Assembly: GCA_002269645.1 (NCBI GenBank)
Contig: NIVC01000671.1
Span: 1-64,000, forward strand
DNA length: 64,000 bases
Origin: Macrostomum lignano
Taxonomy: Eukaryota
Reading direction: 5' to 3'
Below, piece by piece: positions 1-64,000 of the stretch (positions within the stretch are counted from its first letter, which is position 1; every line of letters starts with the position of its first letter). Position numbers and translations under genes: made by a program. The notes beneath the pieces were generated by a model that had not been told where the DNA came from, made no database searches, and worked only from the letters and a program-made list of their open reading frames with translations.

Positions 1-1509
1 AATACCCTTTGGTGATAGCAATTTTGTTTTTTTTTTTTTTTTAAAATAATTTTCTGCAATGGTTAAGTATTGCTTTATTTAATTTTGCTTATTTACAATT
101 CCAGAGTTGCAATCTTTTGAATTTATATGTTTTCCAATCCAATTCTAATTGTCTAGTGAAAATCTCTGCTTTTCTCATAGGGGCCTACTATAGTCAGCAT
201 TTTATGAAGATTCTCTATAGGTCTATGGTTTATGTGTCTGAATATTCTGGGACAATTCAAAATGATCTGCATAGAAAGAAAACTGTTAGTTTGATTTCTT
301 TTCCTACATATACTAATTTTTTGATGGAAATTTTCAAATATGAACACAATATAAATCTTAACAAAATAACTAAAAGCTGATATTATAAAGCACCTCCTGT
401 CACTAAAATGACTACTTATAAATTCTTATATTTTTTATCAAAATACAAATGAAAAATTTGTGTCTATAACAAAAGCAACTTGTCACCAAAATGACAGTAG
501 GCCTACCTACTAGATTGTAATATGCTTATAGCTTAGTTTAGGCCTAGGTATATATAGTAATTTAGTTAGACTAGAGAGAGTCTTACTTAGACTTAAATAT
601 TTACCAATTGTCATTAAAAGTTTAAAACAATATAATTTTACATATTAGATAAATCATAGATAGGTAATAGACTGTATCTCAATCTGATATTGCAACCATT
701 TTAATTTTGTTCCTATAGATCAAATATATAGTTTATAAGCATATCTAGACTGTTCTACATCTAATTTATTCCTTCTAAATGTTTTTTTCATAATATAAAC
801 TATTGCACTTTTTACTAAATTTAACATTTAAAAAATACAAAGTGCATACAAGTTAGCATGACCTTAAGAGATAATGTCTTTAATGCATGATCTCTGTATT
901 TGCATAGCATGATTATTAGTTTTTTAACAAAAGTTTCATAATTTAAATTCATGTAGAGTCTTCAAAGACCAGCAAAGAATTCAGCATGGCCACTTGTAAT
1001 GGTTCAAACCTGTCTCTACCAAAGGTAAATCTTCAAACATGTTAGGACTGATATTTGAAATTGATAAAATATGCCTCACATGATTTGTGAATGAATTCTA
1101 TATTATAGAGCAATATTGACTGATTTTTCTATTAAAAGCCCTCAATTTGGCATCTAAGCTAGACCAGCTTCTGACCTGAACTTGTGCACTTATATCTTTT
1201 CTAGAATTTTGACATCAATTATTTATTTAGATTTATTACATTATTTTGTGTCTGACTAAGTTTTCCTATATATTTAATACCAAAAACCTATTGTTACTGA
1301 ACTTTTTGCAGAGTTTAAAGGTATATTTTTGCACTAAATTTTTGGTGTGATAAATTTTAACAAATTTACTTTAATTATTAAAGCTCCCTCATGCAAGCTA
1401 ACTGGCTAAGGGAGATGCTGAAGTGGGTTTTTGGTGCAGAGTGCCTCATTGGTAGCCAGTGATCAGCTTGCATGTCACAGCAATCTGCAACTCTCCCTCA
1501 CCTGGCCAG

Positions 1510-4500
1510 GTCATCAATGATCCGATCCATGGCACCATCGAGTTGCACAAGTTCGCCGAGCTCATAATGGGCGCGCCGGAGTTCCAGCGGCTGCGACACC
1601 TCAAGCAGCTGGGCGTCACCTACCTGGTGTACCCGTCTGGCACCCACACCCGATTTGAGCACTCTGTTGGTGAGCATAGTGACTGGCTGAGCTGGCTGAG
1701 TGACTGGCTGAGCTGGCTGAGTGACTGGCTGAGCTGACTGAGTGACTGGCTGAGCTGGCTGAGTGACTGGCTGAGCTGGCTGAGTGACTGGCTGAGCTGG
1801 CTGAGTGACTGGCTCAGCTGGCGAAGTGCCTGTAGCTGAGCAGTGAGTGACTGGCTGAGCTGACGGAGTGCCTGGAGCTGAGCAGCGAGTGACTGGCTCA
1901 GCTGGCGAAGTGCCTGGAGCTGAGCAGCGAGTGACTGGCTGATCCGGCGGAGTGCCTGGAGCTGAGCAATGAGTGACTGGGTGATCTGGCGGAGTGCCTG
2001 GAGCTGAGCAGCGAGTGACTGGCTGAGCCGCACCCCTCCGATCACTTCAGCACATACCACCTGGCCTGGCAGCTCGCCAAGACTCTGAAGAGCCGCGCCA
2101 CGACCCTGGAGACGGAGCTGACGGACGACGAAGTTCTGTGCGTGGCGCTGGCCGGCCTCTGCCACGACCTGGGCCACGGGCCCTTCTCTCACCTGTGGGA
2201 GGTGCTGGTGAAGACGGGAGACAGGTTCGCAGACTATCACCATGAGGGCATGAGTGTCCAGCTGGTTGACAGAATCATTGACCAAGTCATCGGCTCCGGT
2301 CTGTCGGGCGCCGCGAGTTCGCCGACTTCATGCGGAGGCGGCACGAAGCCTCGGGCGGCACCAACCGGGAGCTCATCAAGCAGCTGATTCTGGGCGGGCC
2401 CGAGGATCAGGAGATCCCACCGGGGCGGCAGTTTCTGTATGAGGTGAGGGGGGCCTAGGCGGCAGATTCTGTATGAGGTGAGGGGGGCCTGGGAGGCAGA
2501 TTCTGTATCAGGTGAGGGGGGCCTGGGAGGCAGTTTCTGTATGAGGTGAGGGGGACCCTAGGAGGCAGATTCTGTATGAGGTGAGGGGGGCCTGGGAGGC
2601 AGATTCTGTATCAGGTGAGGGGGGCCTGGGATGCAGATTCTGTATGAGGTGAGGGGGCCTGGGAGGCAGTTTCTGTATGAGGTGAGGGGGCCTGGGAGGC
2701 AGATTCTGTATGAGGTGAGGGGGGCCTGGGAGGCAGTTTCTGTATGAGGTGAGGGGGCCTGGGAGGCAGATTCTGTATGAGGTGAGGGGGCCTGGGAGGC
2801 AGATTCTGTATGAGGTGAGGGGGGCCTGGGAGGCAGTTTCTGTATGAGGTGAGGGGGCCTGGGAGGCAGATTCTGTATGAGGTGAGGGGGGCCTGGGAGG
2901 CAGTTTCTGTATGAGGTGAGGGGGGCCTGGGAGGCAGATTCTGTATCAGGTGAGGGGGGCCTGGGAGGCAGTTTCTGTATGAGGTGAGGGGGACCCTAGG
3001 AGGCAGATTCTGTATGAGGTGAGGGGGGCCTGGGAGACAGATTCTGTATCAGGTGAGGGGGGCCTGGATGCAGATTCTGTATGAGGTGAGGGGGGCCTGG
3101 GAGGCAGATTCTGTATGAGGTGAGGGGGGCCTGGGAGGCAGTTTCTGTATGAGCAGCCGCACTGCAATCGCTTCCCACAGATCATCAGCAACAAGAGGAC
3201 CGGGTTCGACGTGGACAAGTGGGACTACATCAACAGGGACTCCTACTTCCTGGGCCTCAACAACAAGCTGGACTGCCAGCGACAGCTCGCCATGCTGCGG
3301 GTGCTGCCGTGCGGGCAGGGCCGCAACCTGCTGGTGATTCGCGACAAGCAGGTGCTGGAGTACATCCAGCTGCTGGTGGCCCGCAGGGTCAACCACTATG
3401 TTGGCTACCAGCACATCAAAGTGATCGGCTTTGAGAAGCTGTGAGCTGCTTTCTAATGCCTTTGATCTGTGGCCAGCACCTGTGGTCTGGCCTCAACTGC
3501 CACCCCAACTGCCACCCCAACTGCCACCCCAACTGCCACCTCAACTGCCACCCCAACTGCCACCTCAACTGCCACTCAATGCCACCCCAACTGCCCCCCA
3601 ACTACCACTCAATGCCACCCCAACTGCCACCCCAACTGCCACTCAATGCCACTCCAACTGCCATCTCATCTGCCACCCCAACTGCCACCCCAACTGCCAC
3701 TCAATGCCACCCCAACTGCCACCCCAACTGCCACCCCAACTGCCACTCAATGCCACCCCAACTGCCACCTCAACTGCCACCCCAACTGCCACCTCAACTG
3801 CCACCCCAACTACCACCCCAACTGCCACTCAATGCCACCCCAACTGCCACCCCAACTGCCACCCCAACTGCCACCCAACTGCCACCTCAACTGCCACCCC
3901 AACTGCCACCCCAACTGCCACCCCAACTGCCACCCCAACTGCCACTCAATGCCACCCCAACTGCCACCCCAACTGCCACTCAATGCCACCCCAGCTGCCA
4001 CCCCAACTGCCACTCAATGCCACCCCAGCTGCCACCCCAACTGCCACCCCAACTGCCACCCCAACTGCCACCCTGAACGCCACCGCAGCCTGGGCGACGC
4101 GCTGCAGGCGGGCCGCAGCTTCCTGGAGTCGCAGCCCGTGGAGTCAGTGAACCCGGACGCCCGCCGCTACCTGCTGGAGGCTTCCGGCTCCGTGGAGACG
4201 CTATGCTGGCTGACGGACGCCCGCCTGGAGCTGCTGCTGACGGAGCACTGCGGCCCGACGGCCCGGCACCTGATGCAGCGTCTGGTCACCCGCAAGATGT
4301 ACAGCCTCGTGGCCACGGCGCGGTTGGCCTTGAAGGACCCCGAGGACAAGCGGAAGTACGAATCGGCCATAAAGAAGGCGCGGGCATTCTCGGAGGACTG
4401 GAACAGGCGGAACCCGCAGGCCTCGGACTACAGCACCATTGCGGAGTTCCGCAAGATCGACTACGGCAGCGGGCTGAACCACCCGCTTGACGAGGTGTTC

Positions 4501-6293
4501 GCCTACTCCAAGCGGGGCTCAGCGGGCCAGCGCTGCAGCGAGAAGGACCTGCTGGTGAGCTGCCTACCCCTGAGATTCCCCAGGAGATTCCCCATAGATT
4601 CCTCCTCGATATTTGCCTCCGCACCAGATCTCTCCTGAGATTCCCCAGGATTTTCGCGGAGATTCTTTGAGGTTCCCCTGCCGATTCCCCTGGAGATTCA
4701 TCCTCGAGATTTCCCTTGGAGATTCCTTCTAGAGATTTCCTTGGAGATTCCTTCTCGAGATTTCCCTCGGAGATTCCTTCTCGACATTTCTCCCGAAATT
4801 CATTCTCAAGATTTCCCCGAAATCGACCGCCCCCCCCACCCAAGATTCCCCTGTAGATTGGTTTCAAAAGAATTTCCCTTCTGCATTTCCCCCATGCAGG
4901 ACATTCCCACATTGAAGCCAGCAGACAGTCCGGAGTGCGGGCTTTCATTTCCCATGGGCTCTCCCAGTGCCCTTGCTTCCTGTTAGAAGCAGAGAAGCTG
5001 CAGGCCGGCTCCCCCAAGCTGCGAAGCGGGCCGCGTCCTTCGCTCCCACGGTTCCCTCGAAACTTGATGCCCGGGCTGGCTCGGATCAGGGGCTGGGGTT
5101 TGACGCGGACCAGAGATGCCTGGCGCACCGCGGGAACGGAGCCAATAAGCCAGACGAGTTTCGCTTAATGCCTGTTGTTTTCGTCCGTTCGCTAAATATT
5201 GCAGTGAGGGTTTCTTTGCTAGCCAGTTTTCAATCCGACTCACTCCAACTAATTCCAATTAATCCAACACAATCCAGCTCACTCCAATTTAATCCAACTC
5301 CAATTTAATCCAACTCCAATTCAATCCAACTCACTCCAACTCAATCCAAATCACTCCAACTCAATTCAACTCACTCCAACTCAATTCAACTCACTCCAAC
5401 TCACTCCAGCTCACTCCAACTCAATCCAACTCACTCCAACTCAATCCGACTCACCCCAACTCACCCCAACTCACTCCAACTCACTCCAACTCACCCCAAC
5501 TCACTCCAACTCACTCCAACTCACCCCAACTCACTCCGACTCACTCCAACTCACTCCAACTCACCCCAACTCACTCCAACTCAATCCGACTCACCCCAAC
5601 TCACTCCAACTCAATCCGACTCACTCCAACTCACTCCAACTCACCCCAACTCACTCCAACTCACTCCAACTCAATCCGACTCACCCCAACTCACTCCAAC
5701 TCACCCCAACTCACTCCAACTCAATCCGACTCACTCCAACTCACTCCAACTCACCCCAACTCACTCCAACTCAATCCGACTCAATCCGACTCACTCCAAC
5801 TCAATCCGACTCACTCCAACTCACCCCAACTCACTCCAACTCAATCCGACTCACTCCAACTCAATCCGACTCACTCCAACTCACCCCAACTCACTCCGAC
5901 TCACCCCAACTCACTCCAACTCAATCCGACTCACTCCAACTCACTCCAACTCAATCCGACTCACTCCAACTCACCCCAACTCACTCCAACTCACCCCAAC
6001 TCACTCCAACTCACTCCAACTCACTCCAACTCAATCCGACTCACTCCAACTCACCCCAACTCACTCCGACTCACCCCAACTCACTCCAACTCAATCCGAC
6101 TCACTCCAACTCACTCCAACTCACCCCACCACAACCCTGGCCGCAGTTTCCGGACCTGCTGCTCTCCGCCATCCACGTGAGCATTGTGCGGCTGTACGAG
6201 CGGTCTCCAGGACAGGGGCGGCAGCGGCAGGAGGCGGAGCGGGAGTTTCTGAGTGGGCTGGCGGCCCTGGGCTTCATGAAGACGGTCGAGTGA
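1510..6293 (+). CDS. SAMHD1: SAMHD1-like HD-domain dNTP triphosphohydrolase, copy A (no SAM domain seen). Exons 1510-1669, 2051-2443, 3181-3440, 4089-4554, 6147-6293; possible first exon ~1391-1422. Carries apparent 1-nt deletions (error or pseudogene).
   Basis: Translated exons give [50 protein letters not shown] and a C-terminal VRLY. These match the SAMHD1 H-HD-D metal site and substrate residues. GT-AG junctions sit at the same positions as in copy B. Exon 2 is 160 nt versus 161 nt in copy B, and there is a frameshift near 2305-2313. Confidence 0.9.
1678..2027. repeat. Intronic minisatellite, ~21-bp unit GAGTGACTGGCTGAGCTGGCT grading into a ~42-bp variant
   Basis: Direct tandem copies visible in SAMHD1-A intron 1670-2050. 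Confidence 0.9.
2425..3153. repeat. Intronic minisatellite, 33-34-bp unit GCAGTTTCTGTATGAG|GTGAGGGGGGCCTGGGAG, ~21 copies, containing the exon end and splice donor
   Basis: The first unit overlaps the last ~16 nt of exon 2051-2443 and the GT at 2444. Confidence 0.95.
3491..4074. repeat. Intronic minisatellite, 12-bp CCCCAACTGCCA with variants
   Basis: Tandem copies; source of the PPQL/ATPT/CHPN ORFs. Confidence 0.95.
4569..4860. repeat. Degenerate GAGATTCCC-type tandem repeat
   Basis: Recurrent gagattccc/gagatttcc units in SAMHD1-A intron 5. Confidence 0.7.
5268..6127. repeat. Intronic 10-bp minisatellite CTCACTCCAA/CTCAATCCGA/CTCACCCCAA
   Basis: Tandem variant units running up to the acceptor at 6146. 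Confidence 0.95.
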
Positions 6294-7055
6294 AGCTGGC
6301 GGTGTGCGGGCGGGCCGCCAGAACAAAACGCACTGCTAAGTTGGCTCGGTGCCAAGGGTTTCGGGAATTGATAAAATTTTATTGCTGTTTTTAGCTTTGT
6401 TTGAATATTTATTAATGAAACTGGCTTTCAATTGACGCCACACGAGTTTCTGGTGCCGCTTGCCGCTTTATTGGTTCAAAGTTTGGTCCGCTCTTTTTTC
6501 CGCCTTCGCACCTGCTTATCCCATTTTTAGCACTGCTTTAACCCGCTTTCAGCTGTTGAATCGGTCCAGCTCCCGGATTCGCGTCTGGTTTATTTGATTT
6601 GTTTTACTGAGTTTTACCAACATTTTTTGTTTCGTGTTTTCCTGTACACAGCTGTTGCAAAACTTTTTCTGAAACAAAAGTACTTGTTGCTTGCTTGACT
6701 GATTTCAATTTTCCAACTGTTTTGATTTTTAGTCCCGATTATTACTGCTGATTTGCATATAGCACTACTTCAAGTAGCACTTCAAGTAGCAGATTTATTC
6801 CTAGATTCGGAACCAGCTTAGAAATTCAATAAATTTTGATTGACTTGCCGCATTCTTTTGGCTCAGGAAAATTCAATTTTAACCTACAATCGATTCGATT
6901 ATTGATGAGTAGCCAAATTAGTCAAAGCAACTGCGGAGCTCGGCCTTTGAGTTGATTTTTGTGTTGTCATTTTTAACTGCACTAGCTGAAGTGATTTGTG
7001 AAGTGCTGCTTTCAGTGGCTGAGCAGCTGCAAACACCTGCTGCCGCTGTACAGGC

Positions 7056-7617
7056 TTCACTCTTCATCTGCTCCGGTCACTCTGGCTATCACTCCCCTGG
7101 GCACTCTGGCTAGCACTCCCCCAGACACTCTTGCTAGCACTCCCTGGGCACTCTGGCTAGCACTCCCCAGTCACTCTGGCTAGCACTCCCCCAGACACTC
7201 TGGCTAGCACTCCCCTGGGCACCCTGGCTAGCACTCCCCCAGACACTCTGGCTAGCACTCCCTGGGCACTCTGGCTAGCACTCCCCAGTCACTCTGGCTA
7301 GCACTCCCCCAGACACTCTGGCTAGCACTCCCCAGTCTCTCTGGCTAGCACTCCCCCAGTCACTCTGGCTAGCACTCCCCCAGTCACTCTGGCTAGCACT
7401 CCCCCGGGCACTCTGGCTAGCCCTCCCCAGTCACTCTGGCTAGCACTCCCCCAGTCACTCTGGCTAGCACTCCCCGGGCACTCTGGCTAGCACTCCCCAG
7501 TCACTCTGGCTAGCACTCCCCAGTCACTCTGGCTAGCACTCCCCAGTCACTCTGGCTAGCACCCAGTCACTCTGGCTAGCACTCCCCAGACACTCTGGCT
7601 AGCACTCCTCAGTCACT
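7056..7617. repeat. Minisatellite, ~24-bp CACTCTGGCTAGCACTCCCCAGT
   Basis: Tandem copies between the two SAMHD1-like genes. Confidence 0.95.
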
Positions 7618-7913
7618 GAAGCGGGATGTGAAAAGACTGACTTGGCTTATTGTATTTTGGGCCAAAGTTCAAACAGGCCAGGGTTAGGGTCCCGGGTTGG
7701 AGATAATTATCCTGAGGTTTAAGTGAAGAAATGAATCGAATGTACTTCTGGTTTAACCACACGGTAGACAGTGCGAATAGCCATCCATTATCCTAAAGAC
7801 AGATTTTTGACAATGCAGTGACTGGAAGACCGGCAAATTGACAATTTTCTGCATTAAAAACAAATTCAATTAGTCTAAAAGAGCGAGTCGTTAGAATCCC
7901 CAGACTTGAGGAG

Positions 7914-8822
7914 TGGGTGACGGGGCAGCTGCAGGTCGCTGACTCTCGTGCACGGACAGCTGAAGCAGACTGGGTGACGGGGCAGCTGCAGGTCGCTGAC
8001 TCTCGTGCACGGACAGCTGAAGCAGACTGGGTGACGGGGCAGCTGCAGGTCTCTGACTCTCGTGCACGGACAGCTGAAGCAGACTGGGTGACGGGGCAGC
8101 TGCAGGTCTCTGACTCTCGTGCACGGACAGCTGAAGCAGACTGGGTGACGGGGCAGCTGCAGGTCTCTGACTCTCATGCACGGACAGCTGAAGCAGACTG
8201 GGTGACGGGGCAGCTGCAGGTCTGACTCTCGTGCACGGACAGCTGAAGCAGACTGGGTGACGGGGCAGCTGCAGGTCTCTGACTCTCATGCACGGACAGC
8301 TGAAGCAGACTGGGTGACGGGGCAGCTGCAGGTCTCTGACTCTCATGCACGGACAGCTGAAGCAGACTGGGTGACGGGGCAGCTGCAGGTCTCTGACTCT
8401 CGAGCACGGACAGCTGAAGCAGACTGGGTGACGGGGCAGCTGCAGGTCTCTGACTCTCGTGCACGGACAGCTGAAGCAGACTGGGTGACGGGGCAGCTGC
8501 AGGTCTCTGACTCTCATGCACGGACAGCTGAAGCAGACTGGGTGACGGGGCAGCTGCAGGTCTCTGACTCTCATGCACGGACAGCTGAAGCAGACTGGGT
8601 GACGGGGCAGCTGCAGGTCTCTGACTCTCATGCACGGACAGCTGAAGCAGACTGGGTGACGGGGCAGCTGCAGGTCTCTGACTCTCATGCACGGACAGCT
8701 GAAGCAGACTGGGTGACGGGGCAGCTGCAGGTCTCTGACTCTCGTGCACGGACAGCTGAAGCAGACTGGGTGACGGGGCAGCTGCAGGTCTCTGACTCTC
8801 GTGCACGGACAGCTGAAGCAGA
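7914..8822. repeat. 57-bp tandem repeat, ~16 copies (translates as WVTGQLQVSDSRARTAEAD on +)
   Basis: Period 57 measured (7921 to 7978); one 2-nt deletion near 8221. Confidence 0.95.
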
Positions 8823-9365
8823 CGCTACATCAGATTTTCTTAGAAATAAGCTGGAGGCAATGCAGCCAGGAAAATATTAAGTCCTGCCAAAAGCAAATAC
8901 AAAAGACAAAAAAGTTCAACTTGCAATGATGGTAAATTGTGCCTTATGATTTTGGAGGCAATCAATGATTGATTTTTAATAATTAATTAATTTATATTTA
9001 GCTTGAATAATTATCCGTTGCGTTGAATAATAAGCGCACCGTTGGGACAGTGCTGCTGTGTTCACTGTTCCCCCACTGTTTTTAAGCAGCAAGGGAATTA
9101 CAGGAAGTGAATGAGAACTGCAGACACATTTTGATGGCCAATAGAGGAAAACAAAAGGCGGAGTACGAATAAAGCAGACAAATTCGGACTATAAAATGAC
9201 TGCAACTAGTGATGCTGCTAACTAGCATATCATTTCTAGACGGAGTTGAATTTCATTTAGTTGAATAGCGGATGCTTATTGAATAGAAAGCACTTATATA
9301 GTGTACCACTAATTCCTTTTAGGCTTTTGGTTGAGTTTTTGGTTTTTTAATTGGGTAAATAAGCA

Positions 9366-10474
9366 TCAGCCTCACTAACAGCCTCACTGACAGCCTCACT
9401 AACAGCCTCACTGACAGCCTCACTAACAGCCTCACTGACAGCCTCACTAACAGCCTCACTGACAGCCTCACTAACAGCCTCACTGACAGCCTCACTAACA
9501 GCCTCACTGACAGCCTCACTAACAGCCTCACTGACAGCCTCACTAACAGCCTCACTGACAGCTTCACTAACAGCCTCACTAACAGCCTTACTGACAGCCT
9601 CACTGACAGCCTCATTAACAGCCTCATTGACAGCCTCACTAACAGCCTCACTAACAGCCTCACTGACAGCTTCACTAACAGCCTCACTAACAGCCTCACT
9701 AACAGCCTCACTGACAGCCTCACTAACAGCCTCACTGACAGCCTTACTAACAGCCTCACTGACAGCTTCACTAACAGCCTCACTAACAGCCTTACTGACA
9801 GCCTCACTGACAGCCTCATTAACAGCCTCACTGACAGCCTCACTAACAGCCTCACTAACAGCCTCACTGACAGCTTCACTAACAGCCTCACTAACAGCCT
9901 CACTAACAGCCTCACTGACAGCCTCACTAACAGCCTCACTGACAGCCTTACTAACAGCCTCACTGACAGCCTCACTGACAGCCTCACTAACAGCCTCACT
10001 GACAGCTTTACTGACAGCCTCACTGACAGCTTCACTAACAGCCTCACTAACAGCCTCACTAACAGCCTCACTAACAGCCTCACTAACAGCCTCACTGACA
10101 GCCTTTCTGACAGCCTCTCTAACAGCCTCACTAACAGCTTCACTAACAGCCTCACTAACAGCCTCACTAACAGCCTCACTAACAGCCTCACTAACAGCCT
10201 CACTGACAGCCTTACTGACAGCCTCTCTAACAGCCTCACTAACAGCTTCACTAACAGCCTCACTAACAGCCTCACTAACAGCCTCACTGACAGCCTCACT
10301 AACAGCCTCACTGACAGCTTCACTAACAGCCTCACTGACAGCCTCACTAACAGCCTCACTGACAGCTTCACTGACAGCTTCACTAACAGCCTCACTGACA
10401 GCTTCACTGACAGCCTCACTGACAGCCTCACTGACAGCCTCACTAACAGCCTCACTAACAGCCTCACTAACAGC
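9366..10474. repeat. 12-bp satellite CAGCCTCACT(A/G)A, ~90 copies, starting right after the SAMHD1-B stop codon
   Basis: Tandem copies; source of the EAVS/TASL/LVRL ORFs. Confidence 0.97.
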
Positions 10475-10475
10475 G

Positions 10476-13400
10476 TTACTCAGCAGTCGGCTTGAACCCA
10501 CAGGCGCTCATCTTCTCGCGGAAGTCAGCGACCTCCCGGCGCCGGAACTCCTTGACGGCCGCCGCATCGGCCGGAGGTTCCCCGGCCGTCCGCTCGTACA
10601 GCCGAACCACCGTGATGTGCAGCGCCGCCAGCTGCAGGTCCGCGAACTGAAAGGGACACGTCGGATCAAAGTTTATCACGACACCACTCTTCACTACTGT
10701 AAGTAGCAGTCAGTGCCTAGACTTGTCTCAACTGACACTGAAGCCTTGCCAATACTAGCTCAACTCCCAGCTCACCAACAAGCTCAACTCCCAGCTCACC
10801 AACAAGCTCAACTCCCAGCTCACCAACAAGCTCAACTCCCAGCTCACCAACAAGCTCAACTCCCAGCTCACCAACAAGCTCAACTCCCAGCTCACCAACA
10901 AGCTCAACTCCCAGCTCACCAACAAGCTCAACTCCCAGCTCACCAACAAGCTCAGCCCTCAGCTCACCAACAAGCTCAACTCCCAGCTCACCATCAAGCT
11001 CAACTCCCAGCTCACCAACAAGCTCAACTCCCAGCTCACCAACCAGCTCAACTCCCAGCTCACCAACAAGCTCTCCGAATCGCCGTCGCCGTTGCACTGC
11101 CTGACCTCGCCGTTCTTCGAGTAGCAGAAGACGCTGTCGAGCGGGTGCTGCGGCCCGCAGCCGTAGTCGAACTTGCGCAGCTCGGCGATGCTGCGGCTCC
11201 GCGAGGCGTTCCAGTGGGTCACCGCAATCTTGACAGCCTCCAGCTGGTTCTTGTAGACAGCCGTGGCCTCGTCATCGGCCGTGGAGTGCAGCGCCACCCT
11301 CACGCTGGCCAGGTGGCGGTACTTCCGGCGCTCCTCCAGCTGCTTCATCAAGCGCGCAGCCTCCGGACCGCAGCTCTGCTTGAGCAGCTCGACGAGGCGG
11401 TCGTCGGTGAGCCACAGCAGCGACTCCAGCGACTCCGGCTCGTCCAGTAGGTAGCGGATGGCCAAGCGGTTGACATCCGGGTCGTCACGGTGCGCCTGCA
11501 GGTGGCGTCGGGCGGCTGACAGTGCGTCCTGCAGGCTGCAAGGTGGTGAGGTGACCTGAGTCAATTGTCCTGTATTTCTGCTGTACTCAATAAAAGCTTA
11601 TCGTTAGCGATTTTTATACATGCGAATTTCTAATATTGCTACTGCTAGTAGAGCAGACTGAAAATTGGCGATCACAGGGAAATCCCTGTGACAGGGGACG
11701 GCATAATTCTTACACTTTCTCAAAGGCTACCGACTTCACGTGCTGGTAGGCCAGGTAGTGCTGCATCCTCCGCGAGATCAACAGGTTGATGTAGTCCAGC
11801 ACCTGTTTGTCCCTCAGGACCAGCAGCTTGCGGTTGCCGGGGCAGGGCAGCACCCGCAACAGCGACAGCTGCCGAGTCGCATCGAAGCGGTTGGGCAGCC
11901 CCAGGCTGAGCGCGTCCCGGTTCATGTAGTCCAGCTTGTCCACGTCGTAGCCCGTGCGCTTGTTGTTAACGACCTGCGGTTTCAGAAATGCCAGTTGGTG
12001 TCTGACCGAGACAGAGCTGATCTCCTGAGCTGATCACCTGAGCTGATCACCTGAGCTGACCACCTGAGCTGATCACCCAAGCTGACCACCTGAGCTGACC
12101 ACCTGAGCTGATCACCTGAGCTGATCACCTGAGCTGATCACCTGAGCTGACCACCTGAGCTGACCACCTGAGCTGATCACCTGAGCTGACCACCTGAGCT
12201 GATTTAGTGCTAACAAACTGAAAACTCCTATCTAGCTAATGCATTTTGCTGCGATTAACCGGCCGTCAAAGTTCGTCTACTGATAAGTAGAAAGTTTAGA
12301 GTGTGACGCAAAAAGCTCGCATGGCGGGCAAAGAAATGCCGCCATGCGAAAGCACAGGAGTGGAAGTTCTGTTCAGCCTGGCTAATGGGTGGAGTCCAGC
12401 CCGGGTTCGATTCCACTTTCAGCTCGCTGACAGCGAGTGTGGGGTCCTTCTACTTTTAGTCGTCCATGGATCGGCCATCATGGGTCACCAACCTCGAACA
12501 GGAATTGCTTCTCGGGTGGGATTCGCTCGGAGTCGCCACCCGGTCCGCCCCGGATGAGGTCGCAGACCAGCTGCTTGTGGGTCCAGTTGGGCCTCCAGCA
12601 GCGGTCCATGAACGCAGAGAATTCCATGGACTCCTGGTCCTGCCTGCTGGCGATGTCGGTCACAATGGACTGGAACACCTGCACGCTCATCGCCTCATGG
12701 TGATAGTCGATGCCGCAGGACTTCAGCAGCGACTCCCACAGGTGGGAGAACGGGCCGTGGCCGAGGTCGTGGCAGAGTCCCGCGATGGCCGCGCACAGCG
12801 CCTCGCTGTCCGAGAACTCCGACTCGGACAGGCAGCTGCGCAGCTTCTTGCCCAGCTCCCAGGCCAGGTGGTAGGTGCTGCGGGCAGCGGCAGGTGGCAG
12901 AACTAAACTGCTCAGCGCTTGGAGTCAGCAGAGCAGCGACTTCGATTCACGCAACATGCATTCACACAACATGCATTCACACAACTGGCAATCATAACCT
13001 GGACTCACACATTCACACTTAAAAATATACTCAGCCTGCATTCCCTTAGCCCGTATTCACACAGCCTCAAATTTACACAACATGCATTCACACAACATGC
13101 ATTCGTACAACATGCATTCACACAACATGCATTCACACAACATGCATACACACAACATGCATTCACACAACATGCATTCACACAACATGCATTCACACAA
13201 CATACAGTAGTACAATCGTACAACCTTGCATTCACACAACATGCGTTCACACAACATGCATTCACACAACATGCATTCACACAACATGCATTCACACAAC
13301 ATGCATTCACACAACATGCATTCACACAACATGCATTTGCACAAACAATATTCACGCAGCATAATTTCACACAAACCGCATTAATATTACAAGTATTCAC

Positions 13401-13723
13401 GCAACCGCATTCCCGCAACTAAGCTTCCATCGGGGCTGGAAATGGGACAAAGAAGCGACCCCGCTCACCCGAGGGAGTGCTCAAAGCGCGTCTTTGTTGC
13501 CGAGGGGTAGACCAAGTTCGTCAGGGCCAGCTGCTTGAGGTGCCGCAGCCGCTGGAACTGCGGCCGGTCCATGATTAGCTCGGCGAAGCTGTGCACCTGG
13601 ATGGTGCCGTGCACCGGGTCATTGATGGTCTGTGGATTGAGGCGGGTTCAGTTCAGTATAATATGTACTTTTTAAATGCATGCAGCAGCTGTACCTGCTC
13701 ACCTTCAGCGGTCGGAATTCCAT
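10476..13723 (-). CDS. SAMHD1: SAMHD1-like HD-domain dNTPase, copy B, intact, ~489 aa. Exons 13723-13703 (tentative start), 13629-13469, 12877-12493, 11973-11714, 11535-11064, 10646-10476.
   Basis: The spliced frame is continuous (1470 nt): MEFRPLK|TINDPVHG...[13 protein letters not shown]...RFEHSLG...[12 protein letters not shown]...YHHE...DVDKLDY...AYQH...VVRLY...stop. All introns are GT-AG with compatible phases. Confidence 0.93.
10757..11073. repeat. 24-bp intronic minisatellite (minus strand GAGCTTGTTG|GTGAGCTGGGAGTT), ~13 copies, containing the splice donor
   Basis: The first unit overlaps the end of exon 11535-11064 and the GT at 11063-11062. Confidence 0.95.
12013..12203. repeat. 13-bp intronic repeat CTGAGCTGA(T/C)CAC
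   Basis: Tandem copies in a SAMHD1-B intron. Confidence 0.93.
12948..13400. repeat. 15-bp intronic repeat CATTCACACAACATG, interrupted
   Basis: Tandem copies (TQHAF ORF). Confidence 0.92.
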
Positions 13724-16255
13724 AAGAGCTCTTTCAGCCGGTTCAGGATGATGGCAGCCAAATGAAATCTGCCACTTTCTGCACCGCTGCAGCCGGTTAA
13801 TAAACAGGCAGCGGCTGATGTAGCATTTTTAACCAAACAATAAAAACCTCGCAGCGGCAAGTGCGCACTGCGAGCAGCGGATCAGATAAAGCAGTCCAGG
13901 GCAGCGACGGGTGCAGCTATCTGTGACTCACTCTTCATCACCTCCAGAAATAAGAGAAAGAAGCTGCGCGTGCTCTGATTAAACAAACATGCAGCAGTGT
14001 TTAGGAGGCGCCTCTAGTGACAATTTTTCTCACGCTGCTGTGCTGCAATCAGCTGTGACTGTGGGATTCAAGTTGCAGGATATCACGAGTTCATGGTTCC
14101 ATATCGGAATCATCGGTCGAATAAACAGTGTTTGATGATGGCAGCATAGCGATTTATGCCAGATAAGCAGCCACACAAAAATTTAATGTTTATCAACCAT
14201 CCAATCTTCCATCATGAGTCTTTCAGCAGGCAGCAGCAGCAAATGTTAGATTTCCGAAGATATACGCACTGAGTTATGTGTACATTGCCTACAGTGACTC
14301 AGCCTTTTTAGCTCCATCTCAGTTTTGGCAATTTTTATAGCACACAATTTCTTCCTACTAATTGCTTTTATTCATTTGCATGGCCCAGAGCTTGGGTACC
14401 GCGATGATAAGATAATAAATTTATTTTAAACATTCCTCTGAAATAAAAAAATGAAATCCTTTCAACCGAAATCTTGTGAGTACGAGCTAGCGTCTTCGAA
14501 GTCTATAGCTATAGCCCATTTTCGCTCGTACATCAAAACTCAATAAATCCCTAACGTATACATTATTACCCTTGGACTAATATTGAACACGACAGTGTTG
14601 CTAGAGCAGAAGCTTGAAGGACATGAGATTGAGATCACCCAAGTGGGAAAAGTCGAAATGTGAATCGGTTCTGTCAGTGTGCTGTCCCTGAAGTGAAATT
14701 ATTTAATTTTAACATATCATAAAATAAGACATACTAACACCGCAAAATTAAATGGGTCACACTATAAAATATTGCCTTTCTAAGTTGCTTAAAAGTGTAC
14801 GTCTTTGTTTTTTTATTCCGAAATTTCAAATAATTTTATTTCTAAGAACTTAAAGCCAATGTCAGTTGCGAAGCTTTACTTAAAGAAAAATACTGACCTA
14901 ATTTGCCTAATTTGTAGGTAGGAAGAATGTAGAATGTATAATTTTTCATATTGCTGGGCTCTGATATTTAAATTCCTTTACAAAAAAATAATTTTGTTAA
15001 TAAACTCACCCATAAGTGTTTTTTATCGTCCCCACGCCTTTTTCTTTGATAAATTTCAGCTCTGCACAGCACTAGGCGCTTGTAGTTTCATAAATTTAGA
15101 ATAGTTATTTAAATAGGAGCATTTACTATTTGTTATTATGCTGTAAATTCAGATTCTTTTGTGTTTTAGTGCTCTGGTTGGATAACTAACTAGTGGCATT
15201 TGGCATTTGGCAAGTGGCCTAGTGGCATTTGGCAAAGAAAATCTTCTTTAGTTCTGTAGTTTTGAATTTTGGTTAATAGATGCTTTTAATTCTTTTTTCT
15301 GCTTCTAGTTCCATTTCTAATATTTATTAGAAGGCAAGTAGGCCCTAGCCCCTATACTATTAGTACTATTATTAGGCCTAACCAAGTATCAATTTTATAA
15401 AGTTGATTGAAATTGAAATGTATACTATGTGCAATATACAATAATGGGTTTTATTCAAGACATTTATATTAAGGCAATGTTAATTGAAGTAATATTGAAT
15501 AGAAAGCAATTTTTTCCACTATTATTCTTTTGGATTATAACTATAATTGTAGGCAAAAACTATGTCTACAGTCTATGGCCTCATTATTCTAATCATATCT
15601 TTTTCTATATAGCTAAATTTATATATTATAGACTATAGACTAGATAGACTAGTTATAGTTGGAGTAAGACACTAGAAAGAAGCTATAAATTGAGATATTG
15701 TATGAAATTAAAAAAATAGAGTCTTAAACCCCTATATATAAATAGAGTCATTGCAAAAAAAAGGCTGCAATGTAAATAGAACCTAACCTAGGCACTATTT
15801 GGATTAAGGTCTATTATAAATAGAAGTATGCCATGCCACTTATGACTGGACAATTTATCATGCAAATAAATGGAATAAATATTGAAACTAGAGGCATAGA
15901 CTTTAGGACTAAAAACCCAATGAACACTCTTTGTTTAGTGACTGCTCTCTATATTAATGGAATAGTAATGCAAATTTTAGTAATAATAATATTAATGATA
16001 AAAACTATTTCAAGAGGGCTGTGGGCACCCCAATGCATGGCCCCCTTTCTGTACATACTCACACACACTCATACACACACTCACACACACTCATACACAC
16101 ACTCACACACACACTCACACAGGGTGTGCAGCGGCCCTGGCTTTCTAATCATACTTCCTGCCCCCTTAAGATTTAAGCTATGATCATAAACATTTAGTAG
16201 CATACATTGCATTTGCCCTACAGACTACCAAGTAGCCCAAGCAGACCGCTACAAA

Positions 16256-17482
16256 ATGCTGCGCCCTACCACTATGAGCCCCAGTCGCCTCTTTAAACTT
16301 CTGCTGGCCATCGGTGGCTTTGCGGCCTGCTGTCTGGCGCTGCTGGCGCTGCTGGGCGGCGCGGACAGCAGCGGCTACCGACTGACAGCGGAGGAGGCGA
16401 CACAGCGGCCTGGCAGCCATCCGGGCGGCTGGAGGCGGCGGCAGCGGCCGCAGTTGCAGCCTCAGCCGGTGCGGGAGCTGCTGCCCTACCTCAGCGGCGA
16501 GTGCAGCGGCCGGGCGCCCTGCGTGGCCTTCGGCAGCCCGCTGTTCCACCGGTGGCGCGGCTGGCTGCCGCTGGTGGACACCTGGCTGGCTGGCGGGCAG
16601 GCCGACTGCGGATTCGCCTGCGAGTTCATTGCCGACGCCAGCGCGGCAGACGCCGTGCTGTTCCACGGCCGCGATCTGGAGCCGCGGCTGTCGCTGGGCC
16701 GCAGTCCGCAGCAGTTCTGGGTCTACGTCAACATGGAGTCGCCGCTGGCCACCCGGCGCTACGGCTACAACGTGGCGGCCGACCCGAAGTTCCGCTTCCT
16801 GTTCAACTGGACGGCCACCACCCTGCGGAGCAGCTCCATCCCGCTGGCCTACGAAGTCTGGGAGCGCAGGCGCAGCCCGCTGGCCCCGGCCGAGCAGCTG
16901 TACTCCGTCAGCAAGAAGCATCTGGCCTTCATCGCCTTCTCCAACTGCAAGTATTCGTTCAACAATCGGACAGCGAAAGTGGCCGAGCTGCAGAAGTACA
17001 TGGAGGTGCACGTGTACGGCGACTGCGGCGACAGGCGGCTGCCGAAGAATGCCACAGCGTTCAGGCAGCTGTCGGAGCGGTACCGCTTCTACCTAAGCTT
17101 CGAGAACGCCTTCTGCCGCGACTACATCACGGAGAAGCTGCACGCCAACGGCCTGCAGTCCAGCGCCGTGCCAGTCGTGTTCGGCGGCCTGTCCCGAGCC
17201 GAGTACGAGGCGGCCAGTCCGCCGCACTCATTCGTGTTCGCTCTGGACTTCGCCAGCATGAAGCAGCTGGCTGACCACCTCACCGAGCTGGCCGCTGATG
17301 AGGCCCGCTACTCCCGCTACTTCGACTGGAAACGGCACTACAGAGCCTCTCCCAGCTCTGCCATGCTGTGCGCCATCTGCCGCAAGCTGCACACCGACTC
17401 CGCCAGGTCTGTGGCCGACCTGACCGACTTCTCTGATGTGGCCGCCAACTGCCGGCCTGCGGACTTCCCCTACCTGCTGTGA
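16256..17482 (+). CDS. Alpha-1,3/4-fucosyltransferase (glycosyltransferase family 10), intronless type II membrane protein, 408 aa
   Basis: Single ORF with an N-terminal hydrophobic anchor (LLLAIGGFAACCLALLALL), a stem, NMESP, and the GT10 motif YRFYLSFENAFCRDYITEKL followed by VPVVFG and YFDW. Confidence 0.95.
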   Translation: MLRPTTMSPSRLFKLLLAIGGFAACCLALLALLGGADSSGYRLTAEEATQRPGSHPGGWRRRQRPQLQPQPVRELLPYLSGECSGRAPCVAFGSPLFHRWRGWLPLVDTWLAGGQADCGFACEFIADASAADAVLFHGRDLEPRLSLGRSPQQFWVYVNMESPLATRRYGYNVAADPKFRFLFNWTATTLRSSSIPLAYEVWERRRSPLAPAEQLYSVSKKHLAFIAFSNCKYSFNNRTAKVAELQKYMEVHVYGDCGDRRLPKNATAFRQLSERYRFYLSFENAFCRDYITEKLHANGLQSSAVPVVFGGLSRAEYEAASPPHSFVFALDFASMKQLADHLTELAADEARYSRYFDWKRHYRASPSSAMLCAICRKLHTDSARSVADLTDFSDVAANCRPADFPYLL

Positions 17483-17888
17483 CTGCTCAGTGCTGAGCTG
17501 CCCTCAGATCCCCAATTTAAATTTTTAAATAGCTTCAACTGCGGCACGAAACAGACAGCCCCGCAGGCGGAGTTCCCATGATTTTGTTTGACTGGAACAC
17601 GGAGAGGTTCAGATTCAAAACCGTCACGCTGTGAAGTGCAGGCATGAATTCTTCTAAGCCCCAGCAGTTGCAGCAGCTTGCCTGAGATTTTAATCTCTCT
17701 CTCTTGTCAGTTGAATGCCAAACAAACTGCACAGCTCCTGCGCCCGAAGTTCTGCATGATAAGCCGCTGTCCGCGCTTGCGGCTGACGGATCGGCCTTAG
17801 GAATGTATTATGTAGTGATGTAGGAAAATTTGTGTAAAATACGCGCTGAAACGAATGTTATGAATGGCTTCTGAGCATTCTGAGGATG

Positions 17889-18297
17889 CAGGTGACTGAG
17901 GGTTTGAGGTGGAGTGCAGGTGTGTGAGGGTTTGAGGTGGAGTGCAGGTGTGTGAGGGTTTGAGGTGGAGTGCAGGTGTGTGAGGGTTTGAGGTGGAGTG
18001 CAGGTGTGTGAGGGTTTGAGGTGGAGTGCAGGTGTGTGAGGGTTTGAGGTGGATGCAGGTGACTGAGGGTTTGAGGTGGATGCAGGTGTGTGAGGGTTTG
18101 AGGTGGATGCAGGTGACTGAGGGTTTGAGGTGGATGCAGGTGACTGAGGGTTTGAGGTGGATGCAGGTGACTGAGGATTTGAGGTGGATGCAGGTGACTG
18201 AAGGTTTGAGATGGATGCAGGTGACTGAAGGTTTGAGGTGGAGTTGAGGTGACTGAGGGTTTGAGGTGGATGCAGGTGACTGAGGGTTTGAGGTGGA
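17889..18297. repeat. 27-bp minisatellite GAGGGTTTGAGGTGGA(T/G)..CAGGTG(ACT/TGT)
   Basis: Tandem copies downstream of the fucosyltransferase. Confidence 0.93.
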
Positions 18298-18951
18298 GAG
18301 CATGAATATGGAATCCCAGGCCTAAAAACCAGAACATTACAAATCCCAAAACCTAGATGACTTGATGACTCACAAGAGCTCAAAGCTGTACCGCTGTACC
18401 ATTAGTCAGTTCCATAAAGCCCCGCACACCGTCGCGCACTGCAGGGGGCCCCCAGCTGATAAAGGAGTTCTCAAATTCTTCAGACTGTGGGTTGCCGAAC
18501 TGAGGGACCTCGGCTGGTGGCTCTTATCAGCCGGACTCAGCGCGGTCAGGAAAGTGCTCAGAACTCGGCCCACAACCCTGGAGGTCAGCTGGACAGGTGC
18601 TAACAGGCAATGGAACCGCCGCACTGATTAAACAGATTGTCTCAATTTCAAAGCTAGAGACCTACCGTACTCAATTGAGCAGGTCGAAACAAATGATATT
18701 TCGCACAGAGACTTCGCACTCTTCAGCAGGGCGCTTTATTTTGCATGCAATTCTTAGCGTTGTGATGAGTCAAAAGCAGGCAATTTGGTTTGATCGCTGA
18801 GGAGAGAAAAAACTGATGCGGCAGTCTGGTGCTCTTAGCGGATCAGTGAATTTGAGCATGCGGCTGTGATAGGAAAAACCTATTTTAAAATATGCTATAA
18901 ATATAAGTCACATCGACTGATGTTCCGGTACAGTGAATTTCTGAAAAGGGA

Positions 18952-19430
18952 CGAGCGGGAGATGAAGCTGGAGGCTGCGTGGTCAGAGCTGGGAGCACAG
19001 ATGAAGCAGTGAATGAAGAGGAGCGGGAGATGAAGCTGGAGGCTGCGCGGTCAGAGCTGGGAGCACAGATGAAGCAGTGAATGAAGAGGAGCGGGTGATG
19101 AAGCTGGAGGCTGCAGGGTCGGAGCTGGGAGCACAGATGAAGCAGTGAATGAAGAGGAGCGGGAGATGAAGCTGGAGGCTGCGGGGTCAGAGCTGGGAGT
19201 ACAGATGAAGCAGTGAATGAAGAGGAGCGGGAGATGAAGCTGGAGGCTGCGGGGTCAGAGCTGGGAGTACAGATGAAGCAGTGAATGAAGAGGAGCGGGA
19301 GATGAAGCTGGAGGCTGCGGGGTCAGAGCTGGGAGCACAGATGAAGCAGTGAATGAAAAGGAGCGGGAGATGAAGCTGGAGGCTGCGGGGTCAGAGCTGG
19401 GAGCACAGATGAAGCAGTAAATGAAGAACA
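18952..19430. repeat. 68-bp tandem repeat, ~7 copies, just 3' of the TRP stop codon
   Basis: Period 68 measured (19141 to 19209). Confidence 0.93.
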
Positions 19431-19490
19431 GCGGGCGAATGCCAGGCAAGATGCATGAGGGCCTCAGTAGCGCGCCAGCAGAGGCGGGTG

Positions 19491-22400
19491 TCAAAGGGGG
19501 TCACGGGCCCTCCTCGCGGCCCTCCTCAATGTAGGGCATGGCCAGGACGGACGCCCGCTTGTTGCTGATGTTGCTGGGCCTCGGAGGCTGATGGCCTTGA
19601 GCTCCTTGACCAGCGACTCCAGCTGCTTGACCGTCTCTTCAATGCGGTCGAATCTCTCCATCCGCTCGTTGAGGGCGTTCACCTGCTGGAAGATGATCTT
19701 GTTGCCTTCGTCCAGGTCCTCCTCGTCCAGCACCACGCCGTTGAGGGACGAGCGGCGGTTGCGGAAGGCCAGCGCCTGCGGGGCCGATCGAGTGGGTAAA
19801 CAGGTGGGCATCCTTGCAGGTATCCTAGGTATCCTTTACAGGCATAGAATGTGCACCTGTTCTGACTGTACAGGCACAGAATGTGCACCTGTTCTGTCTG
19901 TACAGGCACAGAATGTGCACCTGTTCTGGCTGTACAGGCACAGAATGTGCACCTGTTCTGGCTGTGCAGGCACAGAATGTGCACCTGTTCTGGCTGTGCA
20001 GGCACAGAATGTGCACCTGTTCTGGCTGTGCAGGCACAGAATGTGCACCTGTTCTGGCTGTGCAGGCACAGAATGTGCATCTGTTCTGTCTGTACAGGCA
20101 CAGAATGTGCACCTGTTCTGGCTGTACAGGCACAGAATGTGCACCTGTTCTGGCTGTGCAGGCACAGAATGTGCACCTGTTCTGGCTGTGCAGGCACAGA
20201 ATGTGCACCTGTTCTGGCTGTGCAGGCACAGAATGTGCACCTGTTCTGGCTGTGCAGGCACAGAATGTGCACCTGTTCTGGCTGTGCAGGCACAGAATGT
20301 GCATCTGTTCTGACTGTACAGGCACAGAATGTGCACCTGCTCTGATCGCGGACTTTGGGAATCACAGCCCAGCCCGGCTCACTTGGTAGTACAGGCTGAG
20401 CAGGTACACCTTGCAGTCGTGCGGGGTGTCCCCAGCTGACGCGGGGGCTGCGGAATTCACCGCGGCCTCGGCGGCAACAACGGCAGCGGCGGGCTGCCCG
20501 CGCTGCTCCTCACCGGCGCCGGAGCGGCGGCACAGTCGGCGCCAGACGAAGGACGCCAGGTTGCGCAGCTCCGACAGGATGTTGAAGGGCGGCGGCAGCG
20601 CCGACCTGGTGTTGAACTCCTCGATAAGGTCGAACTTCTCAAACTGCCACATGGCCTTGGACTCGCTGTCGATGGCGTCGATGGTCTTGCTGAACATGGC
20701 GACGATGACGTTGAGCAGCAGGATCTGCATCACCACGATGTACAGCACCATGTACACCGTGGGCACCAGCACCGCGCCAATGGGGTGCACGCAGTCGGGC
20801 TCATCACCATCGTTTATGTTCGGCCCGGTGATGTCGCTGATGTTGCAGGGCACGAAGTTGTCGAGCCCGTACTCGCCCACGATGGCGTAGAAGGTGTTGC
20901 GGAACATGCCGAGGATGATCTCGCTGGCGCTCTCGCGACCTTCGGTGCCGGTGCTCTGGATGGACTTGCCCTCGGGGTATTGCAGCGCCTGCGCCGTGGC
21001 GGTGGGGCGGTGGGCTGGTGGCGGCTCTGAACTGGACTGCGGCTCATGGAGCAACAGCGGGTCTCCGGGCAACAAATAGAGATTCACGCACTCCACACCC
21101 ATTAGCACCCATTAGCACCCATCAGAACCCATTAGCACCCATTAGAGTCCATTAGCACCCATTAGCACCCATTAGAACCCATTGGAACCCATTAGAACCC
21201 ATTAGAACCCATTAGAACCCATTAGCACCCATTAGCACCCATTAGAACCCATTGGAACCCATTAGAATCCATTAGAACCCATCAGAACCCATTACCACCC
21301 ATTAGCACCCATTAGCACCCATTAGCACCCATTAGAACCCATTGGAACCCATTAGAACCCATTAGAACCCATTAGAACCCATTAGAACCCATTAGAACCC
21401 ATTAGAACCCATTAGCACCCATTAGCACCCATTAGAACCCATTAGAACCCATTAGCACCCATTAGCACCCATTAGAACCCATTAGAACACATTCTGCACC
21501 CATTAGCACCCATTAGAACCTATTAGCACTCATTAGAACCCATTAGAACCCATTAGAACACATTCTGCACCCATTAGCACCCATTAGAACCCATTCTGCA
21601 CCCGTTAGCACCCAATAAAATATTTGTTGTAATAAGTTGTAAAATATAAATGTAAAATTAGTTCTAAAATATTGCTCGTAATAGTTGATATTCTCCTTTG
21701 CTATTTTCTCGACAAGCACGGCAACGAAGGGATTCCCCAAGGCACGCAGCTGGTCCCCAATGCCCAGTGCAGCACAGCTGGTCCCCAATGCCCGGTGCAG
21801 CACAGCTGGTCCCCAATGCCCAGTGCAGCACAGCTGGTCCCCAATGCCCAGTGCAGCACAGCTGGTCCCCAATGCCCGGTGCAGCACAGCTGGTCCCCAA
21901 TGCCCAGTGCAGCACAGCTGGTCCCCAATGCCCAGTGCAGCACAGCTGGTCCCCAATGCCCGGTGCAGCACAGCTGGTCCCCAATGCCCAGTGCAGCGCA
22001 GCTGGTCCCCAATGCCCGGTGCAGCACAGCTGGTCCCCAATGCCCAGTGCAGCACAGCTGGTCCCCAATGCCCAGTGCAGCACAGCTGGTCCCCAATGCC
22101 CGGTGCAGCACAGCTGGTCCCCAATGCCCAGTGCAGCACAGCTGGTCCCCAATGCCCAGTGCAGCACAGCTGGTCCCCAATGCCCGGTGCAGCACAGCTG
22201 GTCCCCAATGCCCGGTGCAGCACAGCTGGTCCCCAATGCCCGGTGCAGCACAGCTGGTCCCCAATGCCCAGTGCAGCACAGCTGGTCCCCAATGCCCGGT
22301 GCAGCACAGCTGGTCCCCAATGCCCGGTGCAGCACAGCTGGTCCCCAATGCCCGGTGCAGCACAGCTGGTCCCCAATGCCCAGTGCAGCACAGCTGGTCC

Positions 22401-25400
22401 CCAGCACAGCCTCTCACATGGAAGGTGACGCCGAAGCCGAACATGAGCACGAACAGAATGAACAGGAAGGGCAGGAAGTCCTTCTTCACCATGAGCGACA
22501 TCATCTTGAGCTTCGGGCCGAGGCTCTCCAGCACCACCGATATGTAGAGCAGGCGCACCCAGTACACCAGGCAGGTGGTGGTGAGCAGCACCAGCGACCA
22601 GTAGCGCTGGAACGGGTTGTGCACTGTGCTGTTGTGGATCCGCAGGGCGAAGGCGGTGAAGCCGCAGGTGATGGCGGTGATGTCGATGACGTTCCAGCCG
22701 TCCAAGAAGTAGTTCTTGATGGTCTCCTCCCTGGCGCTGGTGATCATCTCGTTGATCTCCTCGACCAGGAAGCCCAGCAGGGTCAGGTAGCAGATGATTT
22801 CCCCGACGGAGAAGGCGCGGCCCATCTGGAACATGACCACGAAGGACAGCAGCAGCACGAAGCTGATGTGCGCCGTCACGTGCATGCGGAACTTCACGCA
22901 GGGGATCTGGTAGAAACGCAGCAGCTCCGCCAGCGGGCTCAGCCGCGGCCTCGGCTGCTGCTCCTCCTCCGGCTGCTTTTGCTGCTTCCGGCCGCCCTGC
23001 AGCAGCGCCACGTCCTGCTCGCTGGAGCCTCCGGTGCGCTTCTCATGCGCCCGGCAGCGGCCGTCGGCGTTCCCGGATGACTCGCTGATGCTGCTGGGCC
23101 GCAGGCGCACGTAGTCGGGCTCGTGAGCGCGGAAGCGGGGCATCAGGAACAGCAACAGCGGGTACAGCAGCGGCACGAAGCCGCAGGCGATGGCCAGCTC
23201 GATCAGCGCTCCTTGGTGAGCATCCTTGCGGGCAAAGAAGAAGTCCGTGTACCACATCCGGTTCAGCGCCTCCTGCGGAAGGCGGGTTGGGGTGTCAAAT
23301 AGATGGGCTGAGTCTGCAGTCTGCACCCAGCTGAATCTGCAGGCTGCACCCAGCTGAATCTGCAGACTGCATCCAGCTGAATCTGCAGGCTGCACCCAGC
23401 TGAATCTGCAGGCTGCACCCAGCTGAATCTGCAGGCTGCACCCAGCTGAATCTGCAGACTGCATCCAGCTGAATCTGCAATCTACGAGTACAGTCTTCAT
23501 CCAGCTGGACTCCCAGCCTCCTCACCTGCACGATGTCGATGATGACGAAGCTGCTGGACTCGCCCTTGGCCGCCAGCTCCAAGATGCTGTAGCCGCCGAA
23601 GGTGTCGAGCGGCAGCATGACCAGCTCCATGGTCAGGCAGTTGTTCGGTGTCACGTCGACATCCTTGATGCTGCGGAGGGCCTGCATGGCGATGCCCTCG
23701 CAGGTGATGGCCATCTTGGTAGCCTTGTTGGCATAGACGTCCTCGATGTCGCGCCGGCGGCCGAGGCTGCGCAGGATTTTGGCCAGCAGCAGCGCCTGCG
23801 GAATGGTGTCGAAGTCCTCCTGGCGCAGGAAGTAGGGCGCCAGGCGCAGACGGCCGGTCAGCACGCACCAGACCGCCAGGGATTCCACCGGATCGCGCAT
23901 GGCCTTCAGGTGCGGCGGCTCCTGTCGGCCAGGCGTGGTGGCCGGGGTCTCCTCCGCCTCCGAGTCGTCCGCGCCGACCCACTGCAGCTGCCAGAACTGC
24001 GTGAGCTGCGCTACCAGGCGGTGCAGCTTCAGGCTGCTGACCCGGCCTTCATCATTAAGGCAGTTGCGGCACACCAGGCCCTTGATGCCGTCCTTGCGGC
24101 GCTCGCCCAGGCTTTGGTTGTACACCTGGTGGGAGCGGATGAGCAGTAGATTCAGAACTGCTCTTTCATGAAACACTCGTATCGCTCTTCATCTTGCTCT
24201 GATGCTTTGCATTTACAGACCCTGCCAGTGTCTGTGTGTCAGTGCTGTGTCAGTGTCTGCCAGTGTCTGCCGCCAGTGTCTGTCTGCCAGTGCTGTGTCA
24301 GTGTCTGCCAGTGTCTGTGCCAGTGTCTGCCAGTGTCTGCCAGTGTCTGTGTGTCAGTGCTGTGTTAGTGTCTGCCAGTGTCTGCCAGTGTCTGTGTCAG
24401 TGCTGTGTCAGTGTCTGCCAGTGTCTGCCAGTGTCTGTGTGTCAGTGCTGTGTCAGTGTCTGCCAGTGTCTGCCAGTGTCTGTGTGTCAGTGCTGTGTCA
24501 GTGTCTGCCAGTGTCTTCCAGTGTCTGCCAGTTTCTGCGCCAGTGTCTGCCAGTGTCTGCCAGTGTCTGCGCCAGTGTCTGCCAGTGTCTGCCAGTGTCT
24601 TGCCAGTGTCTGCCAGTGTCTGTCAGTGTCTGCCAGTTTCTGTTCCAGTGTCTGTGTGCCAGTGTCTGCCAGTGTCTGTGTGTTAGTGTCTGCCAGTGTC
24701 TGCCAGTGTCTTCCAGTGTCTGCCAGTTTCTGTTCCAGTGTCTGTGTGCCAGTGTCTGCCAGTGTCTGTGTGTTAGTGTCTGCCAGTGTCTGCCAGTGTC
24801 TTCCAGTGTCTGCCAGTTTCTGTTCCAGTGTCTGTGTGTCAGTGTCTGTGTGTCAGTGTCTGTGTGTCAGTGTCTGTGTGTCAGTGTCTGCCAGTGTCTG
24901 CCAGTGTCTTCCAGTGTCTGCCAGTTTCTGTTCCAGTGTCTGTGTGTCAGTGTCTGTGTGTCAGTGTCTGTGTGTCAGTGTCTGCCAGTGTCTGCCAGTG
25001 TCTTCCAGTGTCTGCCAGTTTCTGTTCCAGTGTCTTTGCCAGTGTCTGTGCCAGTGTCTGTGCCAGTGTCTGTGCCAGTGTCTGCCAGTGTCTTCCAGTG
25101 TCTGCCAGTTTCTGTTCCAGTGTCTGTGTGTCAGTGTCTGTGTGTCAGTGTCTGTGTGTCAGTGTCTGTGTGTCAGTGTCTGCCAGTGTCTGCCAGTGTC
25201 TTCCAGTGTCTGCCAGTTTCTGTGCCAGTGTCTGTGCTCATTCTCCCAGCACCTCAGCACTCACGTGAACAATCCTGTTCTCAAGGTGCACCACAACAGC
25301 GGACCACAGCATCCCGAGCTTCATCACCTCCTGCAGCAGCGCCTCATTCTGGGGCACGAAGATGTGCTTGAGAAAGTTGTCGGCGATCTTCCCGACCATG

Positions 25401-28400
25401 CCGCCGCTGATGATCTCGTCCGCCAGGCCGGTCATGCAGGCCTTCAGCACGATCTCAACGAACTCGTTGATGTCGAACTTCTCGCTGAAGCGGATGTGCG
25501 TGAGCAGCGTGTTGTTGGTGTTGTTGTCCAGCAGGTTCGTCTCCTCGTTGCACTCGTTGTGGCCGAAGTTGTGCTGGAACTCGTTGTCCACCGTGCGCAG
25601 CAGCCGGAGGAATTGCTGGCCCTGCCGCATCGCCAGCAGCTCCTTGATGCAGCTGCCACCGCTGCTGAGCACGGGGCTCACCATCCACTGGCCCATACCC
25701 TCCAGGATCGCCGTGTCCTGTGGGATGGCCCAGTTTTAATGCAAAACCTGCAATTCCCCACCTGCAGTTCCCCTCCTGCAGTTCCCCTCCTGCAGTTCTC
25801 CACCTGCAGTTCCCCACCTGCAGTTCCCCACCTGCAGCTCCCCACCTGCAGTTCCCCACCTGCAGTTCCCCTGCAGTTTTTCTCCTGCAGTTCCCCTCCT
25901 GCAGTTCCCCTCCTGCAGTTCCCCACCTGCAGTTTTTCTCCTGCAGTTTTTCTCCTGCAGTTCCCCTCCTGCAGTTCCCCTCCTGCAGTTCCCCTCCTGC
26001 AGTTCCCCTCCTGCAGTTCCCCACCTGCAGTTCCCCTCCTGCAGTTTTTCTCCTGCAGTTCCCCTCCTGCAGTTCCCCTCCTGCAGTTCCCCACCTGCAG
26101 TTCCCCTCCTGCAGTTTTTCTCCTGCAGTTCCCCTCCTGCAGTTCCCCTCCTGCAGTTCCCCACCTGCAGTTTTTCTCCTGCAGTTCCCCTCCTGCAGTT
26201 CCCCTCCTGCAGTTTTTCTCCTGCAGTTCCCCTCCTGCAGTTCCCCTCCTGCAGTTCCCCACCTGCAGTTCCCCTCCTGCAGTTTTTCTCCTGCAGTTCC
26301 CCTCCTGCAGTTCCCCTCCTGCAGTTCCCCACCTGCAGTTCCCCTCCTGCAGTTTTTCTCCTGCAGTTCCCCTCCTGCAGTTCCCCACCTGCAGTTCCCC
26401 TCCTGCAGTTCCCCTCCTGCAGTTTTTCTCCTGCAGTTCCCCACCTGCAGTTCCCCTCCTGCAGTTCCCCACCTGCAGTTCCCATCCTGCAGTTCCCCTC
26501 CTGCAGTTCCCCACCTGCAGTTCCCCTCCTGCAGTTCCCCTCCTGCAGTTCCCCACCTGCAGTTCCCCTCCTGCAGTTTTTCTCCTGCAGTTCCCCTCCT
26601 GCAGTTCCCCACCTGCAGTTCCCCTCCTGCAGTTTTTCTCCTGCAGTTCCCCTCCTGCAGTTCCCCTCCTGCAGTTTTTCTCCTGCAGTTCCCCACCTGC
26701 AGTTCCCCTCCTGCAGTTTTTCTCCTGCAGTTCCCCACCTGCAGTTCCCCTCCTGCAGTTTTTCTCCTGCAGTTCCCCTCCTGCAGTTCCCCTCCTGCAG
26801 TTTTTCTCCTGCAGTTCCCCACCTGCAGTTCCCCTCCTGCAGTTCCCCTCCTGCAGTTCCCCACCTGCAGTTCCCCTCCTGCAGTTCCCCTCCTGCAGTT
26901 CCCCTCCTGCAGTTCCCCACCTGCAGTTCCCCTCCTGCAGTTTTTCTCCTGCAGTTCCCCTCCTGCAGTTCCCCTCCTGCAGTTTTTCTCCTGCAGTTCC
27001 CCACCTGCAGTTCCCCTCCTGCAGTTCCCCACCTGCAGTTCCCCTCCTGCAGTTCCCCTCCTGCAGTTCCCCACCTGCAGTTCCCCTCCTGCAGTTCCCC
27101 TCCTGCAGTTTTTCTCCTGCAGTTCCCCTCCTGCAGTTCCCCTCCTGCAGTTTTTCTCCTGCAGTTCCCCACCTGCAGTTCCCCTCCTGCAGTTTTTCTC
27201 CTGCAGTTCCCCTCCTGCAGTTCCCCTCCTGCAGTTTTTCTCCTGCAGTTCCCCACCTGCAGTTCCCCTCCTGCAGTTCCCCTCCTGCAGTTCCCCACCT
27301 GCAGTTCCCCTCCTGCAGTTCCCCTCCTGCAGTTCCCCTCCTGCAGTTCTCCTGCAGTTCCCCACCTGCAGTTCCCCTCCTGCAGTTTTTCTCCTGCAGT
27401 TCCCCTCCTGCAGTTCCCCTCCTGCAGTTTTTCTCCTGCAGTTCCCCACCTGCAGTTCCCCTCCTGCAGTTCCCCACCTGCAGTTCCCCTCCTGCAGTTC
27501 CCCTCCTGCAGTTCCCCACCTGCAGTTCCCCACCTGCAGTTCCCCTCCTGCAGTTTTTCTCCTGCAGTTCCCCTCCTGCAGTTCCCCTCCTGCAGTTTTT
27601 CTCCTGCAGTTCCCCTCCTGCAGTTCCCCACCTGCAGTTCCCCACCTGCAGTTCCCCTCCTGCAGTTCCCCACCTGCAGTTCCCCACCTGCAGTTCCCCT
27701 CCTGCAGTTTTTCTCCTGCAGTTCCCCTCCTGCAGTTCCCCACCTGCAGTTCCCCACCTGCAGTTCCCCACCTGCAGTTCCCCAAGCAGGCCCAGCCCAG
27801 TGCGGCCCCACCTGCTTCGCCAGCACGATGTCAATGGGTGTTCGCTCCTGAATGTCGTAGAGGTCCAGCCGGGGGCCGGAGCGCAGCACGGTCAGGAACA
27901 GCTTGGAGTTGCCCAGGTTGGCGGCAATGTGCAGCGGCGTGAAGCCCCTGGCGCCGTGCCGATTGCACAGGTGCGGGTTGTGCGACAGCAGCAGCTGGGC
28001 GGCGCGCACGTTCTCCTCCAGGCAGGCCCGATGGATGGGCAGGTCGCCGTGCTGGTCGAAGGTGCCGCAGCTGGCGCCGTGGTCCAGCAGCAGGTGCAGG
28101 AACCGGTCATCTTTGCGGATCCTCACGGCTGCGTGCACGGTGGACTCGACCTTGTTGGCGCCGCCGTTGGCATTGGCGCCCTCCTCCAGCAGCAGCTGCA
28201 GCGCTTCCAGCGATTTTCGCGCCAACGCCAGGTCCAGTGCTGTCTCGCCATTCTTCGTCTGCGCTTCCAGCTCAGCCTGAAGGGTTCCAGGCGGAGACGG
28301 GAGTTCCAACTTTAACATCTGCTCAGTCACTAAGATGGCAGCAGCAGCACCTGACAAATCAGTCACTGGTCTATCACTGGTCAGTCACTGGTCAATCACT

Positions 28401-29728
28401 GCTCAGTCACTGCTCAGTCACTGGTCAATCACTGGTCAGTCACTGCTCAGTCACTGGTCAATCATTGCTCAGTCACTGGTCAATCACTGCTCAGTCACTG
28501 CTCAGTCACTGGTCAATCACTGGTCAGTCACTGCTCAGTCACTGGTCAATCACTGCTCAGTCACTGCTCAGTCACTGGTCAATCACTGGTCAATCACTAC
28601 TCAGTCACTGGTCAATCACTGCTCAGTCACTGGTCAATCACTGCTCAGTCACTGGTCAATCACTGCTCAGTCACTGGTCAATCACTGCTCAGTCACTGGT
28701 CAATCACTGCTCAGTCACTGGTCAATCACTGCTCAGTCACTGGTCAATCACTGGTCAGTCACTGCTCAGTCACTGGTCAATCACTGCTCAGTCACTGGTC
28801 AATCACTGCTCAGTCACTGGTCAGTCACTGCTCAGTCACTGGTCAATCACTGGTCAGTCACTGCTCAGTCACTGGTCAATCACTGCTCAGTCACTGGTCA
28901 ATCACTGCTCAGTCACTGGTCAATCACTGGTCAGTCACTGCTCAGTCACTGGTCAATCACTGCTCAGTCACTGGTCAATCACTGCTCAGTCACTGGTCAG
29001 TCACTGCTCAGTCACTGCTCAGTCACTGGTCAGTCACTGCTCAGTCACTGGTCAATCACTGCTCAGTCACTGGTCAATCACTGCTCAGTCACTGGTCAAT
29101 CACTGCTCAGTCACTGGTCAGTCACTGCTCAGTCACTGGTCAATCACTGCTCAGTCACTGGTCAATCACTGCTCAGTCACTGGTCAATCACTGGTCAATC
29201 ACTGCTCAGTCACTGGTCAATCACTGGTCAATCACTGCTCAGTCACTGGTCAATCACTGGTCAGTCACTGGTCAGTCACTGGTCAATCACTGCTCAGTCA
29301 CTGGTCAGTCACTGCTCAGTCACTGGTCAATCACTGCTCAGTCACTGGTCAATCACTGCTCAGTCACTGGTCAATCACTGCTCAGTCACTGGTCAATCAC
29401 TGGTCAGTCACTGCTCAGTCATTGCTCAGTCACTGGTCAGTCACTGCTCAGTCACTGGTCAGTCATTGCTCAGTCACTGCTCAGTCACTGCTCAGTCACT
29501 GCTCAGTCACTGCTCAGTCACTGGTCAATCACTAGACACAAGAACTGAGGGTCTCACGTGGCTGCTGATGAGGACGCTCAGCACATCGCAGCGGTTGTCG
29601 GCTGCCGCCTTGTGCAGGAGTCGCCAGCCCAGGCTGCTGTCCAGCTCCGAGTTCGGCGACACGCTGCCCGCTGCCAGCAGCTCGCGCAGCAGGGACGGAG
29701 ATTCGTAGGCGCGGGACAGGCTGCCCAT
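19491..29728 (-). CDS. TRP cation channel, TRPM-like core with N-terminal ankyrin repeats, ~1144 aa. Exons 29728-29558 (start tentative), 28276-27812, 25717-25265, 24125-23526, 23272-22418, 20988-20383, 19775-19491.
   Basis: Seven exons join in frame via GT-AG introns, all phase 0 (3435 nt). Ankyrin motifs: GWRLLHKAA, GETALDLA, VESTVHAA, GDLPIHRA, GFTPLHIA. MHR4-like linker: LAVWCVLTGRLRLAPYF...ALLLAKIL. S1-S6 region: GWNVID, LGPKLKM, FH|ALQYP, pore IVGEY, LLLNVIVAMFS. TRP box WQFEKF...LPPPFNIL, then a C-terminal coiled coil. Confidence 0.9.
19838..20340. repeat. 32-bp intronic minisatellite CAGGCACAGAATGTGCACCTGTTCTGGCTGTG
   Basis: ~15 tandem copies in the last TRP intron. Confidence 0.95.
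21098..21612. repeat. 10-bp intronic repeat CCCATTAG(A/C)A
   Basis: Tandem copies. Confidence 0.95.
21745..22403. repeat. 28-bp intronic minisatellite GCAGCACAGCTGGTCCCCAATGCCC(A/G)GT
   Basis: ~23 tandem copies, in the same intron as the 10-bp array. Confidence 0.96.
23290..23480. repeat. 23-bp intronic repeat GCACCCAGCTGAATCTGCAGGCT
   Basis: ~8 tandem copies. Confidence 0.92.
24222..25236. repeat. 10-bp intronic repeat CCAGTGTCTG with variants
   Basis: Tandem copies. Confidence 0.95.
25747..27783. repeat. 14-bp intronic satellite, three interspersed variants (minus strand CTGCAGGAGGGGAA / CTGCAGGTGGGGAA / CTGCAGGAGAAAAA), ~145 copies
   Basis: Fills the 2-kb TRP intron; source of the 700-1359 aa spurious ORFs. 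Confidence 0.97.
28358..29532. repeat. 11-bp intronic satellite CA(G/A)TCACTG(C/G)T
   Basis: ~105 tandem variant copies in the first TRP intron. Confidence 0.97.
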
Positions 29729-31339
29729 GCTGCCTGCGGCCGGCGGCCCTGGACTGGTGGAAGGAGCGGGCTGGACTGAGAAACCAGGAGAGACAGAGGG
29801 AGAGAGCGGAAAGGCTTGGGGCGCCCTGGACTGGCACCGGTCGCAGACTCGGTGAGGCTCAAATAGGCTTCTGGGCCAGGGAGGGAGGGCCGCCGCGCAC
29901 CATGCAGTAACTCCTACCCTGGCCTTTGAGCCTTTGACACTGACTTCTGAGCGGCTGCTGCGGCTGCGTGCAGGGGCAGCCCCGCCCCAGCCTCCGCCTG
30001 CCGGACGGGCCAATAGCGGTCGGGCCTTGCGAGTTGAACCGGGCAGCTCTGGGAGGAGGGGGGGCGCAGAGCAGAAATGCAGCGAGGCGCAGCAACTATT
30101 CTGTAGAAGAAAACACAGTTGGTTTTCTGTCTCTGATTCGCATTGAAGAATGGAGCGAGCACGAGTTTTACAGACCGAGTGTGCAGCAGAGGCTCCAACG
30201 GGCAGTGGGCAGGGAGAGGGTGGGGGCGAACAGCGACTGGACCGCTCAATGCAACTGACTGCATCAAGTCGGCCGCAACAAGTCCTGAGCTTGTCACAGA
30301 CGTATCAGCTTTCTAATCGGCCGCCCCTCTAATGTTGCTCTCATAATAAAATATTAAACTCGAAAGCCGGCCCTCCCCTGTTTGCCGAGTTGCTGTTCCA
30401 GACTGCACTTCGTTCTCTGAGAAGACTCAAAGGCAGACGGGGTACAGTGCTCACTGAGCTATTTTCACAATTGGGTGCTGCGCTAACCGCTGACAGCAGC
30501 CGGTTAGCTGCAGATAAAGCCTCACCTTTCAACGGCAGAGCAGAAAGAAGCCCGATAGCTCAGCTGCAGCCTGTGGCGCTGTGCAGCCGGAGCGGCTGTC
30601 CGCCCCGGCGCGAGCAGAAAAAGTACGCAGGCAGAGTTCACGGGGCCCCGGCCGTCAGCAGAATGAATGATTTACACACCCGCCCGCCAGTCAGCCAGAG
30701 AACTTCGGCGAAAAATTCGCACTACAGACAGGAAAGGAGGGGGGAGCAGAAGGCGCAGAAGTCAGTCAGTTTTCTTTGCATGCGAAATAGCGCAGCGGGG
30801 GATCGCTGCCAACTTTGCGCCCAGAATGCCGGCGCCCACTTTGCAGCCGTCACCAGACACTCATAAGAGCTGAAGTGGAACTTTCCACTATGGAAGCGAA
30901 GCAGTAAAAGGAGGCCCCACATGCTGCCGATAGCCCGGGCTCGCAATTGCAAAAAATGCAGAACAAAAACTCTGCTTTCGTGGATTCAGCCACACAGGCA
31001 GAAGAGGGACAGACGCAGACTTTCTGAGAACAAAAAAAGAGTGCGGGACTGGCGGCTCTGCAGGCTTGAGTCACTCGCGTGGCCTTACCCGACCCCCACC
31101 GGTAGATGCACGGAGTCGCAGGCGTGCAAGGCAGGCTGAGAAGGCCCCCGCAATTGGCGGGAGCTCAGGCTATTAAAACTGCACTGACCGCCCAGCAGAG
31201 CTGCCTCTGCAGGCCCTGCGCCAGGCCGGCCAACAGAGGCTTTCCGAGGGGAGATGGCGGGTGGCGGCCCGGGAACCCAGCACCGGGTTTTGCTTTACCT
31301 GGCCATTATCGCACGGCAAAGTACGGAGTTGGGGGGGGG

Positions 31340-31665
31340 GCAGCGGCTCAGTCTGAGGATCTGGGAGAGCAGTGGCTCAGTCTGAGGATCTGGGAGAGCA
31401 GTGGCTCAGTCTGAGGATCTGGGAGGGCAGTGGCTCAGTCTGAGGATCTGGGAGGGCAGTGGCTCAGTCTGAGGATCTGGGATGGCAATGGCTCAGTCTG
31501 AGGATCTGGTAGGGCAGCGGCTCAGTCTGAGGATCTGGTAGGGCAGCGGCTCAGTCTGAGGATCTGGGAGGGCGGCGGCACAGTCTGAGGATCTGGTAGG
31601 GCAGCGGCTCAGTCTGAGGATCTGGGAGGGCAGTGGCTCAGTCTGAGGATCTGCGAGGGCGGCGG
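31340..31665. repeat. 29-bp minisatellite GCAGTGGCTCAGTCTGAGGATCTGGGAGG
   Basis: ~11 tandem copies. Confidence 0.93.
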
Positions 31666-32314
31666 CACAATGCCTGATGGTCAGGGAGGCTGGCTTGGCC
31701 ACTGCAAGCCCCGCACCATCAAATGAAGCAGCCGGCAAGTCTTCACACTGCAGTTTCGCATAGCCCCGAACGGCCCGAAGCGGCAAAGCAGGTACGGCAG
31801 TTTATTTACACGGAACGAAGCCCTTGAGCCGGGCCAGAATAGGCAGAGCACAGAAGCAGAGCAGCTGATGGAGGCCAAGCAGCCAGCCGGCGCTAAGGTC
31901 AGCAAAAATATAGAATCATCTACTATGCAAAGGCGAGCAGAAAAGCCGCGCATTCTCTATACACTACTCTCAGTAACCACAAACGCAGTTAGCAGTGAAA
32001 ATGGAAAAAAACAGAAAAACAACGGCAGCAATCTGAGCTCGGGATTAAAAATTGCATAATTATTGGACACAAGCCGCAGGCGATGAAAACTACAAAGAGC
32101 TCGGAATCAGAAACAATCTGCTCAGCGAAACTTATTAATGAGCAGCGACACAACGGTAGAAAATACTTTAGCTGGCATCCCACAGAGCAGAGATAGCGCT
32201 GCGCCTACAGTGGAAATACAGCGATTATTTAATATGTACACTGTGATATGGGAGACAGCACGACCATGATGGAAGGCGAAGGTCAGATGGGCTTATTAGG
32301 TTCGATTATTTTTC

Positions 32315-32530
32315 AGCAGGGCGGAGTCAGCAGGGCGGAGTCAGCAGAGGCGGAGTCAGCAGGGCGGAGTCAGCAGGGCGGAGTCAGCAGGGCGGAGTCA
32401 GCAGGGCGGAGTCAGCAGGGCGGAGTCAGCAGGGCGGAGTCAGCAGGGCGGAGTCAGCAGGGCGGAGTCAGCAGGGCGGAGTCAGCAGGGCGGAGTCAGC
32501 AGGGCGGAGTCAGCAGGGCGGAGTCAGCAG
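32315..32530. repeat. 14-bp repeat GTCAGCAGGGCGGA immediately 3' of the LRP-like stop codon
   Basis: ~15 tandem copies. Confidence 0.93.
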
Positions 32531-32534
32531 GCTG

Positions 32535-34980
32535 TCAGACGAGCAGCGGCTGCTCACTGGCGGGCACGGAGGTCCGCATCGCCTGCTCATAGTTGGGCGG
32601 CGGAGGGCGCCTGCGCCGCATCTCGGCAGCCACCAGCCTGGCGAGCGGCGACTCGTGCCCGGAGCAGAGAAGCCGCTGGGCGGCGGCCAGACGGGCGGCC
32701 CGCAGCTGGCGCAGTCGGCAGGCGTAGGTGGCGGCGAGCAACAGCAGGAGGCAGCCGGCGGTGGCGGCCAACACGGCGGCCAGGGCGACGCTCGGCCGCG
32801 GCCAGCGCTCGCAGGCGGCCTCGTCCTCGCCGCCCTGGCAGTCGACGACGCTGTCGCATCGGTAGGCGGCGGGCAGGCAGCGGCCGGAGTCGCAGAGGAA
32901 GCTGCCGTTGGCCGGGCCGCACCGGCTGGCCGCGCAGTCCAGCTCGTCCGTGGCGTCCCGGCAGTCCGGCCGGCCGTCGCAGCGCTCGGCGGACGTGTAG
33001 CAATGGTTGCCATAGCGACAGGCGTAGGAGCCGGCGCAGCCGCGGCAGTTGAGCTCGTCGGCGCCGCTTTGCTTGCAGCGCCAGAGGCCGTCGCAGCGCA
33101 GCGCCGGCGAGAAGCAGACGCTGGCGTCCTCCGGGCAGGCCTGCTGGAAGCCTGCGGGACAGCGGCGGCGGGCGGGGCAGGCGTGAACTCTCTCTAGCTT
33201 ATGCTCTACTCTGCACTTGCGGCAGCACAGCAACCCCGCACGGATAAGCACGGATTAAATCCGAATTGCTAATCGCATGGGCCGTACTATAAACCACACC
33301 GCGACTCCTCAAGGAGCTGGGAGTCTGGGAATCCTTGAAGGCGCAGCTATTCTTAGGTCTCTTAAACAGCAGCTCAGCATCAATAGCCACTCGCGCTACC
33401 TGGAATGCAGGCTCCCGCCAGCTGGTACGACAGGTTGAAGCTGCCGCCGGCCGGCCCCATCACGGCCTCCACGGTCAGGGGGCCCGGCTGGGGGCCCAGC
33501 GCCCACAAGCCGCGGTCGCTGTCGCCACCATTCAAGGAAAGCAGGCGGGAGTCACTGCCGCGGGAGGAGTCACCGGCGTAGATCTTCAGGGAGCCGGAGT
33601 CCTCCGGCAGACTGAGCGCCACCGGCTCCAGCACCAGGCGGTTCAGGGCGCCCTGCCGCACCGCCCAGCGGCACACGCGGACCGCGTCGCCGGGGCCCCA
33701 GGCGGTGCCCAGGAAGCCGTAGGTGGCGGTCAGCTCGCGAATGCAGTTGGCAGCGGCACCTGGCGGGTAGTCAGTGAACGTTTGAAGGGCGTTAGACAAT
33801 ACGAGGGGTGTTAGACAATGAAGGGATGTTAGACAGAGAGGGGATGTTAGACAGTGAGGGGATGGTAGACAGAGAGGGGATGTTAGACAGTGAGGGGATG
33901 TCATTTAGTAAGGGGTTGTTATTCAGTAAGGGATGTTAGACAGAGAGGGGATGTTAGACAGTGAGGGGATGTTAGACAGAGAGGGGACGTTAGACAGTGA
34001 GGGGATGTTATTCAGTAAGGGGATGTTATTTAGTAAGGGATGTTAGGCAGTGAGGGATGTTAGACAATGAAGGGATGTTAGACAGAGAGGAGATGTTAGG
34101 CAGTGAGGGATGTTAGACAATGAAGGTATGTTAGACAGAGAGGAGATGTTAGACAGAGAGGGATGTTAGACAGTGAGGGGATGTTAGACAGAGAGGGATG
34201 TTAGACAGTAAGGGGATGTTAGATAGTGAGGGATGTTAGACAATGAGGGGATGTTAGACAGTGTGAGGGGATGTTAGACAATGAGGGATGTTAGACAGTG
34301 AGGGGATGTTAGCCAGAGAGGGGATGTTAGACAGTGAGGGGATGTTAGACAGAGAGGGGATGTTAGGCAGTGAGGGGATGATAGACAGAGAGGGATGTTA
34401 TATATTAAGGGGATGTTAGACAGTGAGGGATGTTAGACAGTGAGGGGATGTTAGTGAGGGGATGTTATTCAGTAAGGGGATTTTAGGCAGTGAGGGGATG
34501 TTAGACAGAGAGGGGATGTTAGACAGAGAGGGATGTTAGGCAGTGAGGGGATGTTAGACAGTGAGGGGATGTTAGACAGAGAGGGGATGTTAGGCAGTGA
34601 GGGAAGATAGACAGAGAGGGATGTTAGACATTAAGGGGGATGTTAGACAGTGAGGGGATGTTAGTGAGGGGATGTTATTAAGTAAGGGGATGTTAGGCAG
34701 TGGGGGGATGTTAGACAGAGAGGGGATGTTAGACAGAGAGGGGATGTTAGACAGAGAGGGGATGTTAGGCAGTGAGGGGATGTTAGACAGTGTGAGTGGA
34801 TGTTAGGCAGTGAGGGGATGTTAGACAGAGGGGATGTTAGACAGTGCAAGAGGTGTTATACAATGAGAGGAGTGTTAGTGTGAAGGCTGATATCTAAGAG
34901 CCATATGAAATAAAAAACTCACCTCCATTTTCAAGCACCAGCCAGCTTGCAGAAATAAAGAAGAAAAGGGCTGCTTGCAT
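32535..34980 (-). CDS. LRP3/LRP10/LRP12-family receptor: signal peptide, one CUB, three LDLa repeats, TM helix, PPxY tail; ~344 aa. Exons 34980-34923, 33759-33400, 33151-32535.
   Basis: Exon 1 MQAALFFFISASWLVLENG is signal-peptide-like and has a phase-1 GTGAGT donor matching the phase-1 acceptor at 33759. A CUB-like exon follows, then three C-x-CDG..C..G.DE..C LDLa repeats and a hydrophobic TM segment. The tail ESPLARLVAAEMRRRRPPPPNYEQAM resembles the LRP12-type ETQLSRVEAELLRREAPPSY. Confidence 0.85.
33800..34860. repeat. Degenerate ~18-bp intronic repeat GAGGGGATGTTAGACAGT
   Basis: Fills LRP-like intron 1. Confidence 0.93.
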
Positions 34981-36209
34981 GAACTGAAATTTAAATTTTA
35001 ATGCAATACAGCTTTTTTGCTAAGATGTCTTCATAATGTTTGTTTTTTTCTTAAAAAGTTATACCATCAAAGTCTGGTATCTGGTAATATAGTTTCAATT
35101 ATATAATTGAAAAAAATGAAAGTAGATCAATAATATTAGCTTAGCCTTTGGTGGGTACCAATGCATTACAGTTAAAATTAAAATAGTTGTTGGAAATTAC
35201 TTAGATAGCTACATATTTGGAGAGATTTTTTGGCATTAAGTAGATAGATTTTGTTGATTCTTCAAAAGAGCTAGCTATGCTTATAGCCATTATGTATTAT
35301 TAGTTAGGAAAAATTGATAGGTTAAAATTGATAGTGCAGAATGCCTTCATGCAAATTATTAAATATTTTTATTAATATATATTTTTTAAGATATAAGTCA
35401 AATCTAATACATACTTTCATGATTGTTTTTTTCTGCATGTTTTTGTGCCAACCACTTGTGTTTATATCAGGCTTAGTAACTGGGCTTAGTAGACCCTAAT
35501 AATGCTAAATCAAATATGTACAAAGCATACTTAATAAATAAGCCATAGCATGTTTAATGTTCTAATATCATGCTCACTTAAGTTAATAAAGCTTTGTTAG
35601 CTTAAATGTTTCTAGATAGCTCAAGAAATGTGTGCACCCCTTCACTTTTGTTGTATGATCCCCTCTCATTATAGAACACTTAATTTCCATTGAAAGGATT
35701 ATAAGACACAAGTAAAGGAAGGGGATATGCACATGTCAGTATAAAAACATGCAAAATATAAATGCCACACTTAGAAACATGGCAGCTGTGTCTATAAGCC
35801 AAAAACTTATAGAAACAATAGCTGTGCCTCTAATAGTGCCTAAGTCTATACTTATAGACACAGCTGGGCTGACGTGTCTATAATATTAGAGCTTATATAT
35901 ATATGCAGTAATATACAAAAGTAAGCCACTAACTCTAGCTAGAATATCTAGAATATCTAGATATCTAGATATATACATACATGCCCAACACCCGTCCGAC
36001 CCATCCAAACTGGACAGGTGAAATGGCCGCTGGCCAAGGTAAGTCGCAAAATCGAAAATGCAAAAACGAAAAATTGGGAGAAGAAAGAAAGGAGAGGAAG
36101 AGAAAAGGAAAAGAAAGGAGGGAGAAGAGAGAGAGGCGGGAAAGAGGAGAAAGAAAGAGAAAGAAAAGAAAAGAGAAAAAGGCAAGAAAAGTCATATACA
36201 AAGTGAAAA

Positions 36210-36592
36210 TTAAGTCGCAATCGAGAGGAACTAAGTCGCAATCGAGAGGAACTAAGTCGCAATTGGGAGGAACTAAGTCGCAGTCGAGAGGAACTAAGTT
36301 GCAATCAAGAGGAACTAAATCGCAATCGGGAGGAACTAAGTCGCAATCAGGAAGAACTAAGTCGCAATCAGGAGGAACTTAGTCGCAATCGAGAGGAACT
36401 AAGTCGCAATCGGGAGGAACTAAGTCGCAATCAGGAAGAACTAAGTCGCAATCGGGAGGAACTAAGTTGCAATCAGGAAGAACTAAGTCGCAATCGGGAG
36501 GAAATAAGTCGCAATCGAGAGGAACTAAGTCGCAATTGGGAGGAACTAAGTCGCAATCGAGAGGAACTAAGTCGCAATCGAGAGAAACTAAG
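36210..36592. repeat. 21-bp minisatellite AACTAAGTCGCAATCGGGAGG
   Basis: ~18 tandem copies. Confidence 0.93.
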
Positions 36593-36689
36593 TTGTCTTG
36601 AATCCCATATTCTAAATAGTCTTAAAATCCAATGTAAAGCCTTTCAAATACCAAATCTTGTTTTCCCTGTTTGCAAAAACTGACTTCCA

Positions 36690-37430
36690 TTGTCCAGACT
36701 CAGACTCTCATGTCTCCTCTCTGCATTCTCGCCGTTACTCTCTTCTCCCTCCTCCTCTCTACCTCTTTATTTATCTCTTCTCCCTCGTGTTTCGTCTGTA
36801 CCCTCTCCTGTCTCCTGTCTCCTCTCTTCTCTCTTATTTCTCCCCTCTTCTCTCCTCTCTCATATCTCATCTCTACTCACTTATCTATCGTCTCTCCTAT
36901 ACCCTCTCTCTTCTCTTTTCTCTCTCCTCTGTGCTCTCGTTTATCATATCTCCTATACCCTCTCCTTTCTTATCTCCCATCTTTCTTGCTTCCTTTCTAC
37001 CATCTCGATTCTATCTTTCCCCTTTGTCTCTTCTCTTCTCTAATCTCTAATCTCTTCTCTCTCTTATTTTCTCAATCATATCTTTTCTCATCGCATCTTT
37101 CATCTGTCCTCTCTGCACTCTTACCTTTACCCTCCTTCTTTATCCTCACTACTTTCTTCTCTTAACTCTCTCATCTCTGATCTTTTATCTCTCTCCTCTC
37201 TTTTATTTCAGCTGTATGCTCTTATCCCTCCTTTCTTCTCTAATCTCTCCTGTCTCCTCTCTGCTATCTCATAACTCCCCTCTCATCTCTTCTCTCTCCC
37301 TCTTCATTCCTTCCTTACTCCCTTCTTCTCTCCCATCTGTTATCTCTAATCTGTCCTCTCTCAGATCTACTCTCTTTTCTATCATATCTCCTCTATTTGT
37401 TCACTCTTCTCTATATTTTCTCTTCTCTGA
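36690..37430. repeat. CT-rich low-complexity polypyrimidine tract
   Basis: Base composition; no clean period. Confidence 0.85.
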
Positions 37431-37559
37431 CTCATTTAATGTGCCAAATCCATCGAAATCCTCTCCGTAAAAATGAACTCTATCAAAATCTCTTCATCAT
37501 GAGACTGAACTTCATCAAAATCCTTTTTGATAAACTACAAATATATCTTTTTCTCGGAG

Positions 37560-38200
37560 GACTCTCACTTCTTTGGCCATCAGTCTCAGTCTCCGAATCT
37601 GAGTCCAAATGAATGGGTGTGTTGTGGTTGGATCCGCGCTTCAGTACCAGCATCAGTTGATGGTCAAGATTCTATAGCAATAGATTCAGCATGACCAGTG
37701 CGCCGTCGTACAAATTCTGTCTCAAGACTTCTAGTTTCTTCTTTATTTCAAAAACAGCTTCTCTTTCAGCTGACATTACTCGAGAAGAGTAATGTTGTTG
37801 CATCTGCACCATGAATTTCAATTTTTTGCATTCTGCATAGATAGATCTCTATTAGAAGCAACAACCTCTGGATTTTGCACTGCCATTAACAGTCCCTCTC
37901 TGTGTGAGCTTGCTGAACATTAGGATGGTGGTGCTTCTAGTTCCCTTAAATGTGCTGCAGCTGCACCATCACCTGATCCCCCAGGCTGCACTTAAGATTG
38001 CTGGTAAATTTTCTTCTAATATCCAATGCGCACGACAACAATCATTAACTTCTCCAGGAGTCACATGACCAAGTTTCCATCGTGTAAAGAGCAATGGCTT
38101 TCGCCCTTCAGCTGCAGAAAGGGGACACTAGTTGATGGAATAGTCTTCATGGCCATTTTCATCCCATTCACATGCAAGATTCAATATATAGTCAGGTGCA
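37560..38200 (-). pseudogene. Decayed coding-like fragment of unknown family
   Basis: The minus strand reads as protein-like stretches (CPLSAAEGRKPLLFTRWKLGHVTPGEVNDCCRAHWILEENLPAILSAAW; AEREAVFEIKKKLEVLRQNL) broken by stops and frameshifts. Family not recognised. Confidence 0.3.
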
Positions 38201-38279
38201 GGTCTATCTTTGAGTAATATAATGACTCAAAGAATTTACACCTATATATATTTATAGGAGTAAATGAGTGTATGTATAC

Positions 38280-38325
38280 ACTTGTATATATACACTCATG
38301 AGTGCATGAGTGTATATATACAAGT
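38280..38325. repeat. Perfect inverted repeat, 21-bp arms, 4-nt loop
   Basis: ACTTGTATATATACACTCATG-AGTG-CATGAGTGTATATATACAAGT. Confidence 0.9.
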
Positions 38326-40584
38326 TAGTTTGCCAGACATACAGTACAGTATATAGGGAGTATAGCCTACACGCCCTACAGGGTACATGCTACAGTGTAG
38401 TTTAGTACTGCATATAAGTGAATGATAAATCAATCAGGAAAGAGAGTGAAGGTAGGAAAAGGGAAGAGAAATGAGGTACTTCCATTTTTCAATAAGCACA
38501 AGCACGCAATGCGTGGCCTAGTTTTTGGCCTAGTTTTTGGTTATGCTATGTGCTTATATATTTTTTGTTTAATGTGAATTTGAAATTTGAAGTATGTGAA
38601 TTTGAAGTGATAATATACAGCAAATAAATATAATCTTTTAATAAACTATGTTGCTTTTTTACTCATTTTTAATGGGGATCATAAAAAAGGAAACTGGTTA
38701 CTTTGATGACATTTAAATGATCAAAAAATTGAAGTTAAGATTTTCATTCATGGTGCCCAACACTGCCAAAGTGACTATCACTAAACACAATTCTAACCTG
38801 AAATGAAACTGAATAAAACCAAGGCCAGGGTCAGGGATCACAGGACAAAATGCCCATTCTTCTATATGCATAGCCAAAACAACCTTCAAACATAGTTGCT
38901 AGGCGTAGGCCAAGCCTACTTAGATAAAATCTGTTACTGGCATTTTGAAGTAGTCTGGACTATGGTCAACACAGTTTATAGAACTTAGGCCTAACTTTAT
39001 AGAAAATTCTTAATCTTAACAAACAGCCTTTTAAGTTTTGAGTAAAGTGATTACTGATTTATCTTTAAATAATTTGTCAAATGTACGATTCTTTGTTAAG
39101 TACCACTGAACCAACTCAATCGGAAAAAAGGAATTAACAGCAGCAAGTTAAATTTATTTACAGGCGGTCTCGGGCAAGTACCGTATACAATAGTAAACCC
39201 CATGCACCACCGGATACAGTTTCTTGGAAACCAATCTTTTGTTCGAAATGCTGCCATTCGAGAACATTAAAAAAGCTGAAACAAACTTAGATTAAGATTC
39301 AATTGAAAATTGTCTTATACCCGTCTTCCTATTATTTAAGCTATAATTCAGCGTCTTTTTACTTTCAGCACTATTTATTATTAGTGTGATTTTGTTAACA
39401 CTACGAAGCACAGCCTGGGCCCGGAGCACAGATTACCGGCCATGCAGCTGGAAGTTTGCAAAAGCAGTAATCAGCAGCTATTGCTTTAACTAAGTAATTT
39501 TTTTCTTCTAAGATTATTTGTTTATGTATTTTACTAATCCAAAGAATAGTCCTGCGAAACTAACAAAAATGCACTTTGCCAGTGACAGTATCAGCGCGGT
39601 TTTATGTTCCACCAATAACATGCAAACCCATACTACGCCATAGCACCAACCAACAGCAACAATATATGTATATAGCGCATTTGATGTTTATGGAAATCAA
39701 CAAGAGATTCGAGTGGTCCTGACATTTTACTTTGTTATATCCTTTAAAGTGGTTTCTGTTAGTACTGTATACAGTTACGAGTATGTACTGAAAAGAAAAA
39801 GCGGTCGTTTAATTTTGTTGTCTAGCTCATAATGCGAGCAACCTTGCATTGGCGTGTATGTCAAACCAGCACATGGATTTGCTGATGCCAAATACAAAGT
39901 GTCATCGAAGTCCCATTATAGACAACAGAAGATTAAAGCTGAATAAGTTTGATGCGGTCCAGAAACGGTGAGAAACGAATCGTATTTTAAGACTATCTTG
40001 GTTCGCAAGTAACTAAATAGCAAAAGCAAAGTAATTTGAAAATGATACTCTTGATCTTTAAATGGCAGGACGACACGATTTCTTGCCGAATTGCTCAGTA
40101 GTTTTAGATTAGAAAAATAAAAAACAACTTTTTGAGAGGCCAAAAATTTGCATACGAGTCGGATAAAATTGACGGAATGTAAAAAAAACACAATACCAAT
40201 GCAGCAGCACCAGCTGCAACCTACATATGGATCGGATTTGTGTATTTTAGAATGCACACGGGTTTCTGCGAGATACAGCTTTCATTACAAAATTAAAGTA
40301 ATATAATTAGAAAACAGGCATTAGACGTGGCCAGTTTAGCTTAGATTTGACCTAGTTTTTACTAACAGTTATCTTTAAATATAATTCAACAGCAGCTACA
40401 CAGCAAAAGCGGCCAAATTACAAGCAGTTAATACCAGCCTATAAGACAGCGAAATACCATAGCTACTGATCAATTTCCGGAACAGGCATTGAACGCACAG
40501 CGCATCAAGCAAAAGCCGAGTTCAGACAATTGGCAGATATATGCAACGCAAAGAGGAAGTCATGAGAATTTTTGCCTGGCGGCC

Positions 40585-41560
40585 TCACTTGAACCCGTAA
40601 CTCGCCAGCTCTCGCCGGATTTCCTCTCGGAGGGCCGCCGCCCGGTCCACCGGCTCCTGCGCCCTGGCCCGGCCCGGGGGCGGGGGCGGCGGCGCACCGG
40701 CCGGGACCTGCGCCTCGGCCAGATGCTCGCGAACCGCCCAGCGCAGCGCCCGGTGCTGCGTCTCGCCCGGCGTTGGGCCCTGGATTTATAAATAATAGTA
40801 CATTAGTGTCATATCAGTCAGTCAGTCAGTCAGTCAGTCAGTCAGCCAGTCAGCCAGTCAGTCAGTCAGCCAGTCAGTCAGTCAGTCAGTCAGTCAGCCA
40901 GTCAGTCAGTCAGTCAGTCAGTCAGTCAGCCAGTCAGCCAGTCAGCCAGTCAGTCAGTCAGTCAGTCAGTCAGTCAGTCAGTCAGTCAGCCAGCCAGCCA
41001 GCCGGTCTCACCTGAGCAGCCCACAGCGCAGCATACTGGTGGTAGCGCCGCACGGGGTCGCTACGCCGGAACGCGAGGCCATCGATGGCGCTGCGCGGAG
41101 TCGGCCGGATCAGCTGCCGCGGCCGCCGGCCAGCGACGGAGCCGGCCGAGGACGGCGGCTGCGGGCGCAGCTCGGTCGGCGGCTGCTGACCGCCGTTCCG
41201 GCCGTCCTCGGGCAGTTCGGCCAGGCCGGCCGCGGACCGCCGGTCGTCGTCACCAAAGCGGCCGTCAAAGTCGCTGAAGTCGTCGTCGCCAACGACGCTG
41301 CTGCGGCAGGACTCCTCCACGACAGCGCGGCCACCGTCAGCCAGCCGACGGGCGGTCTTCCGGCGCACCATGCGGCCGCGGGGCGTGGCGGCCTCAGAGC
41401 CGGTGGCCGTTGAGACCACGGAGGACTCGTCGTCCCGCGACACCATGGCGTCCAGCTCGGCCTTGTATTCGCGCAGCTTCGACTCCGGCACGTCCCGGTA
41501 GCCGAGGATCTCCAGCTGGCGGCGAATCTCCGACAGGTGGAACACGGCCGGCGAGTCCAT
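40585..41560 (-). CDS. HYLS1: Hydrolethalus syndrome protein 1 (centriole/cilia protein) homolog, ~247 aa. Exons 41560-41012 and 40779-40585.
   Basis: N-terminal EIRRQLEILGYRDVPESKLREYKAELD and C-terminal SDPVRRYHQYAALWAAQ|GPTPGETQHRALRWAVREHL...AALREEIRRELA match the HYLS1 N and C motifs. Phase-0 GT-AG intron. Confidence 0.88.
40813..41002. repeat. (CAGT/CAGC)n microsatellite in the HYLS1 intron
   Basis: Directly visible. Confidence 0.97.
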
Positions 41561-42245
41561 CACGGGCAGCTCGCGGCTGCGGGAGGCAGCAGCAGGTTCG
41601 CTGGATTTCACTGAGACAGCACCCTACTCATAGTAGGAGATGCGACAGCTTGTGGAATATACAGAATATGGGCATATCTCTGACACTAGATATGGAATCA
41701 ATTGGCACTCCATGTCAGTGCAAATGAAGAAGACAAAGTCTGGTTAGGTGTAGCAATACCGAGAGTATAATGAGTATAATAAGTATAATTAGTGTCAACA
41801 ACCAGCATTTACCACTACCGAGTAAAATAGATATTTCCGTCTACGGGAAAGTAAAAGTAAAAACAAAACAAAAACCGAGCAATTACAAACAGCCCGGTGG
41901 AGTGACGGGATTGTCGGAGCAGCCGGACTCAAATAAAATATAATGAATTAAATAACTTGATAAAACAAAGTGTGGAGGAAATCGAAAGTGCAGAAAAGCA
42001 GAAGCAGCAAGGGAAAGCAAAGTAGAAGCGAATAGCAAGCAGGACTTCGGCAGTAAATTGCTCAGAATTAATAATCTAATAGAAATGAAACAATGACCAA
42101 GTAAAAATTCTAGATCAACAAGTTCAGAAACATTTGAGCTATTTCAAAGCTAATGAGCTTTATGTGCTAGCCGATGTGCTCAGCTGAGCAAGCCAGAAAT
42201 CACCGGAGTCTCTGATCAGAGAGGGGGCAGACAGGAGACCTAAGA

Positions 42246-43542
42246 CGGTCAGCAAATCAGAGGGGGGTCAGCAAACCAGAGGGGGCCAGCAGATCAGAGG
42301 AGGTCAGCAAACCAGAGGGAGGTCAGCAAACCAGAGGGAGGTCAGCAAACCAGAGGGGGTCAGCAAACCAGAGGGAGGTCAGCAAACCAGAGGGGGTCAG
42401 CAAACCAGAGGAGGTCAGCAAACCAGAGGGGGTGAGCAAACCAGAGGGAGGTCAAAAAATCAGAGGAGGTCAGCAAACCAGAGGGGGTCAGCAAACCAGA
42501 GGGGGTCAGCAAACCAGAGGGGGTCAGCAAACCAGAGGGGGTCAGCAAACCAGAGGGGGTCAGCAAACCAGAGGGGGTCAGCAAACCAGAGGGAGGTCAA
42601 AAAATCAGAGGAGGTCAGCAAACCAGAGGGGGGTCAGCAAAGCAGAGGGGGTCAGCAAACCAGAGGGAGGTCAGCAAACCAGAGGGGGTCAGCAAACCAG
42701 AGGGGGGTCAGCAAACCAGAGGGGGTCAGCAAACCAGAGGGGGTCAGCAAACCAGAGGGGGGTCAGCAAACCAGAGGGGGTCAGCAAACCAGAGGGGGTC
42801 AGCAAACCAGAGAGGGTCAGCAAACCAGAGGAGGTCAGCAAACCAGAGGGGGTGAGCAAACCAGAGGGAGGTCAAAAAATCAGAGGAGGTCAGCAAACCA
42901 GAGGGGGTCAGCAAACCAGAGGGGGTCAGCAAACCAGAGGGGGTCAGCAAACCAGGGGGAGGTCAAAAAATCAGAGGAGGTCAGCAAACCAGAGGGGGGT
43001 CAGCAAAGCAGAGGGGGTCAGCAAACCAGAGGGAGGTCAGCAAACCAGAGGGGGTCAGCAAACCAGAGGGGGTCAGCAAACCAGAGGGGGTCAGCAAACC
43101 AGAGGGGGTCAGCAAACCAGAGGGGGGTCAGCAAACCAGAGGGGGGTCAGCAAACCAGAGGGGGTCAGCAAACCAGAGGGGGTCAGCAAACCAGAGGGAG
43201 GTCAGCAAACCAGAGGGAGGTCAGCAAACCAGAGGGGGTCAGCAAACCAGAGGGAGGTCAAAAAATCAGAGGAGGTCAGCAAACCAGAGGGGGGTCAGCA
43301 AACCAGAGGGGGTCAGCAAACCAGAGGGAGGTCAGCAAACCAGAGGGGGTCAGCAAACCAGAGGGGGTCAGCAAACCAGAGGGAGGTCAGCAAACCAGAG
43401 GGGGTCAGCAAACCAGAGGGGGTCAGCAAACCAGAGGGAGGTCAGCAAACCAGAGGGGGTCAGCAAACCAGAGGGGGTCAGCAAACCAGAGGGGGTCAGC
43501 AAACCAGAGGGGGTCAGCAAACCAGAGGGGGTCAGCAAACTA
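42246..43542. repeat. ~18-bp satellite GTCAGCAAACCAGAGGG(G/A), ~70 copies; first minus-strand unit contains the BTB-gene stop codon
   Basis: Tandem copies with a recurring AAAAATCAGAGGA variant. Confidence 0.97.
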
Positions 43543-46500
43543 GAGGACCCGGGACTGCGGGTTTCCACTTGCGGACTCGGCGGTGGACTCGTCGGGCATT
43601 GGCCAGGTGTGGCACAGCAGGGCGCACAGGAAGCTGGCGTAGGGCTGGCAGACGGGCTGGCGCAGCTGCAGCCGGACGGCCTTGTTGCCGGGCTCGGCCA
43701 GCGGCGAGTCGGCCAGGTGCTTAGGCAGGTAGCCGGACGAGCCTAAGCGCAGGCGGTACCAGCGGCCGGGCCGCAGCAGGACGGGCTTGGGCAGGTTGAT
43801 GGTGTAGTAGGGCACCAGCTGCTCGGGCTTGTAGGAGGCTTCGGTGCAGACGAACTTGGGCAGCGGGATGTCCTCCACATCGTCGCAGGCGGTCACAGAG
43901 ATGGAGACGAACGGCGGCTGGGCGGGCGGGCAGAGCGGCCGGAAAATCTCGCAGCCGCAGAGGACCAGGCGGCGGAGGGAGCGGAACTCGATGCAGCCCG
44001 ACAGGGGCACCGCGTGCGGCACCGGCTGCTCCGGCCGCCACAGGCTTGTGGAGTCGTATATGGTGACGGGCTCCACCTTCTGCGGGATGGGCGGCAGATG
44101 GCGGGCTGTGGCGAGACTGCGTGGCTGGCTGGGGGACCTCAGCGCCTCTCTCCTAGGCCCCTCTTTAGACCCCAGTCTCCCCCAGACCGGTCTCCTAGGG
44201 CTCCCAACAGACCACAGTCTCTTCTAGACCCTGTGCCTCCCGGACCCCACTTTCTCCCCAGTCTATCCAGAAACAAGTTCCAGACCCCAGTTTACCCATA
44301 CCGCAGTCTACCTAGACCCCAGTCTCCCCAAACCCAGTCTACCCATACCGCAGTCTACCCATACTGCAGTCTACCCATACCGCAGTCTACCCATACCGCA
44401 GTCTACCTAGACCCCAGTTCCAGACCCCAGTCTCTCCCAGAAGTGACAGCAGCAGGGGCAGCACTAACCAGCGAGTCGGGATTGATGCGGCGAGGCCACT
44501 CGCGACAGCTGTCATCTCTCTGCGCGCGGCGGGTGAAGGCTTCCAGAAGCTGCTGATCGTTGAGCAGCCCGCTGGGCGCGGCCAGGTCGGTCAGCTGCCG
44601 CCGGGTCATGTAGGAGAACCGGACGCAGGCCAGGAGCTCGGCGCGGATGTCGGAAGCCTGCGGCAGAAAATGAATTCAGTCACAGTTTTGCTGTTTACAG
44701 ACAAGTCCAGGATATTCACTGAGTCCCGCCCCGCTCACCTCCAGCGCCTGAAGCCGCGCCGCCGGCTGCTTTGACTGGAGTCCCTGGCGCAAGCACTCGG
44801 CGTCCACCCAGTCGATGAGGCAGTTGAGAACCTCCGCCTCCGTGCAGGGCAGATAGTCCTGCAATGGGATTTGCTTGGATTAGGAATCGAGATGGGGATT
44901 TATCTCTCATTTGCAGGAAAGCAATAACCAAGACATGTGGACCTCGGTGACAGACACAGGCGCTAAACATTGTGGCACCTGTGCAATAATAAGCCTGAGT
45001 GCGGTCTACAGGCTGTCATGTACATTTAGGAGTTACAGGAGCGGACAAGCGAAATTCAATGGAAATCAGCGATTTCAACCTCTGGTGCGGGCTCAGCGGT
45101 TAACGAACAGCGATCCTGAGCTAATTAGAGATCCAAGCGGCTCACAGATTACAGCAGTGAGACCTCAGGTGAATGCTAATTTAGAACTCAGCTAATTAGA
45201 GATCCAAGCGGCTCACAGATTACAGCAGTGAGACCTCAGGTGAATGCTAATTTAGAACTCAGCTAATTAGAGATGCAAGCGGCTCACAGAGGACAGCAGT
45301 GAGACCTCAGGTGAATGCTAATTTAGAACTCAGCTAATTAGAGATGCAAGCGGCTCACAGAGGACAGCAGTGAGACCTCAGGTGAATGCTAATTTAGAAC
45401 TCAGCTAATTAGAGATGCAAGCGGCTCACAGAGGACAGCAGTGAGACCTCAGGTGAATGCTAATTTAGAACTCAGCTAATTAGAGATGCAAGCGGCTCAC
45501 AGAGGACAGCAGTGAGACCTCAGGTGAATGCTAATTTAGAATTCATCTAATTAGAGATGCAAGCGGCTCACAGAGGACAGCAGTGAGACCTCAGGTGAAT
45601 GCTAATTAAGAATTCATCTAATTAGAGATGCAAGCGGCTCACAGAGGACAGCAGTGAGACCTCAGGTGAATGCTAATTTAGAACTCAGCTAATTAGAGAT
45701 GCAAGCGGCTCACAGAGGACAGCAGTGAGACCTCAGGTGAATGCTAATTTAGAACTCAGCTAATTAGAGATGCAAGCGGCTCACAGAGGACAGCAGTGAG
45801 ACCTCAGGTGAATGCTAATTTAGAACTCAGCTAATTAGAGATGCAAGCGGCTCACAGAGGACAGCAGTGAGACCTCAGGTGAATGCTAATTTAGAACTCA
45901 GCTAATTAGAGATGCAAGCGGCTCACAGAGGACAGCAGTGAGACCTCAGGTGAATGCTAATTTAGAACTCAGCTAATTAGAGATGCAAGCGGCTCACAGA
46001 GGACAGCAGTGAGACCTCAGGTGAATGCTAATTTAGAATTCATCTAATTAGAGATGCAAGCGGCTCACAGAGGACAGCAGTGAGACCTCAGGTGAATGCT
46101 AATTTAGAATTCAGCTAATTAGAGATGCAAGCGGCTCACAGAGGACAGCAGTGCCACCACAGCCTCGGCGGAGCACTGTGGCAGACGGGGCGCCAGGAGG
46201 TCCCAGCACCTGCTGGCCCTGTCAAGGCACTCGCGCACAACATCCTGCGTCAAGGTACAGGCAGTTCTGCAGGATGTCCGGCAGGTTGTCAGACGAGATG
46301 GAGCCGACAAGGAAGCGGGAGCAGGCCTCGACCAGGCCCTGCAGCAGGTACTTCTTGGCCGCGTACAGCGTTTCAAACACACAGCTCTCGTTGATGCCGG
46401 ACACCGAGTCGGAGTAGGCATAGTCCAGCAGGTTCTGGAAGGCCTCGGTGTCGATGTCCTTCAGCTCGAAGCTGTCCTGGTTGGCTGACAGGTCGCTGCG

Positions 46501-46692
46501 GAACATGGCGGCAAACACGGGGCTGGCGGCGGCCAGGATCACCCGGTGGGCGGCGAACTCCTGCCGCTTGTCCGACACCAGGAAGCGGACGTCCGCGAAG
46601 TCCTGCTGGCGCAGCGAGACCAGCAGGCGCTGGTTCAGCGGCGAGTTGGGCATGACGGCTGCCAGCCACCTGGCGTGCTTGCTGACAAGCAT
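43540..46692 (-). CDS. BTB/POZ-BACK-PHR-like protein (BTBD1/2/3/6-like), ~466 aa. Exons 46692(or 46749)-46140, 44858-44739, 44657-44469, 44079-43540. One apparent frameshift at ~46248.
   Basis: BTB domain: ADVRFLV...FAAHRVILAAASPVFAAMF...AAKKYLLQGLVEAC. BACK domain: EAEVLNCLIDW...VRFSYMT. C-terminal IEFRS...INLPKPVLLRPGRWYRL is PHR-like. Phase-0 GT-AG introns. The frame switches between LYLD and QDVVREC. Confidence 0.85.
44150..44436. repeat. Degenerate CCCAGTCT / CGCAGTCTACCCATAC intronic repeat
   Basis: Short degenerate copies in BTB intron 3. Confidence 0.7.
45097..46152. repeat. 71-bp intronic tandem repeat, ~15 copies, each with 13 nt of exon end plus the GTGAGC donor (minus strand)
   Basis: Period 71 measured (45241, 45312, 45383). 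The terminal unit overlaps exon end 46140. Confidence 0.96.
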
Positions 46693-48343
46693 CAAATTGG
46701 GATTCCGGGTTTTCAGTCTGAATTTGTGAGCGGCGCGAGAAACTTGCACTGTGGCTCACAAAATGCATTGCGAAATACTCATAAGTATTGTGTGATTTGA
46801 AATTCGCATTCACTTGACTGCTGATATTGGTATGAGTAAACGAAGGGGGAAAAGGCCTATAGGGCAATGCCCTGATTGCTGCTTTAGCAACAAGCCAATT
46901 CATACTTGGCTTAAAAACAGACCAACAGGACTATAGGTGTTCTGATTTTTTAAACCAAAGGGAATGAATGAAAATGCCATGGTCGGTGTATATCAATTCA
47001 AGCTAGTTTTCACAAGTTGAGCATGCATATAGAGTAAAAAATTAAAAGCTATATGCATTATAACTTTAGAAAATCCAGTCTCCACTGAACAAGGTGTAAC
47101 CTAGGAATTGTTAGGTACGAGTATGGTAGGTCAAAGTGTATGCATTTTAAACATAGTTAAAAATTTTCATTTTTAGTTTATGGATTATAATATATTTAAC
47201 TAGCTACAGTATAAATTTTTATACTATAGATTGATATCACAGTGCACAAAAACACTATCAAAAGTACTTTGGCTTATGCTGAGGTCTGTCTATGCATATG
47301 CATAGGACAAGCACCCACATAGACTGAAAGTAGATAACTGCACTACTTTAAGGGATAAATTAGGCTTCAACAAATATAATTGGTTATCTTTTAGACAACA
47401 ATCCTTTAAATAACTGACAATCTCCTCCAATTAACACTGATTGAGATAGCAAAAAAAACATAAATTAAAGCAAAAGCTACTTTCAAAAGTGAAAAATACA
47501 TAAATCACAATTCCAATGCTCCAATACTCTGATACAATTGGTGATAACTTTTGGGTATTGTAGGAATGATAGCAGATAGTGCTCAGTAGCACAGCCAGAA
47601 ATTTCTAATTTGTTTAAGGAAGAAAACAGATATTGGAAGGTTAAGATCCAAGGGGTTTGGACAGATGGCTCCTTTTTGGTGTAAAATATACAAGAGGTCC
47701 AAAATGCACTCAGTGCACAATCACAGCAGAGATTGAGATCTTTAGTACATGTAGTGCATAACCTTTTTTGGCAAAATTGTTGTAAAACACACACACAATT
47801 ATTAGTTAATCTAACTTGTACTTTTTATATGTATAATTTCTACATATGTTTAACAGGCTTGTATTGTTCGCTTGAGCTAACCAGCGAGAATTTAAAATTT
47901 TAGTCCTCTAAAATTTTTCTAGTGTACACTATACCACCTTCTTGCCTATACTAGCTATAGGTCTTGCCTTTGATTTTTTCAGGTTTCTGCCTAACAGGAG
48001 GCAATGCCCTTAGCCATACCCCCTCTCCTAGTTACACCACTGATAGTGCTGCAAGGCTCTTGCTCTATATCCTATCAAAGTATAGGATTGCCAATACTTT
48101 ATTTTTAGGTCAATAAAGATCAAATAATTAGGCCTAGGAAAAATTAAATCAAATAATAAATACTTTCTTTCTTGAAACAAGTTTTATAATAAAAAATAGC
48201 TTTTGATATATTTAAAAATTAGTTTATGATTCGTGTTTACTATTGTAGTAATATTATTTATTTATTAGTTATTATTCACTATTTAGGCTTAGACCTAGTA
48301 CTAGTAGATGAATAGGCCTAGTCTATTGGCTATTTAACCAAGG

Positions 48344-49093
48344 TAGACAAATAGTCCTATAGACAAAGAGTCCTATAGACAAAGAGTCCTATAGACAAAT
48401 AGTCCTATAGACAAAGAGTCCTATAGACAAATAGTCCTATAGACAAATAGTCCTATAGACAAATAGTCCTATAGACAAATAGTCCTATAGACAAAGAGTC
48501 CTATAGACAAATAGTCCTATAGACAAATAGTCCTATAGACAAAGAGTCCTATAGACAAATAGTCCTATAGACAAATAGTCCTATAGACAAAGAGTCCTAT
48601 AGACAAATAGTCCCATAGACAAATAGTCCTATAGACAAATAGTCCTATAGACAAAGAGTCCTATAGACAAATAGTCCCATAGACAAATAGTCCTATAGAC
48701 AAATAGTCCTATAGACAAAGAGTCCTATAGACAAATAGTCCTATAGACAAATAGTCCTATAGACAAAGAGTCCTATAGACAAATAGTCCTATAGACAAAG
48801 AGTCCTATAGACAAAGAGTCCTATAGACAAATAGTCCCATAGACAAATAGTCCTATAGACAAATAGTCCTATAGACAAAGAGTCCTATAGACAAATAGTC
48901 CTATAGACAAATAGTCCTATAGACAAAGAGTCCTATAGACAAATAGTCCTATAGACAAATAGTCCTATAGACAAAGAGTCCTATAGACAAATAGTCCTAT
49001 AGACAAATAGTCCTATAGACAAATAGTCCTATAGACAAATAGTCCTATAGACAAATAGTCCCATAGACAAATAGTCCTATAGACAAATAGTCC
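48344..49093. repeat. 16-bp satellite GTCCTATAGACAAA(T/G)A, ~46 copies
   Basis: Directly visible. Confidence 0.97.
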
Positions 49094-51277
49094 TAGATCC
49101 TATTCTGTCAACCAATGCCTATACTTTGTTGACCCAAATGACCAAACCCTATACAATCACAATTTATAAGCACAATTAAAAATATGCCTATATGTTATAT
49201 ATCACACCATACGAAGGCCAAGTTCAAAAACATATCTAGGCCTAGCAAATAGCAATGGCTTCTTCAATTTGCGCCTGAACAAGTGCCTTTTATGCTATCT
49301 CTACCTAGAGTTTTTTGGCAACTTCCACTACCAGGTTGTCCACTAATAATAATATGGTTCAAGGAGGTCTTTGAATTATAGACTTTTGATTGCTATAGAC
49401 TAACTTGGTTTAATCTGGTTTATAGTTTTTTATTGTAAAAAATTTATTGTGAGAAACTTTATATGGGATTATACCAATTTCAAATCATCAGTTCATTGGG
49501 AAAATTTAAAAAAATTAAATTACCCTTTGAAAAATTGGCCCAAATTTTTGCCCAAAAACATATGAAATTGGGCCCAGAACTTTAAATTTTGCAGGTGAAA
49601 ACTAAAAAGTGGTCAATTTACCCGGAAAAGCACGCTGACAAAATGGTTGAAACAAAATTGGGCAAAAAAGCGGGACTTCCGCCCAGAAAGCGGGGAAAGC
49701 AGAAACCCAGATGTTTGGGTCTCTAGCCCATTTTTTTCTAAAAGTGTGTCCTGATGGACTTTGATGTGACAATGTAGATTAAAAATGGGTTTAATCAATA
49801 TAGCTAAACGAGTAGGAAGCTAGGTGCCTAGGTTCCAAGATTCAACCATACATGTATGTTTACTATTTTAAAAAGTACAATTATAGGACAGTTGATATAT
49901 CGATAACAAATTATGGGAAATAATTTGTCGAAATCATTTACAGTTGCTTACTATAAATACCTATTTCTGAATAAGCTATTTACAGGCTAAATTTTTTTTA
50001 TTAAGTATTTGCTGTGCTTTTCACTCTTTCATTGCGCTGACCAATGTGAAAAAAGCTAGGAAACTATTTGGTTTGTTTTTTGTTACTCAAAAAATATTTA
50101 AATTTCAGATGCCACGTTTTCACAACTTTGATATTTTATGTGCTAGCTAGTGAAGTGTGTTTTGTTACTTTTGTATTAATTTATCATAATCTAACAGACA
50201 AAGTTTATTTAACTTCAAAAATAGTCAATGTGAGTTATTTCACTAAATGAGTCAATAGCAAGGACTGACCTCCTGCCCCTGCCCTGGTTCAGGAATTGGC
50301 AACCACATAGTAAATTATAATTTAATTAAGTCCAGTCTCAACAGGCCTAATAATAATCTTGGATGATAAATATAATATTGATTTGTTATAATGAAATCAA
50401 TCAGTCTGCACTATATATAAGCAAAAAACCATTATACTAAAAGTGGTCTATATGTCTGTGTGTGATCGATTTTAGCAAAAATTAAAATAGCTGTTGTCAA
50501 TTGCTAGCAGTTAGCCTATTTGTTTATTACTTAGTTAGTAAAACCAGAAAATAATTTAGAAAACTTATCCTAATTAATATTTCACCTATAATAAATATAA
50601 GTATTGTATATGAGCACAGAGAGCTTGCTGAATGGTAAAAAGTTTTAGAACATAAGTAAGAAATCAGTTTAAAAAATCATTTATAAAGTCCATATATAAA
50701 ACTCTGAGTAATTTTTGCTTTTTCAAGTTTGTAGAGTCCATATAGTACTTTTTAGAAAGCTATGTATTCACATTGTTTTTTAATCTGTATGCTTTTTTGT
50801 ATTTTATTAAATATAATTTTTAGAACTTATTATATTCTAAGGGAATCTAAAGTCTAGAACTGAGTATTTTACAAGGAAGCTAATAACTTGAAAAAGTTTT
50901 GCAATTTAACATATTCCCAGAGATAGAGGACCTTTATATCTTATAAATAAAGCCTTCTTTTTGCTCTTATATGAATTTTTTAGATCTAATCATCTGAATA
51001 TGTTTTGTAGAATAAACATTTACCATCAGATTTAACATTCTAAGCACTGTACTTATACCATTATAATTAAGGAAAATTATTAATAATCAATTTAGTTGCC
51101 TTTTAATTTAGGTTTAGATTTTATTGCTCAATAAACAGAATTTTAGCATCATCATACCATGCTCCTAAGACATTTATGCTATGTATACATGCCCCTTAGC
51201 CAAGTTTTCCTCTGGCCATTAATGTCTGATGACCTTGGGACTGCTAAGCGTTGTCGCCGGGACTATGCCGTGCACTA

Positions 51278-51650
51278 CAGGACTAGTGTTAGGCGACATA
51301 CTCCAGCCCAGGACTGGTGTTGGCGGCATACTCCAGCCCAAGACTGGTGTTAGGCGACATACTCCAGCCCAGGACTAGTGTTAGACAGCATACTCCAGCC
51401 CAGGACTGGTGTTAGGCGACATACTCTAGCCCAGGACTGGTGTTAGGTGACATACTCCAGCCTAGGACTAGTGTTAGGCGACATACTCCAGCCTAGGACT
51501 GGTGTTAGGCAACATACTCCAGCCCAGGACTGGTGTTAGGCAACATACTCCAGCCTAGGACTGGTGTTAGGCAACATACTCCAGCCCAGGACTGGTGTTA
51601 GGCAACATACTCCAGCCTAGGACTGGTGTTAGGCAACATACTCCAGCCCA
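51278..51650. repeat. 31-bp minisatellite GGACTGGTGTTAGGCGACATACTCCAGCCCA
   Basis: ~12 tandem copies. Confidence 0.93.
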
Positions 51651-53254
51651 AACAGTCTATTTTAAAGTCATATAAAAACACAAAATCTGAGCTGCAGCGT
51701 GCCTACTCCCAATGCCGAGAGGGCCTTACCAAGAAAGACCAGCATTGCTAGAAAGGCGACGAAGACCAAAACAGGTGATGTTTTCATTTTTTTTGTATTG
51801 TAGTATTGTTTAAAATGTTATTGACACTTTTCTGCAACTGTGCCCCCTTCTACTCCAGATGCGCTGCTTTGAGTGGCTGGCCAGCCAGCTAGCCTAACTG
51901 GTGCTGCAGCATCTCAGCTACCAGAATCTGCTGTTATGCCACCTAGCACCAGGCTCACGACCAGTGACACCACTGACATGTTCAATCAAGCGTAGTATCG
52001 CATCCTGTTGCTCGCTGAGTTATAAATCTATCCTTAAACTTTGAACTTATGAATTTCTATTGCATTTGATTTTGTTCTACACTGATTTGTTTTTTTTCAT
52101 TGCTTCGTAATGTGGCTGCGACTGGGAGGGAGGGATCTCGAAGTCACCTTAATTTGCACCAGACCCCATTACTGATCTCGGTTCTTCCTATCTTTCCAAA
52201 TATTGCTATTTCCCCCTCACATTGTTTCTCTCCTTTCTCCATGGTCGTGCTAATACTTTTCCTATCTTAGCTATTTCACATGTGCATTCTGTGTGCACCC
52301 CTCTCCTTGCACTCTATGCCTTAGATCTACCTCTTTTCAGTCACAAATGTACTAGTATATTTGGTCATTTCTTAGCTGCAAATGCCCTATAAATAGTTAG
52401 TTATTTCTCCCTTTTATGGTTTTCTTCAGAATTGCTCTACGTCAAGCCCCTTCATGTTATCTTCTTTACAACTTTGTTTGTTTCTGTTTCAATTCTTTTC
52501 TTAACCCTCCTTTGCTTTTATTACTTTTATGCTTTACTGCTTTTGCTTATTGAATGTATTGAATGCATTCATTAAATATTTAAATAAACTATCACGCACA
52601 CTTTTTTATTATATGGCCAAGTTTAAACATTTCTATCTAGATCTAGATTTCTCTTTGAATCCCTCCAGAATTGCCTTATTTTTCTTCTAGATACATGTAG
52701 CTCTCTTGGAGGGGGTCATTTAGTTTGTACATGCAAAATCTTCATATTCAACTAGATACAAGTTTTGCAGTATGAAAAGTGGCATTCACCATAAAGTTTA
52801 TGCCCTCTAAAAATGTACTATAATATTGTGCACTATTACTAAGACCAAAAGCAGGAAATATGACCAGCTCTTTGGGCCGGATTTGCAAGCAAAATATTGG
52901 TTAACTGGCCCGGATTTTTTGGCGCAAAATAATTCTGGGTGAATCGCCCATAAATATTTGGGTATAAATGCAGGTGCATGCACGGGTGCATTGCCCGAAA
53001 AATGAACTTTTTGTAACAATTTCGGGCCAGTAGCCCGGCAATTTTTACACCTGCAAAGTGCTCACGATTTTGGGTGAAGAGTAGGGTGAAAATTCGGGTT
53101 AATTTTTCATAAGGTATAAACATAACAAATAACAAATGACTTGATGGCATTGTGACAGTTGGAATAGGCCTTATACCATTTGACAAAAAAGCCTGCTTAG
53201 AAAAAAAATATTGGCATAAAGCAAATCCTATATACTAAAATTGTTCTGTCTGTG

Positions 53255-53287
<33 letters not shown>

Positions 53288-53867
53288 GTGATCGATTAGA
53301 GAAAAAATGGCTGGACCGATTTTGTTCAAACTTGCACTGTTCGATCAGAAATTTTTCCGTGACTGTACATGCATCGCGGCTAAGAAATTGCTCGATGCTA
53401 AAGGCATTAAATATTCGAAAAACATGCTTTTTTGCAAAGGTCAAGCAAACTTTTCGACTTGAAATGCATTGTAAGAATGCTAGAGAAAAAACTGACTGGT
53501 TGAATTCTGGTTCTGAAATAGATTGCATCATCACTGAATTGTAACTCCGACTTGAATTGAAAATGCAGTGTGGAAGCGTAGCACCAGACTTGATTTAAAT
53601 TGCGTAACCATATTGTTAACTGATACTGACTGACTGAGAAACTGATTATGTCATAACTGCTTCGTGTGATTTACTCTATGCTTGGATTTTAAACTGTTGA
53701 ATTATATATATATATAAGTGCAAAATTTGATGTTATCAAAAAGATGAGAACTAGCCTAGAGGTGAACAGACTGAACTGCTAAATGCAGCGACGATGGTTC
53801 GAATTTTCATAGAGTATAATTTTTTTAATTAAAGCTTTTCAACGTCAGGAAAACTAAAAGACTTTTT

Positions 53868-56125
53868 AAAAAGAAGCGTCATGTAAAAATCATAGTAGCG
53901 TCATGTAAAAAATCGTAGAAGCGTCATATAAAAAATTATAGAAGCGTCATATAAAAATCATAGATGCGTCATTTAAAAAATCATAGAAGCATCATATAAA
54001 AATCATAGATGCGTCATTTAAAAAACCATAGAAGCATCATGTAAACAATCATAGAAGCGTCATTTAAAAAATCATAGAAGCATCATATAAAAATCATAGA
54101 TGCGTCATTTAAAAAATCATAGAAGCATCATGTAAACAATCATAGAAGCGTCATTTAAAAAAATCATAGAAGCGTCATATAAAAATCATAAATGCGTCAT
54201 TTAAAAAATCATGGAAGCGTCATGTAAACAATCATAGAAGCGTCATGTGAAAATCATAGAAGCGTCACGTAAAGAATCATAGAAGCGTCATGTAAACAAT
54301 CATAGAAGCGTCATGTAAACAATCATAGAAGCGTCATGTAAAAAATCATAGAAGCGTCATGTAAACAATTATAGAAGCGTCATGTAAAAAAATCATAGAA
54401 GCGTCATGTAAACAATCATAGAAGCGTCATGTAAACAATCATAGAAGCGTCATGTAAACAATCATAGAAGCGTCATGTAAAAAATCGTAGAAGCGTCATT
54501 TAAAAAATCATAGAAGCGTCATGCAAAAATCATAGATGCGTCATTTAAAAAATCATGGAAGCGTCATGTAAACAATCATAGAAGCGTCATGTAAAAAATC
54601 ATAGAAGCGTCATATAAAAATCATAGATGCATCATTTAAAAAAATCATAGAAGCGTCATATAAAAAATCATAGAAGCGTCATGTAAAAATCATAGAAGCG
54701 TCATGTAAACAACCATAGAAGCGTCATGTAAAAAATCATAGAAGAGTCATGTAAACAATCATAGAAGCGTCATGTAAGCAATCATAGAAGCGTCATGTAA
54801 ACAATCATAGAAGCGTCATGTAAACAATCATAGAAGCGTCATGTAAGCAATCATAAAAGCATCATGTAAACAATCATAGAAGCGTCATGTAAACAATCAC
54901 AGAAGCGTCATGAAAAAATCATAGAAGCGTCATGTAAACAATCATAGAAGCGTCATGTAAACAATCATAGAAGCGTCATGTAAAAAAATCATAGTAGCGT
55001 CATGTAAACAATCATAGAAGCGTCATGTAAAGAATCATAGAAGCGTCATGTAAAAAAATCATAGATGCGTCATTTAAAAAATCATAGAAGCATCATGTAA
55101 ACAATCATAGAAGCGTCATTTAAAAAAATCATAGAAGCGTCATATAAAAATCATAGATGCGTCATTTAAAAAATCATAGAAGCGTCATGTGAAAATCATA
55201 AAAGCGTCACGTAAAGAATCATAGAAGCGTCATGTAAACAATCATAGAAGCGTCATGTAAACAATCATAGAAGCGTCATGTAAACAATCATAGAAGCGTC
55301 ATGTAAAAAATCATAGAAGCGTCATGTAAACAATCATATAAGCGTCATGTAAACAATCATAGAAGCGTCATTTAAAAAATCATAGAAGCGTCATGTAAAC
55401 AAACGATGCTTCTATGATTTTTCACATGACGCTTCTATGATTTTTTACATGACGCTTCTATGATTTTTACATTTATGTAATTTATGTAAAAAATCATAGA
55501 AGCGTCATGTAAAAAATCATAGAAGCATCGTGTAAACAATCATAGAAGCGTCATGTAAAAAATCATAGAAGCGTCATGTAAAAAATCATAGAAGCGTCAT
55601 CTAAAACATCATAAAAGCGTCATGTAAAAAATCGTAGAAGCGTCATTTAAAAAATCATAGAAGCGTCATATAAACAATCATAGAAGCGCCATGTAAACAA
55701 TCATAGAAGCGCCATGTAAAAATCATAGAAGCATCGTGTAAACAATCATAGAAGCGTCATGTAAAAAATCGTAAGAGCGTAATATAAAAATCATAGAAGC
55801 GTCATTTAAAAAATCATAGAAGCGTCATGTAAACAATCATAGAAGCGTCATGTTAAAAATCATAGAAGCGTCATGTAAAAAATCATAGAAGCGTCATGTA
55901 AACAATCATAGAAGCGTCATTTTAAAAATCATAGAAGCGTCATGTTAAAAATCATATAAGCGTCATGTAAACAATCATCGAAGCGTCATCTAAAAATCAT
56001 AGAAGCGTCATGTAAAAAATCATAGAATCGTCATGAAAAAATCATAGAAGCGTCATTTAAAAACTAATGAAAGTGTCATTTAAAAAATTAAGAAGCATCA
56101 TAGTAGAATAAAAGAAGCGTCATGT
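53868..56125. repeat. ~23-bp AT-rich satellite AGAAGCGTCATGTAAA(C/A)AATCAT, ~95 copies, with an internal inversion at ~55403-55472
   Basis: Directly visible; the inverted copies read ATGCTTCTATGATTTTT. Confidence 0.96.
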
Positions 56126-56159
56126 CAGACATGAAAGGTGTCATGGAAAAATTAAATGC

Positions 56160-57190
56160 AGCTATAATGCTGTGCTGGGGAGAAAAACTGAGACGTCAAG
56201 GCTCTCAGAGAATAACTGAGATTACGGGGGGGGGGGTTTCTGAGATGTCAAAGCAAAAGTCAGAAGCTAATTCAAAGTTCATGTACTTTACTCAATTTTT
56301 TTTATTGCATTCTTTGTTGGCTCGCCACGGGAGGCGCTGATAGAAGAAGAGTCATGTAAAAAATAAAAGTAGCACTATGTATACATAAAAGAAAAGTCAT
56401 GTCGAAGTTAAAAGATTCATTTGGGAATTGCTACGATGTCAAAGCTAGGTGGAAATCGTTATAGTGCTGTGATTCTTAAAGAAGGAATCACTAAAATGTC
56501 AAGGCTTAGGGGAGAAGAATTGCTGAGATTTCAAGGCTTTATGTTGGGTTAAAGTTAGGTTTAGGTCAGGTGTGGGTTGAGGGTTATATTTTCAAGGTTA
56601 GCAGGGGATTTTTCAGATTTCAAGGTTTATGGGCGCCATCGCTGACATGTTAAGGCTTACGGGGGGAATAGCTGAGATGTCAAGGCTCACGGGGTATAAA
56701 TGAGATTTCAAGGCTAAAGTCAGAAGCTACATGTAGTTTATTGAAAACTTTTTATTACATTATTTGATGCCTCCTCAGGGGAGGGATCGCTGATTAAAAA
56801 AGCGTAATGTAAAAAATAAAAGAAGCTTCATGTCGAAGTTAAGATATTCATTTGGGAATCCCTACGATGTCGAGGCTTGCAGGGAATCGCTATAATGCTG
56901 TAGTAGTGCTATAATGACTCTTAAAGAGAATTACTGAAATTTCAATGCTTTAGGGTTAGGTTAGGGTTAGGGTTAGAAGGTTGACAGATATTTTTAGATT
57001 TCCAAGGCTTATTGGGGGCATGGCTGAGATGTCAAGGGGGGAAGTTGATATGTTAAAGCTTGTGGGGGGGAATTACTGACATGTCAAGGCTTACAAGGTT
57101 TGATAGGAGATTTTTTAAGATTTCAAGGATACATGTAGCTTATTAAAAAAACGTGTATTGCATTTCTTTGGCTCCCCAACGGGGGGCGTA
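56160..57190. repeat. Degenerate higher-order duplication (~460-bp unit, 2 copies plus a partial one) with GATGTCAAGGCT sub-repeats and a short TTAGGG run at 56950-56976
   Basis: Blocks ~56240-56520 and ~56700-56950 share AAAGTCAGAAGCTA, TCATGTCGAAGTTAA and ATTCATTTGGGAAT..CTACGATGTC. Confidence 0.65.
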
Positions 57191-58237
57191 GATTGCTAGT
57201 CAAGTCTACAAGGCTAATAGCACCAATCAGCAAGAGTCAGTCAAGTCTCATTATGGCATTACAACATGCTGAACTATTATACAAAATTCATAAGTAATTT
57301 TCAGTTTTTAATAAGGTAGTGCTTATTATCATAGTACTGTAAGAATATGGTAGTGGCCAAATTATCCACATGGTACCATGAGAAAAACTTTCAACTTATT
57401 GGCATAGTACACTACAATGATAGGCCCTATATTATACTTGTAGCATGTTTGCATTACACATAGTTTACTTTAGAATTTTTTTGAAACATTTTTTACATAT
57501 AATCCTACTTTTTCTTTTGTATTTTGCAACTTTCCATCAAAAAGTTTCTGTATGTTTGTTAACCTCTGGCTCTGCAGTAACTTAGGCCCCCCTAATTAAA
57601 TAGCACTCATGGTAGTAATATTATTATTACAGGGATTAGGATGCACTTTTTGTAGAAATCATTTATTGTAACTCTATATCTATCTTTGTCCTATGAAATA
57701 CTATTTAATTTTTTATATTAGCCCCTATACTATATTTTTAAGTAAGTGACAGCCAAAGATACATTCTATAACTTGTTTTAGTCTAGATCCTAGGCCTAGC
57801 TAAACTAAAAAAGAGATCAGTTTCTATGCTTATCCTCATACTATGTCTGATTCCCAGTCTGATGAAGTTCAAAATTATCCTGATCTTCTTTAAAAACAAG
57901 CATCGTTTTTCTACATAGGTTGAAAATTTGAATCATTTACTAGCCTAAAAATACTATTAGAGAATTTGGAACAAAATGTCTTATTCAACTCAAAATAAGA
58001 GTCTTACACAATTGCTAAATCCCAATGCCACTTGCCAAAAGATTTATTTAACCCTGTATTGAAATATTATGAAATTGTTTATATATGCCACAATAGTGGA
58101 ACCCATATTTCTAAATCAACTAGTGCTTGTGCAAATCAAAGTAGGTCTTAGTAGTACTTAATAAAAAATTTTATTAGACTTTTGATCAATTTAACCAACA
58201 TGATTGAATATTAATAGATCAGACCTTCTATGCTTGG

Positions 58238-58389
58238 GTGCAACCTAGGGATTCACTTGGCCATTCCTATTGGCAACACAGGTAAGTCACTATTGGACAG
58301 AATAGTAATCACATGACTACCCTCAGCCAATAGCAACTTACATGTGTGTGTTGCCAATAGAAATGGCTGGGTGATTTCCAAGGTTGCAC
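58238..58389. mobile_element. Small foldback / MITE-like element, ~60-bp imperfect arms
   Basis: GTGCAACCTAGGGATTCACTTGGCCATTCCTATTGGCAACACA pairs with TGTGTTGCCAATAGAAATGGCTGGGTGATTTCCAAGGTTGCAC. No TSD identified. Confidence 0.55.
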
Positions 58390-59361
58390 ATGTATGAGAC
58401 CCTCCTAATTATAACATAGTTGTATGATAATATATCTATATTTATTTATTATATATAATTATTAATGTGTTTATTATTATTTATTGGTATAGAGCATATT
58501 AATAAAATTGGTAGATATAATATAATAGACATATAATTTTTTATATAGCCTAAGAGATAGGCCTAATAATATTTATATTAATATTATATTAGTCAACTTT
58601 ATTCACTTTATTTGTTTATCAAGTATACAGTATAGAATGTATGTTCACAATAAAACTAAAAGCTTTATGGCCCCTTGTATGATAGACTTGCAATTTGTAA
58701 TAGGCCTATTGATCTTGAATTTTATCATTTACCAACCAGTCTAATGGATGAGTAATGAAATAAAGGGGATATAAGTTGGCCTTGAAATGCAATGTGTGTG
58801 AATGAAATAAGCCTTTTTATTAATCCTTGCATTGTTATAATCTTGTTTTTGTTATTTAACACAGAAGGTACAATAATATAGTTGCAGATGCAGATGGGTG
58901 CAATAGTAAATAGGCCCAATTATAACTTAGATTCATTTGGCAAAATTCATATATAAAATTTGTACCAATTTAAACTGCATCAAATATTCAAAAAGCAATG
59001 TTTTTAAGGAAGGAAATTGTAAGCATCTTTTCTCATTCAAATGACATGTTTTGTCTAATATTAGGTATCTTCAGGTTGTTGGATATTTATTTAACATTTT
59101 TTAAAAATTGTATAGTATAAATACATTGTAGTAGCATAAATCAAAGAGACAATTCCCTAATAAATAAACAAGGGGATAGAGAGACCCTGGTCAAAGGTGA
59201 GACTGACAATGAGTAAGTGAGAGAAAGAATGAGAGAGAAACAAGACTGAGCGTACATGCACAACCTCAAAAATTTGTTTGGCTATGCGACTTAGTTTAAA
59301 AAATGGCCAAAAATGTGACTTACATGTAAAAGAAACCCTAAAGCAAAATTAACTTAACTTT

Positions 59362-59425
59362 GGGTAAACGGCAGGAGTAACTATGACTGTCTTATTAAGG
59401 CAAAATGCCTCATTATCTACTTAGT
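59362..59425 (+). rRNA. Isolated degenerate 64-bp 28S rRNA fragment (non-functional) spanning the R2 / I-PpoI target site
   Basis: 53/64 identity to the recalled conserved 28S sequence GGGTAAACGGCGGGAGTAACTATGACTCTCTTAAGGTAGCCAAATGCCTCGTCATCTAATTAGT. Confidence 0.85.
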
Positions 59426-59643
59426 ACTACTTTTGCCTAGTAAAAAGCTGCTTTTGCCTAGTAAAAAGATTGTCAGCTAGCTTGTATGTGTTTTAGGCCA
59501 CCAGCTGAGTGTTTTCATAAAAAACTAGGCCTACTTTAAATGGCCTATGAAACCCTAGTAACACCCTAGCAATAAATATAATTTAATTAATAATACTTCA
59601 GAGGGTGTTTTAAAACCTCTTCATGCTTCTCTTGTCACTTTAG

Positions 59644-61000
59644 GAGGCCTTTGCTCATTTGCCTCAACAAAGACAGTTGTCACACAAGGAGAAAAAGGAC
59701 ATTGAACACATGTTGAGGCTTAGTTGCAACAAAAAACTTCTGCAAGCACATTTGTTACAGCAGGGCAAAACTGTGATTTTGTAGGATCATCACAACCTTT
59801 CTTTGAAGTTGAAGCAGTTCAGTTGATGTGAGGACAGCAATGAAGTTGAGGAAGTTGTTAAACTGTTAAAAAGTTAGCTAGGTGCTAATGTCAGTGTCTT
59901 TTCTTCCAATGTTGATGATGGTCATGTTGTTGAAGCAATCTTATTTCAAAATGGTTTAGTAAACCTCATGTTTGATCATTTTTCTAAAGCCTTGTTTGTA
60001 GATGCCATGTACAAACTGAATAAATTGTGAATGCTTATCTGTTTAATTGTTGTAGAAGATGTGAATAGAGAGCAAGATTGTAGCTATTTGGATTGTTAAG
60101 AATGAAAACAAGGCAACCTTTGAGGCCCCTTTGTGGAGTAATTCAAAGCAAGAAACCCTTCATTGGTGCGCACAGAATAGTCGGTAACAGTCCACTTCAG
60201 TAACAGCCATTTTGGTAATAGCCATTTTGGTAACAAGTGAGTAATATAATATGCATTAATTGATATGCTCTGAAAGAATGTGCAAACAAACTTTAAAGAA
60301 AGAACGATGAAACACATGCGTAGCTCCATGTGCTTAACTTGTTTTAAAGTGTTTTAATTGATCTATTTCAATTTCTGGATGAGTCAGACTATATGCCGCC
60401 AAGACATCCTATAATTGACCAAATTTTGTGTATTGTGTACATTGGAATCTCTGATATAGTTAGCAAATAGTGACTTAAATTACAGAATCTACTTTTTTCA
60501 TTAATTATTTAAATTTTTTCCATAAATGTATGGGAGCTTACTTTGCTTAATTTTCTTTGCCTTTAAATTTTTCACAAAGTTACTGCGCAAGTTTAAACAA
60601 AGTATAATACAGTTTAACTAGAAAGTTTAACAATATATGCAATAAGATATTTGAGATGTTAATTGGCTATTACTGAAATGGCTGTTACCAAAGTAGATTG
60701 TATTTGAATAGTCATTTTAGACAAGGACTGTATTGAGCAAGACATTTTCTGCAATGAAATGAACAATATGACGCTTGAAATCTGTCTTTTTCATGTTATG
60801 CAGACTTTTCAGATGGACAAGGGATGAAAAGTATAAAGAGGACACACTGAGTTTGCTTAGGAAGATGATTTACATGAAAGATGAAGACACTTATATCACA
60901 TTCTTCAATCAATTTTGCATTGTTGCCAACACACAACTACAGCACTATTACTGCAGAAATTGGCACAAGATTTAAGTCCAATGCCAATGGGTTGCCTAAA
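59644..61000 (+). pseudogene. Decayed MULE/Mutator (ZSWIM3-like) transposase, interrupted by a MITE
   Basis: Fragments: EAFAHLPQQRQL...NKKLLQAHL...ILFQN...LFVDAMYKLNKL*...VEDVN...KIVAIWIVKNE...NPS / IVILDKD...ICLFHVMQTF / LRKMIY...YYCRNWHKI. These match the MULE DDE-domain motifs (DATYK, DKD, C.FH), with stops and frameshifts. Confidence 0.8.
60183..60705. mobile_element. 523-bp MITE with 41-bp degenerate TIRs and an 8-bp TSD GAATAGTC
   Basis: TSD at 60175-60182 and 60706-60713. TIRs are 31/41 identical. Removing the element restores the transposase reading IVILDKD. Confidence 0.8.
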
Positions 61001-61131
61001 AGCTAGAGCATGTAAAGCTCAGTGTAAAGCTATTTCTAATAAGCATATTGGTTTCTTTTATTTAGATAGAACCAGTTGCTTTGAAAAATGAATATATTCT
61101 TTTAATCTACAATTTCTAGATAGCTCTATAG

Positions 61132-62731
61132 TAGGGGTCGGACGATATTGAATTTTCGAGATTCGAGATTGGCCTCTTCGAGATATTCGAGATTCGATTG
61201 AGATTCGAGACATATAGTGGAACAACAAAAAATATTTAATATGCGAAATAAAGTAAATCCTCTAAATCCACTACTGGTGGTAGGTCTATTAGACAAGCTC
61301 CCGGGATCCCAAGAACCGTCTCCGAAGGCACAGAATTCAAAATGTTAAATAAAATTTTGCCAACCTAGTAAAACAAAGTATTGCTAACCATCATTAGCAA
61401 ACAAAAATACAACTCATTGAAATAACCAGATTACACATTAAATATTCCTATGCGGATACGAGGTACCTAACTGACGAACTAGCGAGACAAAAGAAACTAT
61501 CAACGCCACATGTTTAACACGTGTTGAGTGTTGATCTTGGACGTCAACTTCAAGTAGCCGATGAATTGCTAGAACATTAATTGTTTGAAGCAGAAATGCA
61601 TTACATTACAAATAAATTAAAAATAGTAAATATGAGACAGGCATTAATAATAGCTCTAATACTTTTAAATTTTACTCGTTTTATGTTTGCCTTTCTTAGA
61701 AAAACCTTTATTCAAATCTGCGCGAAATATTTGTTTGAATTTTGTGGTTTGCAAAAATATTTCTGCAATTATTATTTTGTTTAAACTATAACGAATTTTG
61801 GGTATAAATAGACACGCTGAGCAGACTTGAGGAAGCAACCGTTTGCTGCCTCTCGGTTTTCGATAAGCAAATTTAGTTCGTTCTAAATATTGAAATCGCT
61901 TAAAGACTTAATCATTTCTTAGAGTATAAGAACCCCAATTGGGAGTATCAGAAACCACTACAAGCGAGAAACCGCCTCAGGGCAGTAAATTGTAAATTTG
62001 CCTCAGGGCAGGAGAACCGCCTCATAACGAGAGAAGATCGCCTCAGGGCAGAGAAAGAGCATAAGCTGTGACCCTCTGATCCAGGGAACGCCCAGGACTG
62101 AGAGAATAATATTAGGGGAAGCATAGGAATAGAATAGACAGTGCTATTAGACCGCTCAGGCTAGAAAGTACAATAGAAGTACATACGCTACCGATAGAAG
62201 TACATGCGCTACCAGTAGAAAGACAATTAATAACCAGTAGAATTATTAAGGAGAAATAGCTTTATTACAACTTTGGGTGGCATTTAGGATTCTCAGTGTA
62301 CAGGGAAGAGCACTGTGACAACTTGGTTACAGCGGTAGGATTTTGTATCGTACGGGAAACCCCTAGCACAACTTGGTGGCATAACGGTGGAATTCTTATA
62401 GAGAGCCAAAAGGCCTGTAACAACTTTGGTGGCAGCTAGTAAGGCTAGCAAAAGGAATAATTAAGAGCCCTACGACAAATATATTGCTCAAAATAGTGCG
62501 CATTCTCTAATGCAAGCCATGACCATCGGCATCTGTATGCCAGCTATATATAAACTATACATTCTTCGTAGCATGCAAAATTTAAACAAAATATTGACAT
62601 TGACACCATCAGGCTCTATGATATGATGCTACATGCTTCTTATAGATTGAAATGTTTTTTTGAACATTTAATTTTTATCTTGAATCTCAACATTTTTTCG
62701 AGATCGTGAAGTCTCGAAGTTGTTCTCCCTA
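61132..62731. mobile_element. 1.6-kb non-autonomous hAT-like element (TAGGG...CCCTA termini, 8-bp TSD CTCTATAG)
   Basis: TSD at 61124-61131 and 62732-62739. Subterminal TTCGAGA motifs at both ends. A paralogous empty site (TAGCTCAATAGTAGG) lies in the duplicated flank at ~62890-62908. Confidence 0.8.
62267..62480 (+). other. Four tandem ~51-bp cassettes each beginning ACAACT(T)TGGTGGCA (LTR end + tRNA-Leu primer-binding-site-like)
   Basis: Unit starts at 62267, 62318, 62368 and 62420, with a degenerate ACAAAT at 62475. Unit 2 TGGTTACAGCGGTAGGATT is 16/19 identical to TGGTGGCAGCGGTGGGATT, the recalled complement of a tRNA-Leu 3' end. Confidence 0.6.
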
Positions 62732-63050
62732 CTCTATAGTAGGCTAAACTGGTGGAAATACAAAAACACAATTTATTATATATTGTTTTTCTTGGTATAA
62801 AGCTATTTTTAATAAGCATATTGGTTTCTTTACCTTAGACAAAAGCAGTTGCTCTAAGAAAGGAATGTATTCTATTAGTCTGCAGTTTTTAGATAGCTCA
62901 ATAGTAGGCCATAGTAGTGGAAATGAAGTGATTCCAACTATAAACTAACTAAATAGAGACTAGGCCCCTATAATAAGAAAGAATATATTTCTCAGCTATT
63001 TATTTATAATTGTACTTGTATTTATAATATCTCTTTGATCATGTGCATAT

Positions 63051-64000
63051 CAGTGGCGTATCCAAGGGGGGGATAGGGGGGATACATCCCCCCCCAAAGG
63101 GCTGAAGAAAAAAAATTTAGGTAATGAATTTTTTACACTTTTGCTTATTTTATCAGTGACTGGAGTGACGGGAGCCTGCCTGCCAAGTGCCACTGCCAGT
63201 AAATGTATGAGCAGATTACAGAATAGTGAGAATACAGATGGCATAATGAGATTTGAAAAGACCCTTGCCCTTCATTTAGAGTTAAGTTCCTCAACTCTAA
63301 GTTCCTTGCCGGGGGGAAGGGGCAAGGGGGACGGGCGGGGGGAGGGTTGAAGGAAGGAAGCTAGCTATTTTTCAATTCCTACCCTGTCTTATAGATTATA
63401 TGTACTATCATACTATGTATGTACATTAACATTTCCTTCCAATCTGTGGGCTAGCTTAGCTGTGGTTAACATGTTTTAAAGGCCCTGCCCCAGCCCAGGC
63501 CTAGCACAAACCATGAATTAAAAAGCTAACCAATATGGCTCCACCTCCAAGCAAACAACTGAAGCTTGATCAGTTCTTTAGAGCTTGTACTCCTCCGGCT
63601 CCTATGCAGCAACAACAATTACAAAACGAGGACCAACATGAATCAGCTCCTGTTCCTGAAGAGATTATTCTCAATGACACAATGACAGTGACTGCCATCC
63701 TAATAGTGACACTGACAGTACTAATAGAAGTTCTACTTCTGCGACTGCAACTGCAGAACCTCAATGCCAAGACCTACCAGCACAACCACCAGCAGCAGCA
63801 GCTATAGAGCCTACAGCTACAGGATTAGCTGGAATTGCCTCTCGTGATATTGATGATGCTGTACAACTGCGCATCCAAGGCAAGCTGACTGCCGAAATTC
63901 GATGGCTCTTCATGAAAGAAACATTAAAGGTTTCTGTGGAATACGAGCTACCTTTCACAGAGGGAGCAAAGCAGAAATTTAGACTGAATCACCATCACCT
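63051..64000 (+). mobile_element. 5' end of a hAT-type DNA transposon (CAGTGGCGTATCC terminus); transposase N-terminus 63535 to the window end, frameshift at ~63680
   Basis: CAGTGGCG terminus with G/C-tract subterminal repeats. ORF MAPPPSKQLKLDQFF..., shifting frame into DIDDAVQLR...YELPFTEGAKQKFRLNHHH, which resembles the TTF-zinc-finger N-terminus of hAT/ZMYM1-like transposases. Catalytic domain lies outside the window. Confidence 0.6.

Follow-up and report, generated by a model that had tools for sequence, protein, structure and literature searches.

An ankyrin-bearing TRPM-type channel gene from Macrostomum lignano, a free-living flatworm, and its probable place in the TRPM_MCLZ clade

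Among the described TRP channels, the closest to the locus studied here are those of the TRPM_MCLZ group, also named 'TRPM-like', for which 63 orthologs are reported from trematodes, monogeneans and cestodes and which is the meclonazepam target of parasitic flatworms (PMC10788528, PMC11731825, PMC12861061). The Schistosoma mansoni member, Sm.TRPM_MCLZ (Smp_333650), lacks MHR1/2-SLOG and carries N-terminal ankyrin repeats (PMC11731825, PMC12861061); Ca2+ enters through it, and its non-selective current, activated by meclonazepam or clonazepam, follows a linear I-V relation that reverses close to 0 mV (PMC10788528). TRPM_PZQ, for its part, is a TRPM of SLOG-bearing architecture (PMC11731825), and the TRPS channels, the sister family of TRPM, are described as having SLOG and Nudix domains and a divergent TRP box 2 while lacking ankyrin repeats (PMC7306681). 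The papers on TRPM_MCLZ describe one gene per parasite genome, and free-living species are not mentioned in the three of them (PMC10788528, PMC11731825, PMC12861061).

The window analysed here, a stretch of 64,000 nucleotides of contig NIVC01000671.1, contains a genuine gene with seven exons from the free-living macrostomorphan flatworm Macrostomum lignano (19491..29728, minus strand, as are all the features below). Its exon model was rebuilt from the sequence and compared with a database protein, P0001, and a paralog, P0005. The whole coding region, 29728-19491, comprises 7 exons and 6 introns, all of them GT..AG and in phase 0, and encodes 1144 aa, in agreement with the seven in-frame exons and the length given in the first-pass annotation, including its 27812/25717 junction. 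Residues 1-1117 are identical to P0001 (M. lignano, UniRef 'ANK_REP_REGION domain-containing protein'), and 6 of the 6 splice junctions restore gap-free collinearity with P0005, which is intronless. Identity to P0001 served to pick the acceptor of exon 2 (TTCAG/GCT, the slash marking the boundary) and, together with an 'LYYQ' stretch conserved in P0005, the donor of exon 6 (CAA/GTGAGC). The schistosome gene has three exons, compared with the seven found here.

The encoded protein begins with an N-terminal cap, followed by ankyrin repeats, five canonical and a degenerate sixth, and by an all-helical linker of ~230 aa; then come a TRPM MHR3/4 segment, S1-S6, the TRP helix with its WQFEKF and, towards the C terminus, a rib helix and a coiled coil. 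The AlphaFold2 model (pLDDT 72, pTM 0.67) showed five canonical ankyrin helix pairs plus the degenerate sixth, six TM helices, the TRP helix and a long C-terminal helix. Exon 1 (29558..29728; aa 1-57), with the ATG at 29728 and the donor CAC/GTGAGA, encodes the capping helices and ankyrin repeat 1 (helices 2-20 and 37-55), and this N terminus is conserved across the paralogs and the trematode and cestode orthologs. Repeats 2-5 (helix pairs 70-88, 103-122, 137-156 and 171-189) lie in exon 2 (27812..28276; aa 58-212), which also encodes the first helix of the degenerate sixth. Pfam matched Ank_2 with an E value of 3e-18 over residues about 66-208, the only Pfam range given here in final-model numbering, and also Ank_4 and Ank_5 in exon 2. 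The earlier estimate of about five complete repeats was borne out.

In its first part (23880..24125; aa 364-445), exon 4 (24125-23526) completes the linker and adds a disordered stretch rich in acidic residues and proline; its second part (23526..23879; aa 446-563) encodes an MHR3/4-like helical domain (LAVWCVLTGRLRLAPYF...). The latter had been recognised in the first-pass annotation, in accordance with a match to the TRPM2-like domain PF25508 (32.6 bits against a cut-off of 27 bits; residues 436-571 in model-A numbering), which spans profile positions 126-255 of 257, only the C-terminal half of that model, and with a TRPM3 phmmer alignment that starts at aa 447. Exon 5 (22418..23272; aa 564-848) encodes the end of MHR4, a disordered loop (613-675), the pre-S1 region, the S1-S4 voltage-sensor-like domain, the S4-S5 linker and S5, with helices across residues 687-851. 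Exon 6 (20383..20988; aa 849-1050) contributes, according to the TRPM3 alignment, the pore loop and helix, S6, the TRP helix with LPPPFN and the greater part of the rib helix. The TRP box WQFEKF (20632..20649; aa 962-967) aligns to WKFQRY of TRPM3, and its W962 is invariant in the family. Exon 7 (19491..19775; aa 1051-1144), with the acceptor CCGCAG/GCG, encodes the end of the rib helix, the coiled-coil helix (19709-19617; aa 1073-1103 in the AlphaFold2 model) and the tail. Helices were predicted at 952-975 and 1036-1053 as well as in the coiled coil, and the Pfam domain Ion_trans was found at residues 730-972 (model-A numbering); together with the TRPM3 alignment, these data uphold the six TM segments, TRP box and coiled coil described before. 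As had also been noted, neither a NUDT9-H nor a kinase domain was detected in the protein, the ORF stopping at 19491.

The stretch that separates the ankyrins from the recognisable MHR3/4, residues 213-445, is a helical linker specific to the family. Its first part, encoded by exon 3 (25265..25717; aa 213-363), is conserved in all family members and consists of helices only (pLDDT 70-89). The linker alone gave no Pfam or PDB sequence match and no significant fold match, and its profile showed no significant similarity to TRPM N termini; hhalign places residues 364-445 along TRPM residues about 475-640, a correspondence that is not significant on its own (E of 0.1-0.2). Pfam LSDAT_euk (SLOG/MHR1-2) was unmatched at E<=0.1 for the whole protein and at E<=10 for the linker, and the AlphaFold2 model contained no beta strands or SLOG fold, with helices only before residue 446.

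The remainder of the protein is that of a TRPM. The family profile matched canonical TRPMs over residues 200-1141 with a probability of 100% (hhalign). TRPM3 was the best sequence match among the solved structures (E of 1e-41 over 447-1017; phmmer); TRPM3, TRPM1 and TRPM2 were the best structures by sequence and by fold, and TRPM3, TRPM2, TRPM5 and TRPM4 headed the fold matches. With the alpha-type TRPM3, TRPM1 and TRPM7 the protein shares MHR3/4, the TM domain and the G-E filter, as well as 'LLN' in S6, the W-x-F of the TRP box and the LPPP motif, but it has ankyrins and a novel linker instead of SLOG/MHR1-2, and no kinase. The data thus support a TRPM-type channel with canonical ankyrin repeats standing where SLOG/MHR1-2 sits. 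A placement among the TRPS (ced-11 type), which likewise lack a kinase domain, was considered and discarded, as Pfam found no SLOG or Nudix domain and the protein has ankyrin repeats.

This architecture, with ankyrins for MHR1/2-SLOG, TRPM-type S1-S6, TRP helix and C-terminal helices and no NUDT9-H, is that of the 'TRPM-like' channels. The domain-swapped, TRPM-like channel proposed from the first reading therefore holds as regards the ankyrins in the place of SLOG/MHR1-2 (Pfam, AlphaFold2 and hhalign), but the novelty implied for its design does not, because Sm.TRPM_MCLZ had been published with ankyrins and without MHR1/2-SLOG and the architecture is already catalogued as TRPM_MCLZ (PMC11731825, PMC10788528, PMC12861061). 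In a neighbour-joining tree of 281 columns, constructed without TRPS, vertebrate references or Smp_333650, the ankyrin-bearing family was monophyletic in 51 of 60 bootstraps and joined the window protein to sequences of Dicrocoelium, Opisthorchis, Fasciolopsis and Schistocephalus. Since these trematode and cestode proxies for Smp_333650 carry the published pocket signature, the gene would belong to the TRPM_MCLZ clade. The neodermatan members show that signature with lineage variants, namely F946/K1120/S1121 in cestodes and Y946 in plagiorchiids. What appears to be new is the presence and expansion of the family in a free-living flatworm.

The ligand pocket is partly retained. Five of the nine TRPM_MCLZ pocket positions are kept, with identical S1-S2 spacing; H827, H831, E868, R943 and R1120 of TRPM_MCLZ correspond to H694, H698, E735, R803 and R976, and the first four of these are the ones kept out of the six ligand-interacting residues (H827, H831, Y864, E868, R943 and Y1117). 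The other two are replaced by Phe (F731 and F973), the sensitivity-determining H946 by Tyr (Y806) and T1121 by Ser; exon 5 encodes H694, H698, F731, E735, R803 and Y806. Given these substitutions, meclonazepam sensitivity of the channel would not be expected.

Residues E735, E738, N757, D760 and E972 would make up, judging from the TRPM3 alignment and TRPM2/4/8 structures, an apparently intact Ca2+ site of the TRPM2/4/8 type; in the alignment, E735 of S2 resembles the Ca2+-site glutamate of those channels, while TRPM3 has Lys. The selectivity-filter triplet V885-G886-E887 (20872..20880) aligns to YGE of TRPM3. The IVGEY filter had been considered non-canonical; it is indeed a variant, but a mild one, with V for Y/F in the [Y/F]GE motif of TRPM3/7, a motif found in TRPM3 and most invertebrate TRPMs. 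In the M. lignano paralogs this triplet is VGE, VGD or FGE. The Gly is absent from the neodermatan orthologs (FEVS, FDIG or AAEY), whereas the window protein keeps a canonical G-E.

The locus very probably encodes a subunit of a tetrameric cation channel, non-selective and permeable to Ca2+, that belongs to the flatworm 'TRPM-like' clade, whose founder is TRPM_MCLZ of Schistosoma mansoni. The channel would be gated through the conserved S1-S4/TRP cavity in which meclonazepam acts on the schistosome ortholog and in which H694, H698, E735, R803 and R976 are retained, and cytosolic Ca2+ might modulate it at the putative TRPM2/4/8-type site. In view of the TRPM3 alignment, the VGE filter may be likened to that of TRPM3/6/7, which is of a divalent-permeable type. 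For the ankyrin array, a probable role would be that of a protein-protein or cytoskeletal docking surface, which is a guess. ADP-ribose-type gating is not expected, as NUDT9-H is absent.

Other explanations of the locus were weighed. The ankyrins (exons 1-2) could belong to a gene wrongly joined to an adjoining truncated TRPM (exons 3-7), as might be suspected from the 2.1-kb repeat-filled gap between exons 2 and 3 and from the Schistocephalus annotation, which splits the ortholog into three models, two ankyrin and one Ion_trans. However, the paralog P0005, which is 46-49% identical over its full length, encodes ankyrins, linker and channel without interruption in a single ORF of 3363 nt, and the cestode ortholog P0134 lies on a single intron-free contig of 4579 nt assembled from sequencing reads. 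Because these two sequences carry the whole architecture, the ankyrin-TRPM fusion is judged not to be a gene-model artefact, and the two sequences support a single mRNA for the ankyrin and MHR exons. Moreover, P0264 and P0124 have one small intron each, at other positions, the 212/213 junction (exon 2/exon 3) keeps phase and needs no gap when aligned with any family member, and the Sm.TRPM_MCLZ cDNA has been expressed as one functional protein (PMC10788528), all of which makes a wrong join highly improbable. It is quite unlikely, too, that the window copy is a decaying duplicate, a pseudogene in a recently duplicated genome. A 1-bp length difference with respect to the source of P0001, in a run of C (19575..19578), changes the last 27 residues and removes a C-terminal tail resembling those of other members; besides, minisatellites bloat the introns, and several M. 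lignano database models (P0002-P0004) are near-identical and error-laden. Against decay, all 1117 upstream residues match P0001 with no stop codon, every splice site has canonical sequences, and the frameshift sits in a homopolymer past the coiled coil, beyond which the other frame still reads the exact P0001 tail (...SNISNKRASVLAMPYIEEGREEGP*). This position and the intact tail fit either an indel introduced by the assembly or a change that arose very recently.

As regards the class of channel, a TRPC-, TRPN- or TRPA-type ankyrin channel with a superficial TRPM likeness has next to no probability. An N-terminal array of canonical ankyrin repeats before a six-TM channel is indeed shared with TRPN/NOMPC, TRPC, TRPA and TRPV, and NOMPC appears both among the fold matches (rank 15) and among the sequence matches, the latter through the ankyrin region only. 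NOMPC has 29 repeats, though, compared with 5-6 here, and the TM domain, linker, TRP region and C terminus are of TRPM rather than TRPC/N type. The PF25508 match passes the cut-off, TRPM entries fill the PDB sequence and fold match lists, Pfam found neither TRP_2 nor any other TRPC-specific domain in the protein, and the family profile gave 95 bits for the TRPC P0305 against 167-436 bits (median 247) for TRPMs, so that the first-pass placement outside TRPC/TRPN stands. As to the origin of the TRPM-type channel with ankyrins, it is unlikely that it represents a relic of a pre-SLOG, ankyrin-bearing TRPM/TRPS ancestor, with MHR3/4 as degenerate ankyrins continuous with the array. Such retention would suit the presence of ankyrins in all other group-1 TRP families, the divergent ankyrin repeats reported in MHR3/4 (Burroughs 2015, as cited in PMC13143021), the failure of profile and fold comparisons to detect a SLOG remnant in the linker, and the weak neighbour-joining support for a place beside the flatworm TRPMs (21/60). 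But in a search of a library of 1.84 billion proteins, the ankyrin-bearing members among the best 150 of 1878 matches were only from flatworms or clustered with them, and the family shares the TRPM-specific MHR4, TRP-helix and rib/coiled-coil features. Retention would also require many independent losses of the lineage, and Himmel et al. (PMC7306681) inferred an ankyrin-free TRPM-TRPS ancestor.

The outsiders scoring highest on the family profile were instead flatworm SLOG-bearing TRPMs (330-378 bits), which are also, with weak support (21/60), the neighbour-joining sister group. These channels (Schistosoma 'TRPM2' and the M. lignano LSDAT_euk proteins P0140-P0144, P0151 and P0190) belong to the same phylum and have FGE or FGD filters, but they keep SLOG/MHR1-2 and some of them NUDT9-H, both absent from the window protein. 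Most likely, ankyrins replaced SLOG once, in a flatworm TRPM, before the Macrostomorpha/Neodermata split. At least 8 M. lignano clusters share this architecture with Opisthorchis, Dicrocoelium, Fasciolopsis and Schistocephalus, and M. lignano would then have expanded the family to the at least 10 paralog clusters now present, the window gene being one of them.

The channel gene occupies 29728-19491 on the minus strand of the window, in GC-rich DNA in which nearly all non-coding stretches are minisatellite. A model of seven exons (29728-29558, 28276-27812, 25717-25265, 24125-23526, 23272-22418, 20988-20383, and 19775-19491, all minus strand, with GT..AG junctions) was built from six-frame open reading frames (ORFs) and splice-site context, after which two boundaries were fixed by database proteins. 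Model A, in which exon 2 began at an acceptor farther upstream and exon 6 ended at a GTGTAC donor, was corrected at both sites by comparison with P0001, a near-identical Macrostomum lignano database protein, and with the M. lignano paralog P0005. The rebuilt model reproduced the length of 1144 aa first reported for the product. Residues 1 to 1117 were identical to P0001 (UniRef "ANK_REP_REGION domain-containing protein," Macrostomum lignano), the exact product of which is absent from the contig collection. The last 27 residues differ from P0001 because the C-run at 19578-19575 is one base shorter in the window than in the P0001 source. Since the other frame encodes the P0001 tail exactly, the difference probably reflects either an indel made in assembly or a mutation that arose very recently.

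The fusion of the ankyrin repeats with the channel is real, and the decisive evidence for it is independent of splicing. P0005 (BOX15_Mlig022043g1), which is 46 to 49% identical to the window protein over its full length, is coded by one unbroken 3363-nt ORF (L001:8001-11363) on a 240-kb M. lignano contig, and all six junctions of the window gene restore a gap-free alignment with it. Similarly, the cestode ortholog P0134 (Schistocephalus solidus cluster; 1413 aa, ankyrins plus channel) is one unbroken ORF (L002:150-4391) on a contig of 4579 nt that was assembled from the reads of run SRR19629954. The S. solidus genome annotation divides this gene, which is of the type of TRPM_MCLZ, the meclonazepam-target channel of Schistosoma mansoni, into three models (P0283 to P0285), two of which hold ankyrins (179 and 475 aa) and one Ion_trans (790 aa); the UniRef entry and the intron-free read-assembled contig both give a single 1413-aa protein. 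The case is a warning for annotation that, in this family, gene models may part the ankyrin exons from the channel exons.

The introns of the window gene (within 19776-29557) are all in phase 0 (6 of 6), and each is almost wholly composed of one or two minisatellite arrays, with units of 22 bp (53 copies), 14 bp (146 copies), 10 bp (95 copies), 23 bp (7.5 copies), 28 bp (23.5 copies) plus 10 bp (51 copies), and 32 bp (16 copies), only 10 to 70 unique bases being left beside the splice sites. No introner-like signature (shared termini or target-site duplications) was seen among the six. When the gene was compared with three M. lignano paralogs (P0005, L001:8001-11363; P0264, L003:1001-4580; P0124, L004:1001-4484), no intron position was common to them: P0005 has no introns, P0264 has one of 241 nt inside the pore filter after "IVGE," and P0124 has one of 106 nt in the pre-S1 loop. 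This pattern suggests that the window gene gained introns recently or, alternatively, that its paralogs lost theirs through retroposition.

Pfam recognized ankyrin families (Ank_2, E = 3e-18), Ion_trans, and the TRPM2-like family PF25508 (residues 436 to 571) above the gathering score. The best match in the PDB sequence search was TRPM3 (E = 1e-41, residues 447 to 1017), followed by TRPM1, Nematostella TRPM2, TRPM2, TRPM7, and TRPM4, while NOMPC and ankyrins aligned with the N-terminal repeats only. An AlphaFold2 model built on a 14-sequence family alignment (pLDDT, 72; pTM, 0.67) placed an N-terminal helical cap at aa 2-20, five canonical ankyrin helix pairs at aa 37-55, 70-88, 103-122, 137-156, and 171-189, and a degenerate sixth pair at aa 204-229. 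These are followed in the model by an all-helical stretch to aa 405, a disordered acidic/proline segment, MHR3/4-like helices (aa 446-612), a disordered loop (aa 613-675), pre-S1 and S1 to S6, the TRP helix (aa 952-975, with WQFEKF at 962-967), a rib helix (aa 1036-1053), and a long C-terminal helix (aa 1073-1103). The model contains no beta-sheet domain N-terminal of the membrane region, and thus the Rossmann-like SLOG (MHR1/2) fold, the nucleotide-binding head of canonical TRPMs, is absent. With the whole model as the query, Foldseek returned TRPM3, the TRPM2 chanzyme, TRPM5, nvTRPM2, and TRPM4 at E values of about 1e-14 to 1e-15. The first-pass annotation had read the protein as a TRPM-type channel in which ankyrins stand for MHR1/2, and this is correct; its view that a NUDT9-H or kinase tail is missing also holds, no Nudix or kinase domain being present C-terminal of the channel.

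Between the two halves lies a stretch (residues 213 to 445) that is kept in all relatives of the window protein. It gave no sequence match to Pfam or PDB profiles, a separate AlphaFold2 model of residues 200 to 445 matched no PDB fold at an E value below 2, and hhalign with the linker alone against TRPMs was not significant (E = 0.1 to 0.6). For these reasons we treat it as a family-specific, predicted helical linker, unassigned to any domain. In full-length hhalign and HMMER alignments, which are not independent evidence, it is collinear with canonical TRPM residues about 350 to 640 (the end of MHR2 plus MHR3), and it may be a much-diverged N-terminal part of MHR3. A remnant of SLOG was also considered, given that the motif "ISGGMVGKIADNF" resembles the TRPM motif "GSGRAAD," but it was rejected, as the glycines are not kept in P0005.

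A word-indexed search with the full window protein was swamped by ankyrin-3. When the query was the non-ankyrin part or a profile of 13 family sequences, nothing but M. lignano proteins and a single TRPC came back; other flatworms were reached solely by exhaustive HMMER search. The latter, run with the non-ankyrin part against 1.84 billion representative proteins, gave 1878 matches, and those above about 200 bits were all flatworm proteins or assemblies clustering with them. The family comprises at least 10 M. lignano clusters together with members from Opisthorchis viverrini, O. felineus, Dicrocoelium dendriticum, Fasciolopsis buski, and Schistocephalus solidus, and its full-length members share the architecture Ank + TRPM2-like + Ion_trans. 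Beneath it ranked TRPMs of the ordinary, SLOG-bearing kind from many phyla. A neighbor-joining tree was built on 281 columns of the S1-TRP region from 133 sequences, with TRPC as the outgroup; in it, the family with ankyrins was monophyletic in 51 of 60 bootstraps and the M. lignano paralogs in 54 of 60. The sister of the whole family, with weak support (21/60), was the flatworm SLOG-TRPM group, which also supplied the best-scoring outsiders on the 13-sequence profile (330 to 378 bits, the median of all outsiders being 247 bits and TRPC scoring 95 bits).

Sequences from two further sources fall in the same family, namely, contigs built from public sequencing runs (P0130, P0131, and P0282) and MetaClust (P0136 and P0152). 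Other flatworm orders are a possible source. P0130 and P0131 carry Y-Y in place of the H-H pair of S1 and an "AAEY" filter.

The novelty implied in the first-pass annotation did not survive comparison with the literature, where the architecture is that of a catalogued and functionally characterized family. Sm.TRPM_MCLZ (Smp_333650), the schistosome meclonazepam target, "lacks the NH2-terminal MHR1/2 or SLOG domain" and has ankyrin-repeat modules there instead (PMC11731825). Its earlier label, "TRPM7-like" (PMC10788528), is the name that the Schistocephalus and Fasciolopsis family proteins carry. Rohr et al. (2026) listed 63 trematode, monogenean, and cestode orthologs and proposed the group name "TRPM-like" (PMC12861061). 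The published pocket positions were read off the family alignment, with trematode and cestode members standing proxy for Smp_333650. These members show the pocket H-H-Y-E-R-x-Y-R/K-T/S, and the published lineage variants were found again (Phe at 946 with K1120/S1121 in the cestode, Tyr at 946 in the Plagiorchiida; schistosome numbering). The window protein, for its part, has H694, H698, F731, E735, R803, Y806, F973, R976, and S977, with the same S1-S2 spacing (4, 33, 4) as TRPM_MCLZ. Because its relatives show the published signature and the spacing is the same, the window gene is, as judged from sequence, a free-living-flatworm member (in-paralog set) of the TRPM_MCLZ clade.

The schistosome ortholog mediates Ca2+ entry, with a linear I-V relation and a reversal potential near 0 mV, and is activated via the cavity of S1-S4 and the TRP helix (PMC10788528). 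The window protein would form a tetrameric, non-selective cation channel. Its VGE filter aligns with YGE of TRPM3. Divalent-permeable TRPM3/6/7 channels have FGE or YGE filters, a type that the window filter would resemble. In this column (window aa 884-888), all M. lignano paralogs read [V/F]G[E/D] (VGE, VGD, or FGE); the glycine, otherwise near-universal in TRPM, is gone from the orthologs of trematodes and cestodes, which read FEVS, FDIG, or AAEY, a hint that the parasite channels may differ in pore properties. Ca2+ modulation of the window channel is plausible, since E735, E738, N757, D760, and E972, aligned with TRPM3, match, as a putative Ca2+ site, the pattern of TRPM2/4/8. ADP-ribose gating would not be expected, because the protein has neither SLOG nor NUDT9-H, and meclonazepam sensitivity seems unlikely, because Tyr replaces H946 and Phe replaces the two pocket tyrosines. 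As a guess, the ankyrin head might dock partner proteins or the cytoskeleton.

What appears to be new is the presence and strong expansion of the family in a free-living basal flatworm, the TRPM_MCLZ publications covering parasites only (PMC10788528, PMC11731825, PMC12861061). General work on TRP phylogeny describes ankyrin repeats as absent from TRPM and TRPS and infers an ankyrin-free ancestor (PMC7306681), and a 2026 study on how TRPMs gained and lost domains makes no mention of flatworms or of an ankyrin gain (PMC13143021). The present finding corrects the statement that TRPM-clade channels have no canonical ankyrin repeats (PMC7306681). As the family occurs in free-living M. lignano, the exchange of SLOG for ankyrins most likely predates parasitism. 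A bolder reading, to which we give little credence as a whole, adds to such an origin outside the parasites, at least as old as the Macrostomorpha-Neodermata ancestor (Neodermata being the parasitic flatworms), that the ten or more channels into which the design radiated in M. lignano, with their canonical G-E pore and apparently intact Ca2+ site, show the drug-target clade in its ancestral state, gated by physiological stimuli; in its extreme version, the family would descend from a TRPM lineage that bore ankyrins before SLOG existed, and no secondary swap would have taken place. TRPM_MCLZ is a validated anthelmintic target, and the M. lignano paralogs offer many natural pocket and pore variants for structure-function comparison. 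M. lignano, for which transgenesis and RNAi exist, is also a tractable, non-pathogenic model in which to ask what channels of this type normally sense.

Other coding-looking features were seen in the window. An HD-domain motif with a SAMHD1-like look occurs twice, in opposite orientations, along with a further exon-like ORF, in the group formed by 2019-2384 (plus strand), 10962-11597 (minus strand), and 12481-12924 (minus strand). Upstream of the channel gene and on the same strand, a Cys-rich ORF with LDL-receptor class A-like repeats adjoins a second coding-looking ORF (32538-33254 and 33383-33904, both minus strand). Finally, an ORF at 46225-46755 (minus strand) contains the BTB/POZ-like sequence "DVRFLVSDKRQEFAAHRVILAAASPVFAAMF."
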